Positions 1 through 64,000 are shown, numbered from the stretch's first letter. The stretch is DNA of 64,000 nt from Leptolyngbyaceae cyanobacterium (GCA_965263355.1 CBDHHL010000056.1:832001-896000); one strand, 5' to 3'. Notes: generated by a model not told the origin, from the letters alone. Made by a program: numbers and translations.

Positions 1-3000
1 TGCAGCAGGTTCTACTGAACTTTCAGGGCTTTGGTTATCTGTGACAAAACCTGTGACGATACCGTCGTCCTCTAGATCGAGCAGGTCAAAATCAATGGCA
101 CTAACAGATGGTTCACTGAGTATGCTTAAATCCGGGTTGCTTTCGTTGGTATCAAAGGAACTACCACCCAAATCCAAATTAGGTTCCTGCGGATTGATAT
201 CTTGTTCGTCTGGATTGATGTCTCGCCCATCAGTTGCTTCAGAATTAACCTCCAATAAAATGTCGGTTTCGCCAAATAAAGCATCTAAATCACTATCCGA
301 TTCGGTAACAGCATCAACATTGTTACTCAACAGATTATCTAATTCAGTGTCTATACCTTCATCTTCATTCCCACTCAACAGGGCATCCAATTCTATATCT
401 GATGATGAGGCATCGGTTTGACGCTGCTCTTCTGTTTCAGATACTCCTCCATCTTCAGATACCTCATCCTCCAGCTCTAAATCCTCTACAGAGGCCCACA
501 CATCATATATTTCTGAATTTTCATCTGTCGGAGATTGAGTAAATGTAGCAATATCGTTGCCTGACTCACTCTGATCGAAATCGATCGAAGCAGCTGATGT
601 GGATGATGTCTCTATGGACTGCTCAGGGTCAGCCCATAGATCTGCAGATAAATCGTCTGAGCTACTTTGTGACGCTGCTGGATCAGCCATGTTTGAAGTG
701 CTGTCTATTTCCCAGAGATCCTCATTCAAAGAGTCGGATTCTCTTTCTACTGAGGCAACAGAGGATGAAGCATCATCCAAGGAAAAGAAATCATCAAACT
801 CAGAGCTTTGAGGATCGGTATCAGAGGTTCCTGCTGTTGCTGAGTCGCTAGCGTCAGTAAAGAAATACTCCGTAGATGCTACAGATTCAGAAGCTTGAAT
901 ACCACTCTCTGGAGTGTCCTCTAACAAATTTTCTAAATCTGGCTCATCAGAAGCTTGAATATCACTCTCTGGAGTGTCCTCTAACAAATTTTCTAAATCT
1001 GGCTCAATGGATAATATATCTGGCAACGCTAAATCGATCTCTGCAGACTCATCCCTGTTGATATTGTCTGAGGCGGTTAGCTCTTCAAGTTCACCCAAGT
1101 CACCCGATAGCTCAAGTTCACCTAAGTCACCTGATAGGTGTACCAGATTTTCGTCACCAGGGGCGGCGACTGGAACATTGTCTATACCCAGGTCACTAAA
1201 TAGATCATCAGCACTGTCAGTGTCGTCAGCAGTCGTTAAATCACCAAATAGGTCGTCATTAAATAGGTCGTCATTGGCACTGTCAGTGTCGCTATCAGAT
1301 AGTTCAAGTTCATCCAAGCCAGATAGGTCTACTAGATTTTCGTCACTAGGAGCAGCAACTGGAGCATTGTCTATACCCAGGTCATTAAATAGAGCATCAT
1401 CAGCACTGTCAGTGTCGTCAGCAGTCGTTAAATCACCAAATAGGTGGTCATTGGCACTGTCAATGTCGCTATCAGATAGTTCAAGTTCATCCAAGCCAGA
1501 TAGGTCTACTAGATTTTCGTCACTAGGAGCAGCAACTGGAGCATTGTCTATACCCAGGTCACTAAATAGAGCATCATCATCACTGTCAGTATCGCCAGCA
1601 GTCGTTAAATCACCAAATAGGTCATCATCAGCGCTGTTAGTATCGCTATCAAATAGGTCAAGTTCATCCAAGTCATCTGATAGGTCTACTAGATTTTCAT
1701 CACTAGGAGCAGCAACTGGAGCATTGTCTATACCCAGGTCGCTAAATAGATCATCAGCGCTGTCAGTGTCGCCAACAATCGCTAGATCACCAAATAGGTC
1801 ATCATCAGCCTTGTCATTTTTGCTAGTGATGGCCACGTCCCCGAATAAGCTCTCTACAGAAGAGTCAAAACTTTCAGATAATGAGGCTGAGGCATCCAAG
1901 CTTTTGGGAGCATCTGTCGGGTTAGTCTGATTGGCTAAATCGTTATCGAGAACGTCTAAATTGGTGTCGGCTGATGCTTGCTCCCCAAATAAATCATCTA
2001 CATCGGATGAATCGATAGGAATAGCTATGTCGTCAAATAAGCTATCGATAGAAGAATCAAGACTTTCATCAGATTGTGCACTGCCCACATTACCTGGAAC
2101 ATCGGTCTGACTATTGAGAGTCTCTAATTCACTATCAAAATTATCCAGAGGAGTATCAAACAACGATTCTGTAGTATCGACATCTGCGGTGTCGGTATCG
2201 CCAAACAGATCAGCCAGCTCATTACCTGATTCAAAATCATTAGAAGTGCTACCTAATTCTGATGCATCCTCGTTTAGTAAATCCTCAAAGTCAGGAGCAA
2301 TATCTATATCAAGGGACTCAGCTGGTGGAGTTCCTTCATTAAGAGGAATCTCTTCTTCCTGCCAGCCACTGTCAAGGGCATCGCCGCCGATTTCAAACAG
2401 GTCGGCTAAGCTCGTTAGCTCAGCAGCACCAACTTCTGGCCCAGACTGGGATGTCGTTGCATCGCTTAGGAGTTCATCCAAGGTGATGCCGTCGCTACTT
2501 TCTACAGGAGTTTCTAACTCTTCAATCGGCAAATTTGGTTCAAGCGTTGACAGCTCATTAGTATCGATAGACACATTACTGTCTGGTTCATGACTGGCAA
2601 ATAGGTTATCTATACCATCGTTGGCATCTACTATATTTCCTTGCTCTGCCAAGGTTCGCAGTGTTTCGGAGAGTAATATCTCAGGTTCACGACCGGCTAA
2701 AACTAAGTCCTGGGCTTTTTTGATTTCCTTAATCAAAACGGGAGCTAGGGTACGGTAGTCGTTGTTGCGATCGCACACTGCCCAGCGAGCATGCTTCACC
2801 AAATTCATCCAGGTTGGTAAATTAAACTGCTCTCCAAAACGTTCTAATAATCGACAACAGCCCTCCAGGGCGGCTCTACCATCGTCAGTGTCAGCCTGCT
2901 TGAACCGCGCCAGCATTTCTCTGAGAGCAGCCGATACATCACTGCTAAACACAAGCTTTAAAGCACTTTCCTCAACCAGACGTGGGGAAGGCACGGTCGA

Positions 3001-3474
3001 TACAGCAGCAGGAGCAACAACAGCTTCCCTAGGAGGCTGATTAGTATCTGCTACAGCCACTAGGCGCTCTAAGTGGTCCTGCAACTGCTGAAATACTGGT
3101 TCCACATCAGCCATGATGCTCTGTTCTTTGTCCTCAGTCAGACCAAATGGCCCCTGTAACTGTTCGAGCAGTTCTTGCAGTGCATCAAACACTTTCAAGA
3201 ACATAGACTCCAAAGAACGATCTACTTGAATCGGTGACTCTTTAAGTAGCTTAAAGTAATCCTCCATCCGGTGGGATGTGCGCTGCATACTCTCAATGCC
3301 TAGCATGGCGGCACCGCCTTTGACAGAGTGAGCAGCCCGAAACAGCTCGTTAGCCATTTCAGGATTGCCAATGGTTGCCTGGAGATTGAGCAACCCCTGC
3401 TCAATCGTATTGAGATGATCTTTGGCTTCTTCAATGAAGTAGCCCAATATACGCTGTTGTTGCTCAGGCACCAT
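1..3474 (-). CDS. cheA: CheA-type chemotaxis histidine kinase (PilL/HmpE-like), N-terminal Hpt domain plus long acidic linker; partial, runs off the left edge
   Basis: Absent from the ORF track. ATG at 3474 reads MVPEQQQRILGYFIEEAKDHLNTIEQGLLNLQ...ELFRAAHSVKGGAAMLG (Hpt motif). The frame was open and acidic wherever I spot-checked it (887-1006, 1501-1680). It lies directly downstream of the MCP gene. Confidence 0.9.
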   Translation of the reverse strand, partial: MVPEQQQRILGYFIEEAKDHLNTIEQGLLNLQATIGNPEMANELFRAAHSVKGGAAMLGIESMQRTSHRMEDYFKLLKESPIQVDRSLESMFLKVFDALQELLEQLQGPFGLTEDKEQSIMADVEPVFQQLQDHLERLVAVADTNQPPREAVVAPAAVSTVPSPRLVEESALKLVFSSDVSAALREMLARFKQADTDDGRAALEGCCRLLERFGEQFNLPTWMNLVKHARWAVCDRNNDYRTLAPVLIKEIKKAQDLVLAGREPEILLSETLRTLAEQGNIVDANDGIDNLFASHEPDSNVSIDTNELSTLEPNLPIEELETPVESSDGITLDELLSDATTSQSGPEVGAAELTSLADLFEIGGDALDSGWQEEEIPLNEGTPPAESLDIDIAPDFEDLLNEDASELGSTSNDFESGNELADLFGDTDTADVDTTESLFDTPLDNFDSELETLNSQTDVPGNVGSAQSDESLDSSIDSLFDDIAIPIDSSDVDDLFGEQASADTNLDVLDNDLANQTNPTDAPKSLDASASLSESFDSSVESLFGDVAITSKNDKADDDLFGDLAIVGDTDSADDLFSDLGIDNAPVAAPSDENLVDLSDDLDELDLFDSDTNSADDDLFGDLTTAGDTDSDDDALFSDLGIDNAPVAAPSDENLVDLSGLDELELSDSDIDSANDHLFGDLTTADDTDSADDALFNDLGIDNAPVAAPSDENLVDLSGLDELELSDSDTDSANDDLFNDDLFGDLTTADDTDSADDLFSDLGIDNVPVAAPGDENLVHLSGDLGELELSGDLGELEELTASDNINRDESAEIDLALPDILSIEPDLENLLEDTPESDIQASDEPDLENLLEDTPESGIQASESVASTEYFFTDASDSATAGTSDTDPQSSEFDDFFSLDDASSSVASVERESDSLNEDLWEIDSTSNMADPAASQSSSDDLSADLWADPEQSIETSSTSAASIDFDQSESGNDIATFTQSPTDENSEIYDVWASVEDLELEDEVSEDGGVSETEEQRQTDASSSDIELDALLSGNEDEGIDTELDNLLSNNVDAVTESDSDLDALFGETDILLEVNSEATDGRDINPDEQDINPQEPNLDLGGSSFDTNESNPDLSILSEPSVSAIDFDLLDLEDDGIVTGFVTDNQSPESSVEPAA
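887..1006 (-). repeat. 2 x 60 bp in-frame tandem repeat in cheA linker (EPDLENLLEDTPES(D/G)IQASD)
   Basis: 887-946 and 947-1006 differ at one base. Confidence 0.95.
1130..1810 (-). repeat. About 4 copies of a ~180 bp (~60 aa) acidic repeat in cheA linker
   Basis: Anchor agattttc(g/a)tcac at 1145, 1334, 1511, 1691 (spacings 189, 177, 180, all multiples of 3). Unit reads SDDLDELDLFDSDTNSADDDLFGDLTTAGDTDSDDDALFSDLGIDNAPVAAPSDENLVDL. Confidence 0.92.
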
Positions 3475-3535
3475 CACCCTCGTCTCCCTAGATGAAATCG
3501 AAAATTAGGCCAGTCCTTCTGTATGTGATACCAAA

Positions 3536-6454
3536 CTACTTCTTGTCACCCTCTACCTTAAAGCGCTCTACCGATGTCAGTAGATCTCGAGCTACACCTA
3601 CTAGATTTTGCAGAGAAGCCGACACCCGTTGAGACTCTTGAGATGTCTCTTGGGCAGTCAGTTCAACGGATTGCATAACCTGAGCAACAGCTCGTGATGT
3701 TTCAGTTTGCTCGACAGTATCAGCGGTAATGGAACGTACCAGTACGTCAATACGATTAGATACCTGAATGATATCCTCCAGGGATCGTTTTGCCTGTTCC
3801 GCTAAGCGAGTTCCCTCAATCACCTGCTGTGTACCTTCTTCCATCGCCGTCATTACACCGCTCGTCTCACCCTGGATTTGTAAAACGATTTGCTCGATTT
3901 CTTTTGAGGCCTTAGCGGCTCGATCAGCCAGCTGGCGCACCTCATCGGCCACAATCGCAAAGCCACGACCTGCTTCTCCAGCACGAGCTGCCTCGATACT
4001 GGCATTGAGAGCCAGCAGATTAGTTCGAGAAGCAATCTGAGAAATCAATGCCACAATCTTAGAAATTTCTTGGGAGGATTCAGCCAAACGCTTTACCTTG
4101 CGAGTGGTTTCAGCCACTGTCTCGCGAATTTCCAAGATACCGGCCACCGTACGTTCTACGGCTTCACCACCGCGTAATGCTGTCGCCGACGCTGAACGAG
4201 CAACTTCTTCAGCTTCCCTGGCACTGTCTGCCACTCGTTGAATTGACTCAGTCATCACCTGAACCGAATTTAAGGTAACTGCCAATTCCTCAGCTTGACG
4301 CAGCGCATCCGCCGATAGGCTGCGGGCAAACATTTCATTGTCTGAAGAGCTTTTGGTAACCTGCAAGGCTGCTGCACTTACCTGCTGCACAATTTCCCGT
4401 AAATTCTGAATGGTTAAGTTAAACGAATCGGCAACTGCGCCCAAAACATCAGCTGTCACCTCTGCCTGTACGGTCAAATCACCTCGAGCCGCTCCCTCTA
4501 CATCATCCAGTAGACGAATCACCTGGCGTTGTAAGTCCTCTTTAGCTTGTTCTTGTTCCTGTGCTTTACGCTGGGCCTCACTTGTCGTTGTCAGAATGAC
4601 CCGAGCCATTTGATTAAAGCCTACAGCCAACTGCCCCAAATCATCGCTGGAGTATGCTGTTGCCCGAGCATTAAGATCTCCTTGAGAAACTAAGTCAAAC
4701 TGCTGCTGCAGGTTATCAATTGAGCGCTTAGCCTGACGATCTATCAAAAAGCCTAAGCCCAAGACCGTTAATGCACTTGTAACAGCTGCAGTACATGCCA
4801 TGATCGGTGGATAAACATGAGCAATTAAATTGCGACTTTTTGGAGGCGTATCTTCTGGCAAACGACCTATGAGTACAAGGTTTACCCCAGCAACAGCTGC
4901 CATGGATACTAAAAATGTTGTCCCCGCCATAATCAAGCGTTTAGTTCCTAGAGGGAAGTTGTTTAAGGCACTAAACATGCCTTCGCTCTCTACCTCAGCG
5001 ACAACCGCAGGAGCTTCATCTCCTTGAGTAAAAGACGGGAGTTGGTCAGCAGTTTCAATACTGAAAATATCATCATCACCAATAATTGACTGATCCTCCT
5101 CCTCGACCAAACTAAACCCAGAACCACCACGAGTCATGGGATCTTCAGAAAATACCCCTTCAGAACTTGCAGCTGGTTCCGTGAATTCAGTAGAGCCTCC
5201 TTCAGAAAGATCAAATTCTGGTAAGCTGCCTAAATCGTCAAATTCATCAAACTCATCCAGAAAATCGATATCTCCACCTTGCTGGCTTTCTAAGCCTTCC
5301 ATCGTGTCTACACCTGGAAAGGTCTGCTCCCCAAATTCCTCCAGCTCATTATCGGCACCCTCCATGCCTGACAGCGTTGATGCTTCCCCAAATTCTTGAA
5401 AGCCTTCCGCAGGAGGCATAGCAGCAGTTTGCTCATCAGCCTCAGGCTCCATCATGAAGAGGGTTTTATCTTCAGGCTCCTCTAACAGATTTTGCCCAGC
5501 ATCTAGGCTTGAGCCAGCGTCTAAACTGACTTCCATGCCTGGGTTACCGACATCTGGAATGCTACCTGTTTCCAAGAAATCATCTACATCTGGAAAGTCA
5601 GCAAATTCATCTGAGCCAGCAGGAGCTGATGGAAAAGCTTCATCAAAATCGTCTTGATCAAATTGAGACAGATCTTGAGCTGATGCCCCATCACGTACAA
5701 CACTATCAAGAGTAATATCCTCTTCTTCTGAGGATTCAATTAGACCTTCTAAACTACTATCTGCGAATGGATCTAAAAGCTCGGCATTACCTAGCTCTCC
5801 ACCCACTGATAAGTTACTAATAGAAAAGGGGTCATCATCGTCTAGCTCATCTAAACTCAAGTTCTGACTACCAGCGGTACTCTCATAGTCGGCTGTGGCA
5901 TTAAAGGGGTCAGCCATCATAGCTGCATTGGACATATCGTAGCTATCATTGCTTGCTACGATATCTGGCCCAACGATTTTGAGGTCAGTGGATGGGTCGG
6001 TTGATGGTTCAGTCTGAAGACTAGAGCCATCCGCGTCTTCAAAGGACAAATCTAGCCCTGCACTCAAGTCGTCATCGTCATCCCCTTCTCCCATATCACC
6101 GTAGAGTTCAATAGAGTCAAATAAACCTTCTCCATTGATCTCATCTAAGCCATTGTCACTTGCCTGTACCTGGCCAACATCCATCTGCTCTGCATAGGTA
6201 AGACCATTGTTGGCGTAATTTACAAACTCAGGATCAGACGTTAAATCTAAAACAGACTTGTATTGAGTACGTGCTATATCGTACACGCTGAGCCCGTAGC
6301 AATAGATGTGACCCTTGAGCAGGAGCACATTTGGATCGCTCGGGTAGTTCTCCGCCAGTTGCTCAATAATGTCAGCAGCCTGTTCATAACTGCCTTGCAT
6401 GTATGCGCGTTCTGCAGCTTGATACGTTTGAGCGTAATCTATGCCCGATGCCAT
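3536..6454 (-). CDS. pilJ: Methyl-accepting chemotaxis protein (PilJ/HmpD-like): N-terminal TPR, acidic linker, 2 TM, HAMP, MA domain
   Basis: MA hairpin [40 protein letters not shown]-like N-terminus; operon context. Confidence 0.93.
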
Positions 6455-6504
6455 CTGTATTCTCCTGCCAGTCTAAACATCTCCATGTTGTCAAACCATC
6501 AAAA

Positions 6505-7035
6505 CTAAGCTACCCAACGCGCTGAGCGCAATATGGCAACGTGGTCTAGAAGGCGTAATGAGCGATCCGTATTGGCATCCAGTACCCATTCACCCCTGAG
6601 AAAAGGTGCCATTGTATCTGAATAGTCGCGAGACATTTTCATGCGCTCTGCGTCTAACCAGTCTGTACCAACTATCTGATTAACGGCTAAGCCTAACATA
6701 GTCCCCTGATGTTCGACAGCAATTACTGGAATTTCTGCTCTGTCAGTATTCATGGGTTGAGGATAACCAAGAAACTGACCCAAATCAGCCACCCAAATAA
6801 CACGCCCTTGCTCATTTAAGGTGCCAAGCAATAGTGGGGATACATTGGGGACAGGCGTAATCCGATCAGGAGGATTTTCAATAATCCTACGAATACCAAT
6901 GGCAGGTAAGGCAAATTCGTCATTGGAACCTATATAGAAGCGCAGATGGAGTTCTCCATCAGGCGTTTCAATTTTTTGTAGTTCAGGGTCTTGATCTTGC
7001 CCTACTCCGGTTTGAAAGTCTGGATTACCTACCAT
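6505..7035 (-). CDS. pilI: CheW-like coupling protein (PilI/HmpC)
   Basis: ITPVPNVSPLLLGTLNEQGRVIWVADL CheW motif; context. Confidence 0.9.
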   Translation of the reverse strand: MVGNPDFQTGVGQDQDPELQKIETPDGELHLRFYIGSNDEFALPAIGIRRIIENPPDRITPVPNVSPLLLGTLNEQGRVIWVADLGQFLGYPQPMNTDRAEIPVIAVEHQGTMLGLAVNQIVGTDWLDAERMKMSRDYSDTMAPFLRGEWVLDANTDRSLRLLDHVAILRSARWVA

Positions 7036-7067
7036 CGGCTCCTATAACCTCAAAAATCATTGGCATT

Positions 7068-7433
7068 TCAATCTCGTAGTAGCTGTTTAACGGTACCTAC
7101 TAGTTCCGTTGGCTGAAATGGCTTAGCAATGTAAGCATCAGCTCCTTGTTTCATACCCCAATAACGATCAAATTCTTCGCCTTTAGATGAACACAGTACA
7201 ACTGGTAAATTTTGGGTGGCTGGATCGGATTTAATTCGTCTGCAGACTTCATACCCATTCATACGTGGCATGACGATATCTAAAACGACCAAATCAGGTA
7301 AATCTCCCTGGATATGAGCTAATGCCTCAACACCATCACTAGCAACGGTAACTTTGAGACCATTACCTTTCAATAGGTCGATAATCATTTCTCGTTGAGC
7401 AACACTGTCTTCCACTACTAAAACCGTACTCAT
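7068..7433 (-). CDS. pilH: CheY-like response regulator (PilH/HmpB)
   Basis: Single receiver domain: VVEDS, DIVMPRMNG, KPF; context. Confidence 0.92.
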   Translation of the reverse strand: MSTVLVVEDSVAQREMIIDLLKGNGLKVTVASDGVEALAHIQGDLPDLVVLDIVMPRMNGYEVCRRIKSDPATQNLPVVLCSSKGEEFDRYWGMKQGADAYIAKPFQPTELVGTVKQLLRD

Positions 7434-7515
7434 AACCTGAATTTCGCCGTTTAAGACCGGTTCATATCTTGATTCAACTCATTATGCCCTTCCTAGGGGA
7501 AATAGCTAGTTGACT

Positions 7516-7524
7516 AGTATGCCC
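7516..7524 (-). promoter_or_regulatory. Candidate SigF/SigJ-type extended -10 element (J-box-like) GGGCATACT upstream of pilH/hmpB
   Basis: Resembles the GGGaAtacT motif known for the cyanobacterial motility sigma factor; correct strand, ~80 nt upstream of the ATG. Confidence 0.55.
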
Positions 7525-7707
7525 AGTTGGTTTTGACCTTCGAGGCCAAGCAGCGATTGGTTAGCTATTGAGTGCATAATGCACACCCTACCGCTTGTGC
7601 CTAATAAAATACCCGTACACGTCCAATTTATTAAACTTTTATCAAAATTCTTTTATTTGCTTAGCGTTCAACTAATTGACCATATATGCGAATGCATTGT
7701 TGATTGA

Positions 7708-8907
7708 TCACGGATGACTCCAGGTTTCAGGATTTAAGGTAGCCGATATTTCTTGCTCAAGTAATGTTTCCGGAGCAAGACGTTTAGGATTTCCTCGACC
7801 CACATATTTTTCTACTAAGGCTAGTAATTCCGGCTCACCAAAGGGTTTGGTTAGGTAGTCTGTAGCTCCAGCCATGTTGGCCTTCACTCGCTCAACAAAG
7901 CTGTCTTGCCCCGTCAGCATAATGATGGGCACCGATTGAAAGCATGGGGCTTGTCTTAACATTGCACATAGTTGATGGCCTTCTAGCTCAGGCATGGTGA
8001 CATCACAGAGGATGAGATCTGGCTTAAGGCTAAATAATAAGCTTAAAGCTTTAACCGGGTTAGAAATGGAGGTAACTTCATATCCATAGGCATCCAACAT
8101 TATTTCTATGGCTTGACGTACAGCTAAGGTATCGTCAATGCATACGATGCGAGGTACAGCATTGACAATGGATGAGCCTTTTCCTGTCTGGTTGGATGAT
8201 GACTGTGAGGGATGTAAAAGCTGAACTTGACCTTTTTGAATATGAGGGTATAGCTCATTTGCTACGCTAAAAATATTGCGATTCAAATAGCGTGAAATTT
8301 GAATGATAGGTGTTTTGCCGTTAGCCATTGTTAAAGGCGAAGGCAGGCTTAACGTTGTTTCTAGACGATAAGTATCTGCAAGCAGTGGACAATCGTAAAA
8401 TGAGTTGATATGAGGTTGTAGCTGTAACCAGCCATGTAGCTGTTGGATAACACGTTTGACTAGAGGGCCAATGTTAAAATCGGTTAATTGGGGACTTAGC
8501 ATGGCGTGAAACTGAAAAGAGAATCGTCCCTGATGCAAACTGATGACTTCGAACAGCGTTTCCTCGATCAGACGATAAAGGACAGAGCGAGCTTGTTGGG
8601 TAGTGAGGTGATTATTCTCTAATAGCCACCAGAGAGCCCCGTATTCGGGTGGTCTTAGGGGGGCTAAATTAGATAAATTAACATTTGCCCAATTGATGGA
8701 GAGCTGCAGCGGATGCAAAATGTCCCGTAGCCGTTCAATTTGTTCATCAGTGCGTCCGGCGTAGAGGATGCCGCCATTGGCAAAGAAAATAAGCCAAGAA
8801 TTGGTTTGTCCATCGAACGCCTCAATATAGAGTTCTCCGGTTTGCTGACCAATGTCAATCAGTTGAAAAATACTGCGAATATCCAGCTCGCTTAACTGGC
8901 CTTGCAT
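7708..8907 (-). CDS. pilG: PatA-type response regulator (PATAN + receiver; PilG/HmpA-like)
   Basis: N-terminal MQGQLSELDIRSIFQLI...TGELYIE (PATAN); C-terminal receiver CIDD...DVTMP...KPF. Confidence 0.88.
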   Translation of the reverse strand: MQGQLSELDIRSIFQLIDIGQQTGELYIEAFDGQTNSWLIFFANGGILYAGRTDEQIERLRDILHPLQLSINWANVNLSNLAPLRPPEYGALWWLLENNHLTTQQARSVLYRLIEETLFEVISLHQGRFSFQFHAMLSPQLTDFNIGPLVKRVIQQLHGWLQLQPHINSFYDCPLLADTYRLETTLSLPSPLTMANGKTPIIQISRYLNRNIFSVANELYPHIQKGQVQLLHPSQSSSNQTGKGSSIVNAVPRIVCIDDTLAVRQAIEIMLDAYGYEVTSISNPVKALSLLFSLKPDLILCDVTMPELEGHQLCAMLRQAPCFQSVPIIMLTGQDSFVERVKANMAGATDYLTKPFGEPELLALVEKYVGRGNPKRLAPETLLEQEISATLNPETWSHP

Positions 8908-9288
8908 AGATTTGTCCTAAGGAATTGGCACTTGGTAACTAGGTTGGCTACATTGATATACGGCATTAGCTACAATTATTAGCATTTAACAGTAGCTATA
9001 CTATTGCCATATAGGTTGACTATGGTTTTCAAGTAGTTTAGCTGCCGCTTAATAAGGTGACATCTTTTGCGTGAATGATATATGTTGAGGCCAATTTATT
9101 CTTTTACGTGAATATAGCAATGTATATGTTATGGACAAAGATACGAACCCATTAGGTAATGGCCTTTAGGCTATATGCTTTCGGAAAGTGTTCTATTGAG
9201 TTAAAGTTTTCCAGTCAACCCGGATACACTGATCAAGTGGCTTAATTTGGTGAATTGCTGGAAGATTTTAGGTAGCCTCACTTTATTT

Positions 9289-9297
9289 GGGTATAGT
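9289..9297 (+). promoter_or_regulatory. Candidate J-box-like element GGGTATAGT upstream of hmpF
   Basis: GGGnATAnT pattern, ~160 nt upstream of hmpF start. Confidence 0.4.
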
Positions 9298-9456
9298 CTT
9301 ACCTTTATAAGTACAGTGACACTATTGATTTTGCATCGATAGTTTGATAGATACAGTGCCTTAGGCCTTTATATTACTAACGAAACGAAACGTGGATATT
9401 GTGTAGGTAGGTAGCTGTTTCCGGTAGCTATTTGTATAGACTAAGGGGATGCCAGC

Positions 9457-11208
9457 GTGCGTTATTTGGCCGAAGTTCAGAGAAAGAGTGGTTTTATGGG
9501 TGGTAGTCGGGCTGAGTTTAAACTCTTGGCCTGTGAGCGCTCAGAGCAGAACTGGAGTGCTGTATCTGGAGATGAATTGGTACCAGCTCCGGATGATGCA
9601 AGCTATGGCGCTGGTGCCCTGATTTTGATTGAGCTTTCTAATGGTCGACAGGTTCAGCGGCATTACGATGCTGGACGTCAGCTGGTTAATATCCTGCAAA
9701 ATTTTTCTAGCCTTAACAAAAAATTTAAGACTCAGGAAGAGGAAATTGAGCAGTGGAAAGAATCCCTGACCTATCAGAGTCAGGCTCTTAATCAGCGTGA
9801 GCTGGAGTTAGATACCCGCGAAGATGAAGTAAAACAAGCGGCGGTCGAGTTATCTCAACTGGAGGAGCAGAAAGAGGAACTAGAGGAGCTGCGATCGCAG
9901 CTGAATGATCAGCGTCAGGATTATGAGCGTCGGAATTCTGAATTGGAGGGTGCTTGGGCCCATCTCAATGGGGAAAGGCAAAAACTGGAAGAGCATCGTG
10001 AGGTAGTGTCGTCTCAAGCAGGGCTAGATTCTACTCAAACTCAGAAACTAAAGGATGCTGTTGATCGATTAATGGCCAACGTAGCCCCCGTGGAGGATTT
10101 GCGTCAGCAACTGGTAAGTACTCGGGAGTCCTTGGGAGAACATCAGGGTATTTTGCAAGGATGGCAGCAATCTGGAACACAGCAGGATGAGCAGCTCCAG
10201 ACTAAGGCCCATGATTTAGACAGGTTTAATCAGTCTTTCCAGCAGCTGCATGAGGCGACTGATTCAGAGCAAACGATGCTCAGGGATTTGTGTATAGAAC
10301 TACAGCAAGCGAAGGTCGAGCTAGCTCAGAAAAAACAGCAAAATCAACTGGTATCTGAGCAGATCAATCAACAAAGTGGAGTGTATCAGCGGGTCTATGA
10401 GCTGCTAAATACCGGTGACCAGGTTCGTCTAGGGAAAAAAATTGATCTAACAAAGCTTGAAGAAATGTCTATTGAAGATCTTGAAGCTTTGTTGGCTGGG
10501 ATGGAGACGGATTTGGAAAAGATGTCTCGCTTTGTGAGTGATCAAGAAGAGGAATTGACGTATCAGCAGCAGGCTATTGATGAGCTGCAGCAAAAGGCAG
10601 ATGCAGCCAGTGAATATGATCGCATGCAGATTGAAGCAGATATTAGTGACGAGCAAGACCGTTACGATATGCTCAACAAGACTCTGGTAGGTCAGCGACG
10701 CACATTGCTTGAACGCGAGGAAGTGCTGAGTCAGCATCGAGCAGTTCTGTTACGACGGCAAGGACAGTCAACGGTCGATAGTCCTGTGGAAAATGCTGCT
10801 GATTTAGAGCCAGTGCTAGAACATATTGATCAAGTACGTCAGCAATTAACTCAGCAGTCAGCGGCCTTGGAACAGCTAATTGCCGAGCTGGAAGAACGGG
10901 CCAACACGCTACAGCAGCGGGTAGATGCTAAGCAGAAAGAGCTTGCTCAGCAGATTTCTAATCTGGAACAGGAGCGCTCAACGCTGGAACAAGCTGTCAA
11001 AGATTGGGCTAGTTTGGAGGGAGCAATCGCAACCCGCAATGATTATCTAGGTCCTGCCAACGAAAAAATGAATGCTGTCCAGCAAATGCTAGATAATGTC
11101 TTTGGTACGCTGGAGCGGTTTCAAGAGGTTAATGATTACCAGCTACAAGCTATTGCAGAGATGCAGCAAACCATTCAAAGCCTCTCAAGCGAGCCAGCTG
11201 CTGCATAG
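9457..11208 (+). CDS. hmpF: Pilus motility/taxis coiled-coil protein HmpF
   Basis: N-terminus MRYLAEVQRKSGFMGG...LKLLAC typical of HmpF; long coiled coil; divergent from the hmp/pil cluster. Confidence 0.88.
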   Translation: MRYLAEVQRKSGFMGGSRAEFKLLACERSEQNWSAVSGDELVPAPDDASYGAGALILIELSNGRQVQRHYDAGRQLVNILQNFSSLNKKFKTQEEEIEQWKESLTYQSQALNQRELELDTREDEVKQAAVELSQLEEQKEELEELRSQLNDQRQDYERRNSELEGAWAHLNGERQKLEEHREVVSSQAGLDSTQTQKLKDAVDRLMANVAPVEDLRQQLVSTRESLGEHQGILQGWQQSGTQQDEQLQTKAHDLDRFNQSFQQLHEATDSEQTMLRDLCIELQQAKVELAQKKQQNQLVSEQINQQSGVYQRVYELLNTGDQVRLGKKIDLTKLEEMSIEDLEALLAGMETDLEKMSRFVSDQEEELTYQQQAIDELQQKADAASEYDRMQIEADISDEQDRYDMLNKTLVGQRRTLLEREEVLSQHRAVLLRRQGQSTVDSPVENAADLEPVLEHIDQVRQQLTQQSAALEQLIAELEERANTLQQRVDAKQKELAQQISNLEQERSTLEQAVKDWASLEGAIATRNDYLGPANEKMNAVQQMLDNVFGTLERFQEVNDYQLQAIAEMQQTIQSLSSEPAAA

Positions 11209-11238
11209 GTCCTTTTCGCCCGCACCATTTTGAGTTTT

Positions 11239-11442
11239 ATGATTTGGGTAAATGAGCATATAGATCCCTCTGGGATTATTTATTCGGCTATTGCCTGTTG
11301 CGATCGCGCTGCTGCTGAAGACTGTCATGCCACCTTTCAAGCAGCTTTGACTGATGAACAAAAGGAAGCTGGTTGGGTTGCCCGGTTGCGCCAGGTAGAC
11401 TCTTGGGAAGACGTCCCCATCAGTGCACTGAAGCTGTCGTAG
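11239..11442 (+). CDS. Small conserved cyanobacterial hypothetical protein
   Basis: MIWVNEHIDPSGIIYSAIACCD...W...SW..VP pattern; ATG at 11239 preferred over TTG at 11230. Confidence 0.7.
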   Translation: MIWVNEHIDPSGIIYSAIACCDRAAAEDCHATFQAALTDEQKEAGWVARLRQVDSWEDVPISALKLS

Positions 11443-11480
11443 GTATGTCAGATTTGCCTACCCTCATGTCCATTTGAGCT

Positions 11481-11669
11481 ATGCAGGAAAATTTTATTAA
11501 ACTTAGTCAGTTTCTAAAGCTCAAGGATTTAGTGCAGTCTGGCGGGGAGGCAAAGCATCTAATTCAGACTGGGCATGTATTGGTAAACAATGAAGTTGAA
11601 CTACGTCGTGGTCGCAAGTTGTATACGGGCGATCAGGTTACGTTTGCAGGTCAAATCTATGAGGTTTAG
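11481..11669 (+). CDS. S4-domain RNA-binding protein (YaaA/YbcJ family)
   Basis: IKLSQFLK...SGGEAKHLIQTGHVLVNNEVELRRGRKL. Confidence 0.9.
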   Translation: MQENFIKLSQFLKLKDLVQSGGEAKHLIQTGHVLVNNEVELRRGRKLYTGDQVTFAGQIYEV

Positions 11670-11802
11670 CTAATACCTACCTTGATGCCTAACCAAACTA
11701 AAACTTACATTACCTGCCACTTAAAAGTGACATAGAAAGCTCTTCCTAACGTCACATTAAGGGGCAGGCAAAAAAACAATCTAAATAATCATCATCTATA
11801 GC

Positions 11803-12504
11803 CTACTTGCGTATGGGCGCAGATTGAAGATGATGCTTATCGCTGGTTTGATGCATAGCAGAAGGTTCACTATGGCCATTTTTATTAACAGATGCTGTAT
11901 GACCATTTCCATGGTTATGAGCTTCCAGCCGTGGTTGAATCAAACCATAGCCACCGTGATTTCTTTCATACATCACATTAATTTGATCGGTTTCAGTGTT
12001 GTAAAACACGTAAAAATCGTGATCAACTAATTGCAGATTCTCCAATGCTTCCTGAACCGACATCGGAGGCATTGTGAAATATTTTGTTCTAACAACTTCT
12101 TCAGGTAATTGGGGTTGACGCTGCTGCAATAATTCCGATACTTGCAAATTTGCATCCTGTGAACTGGTATCAATTTCCATGGAGCGTACGGAAACATGAT
12201 CGGAACTGCGACGTTTCTCCTTATACTTACGCAGCTGTCGACAGATTTTGTCAGCGACTAAATCAATGCTTGCATAAAGGCTGTCGCTACTTTCTTCGGC
12301 TCGCACCACGGCACGATTTACATATACTGTTACTTCAGCACATTGCCGAGTTGGCATTTTTACCCCACCAGCCACAGACAAACAAACATCAACCTTATTG
12401 ATCATTCGTTGAAAGTGGCTAACTGACTTCTCGATTTTCTGCGAAACATGCTGGCGAATAGCCTCTGTAATTTCAATATTTTTTCCTTGGATAACAAGCT
12501 TCAT
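11803..12504 (-). CDS. hpf: Ribosome hibernation promoting factor, long form (LrtA)
   Basis: MKLVIQGKNIEITEAIR, SLYASIDLVADKI, C-terminal TKYFTMPPMSVQEAL...YERNHGGYGLIQP. Confidence 0.95.
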   Translation of the reverse strand: MKLVIQGKNIEITEAIRQHVSQKIEKSVSHFQRMINKVDVCLSVAGGVKMPTRQCAEVTVYVNRAVVRAEESSDSLYASIDLVADKICRQLRKYKEKRRSSDHVSVRSMEIDTSSQDANLQVSELLQQRQPQLPEEVVRTKYFTMPPMSVQEALENLQLVDHDFYVFYNTETDQINVMYERNHGGYGLIQPRLEAHNHGNGHTASVNKNGHSEPSAMHQTSDKHHLQSAPIRK

Positions 12505-12890
12505 AAAGCTGCCTCCATCGATAGAAGATATGCAATTAATTTCACAATAACACTTTTATTTAGAGAGGGTTTTTCTCTTTAAAAACATTTTTATCCGTTG
12601 ATAATTCTTTAGAATTACCTATGGGTTGATTTTAATTATCTCGCACACTTTCTAAGTCAAAATTGCTTATGAGGCAAGGATTTTACAGAATTTCAGATAT
12701 ATCTTTGCCCAGGGACATTGGTTTAGGACTCATATTCCTTAATATTTTTTTAAACTATTAGGTTTCACTTCAAAAATCTAAAAACCATTACATTGATGCA
12801 TGCTTATCGTTCGTTTGATATAGCTAAAACTTAGTCAATATATGGTTAGTTAAATTACTTGTACAACTACACAAAGGTGACATTTTTATA

Positions 12891-13568
12891 GTGATTGAAG
12901 ATAGAAAACTTATTGTTCAAGATATGGGATTAGTAGACTACGAATTAGTCTGGCAATATCAAAAAGATGTGGTGGCTAGGCGCAAAAATGCCTTGGTTTC
13001 TGACGATGTCTTGATATTGACCGAACATATGCCGGTATATACCCTAGGTACCGGTTCTCAGGATAGTTTTTTGCATTTTGATATGGCTGATCCAAGGTAT
13101 GAGGTCCACCGAGTAGAACGGGGAGGCGAGGCGACTTACCATTGTCCTGGCCAGTTGGTAGGGTATCCCATTTTAAATTTGGGTAATCATCGCAAGGATC
13201 TGCATTGGTATCTACGTCAACTGGAAGAAGTTGTCATTCGGACCCTTGCTCATTATGCTCTCGTTGGCCAACGCATCAAAGGACTGACAGGGGTATGGGT
13301 TGATGGCCATAAGGTAGCCGCTATTGGCATTAAAGTCAGTCGATGGATCACTATGCATGGTGTTGCCCTTAATGTCTGTCCAGATTTATCAGGATTTAAG
13401 CAGATTATCCCTTGCGGTATTACTGATCGACCGGTGGGGGCAATGGCTCAATTTTTACCGGATATCGCTGTTGCAGCAGTTAAGCCAGTTTTTTTAAAGC
13501 ACTTTGCTGAGGTGTTTAATCTACTGGTCGTATATGCAGATTTACCTGCCACACATTTGCATGATTAA
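12891..13568 (+). CDS. lipB: Octanoyltransferase LipB
   Basis: EHMPVYTLG, RGGEATYHCPGQLVGYPI, KVAAIGI, IIPCGI. Confidence 0.95.
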   Translation: MIEDRKLIVQDMGLVDYELVWQYQKDVVARRKNALVSDDVLILTEHMPVYTLGTGSQDSFLHFDMADPRYEVHRVERGGEATYHCPGQLVGYPILNLGNHRKDLHWYLRQLEEVVIRTLAHYALVGQRIKGLTGVWVDGHKVAAIGIKVSRWITMHGVALNVCPDLSGFKQIIPCGITDRPVGAMAQFLPDIAVAAVKPVFLKHFAEVFNLLVVYADLPATHLHD

Positions 13569-13779
13569 GCTGGTGATATAAAAGTTTAACTACGGTTTGA
13601 CATACCGCTTTAGACCTATGGCATCAAGTCATGTATGCCCCTACGAGTCCTGACTTGAGTTGCTCTTGCATTGTCCCTGCCAGCTTGAATATCAGGTTCC
13701 CACAGAGTTGAAATAGTCGTTTAGAATAGCGAACCGCATTGCAGGCCCATACAATGGTTAGATAGCGGACATTTGGCCT

Positions 13780-14163
13780 ATGCTCGATCATAGTTTCCCT
13801 GCAGCGAAGCCCCCCAGCGAATTTCACTCAGTTGCTCAGAGCCTAGTTGGATTTGAGCAGAAACCTATTTTCTCATCCTTGGTAAAACCTGTTCAGGAAC
13901 CGTTGCCCCTCAGTTGGCAGGCTCTTGGTCATATCCAGCAACATGAGATTGATGCGCTACTGAAACCTTTGACATTTCATGCTGATCCTCTCATGCCTCT
14001 GCGTCAGCGTGATCAGCATGCTTTGGATGAGGTTTTTAATGATATTCAGGTGGAAGAAGTTTTAGCTGATATCTATCTGCGGCTTAAACAGCTTTATCCA
14101 GAGCCCTGTTGGGAAGATAATCCATTTGATAATCCATTTGATTTTTTAAAAGAATACATGTAA
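13780..14163 (+). CDS. Hypothetical protein
   Basis: 127 aa ORF with ATG start, fills the gap, followed by a stem-loop; family not recognised. Confidence 0.6.
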   Translation: MLDHSFPAAKPPSEFHSVAQSLVGFEQKPIFSSLVKPVQEPLPLSWQALGHIQQHEIDALLKPLTFHADPLMPLRQRDQHALDEVFNDIQVEEVLADIYLRLKQLYPEPCWEDNPFDNPFDFLKEYM

Positions 14164-14184
14164 TTAAAGTTCTTTGCGCCTAAC

Positions 14185-14230
14185 AAACATCCCAGTTGCT
14201 CTTGCCCTAAGAAGAACAATTGGGATGTTT
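14185..14230. terminator. Stem-loop between convergent genes (possible bidirectional terminator)
   Basis: aaacatcccagttgctctt ... aagaacaattgggatgttt inverted repeat. Confidence 0.6.
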
Positions 14231-14317
14231 AGTTAATGGTTTAACTAACACCTTGTCCACATCCAAAAACTGCAATTTAACTGTAGAGGAGACGACAGGT
14301 TTAAACTTGGACGTGGT

Positions 14318-14761
14318 TTAGAACGGGATTTCGTCGTAGTCGGGAGCGGTGTTTGTCGGTTGATTCGTGGGCGAAGGACTGCCGGTGGCTGAAGGGCCAC
14401 TGTTAAGATTGCCTTCAGCAATAGGAGGAGCCTCGGCCATCATCATAGATTGTAGGTCAGTAATCCGATGTAGGCGCTGGACAGTAATCTCTGCCTGTTT
14501 TTCACGAAATCCTTCAGGCCGGTCGACAGTTTTCATGGTTAAACGGCCTTCGAGCACGACCCGGTCCCCTGGACCATAGCTAGCGTCCTGGATAGTTTGG
14601 GCCAGGTTGCCCCAGCCAATGGCTTTGAACTGAGAGGGACTATCGTCTGGACGTAAACCAGCTATTTTAACTTTGAACTCGGCAATGGGAGTTTGATTAT
14701 CAGAGGTGTAGCGCAGTTGCGGTGTCTCTACAATCTCTGCCATGAGGATGCAATGGTTCAT
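14318..14761 (-). CDS. ssb: Single-stranded DNA-binding protein (cyanobacterial long type)
   Basis: MNHCILMAEIVETPQLRYTSDNQTPIAEF OB-fold; acidic C-terminus DYDEIPF. Confidence 0.9.
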   Translation of the reverse strand: MNHCILMAEIVETPQLRYTSDNQTPIAEFKVKIAGLRPDDSPSQFKAIGWGNLAQTIQDASYGPGDRVVLEGRLTMKTVDRPEGFREKQAEITVQRLHRITDLQSMMMAEAPPIAEGNLNSGPSATGSPSPTNQPTNTAPDYDEIPF

Positions 14762-17289
14762 AAAACTTGTTCCTCTCGAATGCCCTGCTCTTTTTCAATA
14801 AAACTTTGAACTCGCTGGCGATAATCCTGCAACCTGGCGTCTACCCAATCACGGTCGGCACTGTTGGCAAAGACATGGACTAACGGGTCACCAGCGTCCG
14901 GTAAAACCAGCACCCAGTTATCGCGGATACGGTCAACTACCTTAACACCGTCTAGCAATTCAAGGGTATCGGCAGGATGACTTTCCACAAGATAACGCAT
15001 GAGCGCTCCTTTGATGGTCCATGGGCATCGCAGGGTTTGTACCCGATGGGAAATGCGGGGCAAGTCACCCCAAATACGTCCTAGGGACTGCTCTTGAATT
15101 GTTAACATTTCGATTAACTTGGCGATGCAAAACATAGCATCAAAACCAGGATGGAGCTGGGGAAAGATAAAGCCCATGTCACCACTGCCACCAAGGACAA
15201 CATTTTTGCTCTCCTGACAGGCTTCCATCAGGGCAGTCGGATTTGCTTTTGTCCGGACTACATTACCGCCATGGCGACGGGCAATCTGCTCAATGGCCCC
15301 AGAAGTATGCACAGGGACCACAACGGTTCCCTGGGGGTGAGCGGTCAGAATCATATGGGTCATTAGGGCTGTAAGCATCTCCCCTCGAATGGGTGAGCCC
15401 ACTTCGTCCATAAGAATCATTTGTTCGCCATTAGCAGCTACCTGTACCCCAAAGGTGGCTTGTAGAGCTTGAACTACCTGGCCCAGCTGACCTAACATAC
15501 CCTCGCGTTCAGGTATGGAGGGTGCGGTTTGGCTAAGGCTGGCATTTAGGACGACGGCATCACAACCAAATTTCCCCAGTAGCCTTGGCAGTACGGCACC
15601 GGAAACAGCATAGGCATAGTCGATGACGACCTTGGACTTACTATGGCGAATCGCTTCAACGTTCAGATGTTTTTCAAATTCGGTTGTGTAAATGTCAACC
15701 AGGTTAGCTGGATAGGCGACTTCGCCAATCTCATGGATTTGGGAACGTCTCAGATTTTCCTTAAAATAAGCGCCTTCAATTTTCTTTTCCTTACCTTTGG
15801 GAATGTCAATGCCGTTTTTATCGAAGAACTCAATCAGAATCTGATCAGCCCGATCAGGGTGGATTCGCACATGGATACCTCCTGCTACATCCAAGGTTGG
15901 CAGGATAGCACGAGCAAGGGGAATCGCGGTTGCTTCTAAATTTTGTACATTGATGCCCACAGACATGAGTCCAGCGATTAGCGATCGCGACACCATTCGC
16001 GAAATACTACGCTGATCGCGAGAAACGGTAACATTAGCCCCTGGTTTCAGAGTGGAACCATAAGCAGCCCCAAGTTTGACCGCAAACTCAGGAGTAATGT
16101 CAACATTGGCCAGACCCGTCACACCGCGTTGACCAAAGAGGTTACGCTGGGCCGTATTACCCCAAATCAGATTGATATTGAGCGTTGCCCCAGATTCAAT
16201 CCGCTTACTGGGCCATACTCTAACGTTGGGACTAATCTGCGCTTCTTCTCCCACAGTAGAGAGTGCGCCCACCACGGCACCTTCGAGGACATGGGCTCGA
16301 CGGTCGGCACGGGTCCCCCGAGCAATGACGCAGGCTCTCAAGTGGGTTTCATCACCGATAATGGCTCCATTCCAAATAATCGGGCGTTTGAGGTCAGCAT
16401 CGCTACCAACGGTAACGTTATCCCCAATAACAGTGCCTGGTTCTAGCGTGACCCGTGCCCCGATGCGACAGTTGTGACCAATTAAAACTGGTGGCTTGAT
16501 GATAGCAGTGGGATCAATATGGGTGTTTTGCCCCACTCGTAACCCTGGGGAAATTTCAGGGTAAGCAAAATCTACGAGAACTTTGCTATTGAGGGCATCG
16601 TATTGAGCCTCACGGTAGGCTTCGAGGTGGCCCACATCACACCAGTAACCGTCTGCTATGTAGCCATACATAGGGTCGCCTTTTTCTAGCAGCATAGGAA
16701 ACAGATCCTTCGAGAAATCCTTTTCTTGATTGGGGGGTAGATAGTCCAGGATCTCGGGTTCTAAAATGTAGGTACCAGTGTTGACCGTGTCTGAAAAAAT
16801 TTCACTGGTGGAAGGCTTTTCCAGAAATCGCTTGATACGTCCTTCTTCGTCAGTAATGACCACACCAAATTCAATGGGGTTAGGGACTCGAGTTAGCACC
16901 AGGGTAGCTTTGGCACCATTCTCTTTATGGAAACGGATGGCCTTGGTCAGGTCAAAGTCCGTAATACTATCGCCACTGATCACTAAGAATGTGTCATCCA
17001 AGAGTTCCGAAATATTTTTGACGCAGCCTGCAGTACCTAAAGGTTGATCTTCCTCCACCGCATAAGTTATTTGCACACCAAAGTCGCGCCCATCCTGGAA
17101 ATAATCGCGCATCACATCGGGTAGATAGTGCAGCGTGGCAATGACCTCCTTGATGTCATGTCGTTTCAGCAGATTGACAATATGTTCTGCAATGGGACGA
17201 TTAAGTACAGGAACCATGGGCTTAGGCAGGTCACAAGTCAGAGGCCGAAGCCGGGTGCCAGAACCACCAGCCATGAGTACTGCCCGCAT
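14758..17289 (-). CDS. Sugar-1-phosphate (mannose-1-P) guanylyltransferase + hexapeptide repeats + phosphomannomutase-like fusion
   Basis: MRAVLMAGGSGTRLRPLT...PKPMVPV, EKP, WCDVG; LbH repeats; LFGQRGVTG mutase-like domain; ATG 17289 follows a GGAGG SD. Confidence 0.9.
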   Translation of the reverse strand: MRAVLMAGGSGTRLRPLTCDLPKPMVPVLNRPIAEHIVNLLKRHDIKEVIATLHYLPDVMRDYFQDGRDFGVQITYAVEEDQPLGTAGCVKNISELLDDTFLVISGDSITDFDLTKAIRFHKENGAKATLVLTRVPNPIEFGVVITDEEGRIKRFLEKPSTSEIFSDTVNTGTYILEPEILDYLPPNQEKDFSKDLFPMLLEKGDPMYGYIADGYWCDVGHLEAYREAQYDALNSKVLVDFAYPEISPGLRVGQNTHIDPTAIIKPPVLIGHNCRIGARVTLEPGTVIGDNVTVGSDADLKRPIIWNGAIIGDETHLRACVIARGTRADRRAHVLEGAVVGALSTVGEEAQISPNVRVWPSKRIESGATLNINLIWGNTAQRNLFGQRGVTGLANVDITPEFAVKLGAAYGSTLKPGANVTVSRDQRSISRMVSRSLIAGLMSVGINVQNLEATAIPLARAILPTLDVAGGIHVRIHPDRADQILIEFFDKNGIDIPKGKEKKIEGAYFKENLRRSQIHEIGEVAYPANLVDIYTTEFEKHLNVEAIRHSKSKVVIDYAYAVSGAVLPRLLGKFGCDAVVLNASLSQTAPSIPEREGMLGQLGQVVQALQATFGVQVAANGEQMILMDEVGSPIRGEMLTALMTHMILTAHPQGTVVVPVHTSGAIEQIARRHGGNVVRTKANPTALMEACQESKNVVLGGSGDMGFIFPQLHPGFDAMFCIAKLIEMLTIQEQSLGRIWGDLPRISHRVQTLRCPWTIKGALMRYLVESHPADTLELLDGVKVVDRIRDNWVLVLPDAGDPLVHVFANSADRDWVDARLQDYRQRVQSFIEKEQGIREEQVL

Positions 17290-17626
17290 AATTCCTCCTA
17301 TAGGTTTGTGAGAATTCAAACAATTGCTGTTGGGCTTAGTCGTTAATGGCTAACGACGTTAACCTTAGAAATGCATCCACGTATTATCTGCTGCGGGCAA
17401 AGTCATCATTCCTGTTTTAAATGCACTGTTAATTGTACTTGTTTTGTTAAGCTGACCTTCATATTCATTAAGAAGACTTTCAAAATATTTAGCTTACTGG
17501 GATGGACCATAGCTTATCGTGCTCCATGCCCTTTACTATCGGTCTTAGTAACTCTTGTATTTGCAGCTTCATTTCAGACTCAGATAAACTGAGTCACTTG
17601 ATTAAGCTTATTGCGAGGAAAAATCC

Positions 17627-17809
17627 ATGCCAACTTTATTGGGACTACTTTTGCTAGGCGGTTATGGCTATGGTGCTTGGAAATTCTGGACCGGATTTAA
17701 TCGCACTAACTTTAGCAGTGGCAAACTCTACCTAACGCTGTTATGGCCTGTATTTATTATTAGTGCTTCCTATCGTCAGAACTTTACCAAGGCCCTAAAA
17801 GGACGCTAA
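17627..17809 (+). CDS. Small membrane hypothetical protein
   Basis: GAGGAA SD; hydrophobic; G.YGAWKFW.GF.RTNF pattern. Confidence 0.75.
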   Translation: MPTLLGLLLLGGYGYGAWKFWTGFNRTNFSSGKLYLTLLWPVFIISASYRQNFTKALKGR

Positions 17810-17828
17810 GGAATGGGGCACGCGCAAC

Positions 17829-17862
17829 AAGTAGGACGCCAGCTAAAGTAGGATGCCAGCTA
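17829..17862. repeat. 2 x 17 bp tandem repeat aagtagga(c/t)gccagcta
   Basis: Seen directly, intergenic. Confidence 0.8.
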
Positions 17863-17965
17863 AAGGTTTACCAGACTTTGACTAAAGGCTTTGGCGTCAG
17901 GCTTTGACAGTGAGGTTAAGCCGAATGGGCAGTTGTTGAATCCCTTAGAAACAGGAAAAACAAGC

Positions 17966-18634
17966 ATGGTATTAGGCCAGCTACAAGCAGTTGCTCAAAG
18001 ATTTGATCAAGAGTATCAGGGGAAGCCATTTGAGCTTCCAGACGAAGTCGAAGAGATGGCCGTGTTTAGGGATTGGGTAGCTGGCAGTTTGACACCAAGG
18101 ATTACCAGTAAGTTCTGGGATGTGGTGCGACCAAAGAAGGGGCAGCGCTGTTTAGATATCGGTTGTGGTCTGAGTTTTTTGATTTATCCCTGGAAAGAAT
18201 GGCAGGCGTTTTTTGTGGGTCAGGAAATCAGCAAGGTAGCCCAGGCTGCTCTGAATCAGCGTGGACCTCAGTTAGATTCAAAGCTTTTTAAGGGGGTGCA
18301 ATTGGCTCCTGCCCATAAGTTGGACTATGAACCGGCCACATTTGATTTGGCGATCGCAACTGGCGTGAGTTGCTATTACCCATTGGACTATTGGGAACAG
18401 GTCATGGCAGCCGTAAAACCCTGTTTAAAGCCAGGGGGAAGCTTTGTATTTGATGTGGTTAATCCAGAGGAAGAGCTGGCCGAAAACTGGGCTATTTTAG
18501 AAACTTACTTAGGTGTTGACATTGAACTGGTGGAATTAAAACAATGGCGTGACCTGATCAAACGTATGGGTGCCAAGGTAACGAAGCAGGCCGCTGGTGA
18601 AGTATTCCAGATTTACCGGGTACAGTGGCTTTAG
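17966..18634 (+). CDS. Class I SAM-dependent methyltransferase
   Basis: CLDIGCG motif I, FDLAIA, LKPGGSFVF; ATG 17966 after AGGAAA (the track starts at TTG 17891). Confidence 0.85.
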   Translation: MVLGQLQAVAQRFDQEYQGKPFELPDEVEEMAVFRDWVAGSLTPRITSKFWDVVRPKKGQRCLDIGCGLSFLIYPWKEWQAFFVGQEISKVAQAALNQRGPQLDSKLFKGVQLAPAHKLDYEPATFDLAIATGVSCYYPLDYWEQVMAAVKPCLKPGGSFVFDVVNPEEELAENWAILETYLGVDIELVELKQWRDLIKRMGAKVTKQAAGEVFQIYRVQWL

Positions 18635-18639
18635 GAGGT

Positions 18640-18679
18640 AATTTTGTAGGGGCGTTCCATGGAACGCCCCTACAAAATT
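18640..18679. repeat. GTAG-type REP-like perfect 40 bp palindrome
   Basis: aattttgtaggggcgttcca|tggaacgcccctacaaaatt. Confidence 0.85.
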
Positions 18680-18706
18680 CACGAAAATACCCTGAAAAAA
18701 ATACCC

Positions 18707-18734
18707 TTGACGGTTATGTCTGAGGTGCTATCTT
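18707..18734 (+). promoter_or_regulatory. Candidate sigma70-type promoter for the phosphatase gene
   Basis: TTGACG-N16-TATCTT with a TG extended -10. Confidence 0.35.
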
Positions 18735-18900
18735 AGTGTCTAAAATTTTGCTTCAGCAATTTTGTTTGAAGGCGTATAGTTAACCTTAAATGTTTGGCCT
18801 TAACTTTCTAGTTGCAAAGCGTGACCTTGACCGCTATATTGCCTTCCATTCGCTAGTATTTTCTAACTAACCGCTCAATTGCTCTTACCCGTCGGCCCTA

Positions 18901-20394
18901 GTGTCGGTTGTGCTTATGTCGCCCAGTCCATCGCTACCCTTTAATTCCCTTCCCGAGGGCAGCACCCTGCCGGGCGGCACACCTGTTTTTGCACTCAAAG
19001 AGTTGGTGGCACGGCTCCAGCGAGAACAATATAAAATTCAGGATTTGCTGAGTTCTTTAGGGTTTGCCCTCAGAAGTCTCAACAATATCAGCCAGTTTTT
19101 AGAACTGATTCCCATGATTGCCAGTCGGGTCACCGACGCTACCGGGGGAGCACTGGTTTTATTTCGTCCCAATGGTCAGTTACGGTTAGAGCGGCTTTAC
19201 TGCCCGACGAACGACAGCTGTCAAACCGTGCGCTATGCCCTGGAATCAGCCACCCGACAAATTACATCATCCCTAGCGGTTTCTCTCAATCCTAAAGGGG
19301 CAGAGGGGGAAGCAGTGGCCCTGACCCACCAGGCTGCCCGCAGTGCCATGGTGACGTTAGATCAACAATTAAATCACTTTCTGGCCCCCGAGCTGAAGCT
19401 ATTTGGTACCTCTATCATCGTTCAAAATGTGGAGCGTGGTCGTTTATATGTCTTTAGTGATGATGGGGATTATGCTTGGACAGAAACTCGGCAAAAACTA
19501 GTGCGGCTGGTGGCGGATCAAACTGCCGTAGCTATTGAAAATGATGAACTCACACTGGCACTACGCAAAAAAGAACGTCTGGATAGAGAATTAGAACTAG
19601 GTGCGGAAATCCAGGAGAAACTCCTGCCACGCCAATGTCCGGTGATTGAGGGCGTCGATCTGGCCGCTCGTTGCCAGACCGCTCAAAAAGTGGGCGGAGA
19701 CTATTATGACTTTATTCCCACTACCTATGACCAGCTACGTAATCCTACTACGCAGCTATCTTCGGCCCAGTCCTGGAGTATTGCGATTGGCGATGTGATG
19801 GGCAAAGGGGTGCCAGCGGGTTTAATTATGACCATGCTGCGAGGTATGTTGCGGGCAGAAGTGCTTAACGATCATTCCCCTGGGCAAATTTTGCAGAATC
19901 TCAACTGCGTAATGCATAACGATTTGGAGAGTTCCAATCGATTTGTAACGCTGTTTTATGCAGAGTATGACCCAAGAACCCAGCTATTTGCCTATGGTAA
20001 TGCGGCCCATAATCCGCCCCTACTGTGGCAGGCTTCAAGCAATACTATTAGTCGATTAGACGCCGATGGCATGTTACTGGGGCTAGATATTGACACCCGT
20101 TACCACGAGGGGCAGGTACAGCTTTATCCTGGCGATGTGGTAATTTTCTATACCGACGGGTTTACCGATGCTGCGAATATTCGCGGTGAGCGTTTCGATG
20201 AAGATAATTTGATTAAGGCCGTACGCTGGGCCTGTCGTAATTTGGCAAGCTCCCAAGAAATTTTGGAATATTTGTTCAATTTGCTACGCCATTTTATTGG
20301 TCCTGATCGCTCAAAAGACGACGATACGACACTGGTGGTGATGAAGGTCACGCAACCGGCAGAGTTCCGACAGTTGTCTGCGATTGAATCGTAG
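18901..20394 (+). CDS. GAF + PP2C/SpoIIE (RsbU-like) protein phosphatase
   Basis: VGGDYYDF, IAIGDVMGKGVPAG, NAAHNPP, FYTDGFTD, DDDTTLVV. Confidence 0.92.
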   Translation: MSVVLMSPSPSLPFNSLPEGSTLPGGTPVFALKELVARLQREQYKIQDLLSSLGFALRSLNNISQFLELIPMIASRVTDATGGALVLFRPNGQLRLERLYCPTNDSCQTVRYALESATRQITSSLAVSLNPKGAEGEAVALTHQAARSAMVTLDQQLNHFLAPELKLFGTSIIVQNVERGRLYVFSDDGDYAWTETRQKLVRLVADQTAVAIENDELTLALRKKERLDRELELGAEIQEKLLPRQCPVIEGVDLAARCQTAQKVGGDYYDFIPTTYDQLRNPTTQLSSAQSWSIAIGDVMGKGVPAGLIMTMLRGMLRAEVLNDHSPGQILQNLNCVMHNDLESSNRFVTLFYAEYDPRTQLFAYGNAAHNPPLLWQASSNTISRLDADGMLLGLDIDTRYHEGQVQLYPGDVVIFYTDGFTDAANIRGERFDEDNLIKAVRWACRNLASSQEILEYLFNLLRHFIGPDRSKDDDTTLVVMKVTQPAEFRQLSAIES

Positions 20395-20418
20395 GGGCAT
20401 TGCATGCAATACCCCTAC
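20391..20418. repeat. GTAG-type REP-like palindrome overlapping the phosphatase stop codon
   Basis: gtaggggcattgca|tgcaatacccctac (1 mismatch); the TAG at 20392-20394 is the stop. Confidence 0.8.
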
Positions 20419-20560
20419 TTGATGTTATCTAGGTGTAGTGCAATGATCGACTTGCCTTAAACTGCGTTCAAAGGGTAACCTGTGGCTCTCTCCAGGATCA
20501 AGCTCAATTCTGAACGTGAATAAGGTTTAGTGATTTGTCTACCAATTTTTAACAAGCCCC

Positions 20561-20794
20561 ATGAAAATTGACACGTATACGGTTTCCTTTGATGATTTCG
20601 CCCCCTTGAACGCACCTCTACTAGACCAGCCAGTGACTATGGTGACAGCTCCTGTAATCGCTCAACAGTTTGAAGACAATTTTGCGAGTCGGTCTGGAGA
20701 GATTCTGAATAATTTTGTCGAGTCTGGACAATTGTGGGCATTGCTGATTGGTGTGGTTTTGGGCTACGCCATTCGCGGGATTACTACTTATTAG
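20561..20794 (+). CDS. Small conserved membrane protein
   Basis: C-terminal [20 protein letters not shown] hydrophobic motif. Confidence 0.7.
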
Positions 20795-20849
20795 CCGGGC
20801 TACTATTTACTGTTCACCACTTACTTGCAGGAGTTTTTACGATTTGAGT

Positions 20850-22235
20850 ATGTCATCCACTCCCTGGAGTCAGCGGTTTGAAACAGGGTTACATCCGGTT
20901 ATTGCTGAGTTTAATGCCAGCATCGGGTTTGATATTGCCCTGGTTGACTACGATCTGACAGGGTCTCAGGCCCATGCAAAGATGCTGGCTAAGGTTGGTA
21001 TTATTTCCGATGCTGAGGGACAGCAACTGGTGGATGGGTTGGAAACAATTCGTCAGGAATATCAGCAGGGCACATTTACCCCCGGTGTGGACGAGGAGGA
21101 TGTGCACTTTGCCGTAGAACGTCGGCTGACAGAGCTGTTGGGCCCCTTGGGCAAAAAGCTGCATACGGGGCGTTCGCGGAATGACCAGGTAGGTACGGAT
21201 ATACGATTGTATTTGCGATCGCATATCCGTACGATTCGCACCCTACTGCGAGATTTCCAAAAAGCTTTACTCACCCATGCAGAGATCCACGTAGAGACGC
21301 TGATTCCAGGTTATACCCATCTGCAACGGGCCCAACCCTTGAGTTTGGCCCATCATTTACTGGCCTATGTGGAGATGGCTCAGCGTGACTATGAGCGTTT
21401 GGGGGACGTGGCCAAACGAGTTAATATATCTCCCCTGGGAGCTGGCGCTTTGGCTGGAACCACCTTCCCGATTGATCGCCATTACACGGCAGAGCAGCTA
21501 GCCTTTGAGCGCATCTATGCCAATAGTCTGGATGCGGTTAGTGACCGAGACTTTGCCATTGAATTTGCAGGTGCCGCCAGTTTGATTATGGTGCACCTGT
21601 CCCGTTTGGCTGAGGAAGTCATTTTTTGGGCTTCAGAAGAATTTCGGTTTGTTACCCTTACCGATAGCTGCTCCACTGGCTCAAGCATTATGCCCCAAAA
21701 GAAAAATCCTGATGTGCCGGAGCTAATACGAGGTAAGACCGGTCGTGTATTTGGCCATTTACAGGGGTTGTTGACCATGATGAAGGGGCTGCCCCTGGCC
21801 TACAACAAAGATCTACAAGAAGATAAAGAAGCCCTGTTTGACACTGTTAAGACAGTTCAATCCTGTCTTCAGGCGATGACTATTCTTTTGCACCAGGGTC
21901 TGGAGTTTCGACCGCAGCGGCTAACAGAGGCCGTCACCAGTGATTTCTCTAATGCCACAGATGTTGCCGATTATCTAGCGGCTAAGGGGATTCCCTTTCG
22001 AGATGCTTACAATCTAGTGGGCACTGTTGTGAAGACATCTCTCGCTAATGGCAAATTACTAAAGGACCTTTCCCTGGAAGAGTGGCAAGCAATTCATCCT
22101 GCCTTTGAGATGGATATTTATGATGCGATCGCACCACAACAGGTCGTCGCTGCCCGCAATAGTCTAGGAGGTACTGGCTTTAATCAGGTCAGACAGGCAT
22201 TAGCAAAAGTAAAAGCCCTGGTTGAAACCAATTAA
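20850..22235 (+). CDS. argH: Argininosuccinate lyase
   Basis: [45 protein letters not shown]; likely start ATG 20850. Confidence 0.97.
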
Positions 22236-22260
22236 TCATCAATAGATATTGGTTAATCTT

Positions 22261-22974
22261 TTACCGGTATCGAGAATCGTTCCAGTCGTAGTTCGATGTT
22301 GTGGATTGTGGTTTTGGGGTTTGATAGTCGTAGTTACGTTTAGGATGCCAGGATGTCTCACCATAGGTACCAGGCCGCCAAACCGTACCATGGTCAGAGT
22401 GATGGCTATGGCGTTTATCGTAACCTGAGTCATAACTGCCTGAGGTGGCATATTCATCAGTGGCCGCAGAATGAACGGCAGCAGCATAGGGCTCAGTTGG
22501 AGCTGGCTCTTCAGTTGGATTGCCTCGTCTAGCCGCACCGGCGCGTTTACACTTGCGTAGCAACGATTCCCACGTCAAGTTTGGCTGTCCTAATGCTGCT
22601 CGAAACTGATCTAACAAAGCAGCTGCATTTGCATCTACTGTGGCCGCATAGGAACGGCGTACCAAAGGACGAGACGCTCGTAGAGGGTCCACTTGTACCG
22701 CCGCAATTGCCTGCCTAACTGCATTGCTAATGTCTTTACGCAGCTCGTATTTGGCCTTGTGATACTGAGATTGCCAACCTTTCTCACTTACCGCATACAG
22801 AGAGGGAAGCCGATTTAAGGCATAGGTTTCCACTTCTATCGACTTAACATATTTGAGAATGCGAGATGGTAGCTGACGCAGCTGATGTTCAACTTCTTCC
22901 GCCACCAAGAGTTCCATGACATTAATGTATTCCCGTGGGGGAGGCGCTTTTACATCAACCATGGCATTCGTCAC
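22261..22974 (-). CDS. ComFB-domain protein (CdgR-like cyclic dinucleotide receptor family) with low-complexity C-terminal tail
   Basis: NVMELLV.EEV, EVETYALNRLPSLYAVSEKGW, VQVDPLR motifs. Confidence 0.85.
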   Translation of the reverse strand: MTNAMVDVKAPPPREYINVMELLVAEEVEHQLRQLPSRILKYVKSIEVETYALNRLPSLYAVSEKGWQSQYHKAKYELRKDISNAVRQAIAAVQVDPLRASRPLVRRSYAATVDANAAALLDQFRAALGQPNLTWESLLRKCKRAGAARRGNPTEEPAPTEPYAAAVHSAATDEYATSGSYDSGYDKRHSHHSDHGTVWRPGTYGETSWHPKRNYDYQTPKPQSTTSNYDWNDSRYR

Positions 22975-23922
22975 CTACTTAACAACAATCCCGGCATAAA
23001 GCCATTTCAATCAGGTCATTAGACCTCAGCACTTAATGTCGTAACTGCAACCAGTTTCAACATTGGATTTGGTGGCACATGTAAAACGTGACACTCAGGA
23101 AACGCTCCGGGCGTAAAAGACATTCATTGAGTAAAACCAAGGACACCTTCTTACGCAGGGATAGATCCAAACCACTACATACTTTTCCGGATCGCTATTC
23201 GCAAATTAAGACGACAATGGATATGAAATCTTAATGTTATCCTCGGTGCTCGTAACTACGAAGCCTTATACAGGGGGTGTTACACCCTACCAGTATAACT
23301 ATTACATTGCAAAGTCACGATGCAATATTTGAATAGCTAGCTTTCTTGTCGAAAATCAGGAAAAACAATACGTAAATGATGATTTTGTCAGTCGACAGAT
23401 TGACATTCAATCTATGTATATAAACCTAGGTTAACGTTTATATTTAAAGACTGTCATTACTTAATTTAAGTACATGTATTAACTTAGCTTTTATCAAGAC
23501 TTTTGGGAGCAATAGTATTACTTCAAGGTATGGCAACGGTTTCATGAGTCAGTATCCCAAATAAGATTCAAGCAACTAAACCGAATATTTATTATTTTTC
23601 TAGATAAATAATTCTATTTAACCTGCATGTAGCTGAGTAAGACTGTGTCAGTTTAAGTAATCAATTCATAGGAATTTTCACTGGTAGTCTGACCTCTTTA
23701 AAGGCCAGACTAATGGACATCTAGACGCCATTTTGGTCTGAACGACGACGGCTACTAAAATAAAGACTGACCTGTAAATATCGACTAATGACGGTTTGGG
23801 AGTAGTGATGTTCCAGGCCATAGCTTGATAGATTTATCCGTATTATTACGTAAGAGTCAGACCAAACTGGGTAGGTTCCCGATGTTAGGCCCCCATTAGT
23901 GGGGGAAGGAGTATGGAGCCCC

Positions 23923-24726
23923 TTAAATACCTTTGGGTTTGGGGTAACGGGATGTGGGTGGTCCAGGATTAGAGAGACGGATCAGCGCATCCATTGCCTG
24001 GGGTAAGAAACGGTGGAACCACAGGGCCATATGGCTTTGCCAACCGACGGTAATTTCTGAATTGCGAGACTTAAGTCCGGTGAACAACCCTTGGGCAACT
24101 TCTTCAGTGCTGAGGGGAAGCACCCAGCGAAATAGATTAAACTCTTTCACCATGTCAGTATCTGTCAGTGAGGGTAGCAGTGTGACCACACGCACACCAT
24201 GGGGGGCAAGCTCATGGCGGAGGGCCTGGGTAAAGCCGACAATGGCAAACTTGGTGGCTGAGTAAGTAGCCATTGTCGGAGCAGCCACTTTACCCATGAG
24301 GCTAGAGACATTAACAATCGTCCCTTGACGACGGGAGGCCATGCGACGCCCCACCAACCAGGTGACAGTGTACAACCCAATTAAGTTGGTGGAGAGTTCA
24401 GCATGGGCCTGACCCAGAGGTGTTTTGAGAAAGTTAGATTGATGGGCAATGCCAGCACAATTGACCAACAGATCAAACGGGCCATAATCTTTCCATGTCT
24501 GAGCAACAACAATGTTGACCGCCGTTGCATCGGTGAGATCAACAGATAGGGGAACAGCCTGGGCTCCATATTCACGAATTTCTGTGGCCACTTCCTTCAG
24601 TTTTTGAAGATTACGGGCTATGAGCAGGATGTAACTAGCGCCTTGTTTGGCAAGTTCGATGGCAATGGCACGGCCAATACCCCGAGAAGCTCCGGTAACC
24701 AGAGCCGTCTTTCCTTTCATATTCAT
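23923..24726 (-). CDS. Short-chain dehydrogenase/reductase
   Basis: TGASRGIG, NCAG, YSATK; GGAGG SD. Confidence 0.93.
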   Translation of the reverse strand: MNMKGKTALVTGASRGIGRAIAIELAKQGASYILLIARNLQKLKEVATEIREYGAQAVPLSVDLTDATAVNIVVAQTWKDYGPFDLLVNCAGIAHQSNFLKTPLGQAHAELSTNLIGLYTVTWLVGRRMASRRQGTIVNVSSLMGKVAAPTMATYSATKFAIVGFTQALRHELAPHGVRVVTLLPSLTDTDMVKEFNLFRWVLPLSTEEVAQGLFTGLKSRNSEITVGWQSHMALWFHRFLPQAMDALIRLSNPGPPTSRYPKPKGI

Positions 24727-25631
24727 TTAAAAACCTCCAAAAATGCCTAGTTGGCCCCCTACAAAAGGGCAAGAGAAACCAGGACTGTAATGATGTCTAA
24801 ATATTGCCGAAATATTATTCGGGTGGGTTATTGAGCGGGAACGGCATAGAGTTCGCTATATCTGCTGAAATCCTTTCGGTGTAAACGTTGCTGATCTTTG
24901 GTATAAACTAATTTTCGGGCTATTGATAAGTAGCTATCACAACAGTTGGAATCATTCTCCAAATCAGCGACGGAACAGATGAAATGCGAACTTAAATGAT
25001 CCACGCTCAAGCCTAAAGCTTCACCACAGAAACAACCACAGGTTTTAACTTGAGCGTGGTTTGGACATATGATGCACCAGTGATCATTTCAAATGGCATC
25101 ACAAACAATTCATCGGTCAACACCTTAGCAATTTAAAACAATAGCTGCAACATTTATTTAAGAAGAGTATGACATTCCATAAAAAATGCAGTAGCTTATT
25201 GAGTTGAGCCCATTGCTACACAGGGCATTGGGGAATTTCCAGAAAATCGGAAGTTTCTCCAGAGAGATAGCAATCCCGATCACATTAATTTAGTGTTGCA
25301 CGATACCATAAACTGGATTAAGCCTATCGAAACCCAGTTTTTTCAAAGGTTTTTGCCATTATCAACAATCTTTTATAGTCAACGATAGATGTTGTGTGAG
25401 GGGTGGCCCCCTTAGTATTAAAAAAACAAATAACAGAATTCGGATATTTTGAACCGATTACACCAATCACTACAGATATGTGATGAGAGCACACAATTTG
25501 CAATCGGATCAAAGAAGAGTATTCGAAATTCAAATATGTGATAAAGGTCACTGATGACCGATAAAAAGGCATGAATTGGCTTCAATCGTTATCCTAGGGG
25601 GTATCTCCGTTTTTATACCCCTGATTGATAT

Positions 25632-27431
25632 ATGGCGATTAATTCTGGTGATTCCCTTGTAGCTCAATGTTTTGAAGTGATTGAAGCCCTAATACAGGCG
25701 ACACTAAAGGGCAAAATTAGTTCTAAAGCTCAGGTATATCGTCAACTAGACGAAGGTCTACCGGTAGGAAGTGGAGAAATCTTTGAGCGTTGCTTGACGG
25801 AACGAATGCAGACAGCGGAGCAGGATGAGTCGCTGAAAGGACCACGGATTGTACGGGCTCTGAAGGTAGTACAGGGAGAATGGACTAAGTTACAAAAAAC
25901 GCGACAACGTGAGGAAAAAGTATCGGCGGTAACTGCTCAGATTTCGGCGGCGGATGGAGAGGGTCAGTTAGATACGTTATTAAAATTGTTGGACCCGAAT
26001 CAGTCTCAACCTCCGACCCGTGAACAGCTACAACAACTAGCGGTGTCTCTAGAGGCTGGCAATAATGAGACTTTGGGAAAAGGTATTACTTCAGGACTGG
26101 CAGCGTTTAAGAACTTAGAAGGGGAACTGGTCAGCTGGCTATATGAAACGGGGGGAAGAGACATTGGGTTTGGCTCGGAACAACGTCGGGGACCATGGCA
26201 ATATTGGGCTAGACAGGTGGACTATGCTATACCACAACAGTTATTTGAAACGCTAGCAAAAGGAGAGTCGGTTGTTGAATTGGCACAGGGATGGAACCGC
26301 TTGGATGAGAGTAGCTGGGTCCAATTGGGAATTTTACTCCACTATCTAAAGCAAGGGTTAGTGAAGTGGTTTGACCAACAACCCTATAACGTAAAGTTGG
26401 GAAAAAAACTCTCCTATTCCACTTTTTTGATTTTTGCCAGCATTGAGGCTAGTCTGGCCCAAGGGTTTCAGAGTAGTCGCCCCCACCTGAGTCGAGTCTC
26501 GTTCCAACTGATGCAGCATACTCTCCGCAGCTTTGCTCAGCGGGATGATTTTCCCTTATATGGTGGTGTGTTTGCTGCCTTTGATGGGGGATATTTGCAA
26601 GATACGCTGGATTATTTTAGTGAGCCGCTGAAGCAGGTGCAGGGTACTCAGGAGAAGGCCCGGTTGCTGACGTTGTTAGGCTATTCTCAGCGGACGTTGG
26701 GACGATATGCGGCAGCCCTGGCGTTTCATCAAGAAGCTTTGGAGATTGCCATAACAGCAGGAGATCAGCGCTGTGCGATCGCAAGCTTTAATCATCTGGC
26801 ACGGGTACACGTGTTACAGAAAAACTATGGAGAGGCAAAGAACTTTAGCCAGCGAGCCCTGATTATGGCGCGGCAGCAGGGCGATGCTTTGGGAGAGACG
26901 AATGCGCTAGTGAACTATGGGTATAGTGAAGTGTTTGCGGCGCGGGCCATCGATAGGCCAGACCTGACGGTGTATGAGCAGGCGATTGACTATTTGGAGC
27001 GGGGACGAGATTTAGCGGAAACGCTGGGGGATTTTCAGAGTAAGGCGCTGGCCTATAACAGTATGGGCATCGCCTATAGTATTTCAGGACAACCGGGGTT
27101 GGCGATTGAGGTGTTGGAGAAGGCATTGCCATTAACCCAGACGACGGGGAATGTATATTTGCAAGGGGTCACCTGTACGTATTTGGCGGAGGCGCAGCGG
27201 GCGTTAGGAAATACAGAGGTGGCTGTGCTATATGGGGCATTGGGGATGTATTTGTTGCATCAGCTTGGGTCGTCGGAGTGGCGACAGGGGGCAGGGCTGT
27301 TGCGGGTAATATCGGGCGAGTTAGGGACTGAAGCGTTTGAGCGGGTGTTGCAAGGGCAGCGGCGGCAGATGATTCAGTGGATTGGAGTGGATGGGTTTGA
27401 TTATCTGCCAACGTTGTTGGCGGAATATTGA
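25632..27431 (+). CDS. Tetratricopeptide repeat protein
   Basis: C-terminal TPR repeats (LGRYAAALAFHQEALEIA, AYNSMGIAYS). Confidence 0.85.
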   Translation: MAINSGDSLVAQCFEVIEALIQATLKGKISSKAQVYRQLDEGLPVGSGEIFERCLTERMQTAEQDESLKGPRIVRALKVVQGEWTKLQKTRQREEKVSAVTAQISAADGEGQLDTLLKLLDPNQSQPPTREQLQQLAVSLEAGNNETLGKGITSGLAAFKNLEGELVSWLYETGGRDIGFGSEQRRGPWQYWARQVDYAIPQQLFETLAKGESVVELAQGWNRLDESSWVQLGILLHYLKQGLVKWFDQQPYNVKLGKKLSYSTFLIFASIEASLAQGFQSSRPHLSRVSFQLMQHTLRSFAQRDDFPLYGGVFAAFDGGYLQDTLDYFSEPLKQVQGTQEKARLLTLLGYSQRTLGRYAAALAFHQEALEIAITAGDQRCAIASFNHLARVHVLQKNYGEAKNFSQRALIMARQQGDALGETNALVNYGYSEVFAARAIDRPDLTVYEQAIDYLERGRDLAETLGDFQSKALAYNSMGIAYSISGQPGLAIEVLEKALPLTQTTGNVYLQGVTCTYLAEAQRALGNTEVAVLYGALGMYLLHQLGSSEWRQGAGLLRVISGELGTEAFERVLQGQRRQMIQWIGVDGFDYLPTLLAEY

Positions 27432-27433
27432 CG

Positions 27434-27769
27434 TTATCTCACAGAATAGGGCGTAAACTGACGCTTAAATTCTGAATGAAACCCGAGGACAATATCGGAT
27501 TCTGGCACGCCTAACGCCACTAACCGTTGCGCAACGGCATCTTCAGTGCCATTGTATTGGACCCAGATTTTGCCGTCTTGAATATCAAAATGTAGAACAG
27601 GACCAAAAACGCGCTTTTTACCCTGCCAGCCAACGTAGATTAGCTGGTAATGCCCCCGTTCGTCATCAAAAATAAGCTGGTTTTGGACAGTATCAGTTGA
27701 TGGAGACGTGCCAGCGTGATCGGTCAAAATTTGTTTAATTGCATTTTGATACTGAGCTAGTTTATCCAT
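27434..27769 (-). CDS. xisI: XisI family protein
   Basis: MDKLAQYQNAIKQIL, HFDIQDGKIWVQYNGTE, GVPESDIVLGF. Confidence 0.95.
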   Translation of the reverse strand: MDKLAQYQNAIKQILTDHAGTSPSTDTVQNQLIFDDERGHYQLIYVGWQGKKRVFGPVLHFDIQDGKIWVQYNGTEDAVAQRLVALGVPESDIVLGFHSEFKRQFTPYSVR

Positions 27770-28173
27770 CGCTGAATCTCCTCGGCCTCGGGTTCATATA
27801 CGATTAGTCTCACTTGATAACGCGTTAACGACCTTTGAATGAAGGGAAGCTGGATAAAATCTTCATAGGTTGTGACGGGCAGGGCCAGAAATATACGCCT
27901 ATCAGGTTCTTGCTCTTCTAGAGCTTGGGCATAGTTGAGGTATTGGCCAAGGGCCATATGAAATGAGCTTATATCTGACTCACTGACAAAGCTTTTGATT
28001 TCTACAGCTATTTTTTCGCTGCCGCGTTCTGCGGCCAGGGTGCTTTCTGCAGCCAAGTCTATCTGTAATTTAATGGCTTCGCTGATGCGGATGGGGTACG
28101 GGTCATGGGTAATGTGCCATCCATCTTTGATCAGGGCGTTTTTGACCTGTTGATGGAAAACATCTCTGGCCAT
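27757..28173 (-). CDS. xisH: XisH family protein (PD-(D/E)xK fold)
   Basis: MARDVFHQQVKNALIKDGWHITHDP, IDLAAE, IAVEIKSF, ALGQYLNY. Confidence 0.95.
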   Translation of the reverse strand: MARDVFHQQVKNALIKDGWHITHDPYPIRISEAIKLQIDLAAESTLAAERGSEKIAVEIKSFVSESDISSFHMALGQYLNYAQALEEQEPDRRIFLALPVTTYEDFIQLPFIQRSLTRYQVRLIVYEPEAEEIQRWIN

Positions 28174-28291
28174 TGACTAGTGGAATGTGGTTAGACGCCA
28201 ATATGCTAGCACTTGTGCATTCAATACCGGGGTTAGAAATGGAGGTGTTTGGAAAACCTGAGGATCTGTAAATCTTAGTCAGTAGTGTGAG

Positions 28292-28620
28292 CCCGTAATT
28301 TGGGACTGGTACAAGACGCTGCCCAAATTACAGGATTATCCAAGGGCAAAATACCCTGGATTAGATTTGATGTGGTTTATGTAACAGGGAACACACAAGC
28401 AGCCATCACATCATCAGCTGTGAGTACAACCTAGCAAATAGCCTGGGTTCAGAAACTCTATTGGCCTATTCGCCAAAGTTTGACGTCTCACGTTTAACTA
28501 ATGATCTCTACAGTCTATACACCCTAGATCCGTAACATCCCTGAAGGATGTCGGACGGATTTTCCAAATTTGGAAAATGTGGCCCCTAATGCCTATAAGG
28601 GTATTTACGGGCGATAGGGA
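28292..28620. ncRNA. Candidate structured non-coding region (run of ~7 hairpins), family unknown
   Basis: Consecutive inverted repeats in an ORF-free intergenic region; no known RNA family recognised. Confidence 0.25.
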
Positions 28621-28815
28621 CCGGATATGCAGTGAGGTGTCAATTTTTTTGTAGGCGGAGTCTGGTGGGGATGCTCAACTAGCAGCTGGGCAATAGATGG
28701 CTAAAAATGCAAAGATGCCTTAAAGATGATAATTCGGTGATTAGAGAGCGTAGGGCTGTGGGATGCTGATGAATGAATTTAGTCTATTCATTGCCTCTAA
28801 GCCCCAAGGCACATT

Positions 28816-30045
28816 ATGAATATCCTTTTTCTACATCAAAATTTTCCTGCCCAGTTTCGTCATCTCGCCGCGAACTTGGCAAAAGACCCTAGCAATACAG
28901 TTATTTTTGGTACTACCCGTAAAAACGGTTCGATGGCTGGAGTAAAGAAGGTCATCTATCAACCTAGCCGAAAACCTCACCCCGACGTTCATTATTATGT
29001 GCGTCCCTTAGAAAGTGCCGTACTGGAAGGTCAGGCGGTGTATCGAGTTGCTTGCCAGCTGAAAGAAAAACTCAAGTTTGAGCCGGACATTGTCTATGCC
29101 CATTCTGGTTGGGGACCGGGTCTATTTATGAAAGACCTATTTCCCAATTCCCAATGCCTTGGTTTTTTTGAATGGTTTTACCATGCCCATGGGAGTGATG
29201 CTGACTTTGACCCAGCGTTTCCTTGTAATGAGGAACTAGAAGCTAAACTGCGGATTCGTAATGCGACGATTTTGCTTGATCTGTATAGTTGCGATCGCGG
29301 CCTCACCCCCACCCATTGGCAACAGCAACAATTTCCATCGGAGTATCACAGCAAACTAACCGTTTGTCACGATGGCATCGACACTAGTTTCTTTCACCCT
29401 AAACCCAATGCCAAACTAGTGATTGAACCAACCACCCCCATTGCCTGTGCGTCTCCCCTAGACTTATCTGAGGTAGATGAGATTGTGACCTATGTGGCCA
29501 GAGGCATGGAACCCTATCGCGGCTTTCCCCAGTTTCTGCAAGTAGTGGCACAGTTGCAAAAGCATCGTCCCCATTGTCATGCAGTGGTTGTGGGAGAAGA
29601 TCGCGTGGCCTATGGTTCCCCGCGCAAAGATGGCAAAACCTATCGAGAACATATGCTAGAGACGCTCGATTTAGATTTGACCCGGCTTCATTTTACCGGC
29701 CATTTGTCCTATAAACAGTATCTGAGCGTACTACAAGCCTCATCGGTCCATGTTTATCTGACGTACCCCTTTGTCTTATCCTGGTCTATGTTAGAAGCCT
29801 TATCAACCGGATGCGTAGTTGTCGGCTCTAACACACAGCCAGTTAAAGAAGTTATTCAGGATGGTGTCAATGGCATACTGGTGGACTTTTTTGATGTAGA
29901 GGCCATCACTGAGAAGGTGAATGACGTTTTGGATCACCCCGAACAAATGCAGGCCATTAGGGAACAGGCAAGACAAACCATTATCGATAACTACGATTTA
30001 GATAAGTTATTGAGGATCCATTTGAATTGGATGCGAGGCGAGTAA
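28816..30045 (+). CDS. Glycosyltransferase family 4
   Basis: LFLHQNFPAQF, HSGWGPGLF, RGMEPYRGF, YPFVLSWSMLEALS. Confidence 0.9.
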   Translation: MNILFLHQNFPAQFRHLAANLAKDPSNTVIFGTTRKNGSMAGVKKVIYQPSRKPHPDVHYYVRPLESAVLEGQAVYRVACQLKEKLKFEPDIVYAHSGWGPGLFMKDLFPNSQCLGFFEWFYHAHGSDADFDPAFPCNEELEAKLRIRNATILLDLYSCDRGLTPTHWQQQQFPSEYHSKLTVCHDGIDTSFFHPKPNAKLVIEPTTPIACASPLDLSEVDEIVTYVARGMEPYRGFPQFLQVVAQLQKHRPHCHAVVVGEDRVAYGSPRKDGKTYREHMLETLDLDLTRLHFTGHLSYKQYLSVLQASSVHVYLTYPFVLSWSMLEALSTGCVVVGSNTQPVKEVIQDGVNGILVDFFDVEAITEKVNDVLDHPEQMQAIREQARQTIIDNYDLDKLLRIHLNWMRGE

Positions 30046-30068
30046 ACGGCACGAGGAGACAACAGCGC

Positions 30069-31352
30069 CTAGTCCAACAGTGGTAATGTAAGGATAAAGT
30101 CTGTCCCTACCCCCATTTGGGAGCGAAATGTAAGTTCTCCCTGATGTTCTTGGGTCACAATCGCATGGGAAATCGCTAAACCCAGCCCAGTGCCTTTACC
30201 AACCGGCTTAGTTGTAAAAAACTGATCAAAGATCCGTTGTTGAATATCTTTTGGAATACCCGCCCCACTGTCCGCAATGGTAATCACTGCCTGCCCATTG
30301 GCCAGGGCCGTTGAAATTTCTAATGAAGGCTGTTCTGCTTCCAGTTCTTTGGATGATAATGCCGAGCATTTATCATCAATGGCGTCGATCGCATTAGCTA
30401 TCAAGTTCATAAACACCTGATTGAGCTTGCCAGGGTAGCACCTCACTAAGGGTAACGGCCCATACTTCTTAGTGACGTTGATGGCAGGTCGCTTTTGTTG
30501 TGCCTTAAGCCGATTCTGCAGGATCATCAACGTACTATCCAGCCCCTCGTGGAGCGCAGCAGGCTTTCTTTCAGGCTCATCTATCCGTGAGAACAGCTGG
30601 AGTGAGCGAACAATTTTTTCGATCCGCTCCGTACCCACTATCATAGAATTTAAAAGACGAGGAAAGTCTTGCCGGATATACTCAATTTCAATCTCTCTAG
30701 AATAGGCAGCTATTTCCGCTGAGGGTGATGTCGTATGCTTTTCATATAAGCGAATCAACTCTAAAAGAGCATTAGAATAATCTATGGCCGGTTCTAAATT
30801 GCCACAAATGAAACTGACCGGATTATTAATCTCATGGGCGATGCCAGCTACCAGCTGACCTAGGGCTGCCATCTTCGCTTCTTGTACCAATTGCGCCTGA
30901 GCTTGACGCAACGTTAGGTGAACTCTGATGCGGGCTAAGGTCTCTTCATGTTCAATGGGTTTAGTAATATAGTCTACAGCGCCCAAACTAAGGCCTCTAA
31001 CTTTGTTGGCCGTATCCGATAGAGCCGTCATAAATAGAATAGGAATATTCTTCGTGTTTGGATCAGCCTTGAGGCGAGTACATACCTCAAATCCGTCCAT
31101 GTCAGGCATCATAATATCTAGCAAAATCAAGTCTGGACTTGTTCGAGACACTTTTTTGAGAGCGCTTTTTCCACTCTTGGCAATTGAGACACGATAGTTG
31201 TTGCAACTTAACAGATCACAGAGTACTTTGACATTATTAGGATTGTCATCAATGACTAGGATTGACTGTTGTTCGTTGGGCTCGCTATTGTCTGCTCCAG
31301 ACTGAGTTAGGGATTGGGAAACCTGGGATAGATCTCTTTCGTGTGAGGTCAC
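30069..31352 (-). CDS. Receiver + histidine kinase hybrid
   Basis: Receiver [10 protein letters not shown]-box [26 protein letters not shown]. Confidence 0.93.
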
Positions 31353-33004
31353 TCCACTTCACCTCCCAGGTTATCGATGAGATAGGGCTCAATCAAGTCG
31401 ACAATGGCTTCATCATCTAGATCGTCTACAAATGCCAAGATTTTATTCGCAAAGGCTCTATGCTGAGATAGCAACTGCTCTGCAATGGCTTTGGCGTCTA
31501 AGATATAGCCTGATACAGCGACGTCATATAGCTTTTTGAGTATCGATAGTGATGGTAGTGCATTTTTTTCTGAGAACTCAACAGTCATGCCCTTGTCGTT
31601 ATCGAAGCATTCGGTTGGCTCGTGTATCCAGGTCAGATGTAGATATTGCTGCACATAGTCTAATAAATCGTCTATTTGGATTGGTTTTGGGAGGAAGTCG
31701 TCACAACCCGCTGCGTAACTTTGTTGTCGATCAAAATCAAAGACACTGGCAGAAGAGGCAATAATTGGTATTGCTTTACTTCTATAAGCGTCTCTCAGCT
31801 GTTGAACCATCTCAAATCCATTCATCACCGGCATGACCAAATCTGTAATGATTAAATCTGGCAAATGAATAGCAACTTGCTCTAAACCAGCTTTTCCATG
31901 CTCGGCTTCTGTAATTTCAAATCCTAAAGGACCGAGCAGATTTGTTAAGACAGCTCTATTTTCCCAGCGGTCGTCAACGATTAGAATAGTTTTGCGATCG
32001 CCTTGATAGCCAACAATGGTATCCATAACTGACGATTGGAGCTGAGAGGGTGCCCAATCGTCAGCTATATCCAAGGTCAGATCAAACCAGAATTTACTGC
32101 CCTGTCCATAGGTACTTTGAACCTGTAGCTCGCCCCCCATCAGCTCTACAATTTGGCGACTAATGGCTAACCCCAAGCCTGTGCCCTGGGCTTTGTGCTT
32201 AGCGCTACCTACTTGTTCAAACGGTAGAAAGATTTTCTTTAAATGTGCCTGGGTCATGCCAATGCCTGTATCTTCTACCTGAAACCGTAAACAGGTTTTG
32301 CCAGGGTTACATAGATTGCTGCCGTTGGATACCTCATCTGGCCCTAAGGTACCCACCTTTAAGACAACGTGGCCCTGGTCTGTAAATTTAATAGCATTGC
32401 CTAATAAGTTAATTAGCACCTGCCCTAGACGCTTTTCATCAGCGTTAATGGCTGTTGGTAGCTGGTTTAATAGTTCATAGCGAACATCGAGATCCTTTTG
32501 CTCAGCCTTGAGCCGACAAATCTCTTTTATACCATACAGAAAATCGTTGAGACCTAAGGGCTGAGGATGGAGTTCTAGCTTGCGGGCTTCAATTTTAGAA
32601 AGATCTAAAATATCATTAATTAAAGTCAGCAGATGCTGGGCGCATTGTTGTACAACGGCTAGGCCGCTTTTTTGTTTTTGGCTTGCCTGTCTATCCCGTT
32701 GCAGAATTTGAGTGTATCCCAGAATTCCGTTGAGGGGAGTCCGCAGCTCATGGCTCATATTGGCCAAAAATTCGCTCTTAGCCTGATTGGCTTTATCAGC
32801 AACTTCTTTGGCAGCTTCCAGGTCTACTTTCGCGGTTTCCACTTCATGTAGAAGTTGCTTGAGCATTAGTTCGCGCCGTTGACTGAGGGTTTCTAACTCG
32901 ACCCTCGAGGCCTCTGAACGGGCCAATTTCTTTTCTAAGATGCGGTTACTTCGTTTTAGCTCAGCAACTTGTTGGCTTAAATCGTTTTGGGGTTGCGCCT
33001 CCAT
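31349..33004 (-). CDS. Hybrid histidine kinase (coiled coil-HisKA-HATPase-receiver) with no sensor domain
   Basis: [36 protein letters not shown], receiver DLVMP. Confidence 0.93.
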
Positions 33005-33040
33005 AATCGAATTGCAATGTAAAAAAAGATACTTAAACCC

Positions 33041-34195
33041 CTAGCATGTTCCCAGAAGAACGGTGGTGAAGGTTTCGTTGTGGAAAAACGATCGTCCGGT
33101 CGAATTTAGGGGGCAAATTTCTCCGTAGGCATGAAAACCTAGGTTGGGGAGTTTACCTAAAACCGATTGGGCAATGGCATGTTCCTCACGGGTACGAGTG
33201 CCCAGGGATTTCATCCGGGCGGCACAAGAAACAATCAGGGCAGCGCTGGGTTGATTTCCCTGGTAGGATGCCTGGGCTTTTTTCAGGGCTTGGGACGCTG
33301 CTTCAAGCAGGTCTTCTGTATTCGATTCAGTAAGCTGAATTTGGGCCTGCTCAGGAATTTGACCAAAGTAGTCCATACTGCCGGAGGCCTCATCCTGACT
33401 ATTGGGTCCCCGCACATAAAAGTTGTCTTCCCCTGGTTCAAAAACCGCTAAAGAGCCCCCCCAGGCCCCGCCCACATCATCGATTGAGGTGTCCCCAAAA
33501 TATTGGGTATAAAAATGCTTGATCGATTGGTTATCAACAGTATGCACTGTATTCCCTTGGGCTTTGGTAACCGTTCCCCTGTTACCAATGGGATGCAGCC
33601 CTGTGGCGACACCGCACGATACGATCAGATTACCGGAAAAGACTAGGGTCGTTACCGCATCACTCAGGACCTGCTCGCCAAAGAATTGATAGGTTTGCTG
33701 AAATTTCCAGCCATCTCCTGCCATTCCCCCAAAAATTGGTACATGACTCCCCAAGGCAGTTTGGAGGCCATTGACAATCGCTACGCCATCCACCCCCAGA
33801 CCTTCGCTTACGGTGTAACAAAGTTTGGCGTCTGCTCCATTTAAGTCGGGAATTGCTTGTTGTGTAGCTGCGATCGCATCCTTTGAAACCTCAAGTCCCA
33901 CCCCAGCTCGAATCTCAACCTCGTCCGAGGCAAAGAGCATCAGACTAAGGGAATCTTCTTGAAAGTCCATCATGGATGACATTTCACCTACGGTTGTTCC
34001 CCCAATCAGCGCGATGCCTGGAAACGTTGCCTGAATCTGCTGCAAAATTAAGCCATGATCAAAATCCAGGGCGCTCAGCAGAATGCCAGCCTGGGGTATC
34101 ACATCGGCCAGCTGCTGTCGGCATTGGCTGATGACTTCATCAATGGCCATTTTGGAGTCTGGATCAATGCTGTGGCCAACCACTACTTTAAACAT
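33041..34195 (-). CDS. FIST N/C domain protein (NosP-like sensor)
   Basis: IGGTTVGE, PIFGGMAGD, SCAAR, GFHAYGEI, FHNET. Confidence 0.9.
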   Translation of the reverse strand: MFKVVVGHSIDPDSKMAIDEVISQCRQQLADVIPQAGILLSALDFDHGLILQQIQATFPGIALIGGTTVGEMSSMMDFQEDSLSLMLFASDEVEIRAGVGLEVSKDAIAATQQAIPDLNGADAKLCYTVSEGLGVDGVAIVNGLQTALGSHVPIFGGMAGDGWKFQQTYQFFGEQVLSDAVTTLVFSGNLIVSCGVATGLHPIGNRGTVTKAQGNTVHTVDNQSIKHFYTQYFGDTSIDDVGGAWGGSLAVFEPGEDNFYVRGPNSQDEASGSMDYFGQIPEQAQIQLTESNTEDLLEAASQALKKAQASYQGNQPSAALIVSCAARMKSLGTRTREEHAIAQSVLGKLPNLGFHAYGEICPLNSTGRSFFHNETFTTVLLGTC

Positions 34196-34309
34196 AAAAG
34201 GCGTGATAACTGAGGAAAACTACCTTGGGGAACTAAAATGAAGCGCACCAATCAATCAAATCTGATTAGTTTGGGTTAATTTGGGATAGATGCCAAATGA
34301 CATGGGCTC

Positions 34310-34318
34310 AGTATGCCC
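34310..34318 (-). promoter_or_regulatory. Candidate J-box-like element GGGCATACT upstream of the FIST operon
   Basis: Identical 9-mer to the one upstream of pilH; ~115 nt upstream of the ATG, correct strand. Confidence 0.45.
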
Positions 34319-34578
34319 ATCGTTAAGCTGTGTAGAATTAGCCTGGTCTAAGTTTAGCTAATTCCTGATAGTCAGCAATTAAGTCTTACTAGTGATCCCC
34401 ATAGGATCAGTAATTCAATCATGGGCCAATTGCTCCCCTCTCGCCCCCTCTCGGAAAGTGGGCTGTTGCTCGGGTGAGGTGGGGGTTATGGCGGAGACAG
34501 TTATAGTTGTTTCGCGCTGTTGTTATGGATAAGTTGGAAAAGATAATTTAGGGGTATGGCTGTTTAAAAGCCCTTCTG

Positions 34579-35136
34579 TTACTTGACTATTTTTTGGGTA
34601 AAGTACCGTTTAGAGTGGCGGCTTACCATAAGCCATATCCCCGGAAGACCTTGTAGGGCCAAAATCAGTAACTCCCAGAGAACGTTTCTGGCTAGCTGGG
34701 CATAGCTGTTGTAACCGCAGAAAATGGCAACATTACTCCAAGCATTCTCTGGTCGCCAACAGTCATAGGGCGGCGTATGTAAACCTTTGCCAGGTTCCAT
34801 CGCTCGAAATATGAGCTGTATATAGTGCATATGATCGATGCTGATTATCGCCCCAGCAATCATCAGGATACCGATTAGCCATCGAGCGTAGGGGAGTCCT
34901 TTCTCAAGACCATAGAACAGCCAGAGCCAGAGGGTCAGTAAAATAAAGCTCAGCAAACATTGGGGGATAAATGACTGTAACCAACAGTTGTCAATTAAGT
35001 CGGTAACAGCACAAACCCGATAGCTCACCCCCATGGAAACGAGTGTCCCAAGACACAGCAATAACAGATAAAACTGGAGCAGCCATACCAGTAAAGGCCG
35101 CTCAGATTCGTTGGTAGGGGTATTGCCGGTTGACAT
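34579..35136 (-). CDS. Hypothetical membrane protein (~4 TM)
   Basis: Four hydrophobic segments; family not recognised. Confidence 0.7.
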   Translation of the reverse strand: MSTGNTPTNESERPLLVWLLQFYLLLLCLGTLVSMGVSYRVCAVTDLIDNCWLQSFIPQCLLSFILLTLWLWLFYGLEKGLPYARWLIGILMIAGAIISIDHMHYIQLIFRAMEPGKGLHTPPYDCWRPENAWSNVAIFCGYNSYAQLARNVLWELLILALQGLPGIWLMVSRHSKRYFTQKIVK

Positions 35137-35189
35137 GATTAAACCTGGCTGATGTGATTAATGATGCGATGCTCCCCCCATTTGCTTCA

Positions 35190-35253
35190 GCCTAGAACCC
35201 CGATTTTTCGGCCTAGAACCCCGGTTTTTCAAAAAAACCGGGGTTCTAGGCCG
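35190..35253. repeat. Palindromic AGAACCCCGGTTTTT-type element with a duplicated arm, overlapping the Rieske gene stop
   Basis: 21 bp stem 35209-35229/35233-35253 plus a near-identical direct copy of the left arm at 35190-35209. Confidence 0.85.
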
Positions 35254-36295
35254 TATAAATTTTGCTCAAACCTAGTTTGGCTAATCCTTTACGGTAGGCG
35301 ATAGATGTTTTATCTGCCTCAATGTGGCATTCGGTCCGTAGATCGAGGGGCAGGTCCTCGGGGTACTGAGCCTCGACGATTTCCTGATCTTCAGTAAAAA
35401 TTTGCCGGTTAAACTCATAGACCGGTTCCAGGGGCTGATCTTGATCAAAATTACGACATAGGGGCGAAAACAAGCGTGTTTTACGGGCCGAAATGGGAGA
35501 CGGTGCATTCAAGATGCATAGCCGCCCCCCTTTGGGAAAATGTACCCGTAGAATAGCGGCAAAGGGTAAAAATACATCGAAGACCCGCAGCCATTGAAAA
35601 TCTGCCGGGGCTCGATGCTGGAGTGCCTTGGGAAAGTTACTCACGGTACTGAAATATTCTGCCCTCAGACCATGGGATGTGGGTGTGACTTTATAAGGGG
35701 GGACCTCTGGATTATCACGGCTGGCAAAGGCTTTGTGGTGCACCCAGGCAAAGTGGGCCACATCGAGAAAGCCTTCCATTTGCCGACCGACGGCAGCGTT
35801 AATATCCAGGCTATCGGGCAAAATTGGCTGATAATCAGGACTATCCCATTCCGGTAGCTGGGGTAAGTTAGCATCACTACCATCCCCAGTCAGTGTGGTC
35901 CACACTAGACCATAGGCTTCTCGCACGGGATAGGTTTTGAGACAGAGTCGGGCTGGAATGCTGGCCTGGGAATTAGCTGGGATCAAGGTGCAGGCTCCGC
36001 TAGCATCGTAGTGAAAGCCATGATACTTACAGATCAGCTGATCGTTTTCAATATGCCCCATGCTCATGGGGACACCGCGATGGAGGCAGAGGTCGTTGGC
36101 AACGGAAACGCCCTGGCTGGTGCGCCAAATAACGAGACGCTGGTCTAATAGAGTAGCGGCGACGGGACTGTCGGTGACATTGTGGCTGAAGGCGACGGGA
36201 AACCAGAAGGGTGCGATCGCATCCCAATCTCCATTGAAAAATGTACAACCACGCGGGTAGTGCCCCAACGATTTATTCACCTCAATTGCCCCCAT
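35246..36295 (-). CDS. Rieske non-heme iron oxygenase alpha subunit (VanA-like demethylase/hydroxylase)
   Basis: CLHRG...CKYHG Rieske motif; EGFLDVAHFAWVH iron site; IFTEDQEIVE. Confidence 0.92.
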   Translation of the reverse strand: MGAIEVNKSLGHYPRGCTFFNGDWDAIAPFWFPVAFSHNVTDSPVAATLLDQRLVIWRTSQGVSVANDLCLHRGVPMSMGHIENDQLICKYHGFHYDASGACTLIPANSQASIPARLCLKTYPVREAYGLVWTTLTGDGSDANLPQLPEWDSPDYQPILPDSLDINAAVGRQMEGFLDVAHFAWVHHKAFASRDNPEVPPYKVTPTSHGLRAEYFSTVSNFPKALQHRAPADFQWLRVFDVFLPFAAILRVHFPKGGRLCILNAPSPISARKTRLFSPLCRNFDQDQPLEPVYEFNRQIFTEDQEIVEAQYPEDLPLDLRTECHIEADKTSIAYRKGLAKLGLSKIYTA

Positions 36296-36638
36296 CGTTA
36301 TCTCAATCCGCTAAAAATTCTATCTTTAGAGAAATCCTCTGACTGTTATAGTGACTAACTGAAACTGTTCCTTCTGTGACCGTTTTGACGATTGCATACC
36401 ACTATTTAGGCGTATCCTTGCCCAAATTATTAACTATCTATATTGGATTTGGCATTGGATTCGCTGTCCGGCCCCATAGACTAAAACTGCAGTACAATCC
36501 CTTTAGTCTTTCAATTGAATGCATAAGCTAAACGTATCGTTGCATATGGTTACATTTCTTAAGAAAAGGTCCATAATATAGCTGACCACTTACTCAGGTT
36601 TCGGCTTTAAAGCTATCGAAATCGCTCACTGAACAGGA

Positions 36639-37394
36639 ATGACATCCTTCGTGCTAGGCAATTTACCATTTCCAGGACAGGGCGGTGACCAGGTAGTCAG
36701 CAAGGCGGTGAGTACCGCCATTGCAGCTCTGTTTAAGCGTACGGGTAAGCTGGAAGCGACCGTACGGGCTGAACCTGTCGCCAAGTTGCTTCAGGGAAGC
36801 GTTGACGGCTTTGATTTTGTCGGTCATGGCATGCTGATGTATAACGGCTTGCGCATAAAAGCAATAGAGCTGTTTGTGCAGGCTGTGTCGATTGACTTTG
36901 GAGCTATATTTAAGGGTCAGGTGCGGATTAAGCAGCCCACCCAGGCATCCATGCGTGTGGTGCTGACCGAAGAAGATTTGACCACGTCATTCAATACGCC
37001 ATTTGTGGTGGATAAGCTACAGCGTATGGAATTTGAGGGTCAACCCCTCCATTTCAGCAATACTGAAATGATATTAAACGATGACAAATCCATTAGTCTG
37101 ACTAGTCAGGTCCGGGTTGGCAGTACCTCTGCCATGCCTCAGTTTATAAATATTACGGCCAATGTTGAGGTGCATGAACGTACTAAGATTGCCTTTGTAG
37201 ATGCGACCTGCATTGGTATGGATAAGGATATTGCTTTAGGTAAGGCAATTGTTGACCATGTCAATGCCTTAATGGACTTAGATTCCTTTGCGCTAGACGG
37301 AACTCGGCTACGGATTGATAAAGTACGGATGCGTAATAAGGAATTGATTTTTTATGGCGTTGCCCATATTAATCAGTTTCCTCAAAAGAATTAG
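36639..37394 (+). CDS. DUF2993 / LmeA-like protein
   Basis: KLLQGSVDGF...SIDFGAIFKGQV...LTEEDL. Confidence 0.75.
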   Translation: MTSFVLGNLPFPGQGGDQVVSKAVSTAIAALFKRTGKLEATVRAEPVAKLLQGSVDGFDFVGHGMLMYNGLRIKAIELFVQAVSIDFGAIFKGQVRIKQPTQASMRVVLTEEDLTTSFNTPFVVDKLQRMEFEGQPLHFSNTEMILNDDKSISLTSQVRVGSTSAMPQFINITANVEVHERTKIAFVDATCIGMDKDIALGKAIVDHVNALMDLDSFALDGTRLRIDKVRMRNKELIFYGVAHINQFPQKN

Positions 37395-37504
37395 TCCTAC
37401 GGCTAGTGCAGCGTCAATCCTGAAAATTAGGATGTAGTATACGGTCGCATCCTTTCTGGCCTGGTTTTGGCCCAGTCCTGCTAATTAAAGGGGCTAACTG
37501 ACCC

Positions 37505-38035
37505 ATGGAAAAGGTGGCTGTATTTGGTAACGCGGGGGGTGGTAAGTCCACCCTCAGTCAACGATTGGCAGAAATGACGGGCTTGCCTTGGGTGCCGCTG
37601 GATCGGATGAAATATAAGCCCGGTGGCGCTGAAGTGCCCCATGGGGAGTTCAAGGCGGCTCACGATGAACTCTTACAGCAAGACCAGTGGATTGTGGATG
37701 GCTTTGGGTCCCTGGATACCGTGTGGGATCGGCTAAGTGTGGCCGATACGCTGGTGTATTTGGATATGTCGGTACTGCTTCATTATTGGTGGGTGACCAA
37801 GCGCTTTTTCAAAGGAGCACCCCCTGCAGGTTGGCCAGATCAAAGTCCTCTTCTACAAGGGACTTTAAACGCGTACCGCATAGTCTGGCTATGCCACACA
37901 AAACTCACACCCAGGTATCGGGAGTATGTGGAACGGGCTAGGGTAAATAAACGGGTGTATCATTTGCGATCGCCCCAAGCCATAATGCATTTTCTCAACA
38001 CCGTCGCAGCAGACTATGCAGATAAACGCCCATGA
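37505..38035 (+). CDS. Adenylate-kinase-like P-loop protein (FlaR/topology modulation family)
   Basis: GNAGGGKSTL, WIVDG, ADTLVYLD. Confidence 0.85.
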   Translation: MEKVAVFGNAGGGKSTLSQRLAEMTGLPWVPLDRMKYKPGGAEVPHGEFKAAHDELLQQDQWIVDGFGSLDTVWDRLSVADTLVYLDMSVLLHYWWVTKRFFKGAPPAGWPDQSPLLQGTLNAYRIVWLCHTKLTPRYREYVERARVNKRVYHLRSPQAIMHFLNTVAADYADKRP

Positions 38036-38397
38036 ACCTTGACATCGATTTATCTATGACAAAACGCCCAACCAATAGCTATGACCAGTACCACGCCCAC
38101 GTTTATTTCGATGGAAACTCCGTCGAAAAAGCCTCTGCTCTATGTCAGAAGGCTGGAGAACTGTTTGGGGTAAAGGTGGGGCGGTTACATCTAAAACCGG
38201 TTGGGCCACACCCTTGTCGGAGTTGCCAACTGGCATTTGATAACACTCAATTTGATCAACTGATCCCCTGGTTGGATAGCAACCGAGATGGTTTGACAGT
38301 GCTTGTCCATGGGCTAACGGGAAGCGATCTTGCCGATCATACTGACCATGCGTCCTGGCTGGGAGATCCTGTACCGCTAAATCTCTTGATTTTTTAG
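38032..38397 (+). CDS. DOPA 4,5-dioxygenase family protein
   Basis: YHAHVYFD, VGPHP, LTVLVH, DHTDHASWLG. Confidence 0.9.
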   Translation: MNLDIDLSMTKRPTNSYDQYHAHVYFDGNSVEKASALCQKAGELFGVKVGRLHLKPVGPHPCRSCQLAFDNTQFDQLIPWLDSNRDGLTVLVHGLTGSDLADHTDHASWLGDPVPLNLLIF

Positions 38398-38400
38398 TGA

Positions 38401-40170
38401 TTAGAACGAGAACTGGGTCTGCAAATTGAAGATGTGGATATCGGGATTATTACCAAAGTTGTTGGCATTGCGAATCCAATAGTAGGACGGAACAATGGCA
38501 AAGTTGGATGTGAGAGGGTAGCGATAGGACACCTCCAGTTCTTCTTGAACAGAACCATCGCCACCGCCAGAAATTAGAAAATCGCGTCCATCAGTCACAT
38601 CAAAGGGTCTTAGGTAGGAAATTGTTGCCAGGGAGCCTGTTTTAAGCAAGTCATGAAACGCTAATCCTAGCTGAAGAGATTGGGCATTGACTTCTCCATC
38701 AGGGAGTCCAGGGGTAATCACCTGTAAATCAGTACTACCGTAACTATAGCGACCAAATAGCCCCAACCAGTTTAGCGGCTGCCAATCAAAATTAAACATG
38801 AGAGTATCGGCAGTGGCACCCTCTAGCGGCCCACCAAATCCGTCATCCGCAAAGCCATAGAGGGGTTCACTAATAGCTCCACCAACAAACCCATTACCAT
38901 TAGCCTCTAACTCAGTCCGGTTGTAGAGAAACCGAAGGGTTAAATCATCGGTTGGATAAACTTCAACTTGAGCTGTCAGTGTGTTAGTTCCGTCGAACAG
39001 TCCTCGTGATGAATCACTGGATGAGTTTGATGGATTTGTAATAAACTCAGTAGCCTCTGCTAAATAGCCCAAAGTAAATTCAACCTTGTCAATCACATCC
39101 CATTCAACGACTACACCAGCCCCTCGATCCACCGCGTTTACCTGGGTCCCCCCGTTGGAGTTAAAGCTATTGGCACCAGTTACTAGGAATGTGTACTTGT
39201 TATAGTCAAAGTGTCGATACCAGTTGATTTTAGGACCCACCGTGATAAAAAACTTTTCCCCAGCAGGAAAGGAATAAAATGCTTCCCGAAGAATGACATT
39301 ATCTTCAGAACTTCCCCCTTGCTGGGCCGTAAACGGTGTGCCAAAGGTATTAAACAAACCAGCAGAGGCAAAATCATTCGCTGGGGCAACACCGTCACCC
39401 ACTGCCAGCTGCAGGATCAAGCTATCCTCACCGGTAAAGGAGGTCAATAAATTTAGCCAGGTTAAATAGCTAAAAGTGACCTCGGGATTGTCGGTAATGG
39501 TGCGAATTACTGGGTCGCCAGCCGTATCTCGATCTGGAGAAAACACGTTGATGCCTTCTGCCTGCACATCTCCACCAGCCGTGATCCCAGTTAAATGGGT
39601 AAACACTCGACCGCTGAGTTTTGTTGTTGTAGAGAATTGAGTATCCTGTAGCATCATCACATCCGCTTCCAGGTTGTCGACTTGAGCGCGAATGGAGGCT
39701 AGCTCAGCAGCAAAGTCTTCCTGTAAACGCTGAATGGTTTCTAAATCAGGGCTGTCGGGTAACAACGCCACAATGACATCCAAGCAGGCATTCAATCCAG
39801 CGGCAAACTCGTAGCGAGTCATGGCTTGATTCCCGCCAAAGGTGCTGTCTGGATAGCCTTCAAGGCAGCCATATTCTTCCACAAGAAGAGTCAGGGCAGT
39901 GTAGGCCCAATCTGTCGGTAGAACATCATCCAGTTCGCTTACGCTAGTAACTTGTGAGATTTCGACACCAGATGATTTCAACTCATTAGAGTCTACATTA
40001 GCAACAACGCTCGTCTGTTGGCTCTCACTAACAATGGATTCATCTACAATCGATTCACTCGCAAATACATTTCCCGCTAGAGTCCCAACCCAAATCCCTG
40101 TTGTCAACAATACGTTGGAGAAAAATGAGTCCGTTAATGAAACTTGTACACTTACCGCCCCTAAAAACAT
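38401..40170 (-). CDS. Cyanobacterial porin (SLH + OprB; iron-uptake porin/SomA family)
   Basis: QVTSVSELDDV.PTDWAY, GYPD, TRYEFAAGLNACLD, QFSTTTKLSG, terminal Phe. Confidence 0.93.
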   Translation of the reverse strand: MFLGAVSVQVSLTDSFFSNVLLTTGIWVGTLAGNVFASESIVDESIVSESQQTSVVANVDSNELKSSGVEISQVTSVSELDDVLPTDWAYTALTLLVEEYGCLEGYPDSTFGGNQAMTRYEFAAGLNACLDVIVALLPDSPDLETIQRLQEDFAAELASIRAQVDNLEADVMMLQDTQFSTTTKLSGRVFTHLTGITAGGDVQAEGINVFSPDRDTAGDPVIRTITDNPEVTFSYLTWLNLLTSFTGEDSLILQLAVGDGVAPANDFASAGLFNTFGTPFTAQQGGSSEDNVILREAFYSFPAGEKFFITVGPKINWYRHFDYNKYTFLVTGANSFNSNGGTQVNAVDRGAGVVVEWDVIDKVEFTLGYLAEATEFITNPSNSSSDSSRGLFDGTNTLTAQVEVYPTDDLTLRFLYNRTELEANGNGFVGGAISEPLYGFADDGFGGPLEGATADTLMFNFDWQPLNWLGLFGRYSYGSTDLQVITPGLPDGEVNAQSLQLGLAFHDLLKTGSLATISYLRPFDVTDGRDFLISGGGDGSVQEELEVSYRYPLTSNFAIVPSYYWIRNANNFGNNPDIHIFNLQTQFSF

Positions 40171-40214
40171 CTAGTCAATTCCTCAAAATGAGTCCGTTAA
40201 TGAAACCTGTACAC
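40122..40214. repeat. 30 bp direct repeat (2 copies, 33 bp apart) straddling the porin start codon
   Basis: aaaatgagtccgttaatgaaac(t/c)tgtacac at 40122-40151 and 40185-40214. Confidence 0.9.
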
Positions 40215-40216
40215 CC

Positions 40217-40266
40217 CTTAGTGATGCAGAAAAGGCTTAAAAACCCTGCTACTGTGCATCACTAAG
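40217..40266. other. 12 bp inverted repeat stem-loop between pirin and porin
   Basis: cttagtgatgca ... tgcatcactaag. Confidence 0.6.
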
Positions 40267-40294
40267 CATCACTAACTCAAGCAGAAATCTAGAC

Positions 40295-41182
40295 TTAACT
40301 TTTAACAAGCGGTAAATCTTCAGGCAAAGGAATAAATTCTGTTTCCTCTGGAACCTGACTAAATTTCCAGTTAAGCCAGTCCTGTTTGGCTTGTTCAATA
40401 CGTTCGGGGCGACTGGAGACAAAATTCCACCACTTATATCGCGTGCCTAGCGGTTCCCCACCGATGACAATGCATCGCCCACCTGTACCAGCCGCAATCT
40501 CCACTGACTGTTGCGGTTCTAATGTGACTAGACGATGCTGTTCTAAGGGATTTCCATCAAGGGCAATTCCTGGAGTCACACTGTACACAGCCCTTTCTGT
40601 GTAAGGAGTTGTGAGCGTAAAGCTGTCGCCTTTGTGAAATTGCAGATCCAGATACAGGATAGGCGAAAAGGTTTTGACAGGGGAAACGCGATTGTAGGCT
40701 TCACCAGCAACCAAGGTAACGGTGACACCATTGCTCTCCCAAGTGGGAATATCCGTGGCGGGATGATGGTAAAAACTGGGGGCAGTTTCTTCCGATTCTT
40801 CAGGTAGCGCGACCCAGGTTTGAATTCCGTGTAGCCGAGACTCTACTGCACGGTCTGCGTCCGGAGAACGCTCTGAATGAGAAATCCCGTGTCCAGCGGT
40901 CATCCAGTTTACTTCGCCAGGACGAATTTCTTGCACTGTTCCTAGGCTATCTCGGTGGAGTAAGGCCCCCTCAAACAAATAGGTGACGGTGGCCAAATTG
41001 ATGTGGGGATGGGGACGCACATCAACACCTTTACCAGCAGGAAACACCGCTGGCCCTAGGTGATCAAAGAAGATAAAGGGGCCGACCATCACACGTTCGT
41101 CACTGGGGAGTAGACGTCGGGCTTCAAAACCGCCCAGATCTTGAACATGGGGCTTGATGGTTGTTTGCATAACAGTTCTCAT
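40295..41182 (-). CDS. Pirin family protein
   Basis: GPFIFFDH, PHPHINLATVTY, WMTAGHGISHSE, WWNFVSS. Confidence 0.95.
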   Translation of the reverse strand: MRTVMQTTIKPHVQDLGGFEARRLLPSDERVMVGPFIFFDHLGPAVFPAGKGVDVRPHPHINLATVTYLFEGALLHRDSLGTVQEIRPGEVNWMTAGHGISHSERSPDADRAVESRLHGIQTWVALPEESEETAPSFYHHPATDIPTWESNGVTVTLVAGEAYNRVSPVKTFSPILYLDLQFHKGDSFTLTTPYTERAVYSVTPGIALDGNPLEQHRLVTLEPQQSVEIAAGTGGRCIVIGGEPLGTRYKWWNFVSSRPERIEQAKQDWLNWKFSQVPEETEFIPLPEDLPLVKS

Positions 41183-41363
41183 TGATTCAATAATCGAGGC
41201 TTTTTACGATCGCTAACCGAAAGGGATCAGTGCTCAGCGAATCAAGATACAGAAACAATCTCCCATGACTGTCCACAGTCGCTGCCACAGGTGGTGCCAG
41301 GTTGTTTTTTGTAATACGTTCCAGATAAAAGCACTCATTTGGCATCTCCTATCAATGCATTAT

Positions 41364-41942
41364 TCAGACCGTAAACAACCAACGCTTAAACCAACGGGTG
41401 AGGCGTGGCATGATGACATAGGACAAGAGAATGACAGTAATGGCCACACTGACTGCTACCCGCAGTAGCCAGGGTAAATGTTGCAGTATGGGAGCGAGTA
41501 AAGGATGTACCAACAGGGAAACAAGCATCACTGCTATCCAAACTAAAATAGCCTGTTTATAGCGCTTGGGTGGAGGCTTCGACATGGGCTCAGCTGAACG
41601 GGGCGCAGCTTGTTTGGGGAGTTGAAACCAGGACTCTAGCCCCGTCAAAACCTGTACCGATTCTTGTTCCTGAATCAACGGTTGGACTCGCTCAATCCAG
41701 CCTTTGCGGACATCGGAGTTGAGCCAGTCATTAAGATGGGGACAGGAGTCAAACTGGAGCACAATCACGTAGTCAGATGATTCGCCACCAGGCTGGGGGC
41801 GCAGGATGCTTACCCCCAAATGGCCCTGAAACTGTCGAGCATCAGCGGCGATGCCCTTGATCCATTCTTCATATCCTTCTGTGCGCCCCGATCTCACCCG
41901 ATGGGTAATCACAGCGGTTACATGTTGGCTTTTATCGGTCAT
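41364..41942 (-). CDS. Antibiotic biosynthesis monooxygenase (ABM) domain membrane protein
   Basis: VTAVITHRV...YEEW...FQGHLG...WLNSDVR, TGLESWF, PPKRYKQA + 2 TM; likely ATG 41942. Confidence 0.85.
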   Translation of the reverse strand: MTDKSQHVTAVITHRVRSGRTEGYEEWIKGIAADARQFQGHLGVSILRPQPGGESSDYVIVLQFDSCPHLNDWLNSDVRKGWIERVQPLIQEQESVQVLTGLESWFQLPKQAAPRSAEPMSKPPPKRYKQAILVWIAVMLVSLLVHPLLAPILQHLPWLLRVAVSVAITVILLSYVIMPRLTRWFKRWLFTV

Positions 41943-42030
41943 GGTGCGATGGAACAAGCGCTGACTAGTCAGTTCGCGATCAGAATTAGCAGTTGTATTC
42001 GCTAAGTCTATAGCATTTATTCAGGCGCAG

Positions 42031-42101
42031 GGGTATCCACCTCAAACAGAACATTCTATGGCCCTCATACCATCAGATTTTTTCGTCTTGAGTGGATACC
42101 C
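42031..42101. other. Long-loop intergenic inverted repeat (terminator or mRNA-stabilising stem)
   Basis: gggtatccac(c)tcaa ... ttgagtggataccc. Confidence 0.55.
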
Positions 42102-42108
42102 AATCGAC

Positions 42109-42738
42109 TTACTGGCCAGTACGCGCAAAGTAGCTAGTCATTAGTCCTCGGTAAAGAGGAATATGATTAGACAACATAGCCCCCAGCCCTTCAATATCGT
42201 TGCGCCAATCACGGTGTAGTTCGCAGGCAACCGCAAACCAGTTCAGCAACTGAACACCCGCTGCGCTCATACGTTCCCAGGCCGCTGCCCGTACAGTTTC
42301 ATCGAACGTGCCAGATGCGTCGGTAACAACAAATACATCAAACCCAGCTTCGATGGCGGACAGCGCTACGAATGCTACACACACATCGGTCACAATCCCA
42401 GCAATGATCAGCTGCTTCTTACCAGTGGCTTTTACGGCTGCTACAAAATCGTCATTATCCCAAGCATTGATCTGACCGGGTCGGGCAATATAAGGCGCAT
42501 CGGGAAACATCTCTTTTAGCTCTGGAACAATGGGACCGTTAGGACCTTGCTCAAAGCTGGTGGTCAAAATAGTAGGTAGGTTAAAGAATTTGGCAATATC
42601 AGCCAATGCCAAGATGTTGTTTTTGAATTCATTAGGGGGATAGTCTTGCACAAGAGAGACTAGCCCAGCCTGATGATCCACCATAAGTACAGCGGCATCA
42701 TCTTTGTTCAAGCGATTGTAGTGATAAGGGGTCGTCAT
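42109..42738 (-). CDS. ycaC: Isochorismatase-family cysteine hydrolase YcaC
   Basis: LMVDHQAGL, LTTSFEQGPNGP, RPGQINAWDN, TDVCVAF, ELHRDWR; start at ATG 42738 after AGGAAAG. Confidence 0.93.
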   Translation of the reverse strand: MTTPYHYNRLNKDDAAVLMVDHQAGLVSLVQDYPPNEFKNNILALADIAKFFNLPTILTTSFEQGPNGPIVPELKEMFPDAPYIARPGQINAWDNDDFVAAVKATGKKQLIIAGIVTDVCVAFVALSAIEAGFDVFVVTDASGTFDETVRAAAWERMSAAGVQLLNWFAVACELHRDWRNDIEGLGAMLSNHIPLYRGLMTSYFARTGQ

Positions 42739-43256
42739 GATTACTTTCCTAGCTGAAATACCAACAGATGAGTTATTACGAGGCTGATTTTTGTCTCTGC
42801 CGCCCTTTGACTTAGCAAGCGGTGAGCCAAATTCGAGGACATCAAAATTATCACCCGAATCAAAAAATAAGACAATATCCATTTTAGAATTCATATTGTC
42901 GCCTTATTCGATACAATTCACCTATGGATGTGTCATCTTAAGGGACCTCTTCCGGCGGAAGTACAAGCCTTCGGCACAGTGCTTTGGAGATGCTAAATAC
43001 CCTGACACAAAGTATATCCTTACAAGGTTATGCAGTAAGAGTGTACAGAGAGTCTTGGATAGAGCTGACTGAGTCCCCCTGGTTGCAGAATAAAACGCCG
43101 CAACAAATGGCAGGTCGCAGCATCGCTCTGATATCCTATGAAATCTCTTTAATCCTGATAAAATAATAGGCCGTACAATCTTGATAGATCTTCTCGAATG
43201 TTGCTCTGGCTTTGAAGATCTTGCTTTGTTCATCCGGAAATTGTTTCCTGCTCACG

Positions 43257-43310
43257 CTATCCGACGCAGAAAGGACAGGTGCTCCGTATATAAATTTCAA
43301 CGTTAGCAAT
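43257..43310 (-). pseudogene. grxC: Truncated glutaredoxin 3 remnant
   Basis: AAGGAG SD, then ATT GCT AAC GTT GAA ATT TAT ATA CGG AGC ACC TGT CCT TTC TGC GTC GGA TAG = (I)ANVEIYIRSTCPFCVG*, the Grx3 N-terminus with its CPFC site; I did not find the rest of the gene. Confidence 0.75.
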
Positions 43311-43352
43311 AACTTATATCTCCTTGTGAGGGTGTGTAGTTAAATGTTTTTT

Positions 43353-43378
43353 TAGGGGCAGGTCTTGTGCCTGCCCTA
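43353..43378 (+). repeat. REP-like hairpin taggggcagg-tcttgtg-cctgcccta
   Basis: Related to the other (G)TAGGGGC elements in the window. Confidence 0.65.
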
Positions 43379-43423
43379 GGATACTGAATGCTGATGAGAG
43401 ATTTTTGAATGGGGGTGCGATCG

Positions 43424-44080
43424 CTAAGTAGGCAAATGCCCAGTCTTTACATAGATCAGACAACCCTCATCACTAAACGGAGTATGGACGCTGTCAGGGG
43501 GATTTCGTAGCCAGGTGCCCTTGGGATAAACACCATGCTCATCGGCGAACGTACCTTCGAGCACAAAGATTTCTTCGCCGCCCCAGTGACGATGGGGTTG
43601 AAACTGAGTCCCCGGTGCCCACTTCACCAGTGCTACCTGTTCAGTGCCATAGGCATGTAACGGCAAAACCTGTAGCCCCTCCACTAATCCAGGAGCCCAA
43701 CCAGCCTGGTTCGTGTTAACGGTCACCTGTTGTTGATCCTGGGGATCCATTTGTCGCAGCTTGACCAGAATTGTTGCCCCCTCTTTGCTATAGGGCGTAT
43801 GGCTGGAACCCACAGGATTACGGACGTATGTACCCGTGCCAAAGTCACCGTGCTCATCGGAGAACACCCCCTCCAACACCAGATATTCTTCGCCGCCCCC
43901 ATGGGTATGGGCTGAGAAGTAACTGTTAGGGGCATAGCGAACAATGGATGTTGCCCGTGCCACTTCTTCTCCATCCCGCTCCAGCATGCGGCGTTGCACA
44001 CCGGGCATAGGGGAATCAACCCAAGGGAGATCGTGGCTAAATACAACAGCGCGTTGATTTAGATCGGCATGAATTTTCAT
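43424..44080 (-). CDS. ChrR-like double cupin protein
   Basis: GVQRRMLERDGEEVARATSIVRY, HTHGGGEE, HRHWGGEEIFVLEG. Confidence 0.9.
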   Translation of the reverse strand: MKIHADLNQRAVVFSHDLPWVDSPMPGVQRRMLERDGEEVARATSIVRYAPNSYFSAHTHGGGEEYLVLEGVFSDEHGDFGTGTYVRNPVGSSHTPYSKEGATILVKLRQMDPQDQQQVTVNTNQAGWAPGLVEGLQVLPLHAYGTEQVALVKWAPGTQFQPHRHWGGEEIFVLEGTFADEHGVYPKGTWLRNPPDSVHTPFSDEGCLIYVKTGHLPT

Positions 44081-44094
44081 GGCATAAACCTCTT

Positions 44095-44877
44095 TTAGTT
44101 GTACTGATTACGTCCGGCCATAACGCCACCGTCAACGTCCCAAACCGCACCGGTAACCCAAGCCGCATGCTTAGAAAGAAGAAAAACAATGGCCTGAGCC
44201 ACCTCTTCTGGGGTACCCACACGACCAATAGGGTGGAATGAATTAAAGCCCTGTAACGCCCCATGCACCTCATCCTTGGGAATAAATCCTTCATAAATCG
44301 GTGTTTCGACTACCGCTGGAGATACGGCATTCACACGGATGTTTTTGTCGGCCAGCTCCATAGCTAGATGTTGGGTGAGGGAATGGAGCCCTGCTTTTGC
44401 CATGGAATAGGCGGAGGAGGGGGTAGCCTGTACCGCTTGCTTGGCCCACATAGAACCGACATTAACGATTGCGCCACCTTGCCCCTGTTCGACCATAGTC
44501 TTCGCCACTGTTTGAGTCAGGAAAAAGGTGGCTTTGTTGAGGTCGAGATATAGGTCATAGTCTGCTTCGGTATGGTCTAAGAATGCTTTGGGTAAAAAGA
44601 CCCCAGCTGCGTTAACCAGCAGTGTAGCATCGGCATATTTGGTGGAAAGACGCTCGCTAAGTACCCGGCGATCGTCTGGGTGGGTGATATCTGCTTGCTC
44701 ACCCACCACAGGGCCATAGGGTTCCAACTCTTTGACCGCCGCCCAGAGCTTTTCAGCCCGTCGACCAATTAGAACAGCAGAGCCTCCTCCTTGTAAAACA
44801 AGCTGGGCTACGCTTTTGCCCATACCGCTGGTACCACCGATAACAATGAGCTTTTGTCCTTCAAATTGCTGAGCCAT
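44095..44877 (-). CDS. SDR oxidoreductase
   Basis: GGTSGMG, NAAG, YSMAK, RVNAVSP, VDGG. Confidence 0.93.
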
Positions 44878-44911
44878 GGGATTTCTCCTTAAATTTAGAA
44901 AATCTTGAATT

Positions 44912-44927
44912 TACCTATTAGTAGGTA
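44912..44927. promoter_or_regulatory. Probable TetR operator TACCTATTAGTAGGTA
   Basis: 1 mismatch to the palindrome TACCTACTAGTAGGTA; ~35 nt upstream of the SDR start. Confidence 0.7.
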
Positions 44928-44945
44928 GGTAAATGGGCAAAAAAA

Positions 44946-45518
44946 TTATCTACCAATGTAGATAGTTGCTAAAAGCGGCTTAGCAATGCCATCAAAGGTT
45001 GCTTCGCTGTCTTCCGCCGTGCGGGCAATAAGTTGTGCCCCCTGGACGGTGGCTAACAAGAGTGATGCCTCAGTTTCAGGAGAAATGCGTGGTTGAAGGC
45101 AACCTGCCGCTTCTCCTGCTGCCAAAACATCTTTTAGCCAGATTTGCGTCTCTGAAAGAAACAGTCTGACCTCCTGCTGAACAGCCTCAGACAGTACTTC
45201 GCTTTCAGCTGACAGCATGCCACATAGACACATCTGGCATTCGCTGAGGCCATCCCGATAAAGACCGACAAACGCTTGTAGTTGCTTTTGGGGGTCGGTC
45301 TCTGATCGCTCAATGCCTTTGAGCCTTTGCTGAAAAGCATTGCGGTATCGCTTAACCAGCTCCCTACCGAGTGCTTCCTTTGACGGGAAGTGATAGTGAA
45401 TGCTGGCTTTGCGAATACCCACTTGCTTTGAGATATCGGCGTAGCTAAAGGCGCTATACCCTCGACGACGCACGAGACCTTGAGCAACATCTAAAATTTG
45501 TTGAGCGGTTTCCTTCAT
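44946..45518 (-). CDS. TetR family regulator (NemR/ComR-like, Cys-containing)
   Basis: HTH FSYADISKQVGIRKASIHYHFPSKE; C-terminal CQMCLCG. Confidence 0.93.
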   Translation of the reverse strand: MKETAQQILDVAQGLVRRRGYSAFSYADISKQVGIRKASIHYHFPSKEALGRELVKRYRNAFQQRLKGIERSETDPQKQLQAFVGLYRDGLSECQMCLCGMLSAESEVLSEAVQQEVRLFLSETQIWLKDVLAAGEAAGCLQPRISPETEASLLLATVQGAQLIARTAEDSEATFDGIAKPLLATIYIGR

Positions 45519-45524
45519 GAATCA

Positions 45525-45554
45525 ATTATTTACCTACTAGATGGTAGATGTCAA
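45525..45554 (-). promoter_or_regulatory. tetR promoter TTGACA-N18-AATAAT with operator TACCTACTAGATGGTA (45531-45546) in the spacer
   Basis: Consensus -35 at 45554-45549, -10 at 45530-45525, ATG starting 7 nt downstream, no SD. Confidence 0.7.
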
Positions 45555-45617
45555 CCCCCAACGAATCTTTTATACCTCTCTTGCACGAAATCTTGACTGA
45601 TAGCGCTTGGTATCGAA

Positions 45618-45643
45618 GGGCATCCACAAGGGAGTGCCCCTAC
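45618..45643 (-). repeat. GTAG REP-like element gtaggggcactcccttgtggatgccc
   Basis: Shares taggggca....cttgtg..tgccc with the copy at 43353, in opposite orientation. Confidence 0.7.
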
Positions 45644-45685
45644 AGGATTTTTTTGTACCCAGGTTTAAAGAATTCGGAGTTGGTA

Positions 45686-45892
45686 TTACTCCTTAGGGGC
45701 TCTTTCTGTTGCCTCAAATCCAGCTTTTGCGTGGCCCCCGTCGCAAAAGGGTTTGTTGGCCGATGCACCACAACGACAAAGGGCAACTTGGTCTTGGGCA
45801 GGGTAGGATTGCTTATCCCCATCAACCATTGAGAATTCACCCTTAACGATTAAAGGGCCATTATCTAAAACAAAAATTTCAGTATTAGCCAT
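45686..45892 (-). CDS. CDGSH iron-sulfur (NEET-type) domain protein
   Basis: NGPLIVKG, ALCRCGASANKPFCDGGH. Confidence 0.92.
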   Translation of the reverse strand: MANTEIFVLDNGPLIVKGEFSMVDGDKQSYPAQDQVALCRCGASANKPFCDGGHAKAGFEATERAPKE

Positions 45893-46156
45893 GGTTCTTA
45901 TTTTTGATAGTTAGTCAACAGATACCTGCTGCACGTTCAAATGTCAGTTATTAGGTATCTACGGATATTATTGTGAACCGCATCCCAAAAAAAGACAATA
46001 GCGTTTATCATCTACGCATTGTCATCTATAAAGTGACAATCATTTAATTAACCATTAGCCACAATGACTAAGTCTTTTGATAGTTTTTCCGGTAAGCATT
46101 GGGTGTAGCACCAATGGCGTTTTGAGTTAATCGGCATAAACATCCCTGTCAACCTA

Positions 46157-46204
46157 TTGTGTGCGGCATCGAGCTATTGTTTTCTACCACCCTGCCGCAC
46201 ACAA
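46157..46204. terminator. Stem-loop downstream of the biosynthetic cluster
   Basis: ttgtgtgcggca ... tgccgcacacaa, 12 bp inverted repeat ~40 nt after the MBL stop. Confidence 0.55.
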
Positions 46205-46245
46205 GTTCGACCGATGGTCCGCTGCAGTGAATACGGTAGCCGTTG

Positions 46246-47658
46246 CTAAAGCTTAACTAGTGTGCGCTCATCAGCATTTGTATCCATTGGGGTGTCTATT
46301 TTCCAGGTTTCAATCTCTACATCTCTCATCACACTCTCGATCTCTTCATTAGCATATCGGTGCATTAATGGATCTGAAATGGGAATTTGGTAGGCATGGG
46401 GCTGAAACAAACCATAGGGGGTGACACGATAAATCTTGTCGAAGTTGCGATAGTATCCACCCAGATCCACATAGTCCCATCCATTACGCTTCTGCAACAA
46501 TCCGTACAATGCTGAAGCTGTTATGCAGGCAAATAGATTGGAGAGAGGATTCCGTCCTTTCTGGGCAGTCAAGGGGGTCTGAGAGAAATCAATAAACCAC
46601 TGTTTCACACCATCTGGGAAGACAATATTTAGTTGGTAAACAATATTCCAACGAAAATGTTCCCGAAAGAGAGAATAACGCAATTCTTGAATAAAGGTGA
46701 CTAAATCATTTGCGATCGCATCCTCAATCGCTTCACTCATTAGTTTAATGTCATAGTTCTCAGGGTTGCCATCGACCAATTTGTCGGCAATGGCTACGGG
46801 ATAGAAATCTAACTCATTGCGATCGTCTCTGATCTGTTTAACAAAGGAGCAACCACCGGTTTGATGGTTATAGTTAGTCTGATCAAATTCAATCGAATCA
46901 CCAGGCTCTAACGGAAAGACCTTATCCTCCAAATCAGGACAAATATGTTGCACATCTTGGCAAAACTTCTCCCGAGTAACCGGAAAAACAATCTGATTCA
47001 AAAATGCACTACCATTCACATACTTAAAGGCATTGGCCCCTGGAGAAATTGCTTTAGGGTTAATCAGACTAATGTTGTATAGCAGCTGGCCATACTGATC
47101 ATAGGGAAATGCCAGACTCCTATTGTACTGATAGTTGCACTCCATCATGGGCTGCCAAGTAGCCAACAAAAAGTCAATTTGAGGATACTGGCCCAGAATA
47201 AAGGCAGTTGTATCAAGGCTCAATTCTGTATCTACGCAATTCCAGAAAACCCCTGACTCATCCTGTAGTAAAACACCAAACTCAGGTACGCGATTTTCAC
47301 TTCGGGTTGACAGGAAGTTGGTCGAACCACCAATTTCTAATTCTTGAAATTCATCAATGGCGTATATTTTCTTGTAGCCCAACTTTTTTAATGAGCCCTC
47401 GATCAATTCATCCCTGGGAATAATTACTTCCACGGTTTTAGGCAGATGGGCAAGGGAACGAATATCAAAATGATCTAAATGTTTGTGAGAGATTATAAGA
47501 ATGTCAAAATCCGGGATGTTGTCAATCAGGACATCGCGTTTAGGGCAGACATCTAAAATGCCCTCTTGATGAGGATCCCAAAGGACAGGATCCATCATAA
47601 ATTTAGCATCTTGAGTTTCGATAAAAATAGACGCATGACCAATCATGTCAATTTTCAT
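46246..47658 (-). CDS. Metallo-beta-lactamase-fold metalloenzyme with C-terminal extension
   Basis: IGHASIFIET...DP, SHKHLDHFD (HxHxDH); GGAGG SD. Confidence 0.85.
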   Translation of the reverse strand: MKIDMIGHASIFIETQDAKFMMDPVLWDPHQEGILDVCPKRDVLIDNIPDFDILIISHKHLDHFDIRSLAHLPKTVEVIIPRDELIEGSLKKLGYKKIYAIDEFQELEIGGSTNFLSTRSENRVPEFGVLLQDESGVFWNCVDTELSLDTTAFILGQYPQIDFLLATWQPMMECNYQYNRSLAFPYDQYGQLLYNISLINPKAISPGANAFKYVNGSAFLNQIVFPVTREKFCQDVQHICPDLEDKVFPLEPGDSIEFDQTNYNHQTGGCSFVKQIRDDRNELDFYPVAIADKLVDGNPENYDIKLMSEAIEDAIANDLVTFIQELRYSLFREHFRWNIVYQLNIVFPDGVKQWFIDFSQTPLTAQKGRNPLSNLFACITASALYGLLQKRNGWDYVDLGGYYRNFDKIYRVTPYGLFQPHAYQIPISDPLMHRYANEEIESVMRDVEIETWKIDTPMDTNADERTLVKL

Positions 47659-47768
47659 AATTTTTTACCTCCTAAAAAACGTGAGTTGAATCTGAATCAG
47701 ATTGCGTGATTAAGTAAAGTCAGTTGTAAATCAATGTAGAATTCTGGCCGAAAACATGCTCATCTAAA

Positions 47769-48641
47769 CTAGGCTGTGGTCGCTGTTTTCTCTAGGGTTA
47801 GCCTAGCCGCACTAATCTCAGGCATATAGGTTTGAACAACATTGTCTAGAAGGCTATCTTGGCCTTCTACCAGGGCATACTCAGCCGCTACATGATCAAT
47901 ATTGGACGCATTGATGAAATTTTCGGTCAGCGAGATTCCGGCCTCCAGATTTCTCACTTGATGCCACCATTGGCTGGGGGTGAACATAAGGTCACCAGCT
48001 TCCTGAATACAGGTATAGCCTTCAACATTTCTATATTGTGGACAGACCTCTAAATCCACATTAAAACCATCGATAGAGCCACCATTGAGATTATCCGTTT
48101 CATTGGCTGGATAAAACAACCACTCTTTTTTTCCACTCAACACAGCATTCCATGCTGACGTGCCCATTACATCACGATGCATGGGAGAACTCGTATTTTT
48201 AGCCCCAATATACATCCAGCGCAGGCTGTAGTCAGCGGCTTCACCTTGGAATAACTCTGGAGGTATCCGTCTCACCCAATTTTCAAAGTAATCGGGCACC
48301 GTATAGTCATCCAACAGCTCAGGGTAATCGCTACTAAATGTCCAGTCTGCTAAATAGTAAGGAGGCGTATCTTGGGTATTTTTTGCGTAGTCCAGATATT
48401 CAGCCAGCAAAAAATTTCGTTTATCCTCTCGATTCTTACCTCGACTGGCCACAACCTGGGTTTGACCATATCGTTGAACAAACTCTTGTCCAGTCCATTT
48501 CTGATAAGCAGGCCATTGTTTTGCCACACCACGAATCACTACCGGCTTACTCTTCAAGAGATAGTGATTGATAATTGTTGGGAAATCAGCTTTTTCTAAA
48601 ACATCAACAGGTTGTAGGGTAGGATAATTAGTCAAGTTCAT
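47769..48641 (-). CDS. JmjC/cupin-like Fe(II)/2-oxoglutarate dioxygenase
   Basis: KPVVIRG...WPAYQKW, PMHRD...SGKKEW...PSQWWHQVRN (HxD...H triad). Confidence 0.9.
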   Translation of the reverse strand: MNLTNYPTLQPVDVLEKADFPTIINHYLLKSKPVVIRGVAKQWPAYQKWTGQEFVQRYGQTQVVASRGKNREDKRNFLLAEYLDYAKNTQDTPPYYLADWTFSSDYPELLDDYTVPDYFENWVRRIPPELFQGEAADYSLRWMYIGAKNTSSPMHRDVMGTSAWNAVLSGKKEWLFYPANETDNLNGGSIDGFNVDLEVCPQYRNVEGYTCIQEAGDLMFTPSQWWHQVRNLEAGISLTENFINASNIDHVAAEYALVEGQDSLLDNVVQTYMPEISAARLTLEKTATTA

Positions 48642-48737
48642 ATCAGTAGATTTCCATCTTTATAAAAAATTACGGCTTTTCTAAGCTTGGGTGTGTAAGG
48701 GCATGCTTGCAAGGAGTTAAAAACATTTGAATCAATA

Positions 48738-50072
48738 TCACGAATTCTCACCTGTTGCAGTATCTTGCTCAACTTGCAATAAGGGAGCATGGCGATAGGC
48801 AATAGATGCAGTCATTATGGATAATCCGCCCATAATGATGAACATCAAGCCAATGCCTCGACCTGGCCCGGTTCCAATAATCTGGCCGACCCCCTCCGAC
48901 CAAGGGCCTTCAAACTCCATGGCAGGCTCTAGGATTAAGTCTACGACTGAGCCAGATGATATAGCAGTGATTGTGGCTACCGACGTGATAGCGTTGTTTA
49001 GGGCAAACACCCGGCCTTGTAATTCTGGTGCAACATATTTCTGAAAAATAACTTGAATAGAGCCATCGACAAGTGGTAACGTTGCAAGAAAAAGAAAAGC
49101 GGCCACTGCGATTAGAATTAAGGACGGTCTGACTCCGCTAGCAATTGCTTCCAATCCTCCTAAAAACATACAACCACAAATCACTGGAACTAGGCGCTCC
49201 TGACGGCTTACCCAAGTACCCATCAAAATGCCGCCCACAACTGTCCCTAACTCTGCTGTCGAGATCACAAAACCCAGGGTTTCAGTAGTGGTTAAGTTTA
49301 AAATCAGGGGAACGAACAAAATCGTTCCTACAGTCGATATGAATGCATAAACGGCTCGTACAGTAATTAAACTGAATAACCCGGTTTGGTTAACCAAGTA
49401 AGTCCATCCCTGCTTAATCGGTTGAATAAATGAATTGTTTTCACTATCTACTTCAGGCAAGGACACCTGTAGCTCTGGAATTTGGATGAGTAGAATTGGA
49501 ATAATACCGATTAGAAAGCTAACACAGTTAACCAATAGAATGCCTTGGATCTGGATGATGGTTAGGAGTAATCCAGCTGCCACTGGAGCCCCGAGCTGTG
49601 CGATCGCATCTCCCACACGAGTTAAACCACTGGCCCGGGCTAAATCTTTCGGTTCAACTAATAAGCTAACTGCAGACTTAAATGATAGGCTTTCAAATTC
49701 TGTAAATATGGCACTTAAGCACGTAAAGAGATATATGTGCCATATCTTTAAGGAACCGGTAATGAACAGGACAGCCATGGCCAAAAAGCACGACGCAGAG
49801 CCAATTTCGGAAATAACAATTATCCATCGACGGGACCAACGATCAACAACGACACCTGATAGGGGTGCCAGGAAAAAGGTTGGTAATGTTATGAATAAGA
49901 TACCAAGGGTATAAAAGTTAACCGACTCTGTAGTTTGAAGAATCCAAATATCCAGAGCAAATCTTGCCAGACAGTCGCCGATGGTGGAGACCATAGATCC
50001 TAGCCATAGGAAAACAAATGTATTCATTCCCCTTGCTGCTGGTTTTTCGGTGATGATTGATGATTGGCCCAT
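48738..50072 (-). CDS. MFS transporter (probable exporter)
   Basis: Multiple TM segments, GVVVDRWSRR motif A, ELQGRVFA, GTGPGRGIGLMF. Confidence 0.92.
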   Translation of the reverse strand: MGQSSIITEKPAARGMNTFVFLWLGSMVSTIGDCLARFALDIWILQTTESVNFYTLGILFITLPTFFLAPLSGVVVDRWSRRWIIVISEIGSASCFLAMAVLFITGSLKIWHIYLFTCLSAIFTEFESLSFKSAVSLLVEPKDLARASGLTRVGDAIAQLGAPVAAGLLLTIIQIQGILLVNCVSFLIGIIPILLIQIPELQVSLPEVDSENNSFIQPIKQGWTYLVNQTGLFSLITVRAVYAFISTVGTILFVPLILNLTTTETLGFVISTAELGTVVGGILMGTWVSRQERLVPVICGCMFLGGLEAIASGVRPSLILIAVAAFLFLATLPLVDGSIQVIFQKYVAPELQGRVFALNNAITSVATITAISSGSVVDLILEPAMEFEGPWSEGVGQIIGTGPGRGIGLMFIIMGGLSIMTASIAYRHAPLLQVEQDTATGENS

Positions 50073-50240
50073 AATTTCCTTAAACTAAGAGCAAAGAGTG
50101 AATACGTCCTCATGCTCATTTTCCCTAACTTATCTAACGTCACCTAATAGTCAGCAACTACAAATCAGCATTCATAATGATTGAGCAATTTTCCTGTCAG
50201 GGATATACCTAATTCAAGATTCCTCATAACTATTCAGCCT

Positions 50241-52202
50241 TTAAGTTGGATAATCTCCAACAATCATCCTATAAAAGTCATTATTTTTCCCAAGTTCAAT
50301 GGCTCCTTCATATGACAAGTGCCCAGCATCTCTATATAATAGGGCTGAATCAAGGTGGGTTTGACATCGCAATGAATTGCATGTCAGTTTATCGACACGG
50401 ACAACACGATAATTATCCTTGATAATATCTAACAAATCATAGGCTCTTAAGCGACTAAATCGCATCTCATCCACAGCGAAATCGCACGCATCTAAGTCTA
50501 TTCCCATCCATGCGGCGTGTTCTAAGCAGTGACCTAAATCATTGCCATTGGAAGCTGGGGGAGAAAAGACGACAGGAGTGATTCCCATTATTTCTAGCTC
50601 ATTAAGTGTATTGGTTAACTCTTTGAGAGCAATCTGAAAACCAGCATTCAAAAACTCTCCATTGCGAGACAGAAGGGTACTATTTTCTGATAAAAATCTA
50701 TTATCTAAAGGGGAGGATAGTACGGCATACTTAACTGTATTGTTTGTTTTTAACCAGTCACGAACTTTGCCGGAAAAATCAAGGCATCCTTCAGACCAGC
50801 TGATAGTCTGGTCCGGTGGCTCGAAAGATGCAATATCAAAAAAAGGAGAACAGACTCTTTTAGTCATCTGAATGATTTTTGCATCGGGATTAGATGCCAT
50901 AATCGCTGGCACTAAATGCATTGCAAACGAGTCTCCCCAAACGACAATTTCTGGCTGATCACTTGTCCTACAATCAGGCGACAGTGTGAAAGAATTGTCA
51001 CAAACATTACTCAATCCGGAACTGAGTTCTCGATTGTTTACCATGGCTTGATTAGAGGGCCCCCTATGGGTGATTCGGGCACTGAACCCACCCGTAATGT
51101 CGCCAGCCCACCCTAACAAAGCCAACAGTAACAGTCCAGCGATCGCCAATGAAGTCACTATTTTTGTTTCTACACTTTTTCTAAATGGCGTTTCTACATA
51201 CTTCCAGCTCAAATAGGCGAGGGGAAATAGCAGTACAACCAATCCAGCTAACAGTAAACTATTAGGCTCAGTTAAACTTCGATGCCTAGCAAACGCAAAA
51301 ATAGAATGATGCCAAAGATACAAACTATAGCTAATTAAACCAATCCCGACCAATATGTTCGTTCCGAGCAATTGACCAACTAAGGTCTCTGATGAAGAAA
51401 ATAAAATAATAAGCCCTGCTCCGACCGTTGGTATTAAAGCATGGAAACTAGGAAACGGAGTAGCATGATTAAACGCATAGATCGAATATCCAATCATCAG
51501 TAGACCAATCAAGCTTATGACTTCATTGATAGCTCTACGATCAAATAGAAGAGTAAATCTGGATCTTCCATATAAAAGCAAAAATGCAATAATTGCACCA
51601 ATGGCAAACTCCCAGGCTCTTGTTGGCAGAATGAAGAAGTTTGCTGAAGGATGGTGAAATGCTTCCCACTGTGATAGACCTAGACTTGTAAGCGCGATGA
51701 GCATCAAGGACGTAAATATCCAACGCTTCTGTAAGCGCCACATTAGAAGTAGAAACAGTGGAAAGAGAAGATAGTATTGTTCTTCAATGGCTAAACTCCA
51801 AGTATGTAAAAGTGGCTTAAATTCATTGCTTGTTTCCCAATATCCTGTTTCTTGCCAGAAAAAAATATTTGAAGCAAATATAGAAACTGCTATCAGGCTA
51901 CGGGAAAAGGCTTTCATGTCCCATTCTGGTAGCCAAAACCAGGCAAAAATTAGGGAAGCAAGCGTTACTAAGAATAGTGCAGGGAAAATACGCCTGATCC
52001 GTCGCTCATAGAAGTTGAGTAAGGAAAACGTGCCCTGCTCTTTCTCAGTAAAAATTATGGTTGTAATCAGATAACCACTGATAACAAAAAAGACATCTAC
52101 TCCAATAAATCCACCTCTAAAATACTGACATCCTGCATGAAACAAAATTACCGAAATCACCGAAATAGCTCTAAGGCCATCAATTTCAGGACGATATTTC
52201 AT
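50241..52202 (-). CDS. Acyltransferase-3 + SGNH domain O-acyltransferase (OafA-like)
   Basis: YRPEIDGLRA, GVDVFFVISGY, HTWSLAIEEQYY, GDSFA, DAGH. Confidence 0.92.
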   Translation of the reverse strand: MKYRPEIDGLRAISVISVILFHAGCQYFRGGFIGVDVFFVISGYLITTIIFTEKEQGTFSLLNFYERRIRRIFPALFLVTLASLIFAWFWLPEWDMKAFSRSLIAVSIFASNIFFWQETGYWETSNEFKPLLHTWSLAIEEQYYLLFPLFLLLMWRLQKRWIFTSLMLIALTSLGLSQWEAFHHPSANFFILPTRAWEFAIGAIIAFLLLYGRSRFTLLFDRRAINEVISLIGLLMIGYSIYAFNHATPFPSFHALIPTVGAGLIILFSSSETLVGQLLGTNILVGIGLISYSLYLWHHSIFAFARHRSLTEPNSLLLAGLVVLLFPLAYLSWKYVETPFRKSVETKIVTSLAIAGLLLLALLGWAGDITGGFSARITHRGPSNQAMVNNRELSSGLSNVCDNSFTLSPDCRTSDQPEIVVWGDSFAMHLVPAIMASNPDAKIIQMTKRVCSPFFDIASFEPPDQTISWSEGCLDFSGKVRDWLKTNNTVKYAVLSSPLDNRFLSENSTLLSRNGEFLNAGFQIALKELTNTLNELEIMGITPVVFSPPASNGNDLGHCLEHAAWMGIDLDACDFAVDEMRFSRLRAYDLLDIIKDNYRVVRVDKLTCNSLRCQTHLDSALLYRDAGHLSYEGAIELGKNNDFYRMIVGDYPT

Positions 52203-52359
52203 TTTTTACGCATCAGTAATGGTGAAGTTTATAAATTATAGATTTCTTATCACTAAACTTAGTTGAAAAAACTTCAATATATTGTAGCCCTGAGCACGAT
52301 ATTTTCTGTCTCCATCCCTAATTAACATGCATTTTTATCAACCTGAGAATAAGTGCAAC

Positions 52360-53256
52360 CTATTTCCTCACACTCATCCTCTTAATACCCATCTTCTTAG
52401 ATACCGGTAAGTTCATTTCTGGAATATATTTCCGCATTACGGCATCCAATGCAGTGTCACGCCCTAAAGTCAATTGATAGTAAGTAGATACAGCATCAAC
52501 ATTAGAGTGATTAATGAAGTTTTCCGTTAAGGATATGCCAGCTTCCAAATTTCTTACCTGGTGCCACCATGAGCTGGGAGTAAATACTACATCACCAGAT
52601 TCCTGAATACAGCTATACCCCATTGCTTTTTTGAACTTGGGATAGAGAGTAGCGTTCACATTAAAGCCATCAACTGGACTATTGTAACGATTCACTGGGT
52701 AAAGATTTTCAGTCTCATCGCCTGAGTAAAATAGCCAAGCTTTTTTTCCACTCAAAACAGCATTCCAAGCAGACGTATCTAATACATCACGATGCATCGG
52801 TGAACCAGTATTTTTTGCACCAATATACATCCAGCGTAGAAAGTAATCGTAATCTTTTCTCTTAAGAAGATGTGCAGGGATACGCCTTATCCAGTTTTCA
52901 AAATAATCTGGAATATCATAATCATTGATCAGTTCAGGGTAATCAGAGGCAAACCGCCAGGCAGATAAATAATAAGGACGCTCATCTGTAGTAGTTTGCA
53001 TATACTCCAAGTAATCAGAGAGTGTAAAAATTTTCTCTTCTAGCTTGGGCACATGTATCCTAGCAATAACTTGAACCTTACCATAGGTTTGGATAAACTC
53101 TGGACTTGTCCATTTTTTATAAGCAACCCATTCCTTCGCAATTCCTCGTAGTAATACAGGTTTACCCTTTAAAACATACTGCTCCATGACTGTTTGATAG
53201 TCTGGATTGTCTAAAATATCGACAGGCTGTAAGTTATCGTTTGGAGCTACATTCAT
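52360..53256 (-). CDS. JmjC/cupin-like Fe(II)/2-oxoglutarate dioxygenase, paralog of 47769-48641
   Basis: PMHRD...SGKKAW...PSSWWHQVRNLEAGISLTENF. Confidence 0.9.
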   Translation of the reverse strand: MNVAPNDNLQPVDILDNPDYQTVMEQYVLKGKPVLLRGIAKEWVAYKKWTSPEFIQTYGKVQVIARIHVPKLEEKIFTLSDYLEYMQTTTDERPYYLSAWRFASDYPELINDYDIPDYFENWIRRIPAHLLKRKDYDYFLRWMYIGAKNTGSPMHRDVLDTSAWNAVLSGKKAWLFYSGDETENLYPVNRYNSPVDGFNVNATLYPKFKKAMGYSCIQESGDVVFTPSSWWHQVRNLEAGISLTENFINHSNVDAVSTYYQLTLGRDTALDAVMRKYIPEMNLPVSKKMGIKRMSVRK

Positions 53257-53337
53257 AATAAGTGACGGGGCAAAGGAAAAACTGAGGAAGCGAGACGATT
53301 TGGTTTGAGAAATTCTTGCGCTATTACTTGAGAATAA

Positions 53338-56300
53338 TCAATTGAGGTAGGCTTGGAGCTGTTGTGCTAAAACTTTTACATGCTGAGGATCACGCATCAT
53401 AGACATGTGGTCTCCAGGTACCCAATCAAAGGTGACTTGCTGAGCTAAATCATGCCAACCCAATGTTGGGTCATCGGCCTGGTTGGCAACACCATCCTTA
53501 GCTTGCAGTAGGACTAATTCTCCGGAATAAGGTTGTGGGACATAGGTTTGTGCGGCTTGTTCATGTCCGGTTTGAACTTGAACAATACAATTTAATTGTT
53601 CTACCCCAAAGCCTGGGCTCAAGGAGATATTACGTCGCTCGGCTTCCGAGATAATGTAGGTGAGCTGATCTTCCCAGCTCATCGTGCGTAAGTGGCGATT
53701 TAACCCATTGAGTTCATCGGAGGGCAACGCAAGGTGACGACCGACGAGTTCAGCTAACAGGTCAGTCGCATCAGGAATTTGATCAACCGCCATCAAGGAG
53801 TTCACATCCATAAAAATCAGACGAGGCGGTTGTTCGCCATTACGCGTTAGTTGCTGAGCCATTTCCCAGGCAATGGTTCCTCCCAAACACCAACCCGCTA
53901 GATGGTAAGGGCCTTCAGGTTGAACTGTTTTGATCACTTGAAGGTAGTCCTTAGCCATGGTCTCAATGCTATTGTCGGCGGGTTGACCGGGTTCAAAACC
54001 GCGTGCTTCTAAACCATAGATGGGACGGTCCTGGCCCAGGTACGAGACGAGCTTTTGATAGTTCAAAACACTGCCACCACCAGGATGGATCAGGAACAGC
54101 GGTGGCAAGGTTCCCTGGGGTTGTAATGGTGTGAGCGGTGACCAAGTTGGGGGCTCACTACCCTGTTGGATGGTTTGCTGCAATAGCATGGCCTGCTGTT
54201 CAATGGTTGCTCCCTGGAATAGGGTCACCAGGGGTAGGGTATGCCCAAGCTTCTCGTGGATACGGGACATTAACGATACGGCCAGGAGAGAATGGCCTCC
54301 GAGATCAAAGAAGTCGTCTACGATGCCGATGGATTCTACCTTGAGTACCTCAGACCAAATCTGGCTGAGCTGTAACTCTAAATGGTTGCGGGGTGCAACA
54401 AATAGCCGATCGGATGGAGGCTGATATTCTGGAGCGGGTAGAGCCTTGCGGTTGATTTTGCCGTTAGGGGTTAATGGTAAGGCATCCAAATATACGAAGG
54501 CATTTGGCACCATGTAGTCTGGTAGTTGTTCTTTGAGAAACTCTCGTAGGGAGATCGGGGAAATATCTTCATTAGAGGTCACTACGTAGACCACTAACTG
54601 CTTATTGCTGGGGTCATCGGCTCGGACGATTGCGATCGCTTCCCGCACCTGAGGATGTTTCTGAAGTGTAGCTTCCAGTTCACCCAGTTCAATCCGGAAC
54701 CCTCGCAGCTTAACCTGTTGGTCACGACGTCCCAAGAATTCTACATTGCCATCTGCTTGATAACGGGCCAGATCGCCAGTGCAGTATAACCGTCCTGGGC
54801 CAAAGGGATTGCGGATAAACTTCTCAGCCGTCAGCTGAGGACGATGTAAATACCCCAGACTCAGACCCGCGCCCCCAATATATAGGTCTCCAGTCACGCC
54901 CACGGGCACGGGCTGCATGGCCGGATCGAGAACATATAGCTGGGTATTGGCAAAGGGCCGACCAATGGGAACGGCCACATCGGCAGCATTATCATCTCCC
55001 TGGAGTTCAAAATAACAGCTATCAATAGTTGCTTCGGTAACGCCGTAGGAATTGATCAATCGCGTTTGCTCGCCACAGATGCGGCGGAACTTCTGGTATT
55101 CAGCCATGGACCAGAAATCAGAGCCCACCACTAAAACCCTCATAAAATTAAGGTTTTGGTGGCTGTTTTCCAGGTAGTTAGCCAGTTGTCTAAAGACAGC
55201 GGGGACAAATTCTGCACAGTCCACAGCTTCTCGGCAGATCAGACTGTAAAGCTGTTCGGCATCCAGCAGAATTTCCCGAGGACAGAGCACCAGCTTGGCA
55301 CCGGAACAGAGGGCTCGTACCCAATCTCCAGTAAATACATCAAAGGAGAAGCTGGCCATTTGTAAATGGCTGGAAGTACGCTGCTTGAGCTGGTACGCAT
55401 CTTCCCAGGCAAAATAGGCGTTTACCAAGCTGCGATGAGCCACCGCCACCCCCTTGGGTTGGCCCGTTGAGCCAGAGGTGTAGATGACATAGGCACGGCT
55501 ATCTTGGGCCACGGGTGCCACGGGATTCCCCACGGGGGCATGGACAATATCTTGATGGGTATCTAAACAAATCACCTGGGCATCCTGCTGCGGCAGACGA
55601 TCTAGACCAGATTTTTGCGTAATCAACACCGAGACAGCGGCATCCTGCAGCATGTAAGCAATACGTTCCTGGGGATACCGAATGTCCAGGGGAAGGTAGG
55701 CCGCGCCCACTTTGAGAATGGCTAAGAGACTGACAAGTAGTGCTGGAGAACGTTCCAGATAGATACCCACCAGGGTGTCGCTACCGACACCCTGGGCCTG
55801 AAGAGTATGGGCTAGCTGATTAGCTTGGGCATTTAACGCCTGATAGGTTAGCGTGTCCCCATTAAAAACAACGGCAATGGCATCTGGCTGGCGTTCAACC
55901 TGTTGTTCAAACAGTTGGTGAATACACAAATCTTGGGCATAGGTGACCTGGGTGTCGTTCCATGACACCAGGACTTGCTGCCGTTCCGCCTGACTGAGCA
56001 AGGGTAGCTGGGTAACCTGTAACTGGGGCTGAGCTAAAATTCCAGCTAGAAGAATTTGGAAATGGCGGGTTAGGCGCTCAATAGTGTCTGGCTTGAATAA
56101 ATCGGTACTGTATTCCCAAATGCCTTCAATGCCAGCCTCACTTTCTGTCATGGTGAGGGTGAGGTCAAACATCGCCGTGACAGTTTCAGGCTCCAGGGTG
56201 GTCATGGTGAGACCAGGCAACTCTAAGGCCGCATTGGATGAGCTGTGCCAGTCAAACATCACCTGAAACAGGGGAGAATGGCTCAGATTACGATCGGGTT

Positions 56301-59300
56301 GTACCGCCTCGACAACTTGCTCAAAGGGAACATCCTGATGGCTGTACCCCCCTAAGGCTGACTGCCGCACTTGTTCCAGGAGGTCTGTAAAGGTGAGACT
56401 GTCGGTGAGCTGAGATCGCAACGCTAGCGTATTGACAAAAAAGCCAATCAACCCTTCAATTTCAGACCGGTTACGGTTAGCAATGGGGGTGCCCACGACA
56501 ATGTCATCTTGACCACTGTAGCGATGCAATAACAGACTAAAGGCCGCAAACAGCACCATAAATAGAGTTGTTCCTGTGGTCTGAGCCAGTCGTTTGAGCT
56601 GTGGACATAGCTCTGGGGAAAGAACAAATGTTTGCTGTTGTCCCCGATAGGTTTGCTGAGCCGGTCGAGGATAGTCTGTGGGTAACTCCAATAGAGCAGG
56701 TGCATCGGTTAGATAGTCCTGCCAGTAGGCCAGTTGCCGTTGTAGTACATCGCCCTGCAACCACTGGCGCTGCCAATGGGCAAAATCTCTATATTGAAGC
56801 GTTAACCCTGGCAATGGTGACGATTGCCCCTGGGTAAAGGCACTATAAAGTGTTGTTAGCTCCTGAATCAGGATGCCCATGGACCATTCGTCGGCCACAA
56901 TGTGGTGCATCGTGGCTAACAGAATATGGTCCTCAGCCGCAACCTTTAACAAAACGGTTCGTAGCAGCGGAGCCTTGGCCAGATCAAAGGGGGTGTGGGC
57001 ATTCTCCGCTAGCTGCTGCTGAATACGACGCGTCTGTTCATTGACCTCCACTGTCTGTAGGTCAACCAGCTCCAGGTCGAGGGACACCGCTGGCTCAATC
57101 CACTGCATCGGTGTCCCCCCATGATTGCGAAAATAGGTCCGCAATATTTCGTGACGTTGCACCAGTTCATCTAGGGCCTGCCCCAGCGATGGGATATCCA
57201 ACGGTCCCTGGAGTTGAATGGCCAGGGGCATGTTATACGTCGAATTGGGACCCTCTAGCTGATCTAAAAACCACAATCGTTCCTGGGCCCAGCTGAGGGG
57301 CAGTGGCTGGTCAGCGACATGCGGAATCGGAACAATGGGAGGGGCGACCTGTTCTTGATCGCCGGTTAAAGTGTCGTGAATTAAGGTGGCTAGTTCTGCA
57401 GGGGTGGGGGCTTCGAATAGGGCACGGAGAGGAATTTCAGTCTGAAACGTCTGCCGTAGTCTAGAAACAACCTGAGTTGCCAAAAGAGAATGTCCACCCA
57501 ATTCAAAGAAACTATCATAAGCACCCACCAATGGTGCCTGAGTATCCTGGCTAAGAACGATGGCAAAACTATCTGCAATTGCCTGCTCAATGGGAGTCCT
57601 TGGAACCACCATATCTGCCGTCTGACTTACGTCTACCGTGGGGGTTGGCAAAGCACGGCGATCGACTTTGCCATTGGGTGTCAGCGGTAATTTTTCTAAG
57701 AATGTAAAGGCTGAAGGCACCATATGGGCCGGTAAGGTCTGCTTCAAAAACTGTCGCAGGTCCTTCGCAGAGAGGGCAGGCTCGGTTGGCACCACATAGG
57801 CTGCCAGATAGCTGGACCCTGGCTGATCGTCCCGAGCCACAACAATGGCACCACTGACTTGGGGATGGCCTAATAGGACTGCCTCTAGCTCTCCCAACTC
57901 AATCCGGAAGCCCCGAATTTTGACCTGATTATCTGAGCGGCCTAAAAATTCAATATTGCCATCCGCTCGGTAGCAGGCTAAATCCCCGGTCTTATATAAA
58001 CGCCCTTCACCAAACGGATTGGGAATAAACCGTTCTGCGGTGAGATCATCACGGTGTAAATATCCACGGGCTAAGCCTGCTCCACCAATATGCAGTTCGC
58101 CCACAACCCCCAAGGGCACAGGCTGCGCCCGTTGATCCAACACGTGTAATTGGATATTAGAGAACGGACGACCAATGGGCACCGCCATGTCCTGGGGCCA
58201 TGCCATGGCAGTATCCCCCGGTGCTTCAAAGTAGCAACTGTCAATAGTTGCTTCTGTGACACCATAGGAATTGATCAAACGGGTTTGAGGTCCACAAATT
58301 TGCCGGAATCGCTGATATTCCCCCATCAGCCAGAAATCAGACGCCACTACCAAAACAGTCATAAAGTCCAGGGTCTGTTCTGTAGTATCTAGATAACTCA
58401 CCAGTTCTCTAAATACAGCGGGGACAAACTCTGCACAATCCACAGCTTCCCGACACATAAGCTGATACAAGAGCGCAGATTCCAGCAAAATTTCCCGAGG
58501 ACACAGCACAAGCTTTGCCCCAGAGCAAAGGGCCCGTACCCAGTCTCCGGTAAATACATCAAAGGAGAAACTGGCCATCTGTAAATGACTGGATGTCTGC
58601 TCCCTCAAATGATACGCCGCTTCCCAGGCAAAGTAAGCGTTGACCAGACTACGATGAGCAACCGCAACCCCCTTTGGTTGACCGGTGGAGCCCGAGGTGT
58701 AAATAACGTAGGCCAGATTATCCTTAGTTGTTGATAGGCTGAGATTCTCAGCAGGATGCTCCAAGCGCTGCTGGTTATCATCGATTAACAGAACAGGGGC
58801 ATTAGCGTGAGTTACAGACGCGGGGAGCGCATCTAAACAAGATCGCTGACTAATTAGGACGGTTACTCCTGCATTCTCCAGCATGTAAGCAATGCGCTCT
58901 TTGGGATAGCTGCTTTCCAGAGGCAAGTAAGCTCCCCCCGCTTTTAGGACGGCCAAAACACTGATGAGCAAATCGGGGGAACGCTCCAGGCAAATACCCA
59001 CCATGGCATCGGGGCCAACCCCAACGGATTGAAGTTCATGGGCTAACTGGTTTGCTTGCTGATTTAATTGTTGATAGGTTAACGTTCTCTCCCCTGAAAC
59101 TAGCGCGATGGCCTCGGGGGTGCGCTCAACCTGTTGTTCAAACAGCTGATGGATACCCTCTGTTGGCGAATAGCTGAGGGTGGTGTCGTTCCAGCTGATA
59201 AACTGTTGCCGTTCCGCATCCGTAAGCAATGGAAACTGGCTGATATTGGCGGTGGGGTTGGCTAAAATGCCTGCCAACAGGGTCTCAAAATGTTGGGTTA

Positions 59301-62300
59301 AACGAATAATTGTGGCTTGTTCAAACAGGTCGGTATTGTACTCCCAAATACCCACTATCTTTGCGTCTTCCTCAACCATGGTGAGGGTCAGGTCGAACTT
59401 AGAGGTGACATCATTGGTATGTACAAAGTTCATCGTCAACCCTAATACATCCATGGATCTATTCGCAGCGCTTTCCCAATCAAACATCACCTGGAAGAGC
59501 GGCGAGTAGCTCAGGTTACGTTCCGGTCGTAGGGCTTCTACCACTTGCTCAAAGGGAACATCCTGATGACCATAGCTACCCAGAGCGCCTTGGCGAATTT
59601 GTTCCAAGATATCTAGGAAGGAAAGATTGTTGGAGAATTGCGATCGCAACACCAACGTATTAACAAAAAAGCCAATTAATTGTTCAACCTCTGTGCGATT
59701 ACGATTCGCAATGGGGGTCCCAACCGCAATATCCTCCTGACCGCTATATCGATGGAGTAAGAGGCTAAACGTAGCAAGCATTACCATAAATGGCGTTGCG
59801 CCCGTTGACTCTGCCAGTTGCTTGAAAGGCTGTATCAACTCCTGAGCCAGAGTGAACTGATAGGTTTGTCCCCGATAGGTTTGCACCGCTGGTCGGGGGT
59901 GATCCGTAGGTAGTTCTAGCAGGGGGGGCAAATCGGCCAAATAGTCACGCCAATAGTCCAACTGCTGTTGTAAAACCTCATCTCGCAACCACTGCCGTTG
60001 CCACTGGGCAAAGTCCGCATACTGAATGGTTAATGGCGGTAGGGGGGAGGGTTGACCCTGGGCAAAGGCTCGATAAAGGGTCTGTAACTCCCGAATAATG
60101 ATCTCATCAGACCATGCGTCGGACACAATATGGTGTCGAATAATCAACAGAAGATAGGCTTCAGGCGCTTGCTGCACAAGTCTTACCCGTATTAGCGGCG
60201 GTGCTGACAAGTCAAAAGGCGTTTGATTTTCCTCAGTAATCTGCTGCTGGAGCCGCGTTTCTAACTCAGTAGGGGATACCCCTTGCAGATCCACGAACTG
60301 TAACTGAAATGGAACGGTTGGCAGAATAACTTGTATGGGAGAAGCACTATCCTCGGATTGAAAGCAGGTACGCAGCACTTCATGGCGCTGAATAATTTCC
60401 TCAAACGCCTGGTTGAGTGAATCCACATCCAGAGGACCTTGAACCTGTAAAGCCGTGGACATGTTGTATGTGGTACTGGGACCCTCAAGTTGATTTAGGA
60501 ACCATAGACGCTCCTGTGCCCAACTTAGGGGTACGGGGGTATCTGCATCTCTCGGAATCGGAACAATTGGCGGTGCGGTTTCTACTAACTCCTCGGTTAG
60601 CACCTCGTCAATCAGCAAACTTAGCTCCATCACAGTGGGAGCCTCAAACAGGGTGCGTAGGGGAATCTCCAGTTGAAAGGCCTGTCTGAGCCTAGAAATT
60701 GCCTGGGTTGCCAGGAGAGAATTGCCGCCTAGTTCAAAAAAGTTTTGCTGGATGCTAACCGCATCAAAACCCAGAACATTCGCAAAGATATCAGCCGTTG
60801 TCTGTTCTGTTGGATTAGAGGGAGCTACAAAACTTACGTCGTTCTCAAGCTGCGTCGGTGGTAGTGGGAGGGCACGCTGATCAACTTTGCCATTGGGGGT
60901 GAGGGGCAACCCATCAAGCTGCACAAAGGCTGACGGCATCATGTAATTTGGCAGCTGGACCTTGAGAAAGTTGCGGAGATCGTTCGGATTAATCTGCTCG
61001 TCCGAACTAACGAAATAGGCAACCAATCGCTGGTTGCCGGGAGTATCTTCTCGAACAATGGCAACACTTTGTTGAATTCGAGGATAGGCCGATACAGCTG
61101 CCTCAATTTCCCCAAGTTCGATACGAAACCCCCGAATTTTGACTTGATTATCAATACGACCTAAAAATTCCAGATTCCCATCTGGAAGATAGCGAGCCAG
61201 ATCTCCAGTTTTGTAAAGACGCCCAGAATCAAAGGGATTATCAATAAATCGCTCGGCAGTTATGTCAGGGCGATTTAAATAACCGCGAGCCAACCCGGCA
61301 CCGCCCACATGAATTTCTCCAGTAACACCAATGGGTACGGGCTGTAACTGAGAGTTCAGTAGATAAACCTGAACATTACGAATCGGTTTACCAATTGAGA
61401 TTTCTTGTGCTTGAGTCGTGTCTGAATCAGGCGGTGTTAGAAAACAACTGGTAGCAACAATGGTCACTTCTGTGGGACCGTAATTATTAACCAACAGAGG
61501 GCGGTCTAATCCGTTCTGACTCCAACGATCAGCAATAGTCTTGTGCCACCGTCGCACATGTTCTAACCGTGCCTTTTCCCCGCCTAAAATCACTAGCCTT
61601 AGGAGCTTGGGGATCTCCCATACAGCCAGTGCTAATTCATCAACTAATTGATGCCAGTAGGCAGTAGGCAAATCTAGAATGCTTAGTTGCCACTGCTGGC
61701 AGGCTTGCATCAGTCCGGGACCAGACGTTAGGAATTCATCGGTGCGTAGAATCAGAGTGGCACCACAGGTCAGACCGGTATAGATTTCCTCTGCGGAGGC
61801 GTCAAAGCTGATGGAGGCAAATTGGAGAATACGGTCATTTTCATTGATGCCATATTCGGTACGTAGCGATTGGGAAATCTCTAGCAGGGCTCCATGGGGC
61901 GTCATTACCCCCTTGGGTTGTCCGGTTGAACCGGAGGTATAAATAATGTAAACGAGATTTTCCAGGCTTACTCCACTGGTGGGATTGTTGGTTGGTTGGG
62001 CTGCGATCGCAGCCCAATCTGTATCCAGACAAACAACCTGTGATTGATGGTCTGGCAAACCAGCTACCAATGATTCCTGAGTCACCAGCACAGATACAGC
62101 TGAATCAGAGAGGATATACGCCGAGCGCTCCCTGGGATAAGTTGGATCTAACGGCACATAAGCCCCACCGGCCTTAAGAATGCCAAAGATACCCACCATC
62201 ATATTGAGGGAGCGCTCAATAGAAATGCCCACCAGCACATCGGGCCCCACTCCCAAACCCCGTAAATGATGGGCCAGCTGATTCGCCAGACTGTTTAACT

Positions 62301-63807
62301 CTGCATACGTTAGATGCTCCTGGCCAAATTCTATCGCTAACTTATCAGGTGTTCGCTTTACTTGAGATTCAAACAATTCATGGACACACAGCCTTTCGGG
62401 ATAAATTTGCGCCGTGTTATTCCAGTCCACCAATAGCTGATGCCGTTCTGCTTGAGTCAGTAATGGCATCTCTCCCACAGGCAACTGCGGTGTTTCTAGA
62501 ACCGCTTCCAATAACATCGAAAAATGGTTCACCATACGGCGAACAGTCTCTGCCTTAAACAAATCAACGTTATATTCCCAAATCCCTGTTAACCCCTCTG
62601 GGGTTTCTTGCATCGTCAAAGTCAGATCAAACTTCGATGTGGTCTCTTCAAATTCAAGAGGAGATAGGGTTAGCCCCGGCAGCTCAAGATTACCTTCAGG
62701 TGCATTTTGCAGGACAAACATGACCTGAACCAAAGGACTGTAACTCGGTGAACGCTCCACATTCAGAGCATCCACAACATGAGAGAAGGGCAAATCCTGA
62801 TGCACATAAGCATCAAGGGTCATCTGACGAACCTGGCGCAAAAGCTCTTCAAACGTTGAGTTCTCATCAATTTGTAGCCGTAGCGCTAAAGTATTCGCAA
62901 AAAAGCCGATGAGAGATTCAAATTCCTTCCGAGTACGGTTTGCAATCGGAGAACCAATCACCATATCTTTCTGGCCACTGTAACGGCATAGCAGAGTACC
63001 GAATACAGCAAGCAGTAACATAAACAGAGTAGTCTTCTGTTGTTGAGCCAACTGTTTTAAGCGTTGGCTCAAATCCATCCCCAGATTAAACGTAACAGTC
63101 TGCCCCTGGCCTGTTTGCACTGCAGGGCGAGGGTGATCGGTTGGTAGCTCAAGTAAAGTAGGAGCCTCAGTCAACTGGTTGGTCCAATAGTTTAATAATT
63201 TGTCAAGGGTCGGTCCTAATAAAAGTTCTCGCTGCCAATCAGCAAAGTCGCCATATTGAATGGCTAATTCTGGCAAAGTCGGTAATTTGCCTTGGCAGTA
63301 AGCTGGATAAAGAACAGAGATTTCCTTCACCATTACGCCAGTTGACCAAGCATCGGCGATAATATGATGTAACGTGAGCAAGAGTACGTGTTCAGTTGGC
63401 TCTAGACGCAGCAACTGAACTCGCACCAAATACGACTGACCCAAGTCAAAACCAGTCGTTTCCTCTTCCATCGCCCGTCGCTTCACTTCAGTGGCGGCAG
63501 CAGCTGGTTCTAGAGAACTCAAATCAATCAGTGGAAAATCTAACCAGGCTGTGGGAGAAATAACCTGAACCGCGACATTATCAATAACTTCAATGGTTGT
63601 CCGTAGAACTTCATGACGTTCTTGAATGGTCTGGATAGACTGCCTCAAAGCCTCAACATTCAGCTCGCCCTGCAGACGAATTACGGAAGAAATATTGTAG
63701 GCTGCACTCTCTGGATCCATTTGGTAAAGAATCCAGAGACGCTCCTGGGTATACGATAGCGGGTAAATAAAAATTTCTTCCGATAGGGGCGAGACTGTCA
63801 TGACCAA
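53338..63807 (-). CDS. Trimodular NRPS C-A-T-C-A-T-C-A-T-TE
   Basis: C motifs HHIIADAWS, HHIVSDAWS, HHIVADEWS; three YTSGSTGQPKG A domains; T motifs GGNSL, GGHSL, GGHSL; TE GWCLGG...GDH; in-frame ATG at 63801. Confidence 0.97.
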   Translation of the reverse strand: MVMTVSPLSEEIFIYPLSYTQERLWILYQMDPESAAYNISSVIRLQGELNVEALRQSIQTIQERHEVLRTTIEVIDNVAVQVISPTAWLDFPLIDLSSLEPAAAATEVKRRAMEEETTGFDLGQSYLVRVQLLRLEPTEHVLLLTLHHIIADAWSTGVMVKEISVLYPAYCQGKLPTLPELAIQYGDFADWQRELLLGPTLDKLLNYWTNQLTEAPTLLELPTDHPRPAVQTGQGQTVTFNLGMDLSQRLKQLAQQQKTTLFMLLLAVFGTLLCRYSGQKDMVIGSPIANRTRKEFESLIGFFANTLALRLQIDENSTFEELLRQVRQMTLDAYVHQDLPFSHVVDALNVERSPSYSPLVQVMFVLQNAPEGNLELPGLTLSPLEFEETTSKFDLTLTMQETPEGLTGIWEYNVDLFKAETVRRMVNHFSMLLEAVLETPQLPVGEMPLLTQAERHQLLVDWNNTAQIYPERLCVHELFESQVKRTPDKLAIEFGQEHLTYAELNSLANQLAHHLRGLGVGPDVLVGISIERSLNMMVGIFGILKAGGAYVPLDPTYPRERSAYILSDSAVSVLVTQESLVAGLPDHQSQVVCLDTDWAAIAAQPTNNPTSGVSLENLVYIIYTSGSTGQPKGVMTPHGALLEISQSLRTEYGINENDRILQFASISFDASAEEIYTGLTCGATLILRTDEFLTSGPGLMQACQQWQLSILDLPTAYWHQLVDELALAVWEIPKLLRLVILGGEKARLEHVRRWHKTIADRWSQNGLDRPLLVNNYGPTEVTIVATSCFLTPPDSDTTQAQEISIGKPIRNVQVYLLNSQLQPVPIGVTGEIHVGGAGLARGYLNRPDITAERFIDNPFDSGRLYKTGDLARYLPDGNLEFLGRIDNQVKIRGFRIELGEIEAAVSAYPRIQQSVAIVREDTPGNQRLVAYFVSSDEQINPNDLRNFLKVQLPNYMMPSAFVQLDGLPLTPNGKVDQRALPLPPTQLENDVSFVAPSNPTEQTTADIFANVLGFDAVSIQQNFFELGGNSLLATQAISRLRQAFQLEIPLRTLFEAPTVMELSLLIDEVLTEELVETAPPIVPIPRDADTPVPLSWAQERLWFLNQLEGPSTTYNMSTALQVQGPLDVDSLNQAFEEIIQRHEVLRTCFQSEDSASPIQVILPTVPFQLQFVDLQGVSPTELETRLQQQITEENQTPFDLSAPPLIRVRLVQQAPEAYLLLIIRHHIVSDAWSDEIIIRELQTLYRAFAQGQPSPLPPLTIQYADFAQWQRQWLRDEVLQQQLDYWRDYLADLPPLLELPTDHPRPAVQTYRGQTYQFTLAQELIQPFKQLAESTGATPFMVMLATFSLLLHRYSGQEDIAVGTPIANRNRTEVEQLIGFFVNTLVLRSQFSNNLSFLDILEQIRQGALGSYGHQDVPFEQVVEALRPERNLSYSPLFQVMFDWESAANRSMDVLGLTMNFVHTNDVTSKFDLTLTMVEEDAKIVGIWEYNTDLFEQATIIRLTQHFETLLAGILANPTANISQFPLLTDAERQQFISWNDTTLSYSPTEGIHQLFEQQVERTPEAIALVSGERTLTYQQLNQQANQLAHELQSVGVGPDAMVGICLERSPDLLISVLAVLKAGGAYLPLESSYPKERIAYMLENAGVTVLISQRSCLDALPASVTHANAPVLLIDDNQQRLEHPAENLSLSTTKDNLAYVIYTSGSTGQPKGVAVAHRSLVNAYFAWEAAYHLREQTSSHLQMASFSFDVFTGDWVRALCSGAKLVLCPREILLESALLYQLMCREAVDCAEFVPAVFRELVSYLDTTEQTLDFMTVLVVASDFWLMGEYQRFRQICGPQTRLINSYGVTEATIDSCYFEAPGDTAMAWPQDMAVPIGRPFSNIQLHVLDQRAQPVPLGVVGELHIGGAGLARGYLHRDDLTAERFIPNPFGEGRLYKTGDLACYRADGNIEFLGRSDNQVKIRGFRIELGELEAVLLGHPQVSGAIVVARDDQPGSSYLAAYVVPTEPALSAKDLRQFLKQTLPAHMVPSAFTFLEKLPLTPNGKVDRRALPTPTVDVSQTADMVVPRTPIEQAIADSFAIVLSQDTQAPLVGAYDSFFELGGHSLLATQVVSRLRQTFQTEIPLRALFEAPTPAELATLIHDTLTGDQEQVAPPIVPIPHVADQPLPLSWAQERLWFLDQLEGPNSTYNMPLAIQLQGPLDIPSLGQALDELVQRHEILRTYFRNHGGTPMQWIEPAVSLDLELVDLQTVEVNEQTRRIQQQLAENAHTPFDLAKAPLLRTVLLKVAAEDHILLATMHHIVADEWSMGILIQELTTLYSAFTQGQSSPLPGLTLQYRDFAHWQRQWLQGDVLQRQLAYWQDYLTDAPALLELPTDYPRPAQQTYRGQQQTFVLSPELCPQLKRLAQTTGTTLFMVLFAAFSLLLHRYSGQDDIVVGTPIANRNRSEIEGLIGFFVNTLALRSQLTDSLTFTDLLEQVRQSALGGYSHQDVPFEQVVEAVQPDRNLSHSPLFQVMFDWHSSSNAALELPGLTMTTLEPETVTAMFDLTLTMTESEAGIEGIWEYSTDLFKPDTIERLTRHFQILLAGILAQPQLQVTQLPLLSQAERQQVLVSWNDTQVTYAQDLCIHQLFEQQVERQPDAIAVVFNGDTLTYQALNAQANQLAHTLQAQGVGSDTLVGIYLERSPALLVSLLAILKVGAAYLPLDIRYPQERIAYMLQDAAVSVLITQKSGLDRLPQQDAQVICLDTHQDIVHAPVGNPVAPVAQDSRAYVIYTSGSTGQPKGVAVAHRSLVNAYFAWEDAYQLKQRTSSHLQMASFSFDVFTGDWVRALCSGAKLVLCPREILLDAEQLYSLICREAVDCAEFVPAVFRQLANYLENSHQNLNFMRVLVVGSDFWSMAEYQKFRRICGEQTRLINSYGVTEATIDSCYFELQGDDNAADVAVPIGRPFANTQLYVLDPAMQPVPVGVTGDLYIGGAGLSLGYLHRPQLTAEKFIRNPFGPGRLYCTGDLARYQADGNVEFLGRRDQQVKLRGFRIELGELEATLQKHPQVREAIAIVRADDPSNKQLVVYVVTSNEDISPISLREFLKEQLPDYMVPNAFVYLDALPLTPNGKINRKALPAPEYQPPSDRLFVAPRNHLELQLSQIWSEVLKVESIGIVDDFFDLGGHSLLAVSLMSRIHEKLGHTLPLVTLFQGATIEQQAMLLQQTIQQGSEPPTWSPLTPLQPQGTLPPLFLIHPGGGSVLNYQKLVSYLGQDRPIYGLEARGFEPGQPADNSIETMAKDYLQVIKTVQPEGPYHLAGWCLGGTIAWEMAQQLTRNGEQPPRLIFMDVNSLMAVDQIPDATDLLAELVGRHLALPSDELNGLNRHLRTMSWEDQLTYIISEAERRNISLSPGFGVEQLNCIVQVQTGHEQAAQTYVPQPYSGELVLLQAKDGVANQADDPTLGWHDLAQQVTFDWVPGDHMSMMRDPQHVKVLAQQLQAYLN

Positions 63808-63837
63808 CCTTTACATTAAAATGAGTTAAAAACTAAG

Positions 63838-63999
63838 TTAAATTTGAGCTTCGAGCACCATTTCGGGATTTGAACTTTCAATATCAATTGAATTTACTGA
63901 GGCAAATTCCTGAGCGAGAAGTGTCAATGGATCTAGAAAACTGCGTCGTTGGCCATCACCGTTTTGAGAGAATATCCCATGGTCAGCAAATCGGCTTAG
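63838..63999 (-). CDS. 3' end of an upstream co-oriented gene (partial)
   Basis: Open frame from the window edge: LSRFADHGIFSQNGDGQRRSFLDPLTLLAQEFASVNSIDIESSNPEMVLEAQI*, ending ~30 nt before the NRPS. Confidence 0.6.
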   Translation of the reverse strand, partial: LSRFADHGIFSQNGDGQRRSFLDPLTLLAQEFASVNSIDIESSNPEMVLEAQI

Positions 64000-64000
64000 C

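Follow-up and report, generated by a model that had tools for sequence, protein, structure and literature searches.

A cyanobacterial cysteine thioesterase with a canonically placed aspartate, and a testable module-order rule for its predicted ring

Introduction

Thioesterases (TEs) with a cysteine nucleophile are uncommon in non-ribosomal peptide synthetases (NRPSs), as a first-pass annotation of the present locus had also stated; PMC13288461 puts them at about 2% of known TEs. The comparisons made here draw on the accessible parts of that paper and of PMC11298585, PMC12042044, PMC6668435, PMC11536411, PMC11792885, PMC8402340, PMC9564503, PMC3992020, PMC12426817, PMC10510592, PMC12628792 and bioRxiv 10.64898/2026.07.24.740629. 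In MacB-TE (macolacin) and PmxB-TE (polymyxin), a Cys-His-Asp triad in an acidic enzyme closes a macrolactam on a diamino side chain of a cationic substrate, with a ring from Dab4 to residue 10. BulbE-TE (bulbiferamide) uses Cys961, Asp988 and His1097, with the acid at position I, to form a 15-atom macrolactam and accepts the amine of ornithine, although its native nucleophile is the indole nitrogen of Trp and it carries a second lid. ObiF1-TE (obafluorin, a beta-lactone) and SulM-TE (sulfazecin, a beta-lactam) share the cysteine nucleophile and the alpha/beta hydrolase fold, but their catalytic Asp lies at position II, after beta-7, and both TEs cluster with the type II enzymes; ObiF1 has Gly1173 at Cys+27, and SulM has a Gln-Cys-Asn motif and a Dap-type (mode 3) last module. 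The TE of AB3403 from Acinetobacter baumannii (PDB 4zxh/4zxi) pairs a Cys with an Asp at position I, but belongs to a single termination module and has no defined product in the accessible accounts, and thus informs no chemistry.

In cyanobacteria, the anabaenopeptin AptD systems and the namalides provide the precedent for ring closure on the epsilon-amine of Lys. Namalides have a three-residue ring and are proposed to originate from apt clusters by module skipping, which would put closure of this three-residue ring within reach of a Ser TE; dedicated namalide-type ureido clusters had not been found in known producers, according to the accessible part of a 2021 review. Here we analyse a TE at the end of a trimodular NRPS in 64,000 nucleotides of DNA from a Leptolyngbyaceae cyanobacterium (hereafter, the window), for which the first-pass annotation had drawn the analogy to ObiF1 and SulM and left out the closer precedents MacB/PmxB, BulbE and AB3403.

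The synthetase and its cysteine codon

The NRPS and the TE residues discussed below are as follows (positions are those of the window).

53338..63807, minus strand: trimodular NRPS open reading frame of 3489 amino acids, C-A-T-C-A-T-C-A-T-TE (3 C, 3 A, 3 PCP and 1 TE domains)
53341..54123, minus strand: type I TE domain, NRPS residues 3229-3489 (Pfam PF00975, E 9e-29; Cys3307/Asp3334/His3467)
53887..53889, minus strand: Cys3307, nucleophile, TGT codon in GWCLGG (PYHLAGWCLGG), read on the frame of the open reading frame
53806..53808, minus strand: Asp3334 of IFMD, Cys+27, position I, directly after beta-6, likely triad acid
53494..53496, minus strand: Asp3438 of LQAKD, Cys+131, two residues past beta-7, probably not the triad acid
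53407..53409, minus strand: His3467 of VPGDH, Cys+160, triad base, after beta-8, identical in every row of alignments A1 (37) and A3 (10)

The cysteine codon is real and not a sequencing error, given that contigs from other runs and homologues keep it: contigs from runs X1 and X2, which may be the source of the window itself, cover 53300-54400 with 0 differences, one 251-base contig from run X6 of a separate study covers 53656-53906 with 0 differences, and GWCLGG is retained in the TE of P0003 (93% identical) and in that of Symploca (70% identical). Both objections that had been raised in advance against the cysteine (that is, a miscalled codon, or Ser in the homologues) were thereby checked and the residue stands, as does a Cys-His-Asp triad with an Asp present at both of the sites named for it. 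In sets collected by likeness to the query, and biased to it, Cys TEs were more frequent, making up 17 of 134 TE alignments and 66 of 421 TEs. The substitution alone is a known, uncommon feature and no surprise, and the earlier caution that a cysteine by itself proves no strained-ring chemistry is borne out. The domain is acidic, with 30 D/E against 15 K/R.

Triad acid and structural kinship

In an AlphaFold model of the TE (pLDDT 92.5), one strand spans domain residues 101-105 and is followed directly by Asp3334 (domain residue 106), and another spans 199-208, with Asp3438 two residues beyond. As each of the 19 Cys clade rows listed has D/E at position I, whereas the later site varies (Ala, Arg or Gln in some clade members), Asp3334 is likely to be the triad acid. 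The aspartate of LQAKD, which had been offered as a second candidate, is undiagnostic, because D/E is common there in Ser TEs (248 of 347) and unconserved in the clade. The Cys+27 spacing equals that of MacB (C89/D116; PMC13288461) and BulbE (C961/D988; PMC11536411) in the accessible texts.

AB3403 was the top match both by sequence (E 6e-31, GWCFGG) and by structure (TM 0.84; Z 28.5, rmsd 2.3, 251 aligned residues, 29% identity). The first-pass annotation had proposed a structural comparison with ObiF1 and SulM; ObiF1 came 46th of the 50 entries shown (Z 20.8, rmsd 2.9, 214 aligned, 18% identity; RifR, Z 21.1), and SulM was not among the PDB matches listed by the sequence and structure searches, an absence that is no exclusion. 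The window TE has Trp-Cys-Leu at its nucleophile, in contrast to the Gln-Cys-Asn of SulM. On the features tested, it is by sequence and model a Cys TE with Asp at the canonical position, built like AB3403 and outside the ObiF1/SulM group, and the proposed kinship with the latter is not supported. MacB, PmxB and BulbE were set beside the window TE by residue numbers. The macolacin and polymyxin systems also reportedly differ from the window in having Leu as terminal residue and in their host, which is said to be Paenibacillus.

A cyanobacterial lineage of cysteine thioesterases

Both trees were built without ObiF1, SulM, MacB and BulbE. In the FastTree tree (161 of 421 TEs used), the window TE falls in a 21-tip clade with support 0.99, in which 19 tips carry Cys; in the IQ-TREE tree (145 rows), the corresponding clade has 24 rows (21 Cys, 2 Ser and 1 Phe; SH-aLRT 99) and is adjoined by a 5-row Cys group inside a 33-row group (92). 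The distribution of Cys and Ser on the latter tree takes 6 changes, against about 39 with shuffled labels. By its sequence the window TE is thus placed as a member of a cyanobacterial lineage, here named GWC. The main texts accessible to us, a body that leaves aside most subscription papers and the supplements (including the SulM and MacB TE trees), contained no description of this lineage, of the module rule given below or of a dedicated namalide cluster.

Predicted residues

The three adenylation domains read as follows.

60928..62400, minus strand: A domain 1, code DAEDIGNIVK, third-last residue, predicted Lys, Arg possible
57658..59160, minus strand: A domain 2, code DVGEVASIDK, predicted Orn or Dab
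54439..55911, minus strand: A domain 3, code DVGEVGSIDK, terminal residue, predicted Orn

The code of A domain 3 is one position off the Orn code DVGEIGSIDK, in keeping with the ornithine type assigned to the terminal module by the first-pass annotation. The residue of A domain 1 is likely to be Lys, with Arg possible; the nearest solved A domain is ApnA A1. Over the pocket region, A domain 1 shares 52-54% identity with three of the four anabaenopeptin D-Lys A domains compared and 46% with the fourth (codes D[TA]EDIGSVIK), against 40-41% with D[VT]ENIGAITK types, which we take to be Arg types. A Lys code published for AptA is DTEQIGSII. All three domains of the window are diamino-acid types, A domain 1 in binding mode 1 and A domains 2 and 3 in mode 2, as the modes are given in the accessible part of PMC12042044. 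The code rule (Glu at position 3) admits Arg as well, whose guanidine would be a poor nucleophile. Codes taken from BLAST alignments can misplace position 9; those of the clade clusters and of 31 protein controls were re-anchored on motifs, after which A domain 1 of the window reads DAEDIGNIVK and not ...ITK.

The third-last module

In all 17 readable Cys clusters of the lineage, the third-last module is of the diamino type (each PKS module taken as a single position), compared with 6 of 48 Ser controls, namely 5 of 31 proteins with at least 3 A domains and 1 of 17 readable Ser clusters, the codes of the latter 17 being from BLAST alignments without motif re-anchoring; controls L232, L241 and L248 had been dropped for having too few modules. 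The rule was suggested by the first ten clade clusters, which fit it 10 of 10 (the window, Symploca, P0004, P0006, P0007/L062, L063, G245, two in G327, and G262). After it was noted, 20 more loci were fetched, and the seven readable new Cys clusters (L212-L217 and L220) all fit; these loci held 11 Cys clusters, of which three were repeats, one was broken and seven were counted. Left out of the count were P0003 (a near-copy of the window), L219 (broken), L209-L211 (repeat clusters) and the clade proteins lacking upstream context (P0126, P0139, P0149, P0179, P0216, L061, L157 and L162).

Among the Ser clusters of the 20 later loci, one of five readable has a diamino third-last module (L223, a Ser TE of the wider group), and the Ser revertants nested in the clade (L218 and L221) have Asn- and Thr-type codes there. 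Neither of two Cys TEs outside the clade shows a diamino third-last module, and therefore the rule does not extend to Cys TEs at large. Of the 17 Cys clusters, 11 have a diamino last module and 3 a diamino second-last one. G498 has a mode 3 code in its third-last module, and a PALP gene and an ornithine-cyclodeaminase-family gene lie beside the cluster, which are the usual Dap-making pair. The Symploca orthologue matches the window in having a Lys-type module third-last, the two modules being 65% identical, but its last module differs, with code DIWQVTADDK, a Dap/Dab type that is SulA3-like (mode 3; accessible part of PMC12042044).

The Fisher p of 2e-5 for the rule is overstated, because the 17 clusters represent about six related sub-lineages with several near-copies. 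Seven of them fit only when a PKS module is counted as one position, and these do not discriminate, as all seven also end in Lys.

Three four-module ureido clusters (in G262, on contig C100 of G327, and at L212), of the form A-T-C-A-T-E / C-A-T / C-A-T-TE, end in a Cys TE of the GWC lineage. By analogy with anabaenopeptins, D-Lys is the expected ring nucleophile in these clusters, and the starter C domain of G262 shares 65-70% identity with its counterparts in five AptA-type genes from four genomes and at most 51% with others. By comparison, the four six-module anabaenopeptin-type clusters have an unrelated Ser TE (GYSSGC), 27-29% identical to the window TE, in all three in which the TE was captured. 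The window NRPS further differs from these systems in having neither a ureido starter nor, by domain annotation, an epimerase, and its upstream part lies out of view; the namalide ring, however, equals the ring size predicted for the window.

Genes around the synthetase

The neighbouring genes are all on the strand of the NRPS.

63838..64000, minus strand: McyF-like Asp/Glu racemase gene, 3' end only (P0267, 264 aa; McyF E 3e-37), 30 bp upstream of the NRPS
52360..53256, minus strand: JmjC/cupin-8 Fe-2OG oxygenase 1, HxD...H motif, JMJD6-like (E 2e-26)
50241..52202, minus strand: acyltransferase-3 + SGNH membrane acyltransferase, cluster membership uncertain
48738..50072, minus strand: MFS exporter, with a 64% identical gene after the TE in Symploca
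47769..48641, minus strand: JmjC oxygenase 2, 56% identical to oxygenase 1 (domain annotation and comparison)
46246..47658, minus strand: metallo-beta-lactamase-fold protein, with a weak match to CmlA diiron beta-hydroxylases confined to its N-terminal 110 aa (E about 1e-4)

The five genes downstream of the NRPS are separated by gaps of 81-168 bp. Related MFS genes adjoin several other clade TEs on their 3' side; the acyltransferase had no match in the related loci compared, and the metallo-beta-lactamase-fold protein matched nothing in 5 genomes. Four of the 5 genomes tested have a racemase homologue (53-58% identical); none was found in Symploca (G001). Three of the homologues share a contig with a related cluster and come immediately after an NRPS whose last module has the code DARHFSLMVK. 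The orthologous NRPS of Symploca is preceded by a DARHFAFLVK module and a gene of the Asp/Asn beta-hydroxylase family, and the first C domains of the two NRPSs are 70% identical. On the basis of the racemase, the DARHF-type modules of the relatives and the elongating-type first C domain, the window probably holds the end of a longer assembly line that includes a D-Asp-type residue.

Directly upstream, beyond the edge of the window, only the rest of the racemase gene was recovered. Scans of GTDB (401, 389 and 401 genomes) and of JGI metagenomes (best 80 of 373) returned a close orthologue in Symploca only and did not return the upstream NRPS of the window. In Symploca, contigs C19 and C89 overlap by 93 bases; contig C50, which has a FAAL start and a sulfotransferase close by, was rejected as part of the cluster, as it does not overlap C19 and looks disrupted. 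Cyanochelins B and C were discarded as products, both having a reduced terminus, and the aeruginoguanidine lead yielded no relevant paper in the literature searched.

Release chemistry

We propose, at about an even chance, that the TE forms a 13-membered Lys(epsilon)-Orn-Orn macrolactam, in which the Lys of module 1 is joined to the carbonyl of the terminal Orn. Genes upstream of the window would supply an N-terminal part, probably acylated and containing the D-Asp-type residue, to which the NRPS would add L-Lys, Orn/Dab and Orn; the peptidyl chain would then move from the third carrier domain to Cys3307 as a thioester, and attack by the Lys epsilon-amine would give a 13-atom cyclo[Lys-Orn-Orn] lactam with an N-terminal tail. 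The TE would in this respect act as the N-acylating macrocyclases MacB/PmxB and BulbE do. The JmjC and metallo-beta-lactamase-fold proteins may hydroxylate the peptide and the MFS protein may export it. A nitrogen nucleophile on a substrate side chain is present by code prediction, all three A domains being diamino-type. Thioesters are far more reactive than oxoesters towards amines and similar towards water, according to the accessible part of PMC11536411, and for this reason Cys favours ring closure over hydrolysis. The same is seen in the reported mutants, as MacB C89S and the C-to-S mutants of BulbE shift mostly to hydrolysis of their native substrates; however, BulbE C731S still uses a primary amine, so that Cys is not required for amine cyclisation. 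No product or assay was found for any member of the GWC clade.

The terminal Orn could instead be attacked by its own amine, giving a C-terminal six-membered delta-lactam (3-amino-piperidin-2-one), as the first-pass annotation had considered in naming the Orn side chain as nucleophile. A free Orn delta-amine closes such a ring on a thioester readily and fast, the terminal code is Orn-type, and the 11 clusters with a diamino last module include the Symploca orthologue. Yet six of the 17 clusters (P0004, P0006, P0007, G262, L212 and L220) have a non-diamino last module, among them the sister group P0004/P0006/P0007, and therefore a terminal-residue lactam cannot be the general reaction of the lineage; the Symploca orthologue would have to form a ring of another size (4 or 5 atoms), whereas under the third-last rule its ring matches that of the window, and so easy a closure leaves the retention of Cys unexplained. 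We regard the delta-lactam as the main rival, though an unlikely one: cyclisation through an amine stands from the earlier proposal, but the relatives favour the third-last residue over the terminal Orn as nucleophile. Hydrolysis to a linear acid, or transfer to a free amine, with Cys simply inherited and the module pattern reflecting common descent of clusters rich in basic residues, would accord with the lack of a defined product for AB3403 (the closest solved TE) in the accessible accounts, with the relatedness of the clusters, which makes the module correlation non-independent, and with an acidic TE that suits any cationic substrate. It is rather improbable given that the characterized Cys TEs (ObiF1, SulM, MacB, PmxB and BulbE) all cyclise in the accessible reports, that the last two modules vary over the clade while the third-last is constant, and that the ureido clusters are expected to be cyclic.

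A larger ring, closed by an upstream nucleophile (a fatty acid bearing a hydroxy or amino group, or a further diamino acid) or by the amine of module 2, is distinctly improbable. In its favour, the elongating-type first C domain resembles a Symploca domain located after an upstream NRPS, the sister clusters encode lipopeptides with a FAAL/PKS start, and the reported rings of MacB and PmxB span seven residues; but a motif scan (with Pfam on one gene) found no aminotransferase motif in the PKS genes of the sister clusters, D-Lys is the sole upstream nucleophile in the ureido clusters, and few clusters have a diamino second-last module. A beta-lactam, or a strained beta-lactone formed on a beta-hydroxylated terminal residue, is highly improbable. 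The nucleophile is Cys, Asp3438 lies 29 residues before His3467 (30 in ObiF1 and SulM), two JmjC oxygenases and the CmlA-like protein could beta-hydroxylate, and the last code of Symploca is SulA3-like; against this, position I holds an Asp, a site that is Gly in ObiF1 and at which the ObiF1 authors found an EntF-like triad incompatible with activity, Gln-Cys-Asn is absent, the terminal code is of mode 2 (Orn type) and not Dap, the structural match to ObiF1 is far weaker than that to AB3403, and no sulfotransferase was found among the six genes downstream of the NRPS, the upstream part of the cluster being outside the window. The same evidence of triad, motif and fold speaks against the beta-lactone release suggested initially, so that of the unusual cyclisation then envisaged, the amine route alone is probable.

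Extending the proposed macrolactam to its relatives, we suggest tentatively, at somewhat below an even chance, that the GWC lineage constitutes an undescribed Cys TE family, specialized for isopeptide macrolactams of 10 to 13 atoms on the third-last residue.

Implications

In summary, the cysteine is a real feature of a known enzyme class, the analogy to ObiF1 and SulM is wrong, and a ring-position rule at the level of sequence has emerged that can be tested. As Cys with an Asp at position I points to amide macrocycles, the window TE comes off the lists used in mining for beta-lactones and beta-lactams. Three-residue macrolactams are hard to close chemically, and if the proposal is true, the lineage would offer a portable small-ring macrocyclase; Cys TEs are under development as cyclisation catalysts (accessible part of PMC13288461, among other sources). 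Because the ring position would be readable from the order of modules, the regiochemistry of these TEs could be tested with short synthetic thioesters. The rule, if true, would further serve genome mining for hidden small-ring cyanobacterial peptides, covering polycationic Lys-Orn-Orn lipopeptides, Lys-ketide-Lys hybrids and dedicated namalide-type ureido clusters, and would predict the structures of orphan cyanobacterial clusters.

Genomic setting of the window NRPS

The five genes downstream of the NRPS (window 46246-53256) have a G+C content of 39-45% compared with 50% in the NRPS and 46.5% in the flank and, because of this difference, may have been acquired separately. One of them (46246-47658) encodes a 470-aa MBL-fold protein of a widespread unnamed family (Atlas score 0.98), the resemblance of which to CmlA is limited to the N-terminal 110 aa; it is possibly a tailoring oxygenase. 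Two further gene groups, listed in the order below for window 1-8907 and 40295-45518, show nothing that connects them with the NRPS:

Chemotaxis-like operon of the ordinary cyanobacterial kind (Hpt, MCP, CheW and response regulators)
TetR-SDR-ChrR cupin-isochorismatase-ABM-pirin group

Related clusters and a separate Cys lineage

Cys thioesterases (TEs) also terminate other assembly lines:

Symploca (G001) cluster: L031/L032 and L030, contigs C19 and C89
Hybrid X-Y-(Lys/Orn)-PKS-Lys-TE(Cys) clusters: L141/L142 (G245:C2), L143/L144 (G327:C114), L213-L217
Four-module ureido NRPS clusters: L147/L148 (G262:C157:103000-142999), L145/L146 (G327:C100:42000-81999), L212 (G698:C103:1-15999)

The Symploca TE, which is 70% identical to the window TE, follows a SulA3-like mode-3 (that is, Dap/Dab) module, and JmjC and NodU-like carbamoyltransferase genes lie past the MFS gene; beta-lactam or carbamoyl-Dap chemistry is worth checking, even though SulM's motifs are absent from this TE. 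Elsewhere in the same genome (C50, L033 at about 3600-3950), a FAAL-started NRPS has an interruption within a mode-3 A domain, where there is a short remnant similar to the end of an ornithine-cyclodeaminase-family gene.

The hybrid clusters recur in the Nostocaceae group and other cyanobacteria, carry an MFS gene 3' of the TE in the two that were checked, and are orphan, with no product known to us. An MFS gene likewise follows the Cys TE of the NRPS at L063:2-10780, which has three identical Lys-type modules (code DTEDIGTVVK in all three) and is, on predicted specificities, a polycationic counterpart of the cluster in the window. The ureido clusters share the order A-T-C-A-T-E / C-A-T / C-A-T-TE and are candidate dedicated namalide-type clusters; according to a 2021 review, the known producers had not yielded an exclusive cluster.

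The GYCFGG TE-like domains form a Cys lineage separate from the GWC lineage, have Asn at Cys+27 and are internal to NRPS proteins, after a first module of Val/Ile type; most of these proteins have a second, C-terminal TE:

GYCFGG lineage: P0010, P0014, P0138, P0145, P0150, P0151, P0174

A natural test of the TE nucleophile

In a further set of lipopeptide clusters, the FAAL starter comes after the TE-bearing NRPS:

Permuted-order lipopeptide clusters: L209-L211, L218, L221, L257-L263 (G436, G498, G460, G502, G500)

Two DARHFSLMVK modules occur in the three covered end to end, alongside a McyF-like racemase, a PhyH-type dioxygenase and ABC exporters. Both Cys-TE and Ser-TE versions occur among the permuted clusters, and these represent a natural pair with which to test the role of the TE nucleophile.
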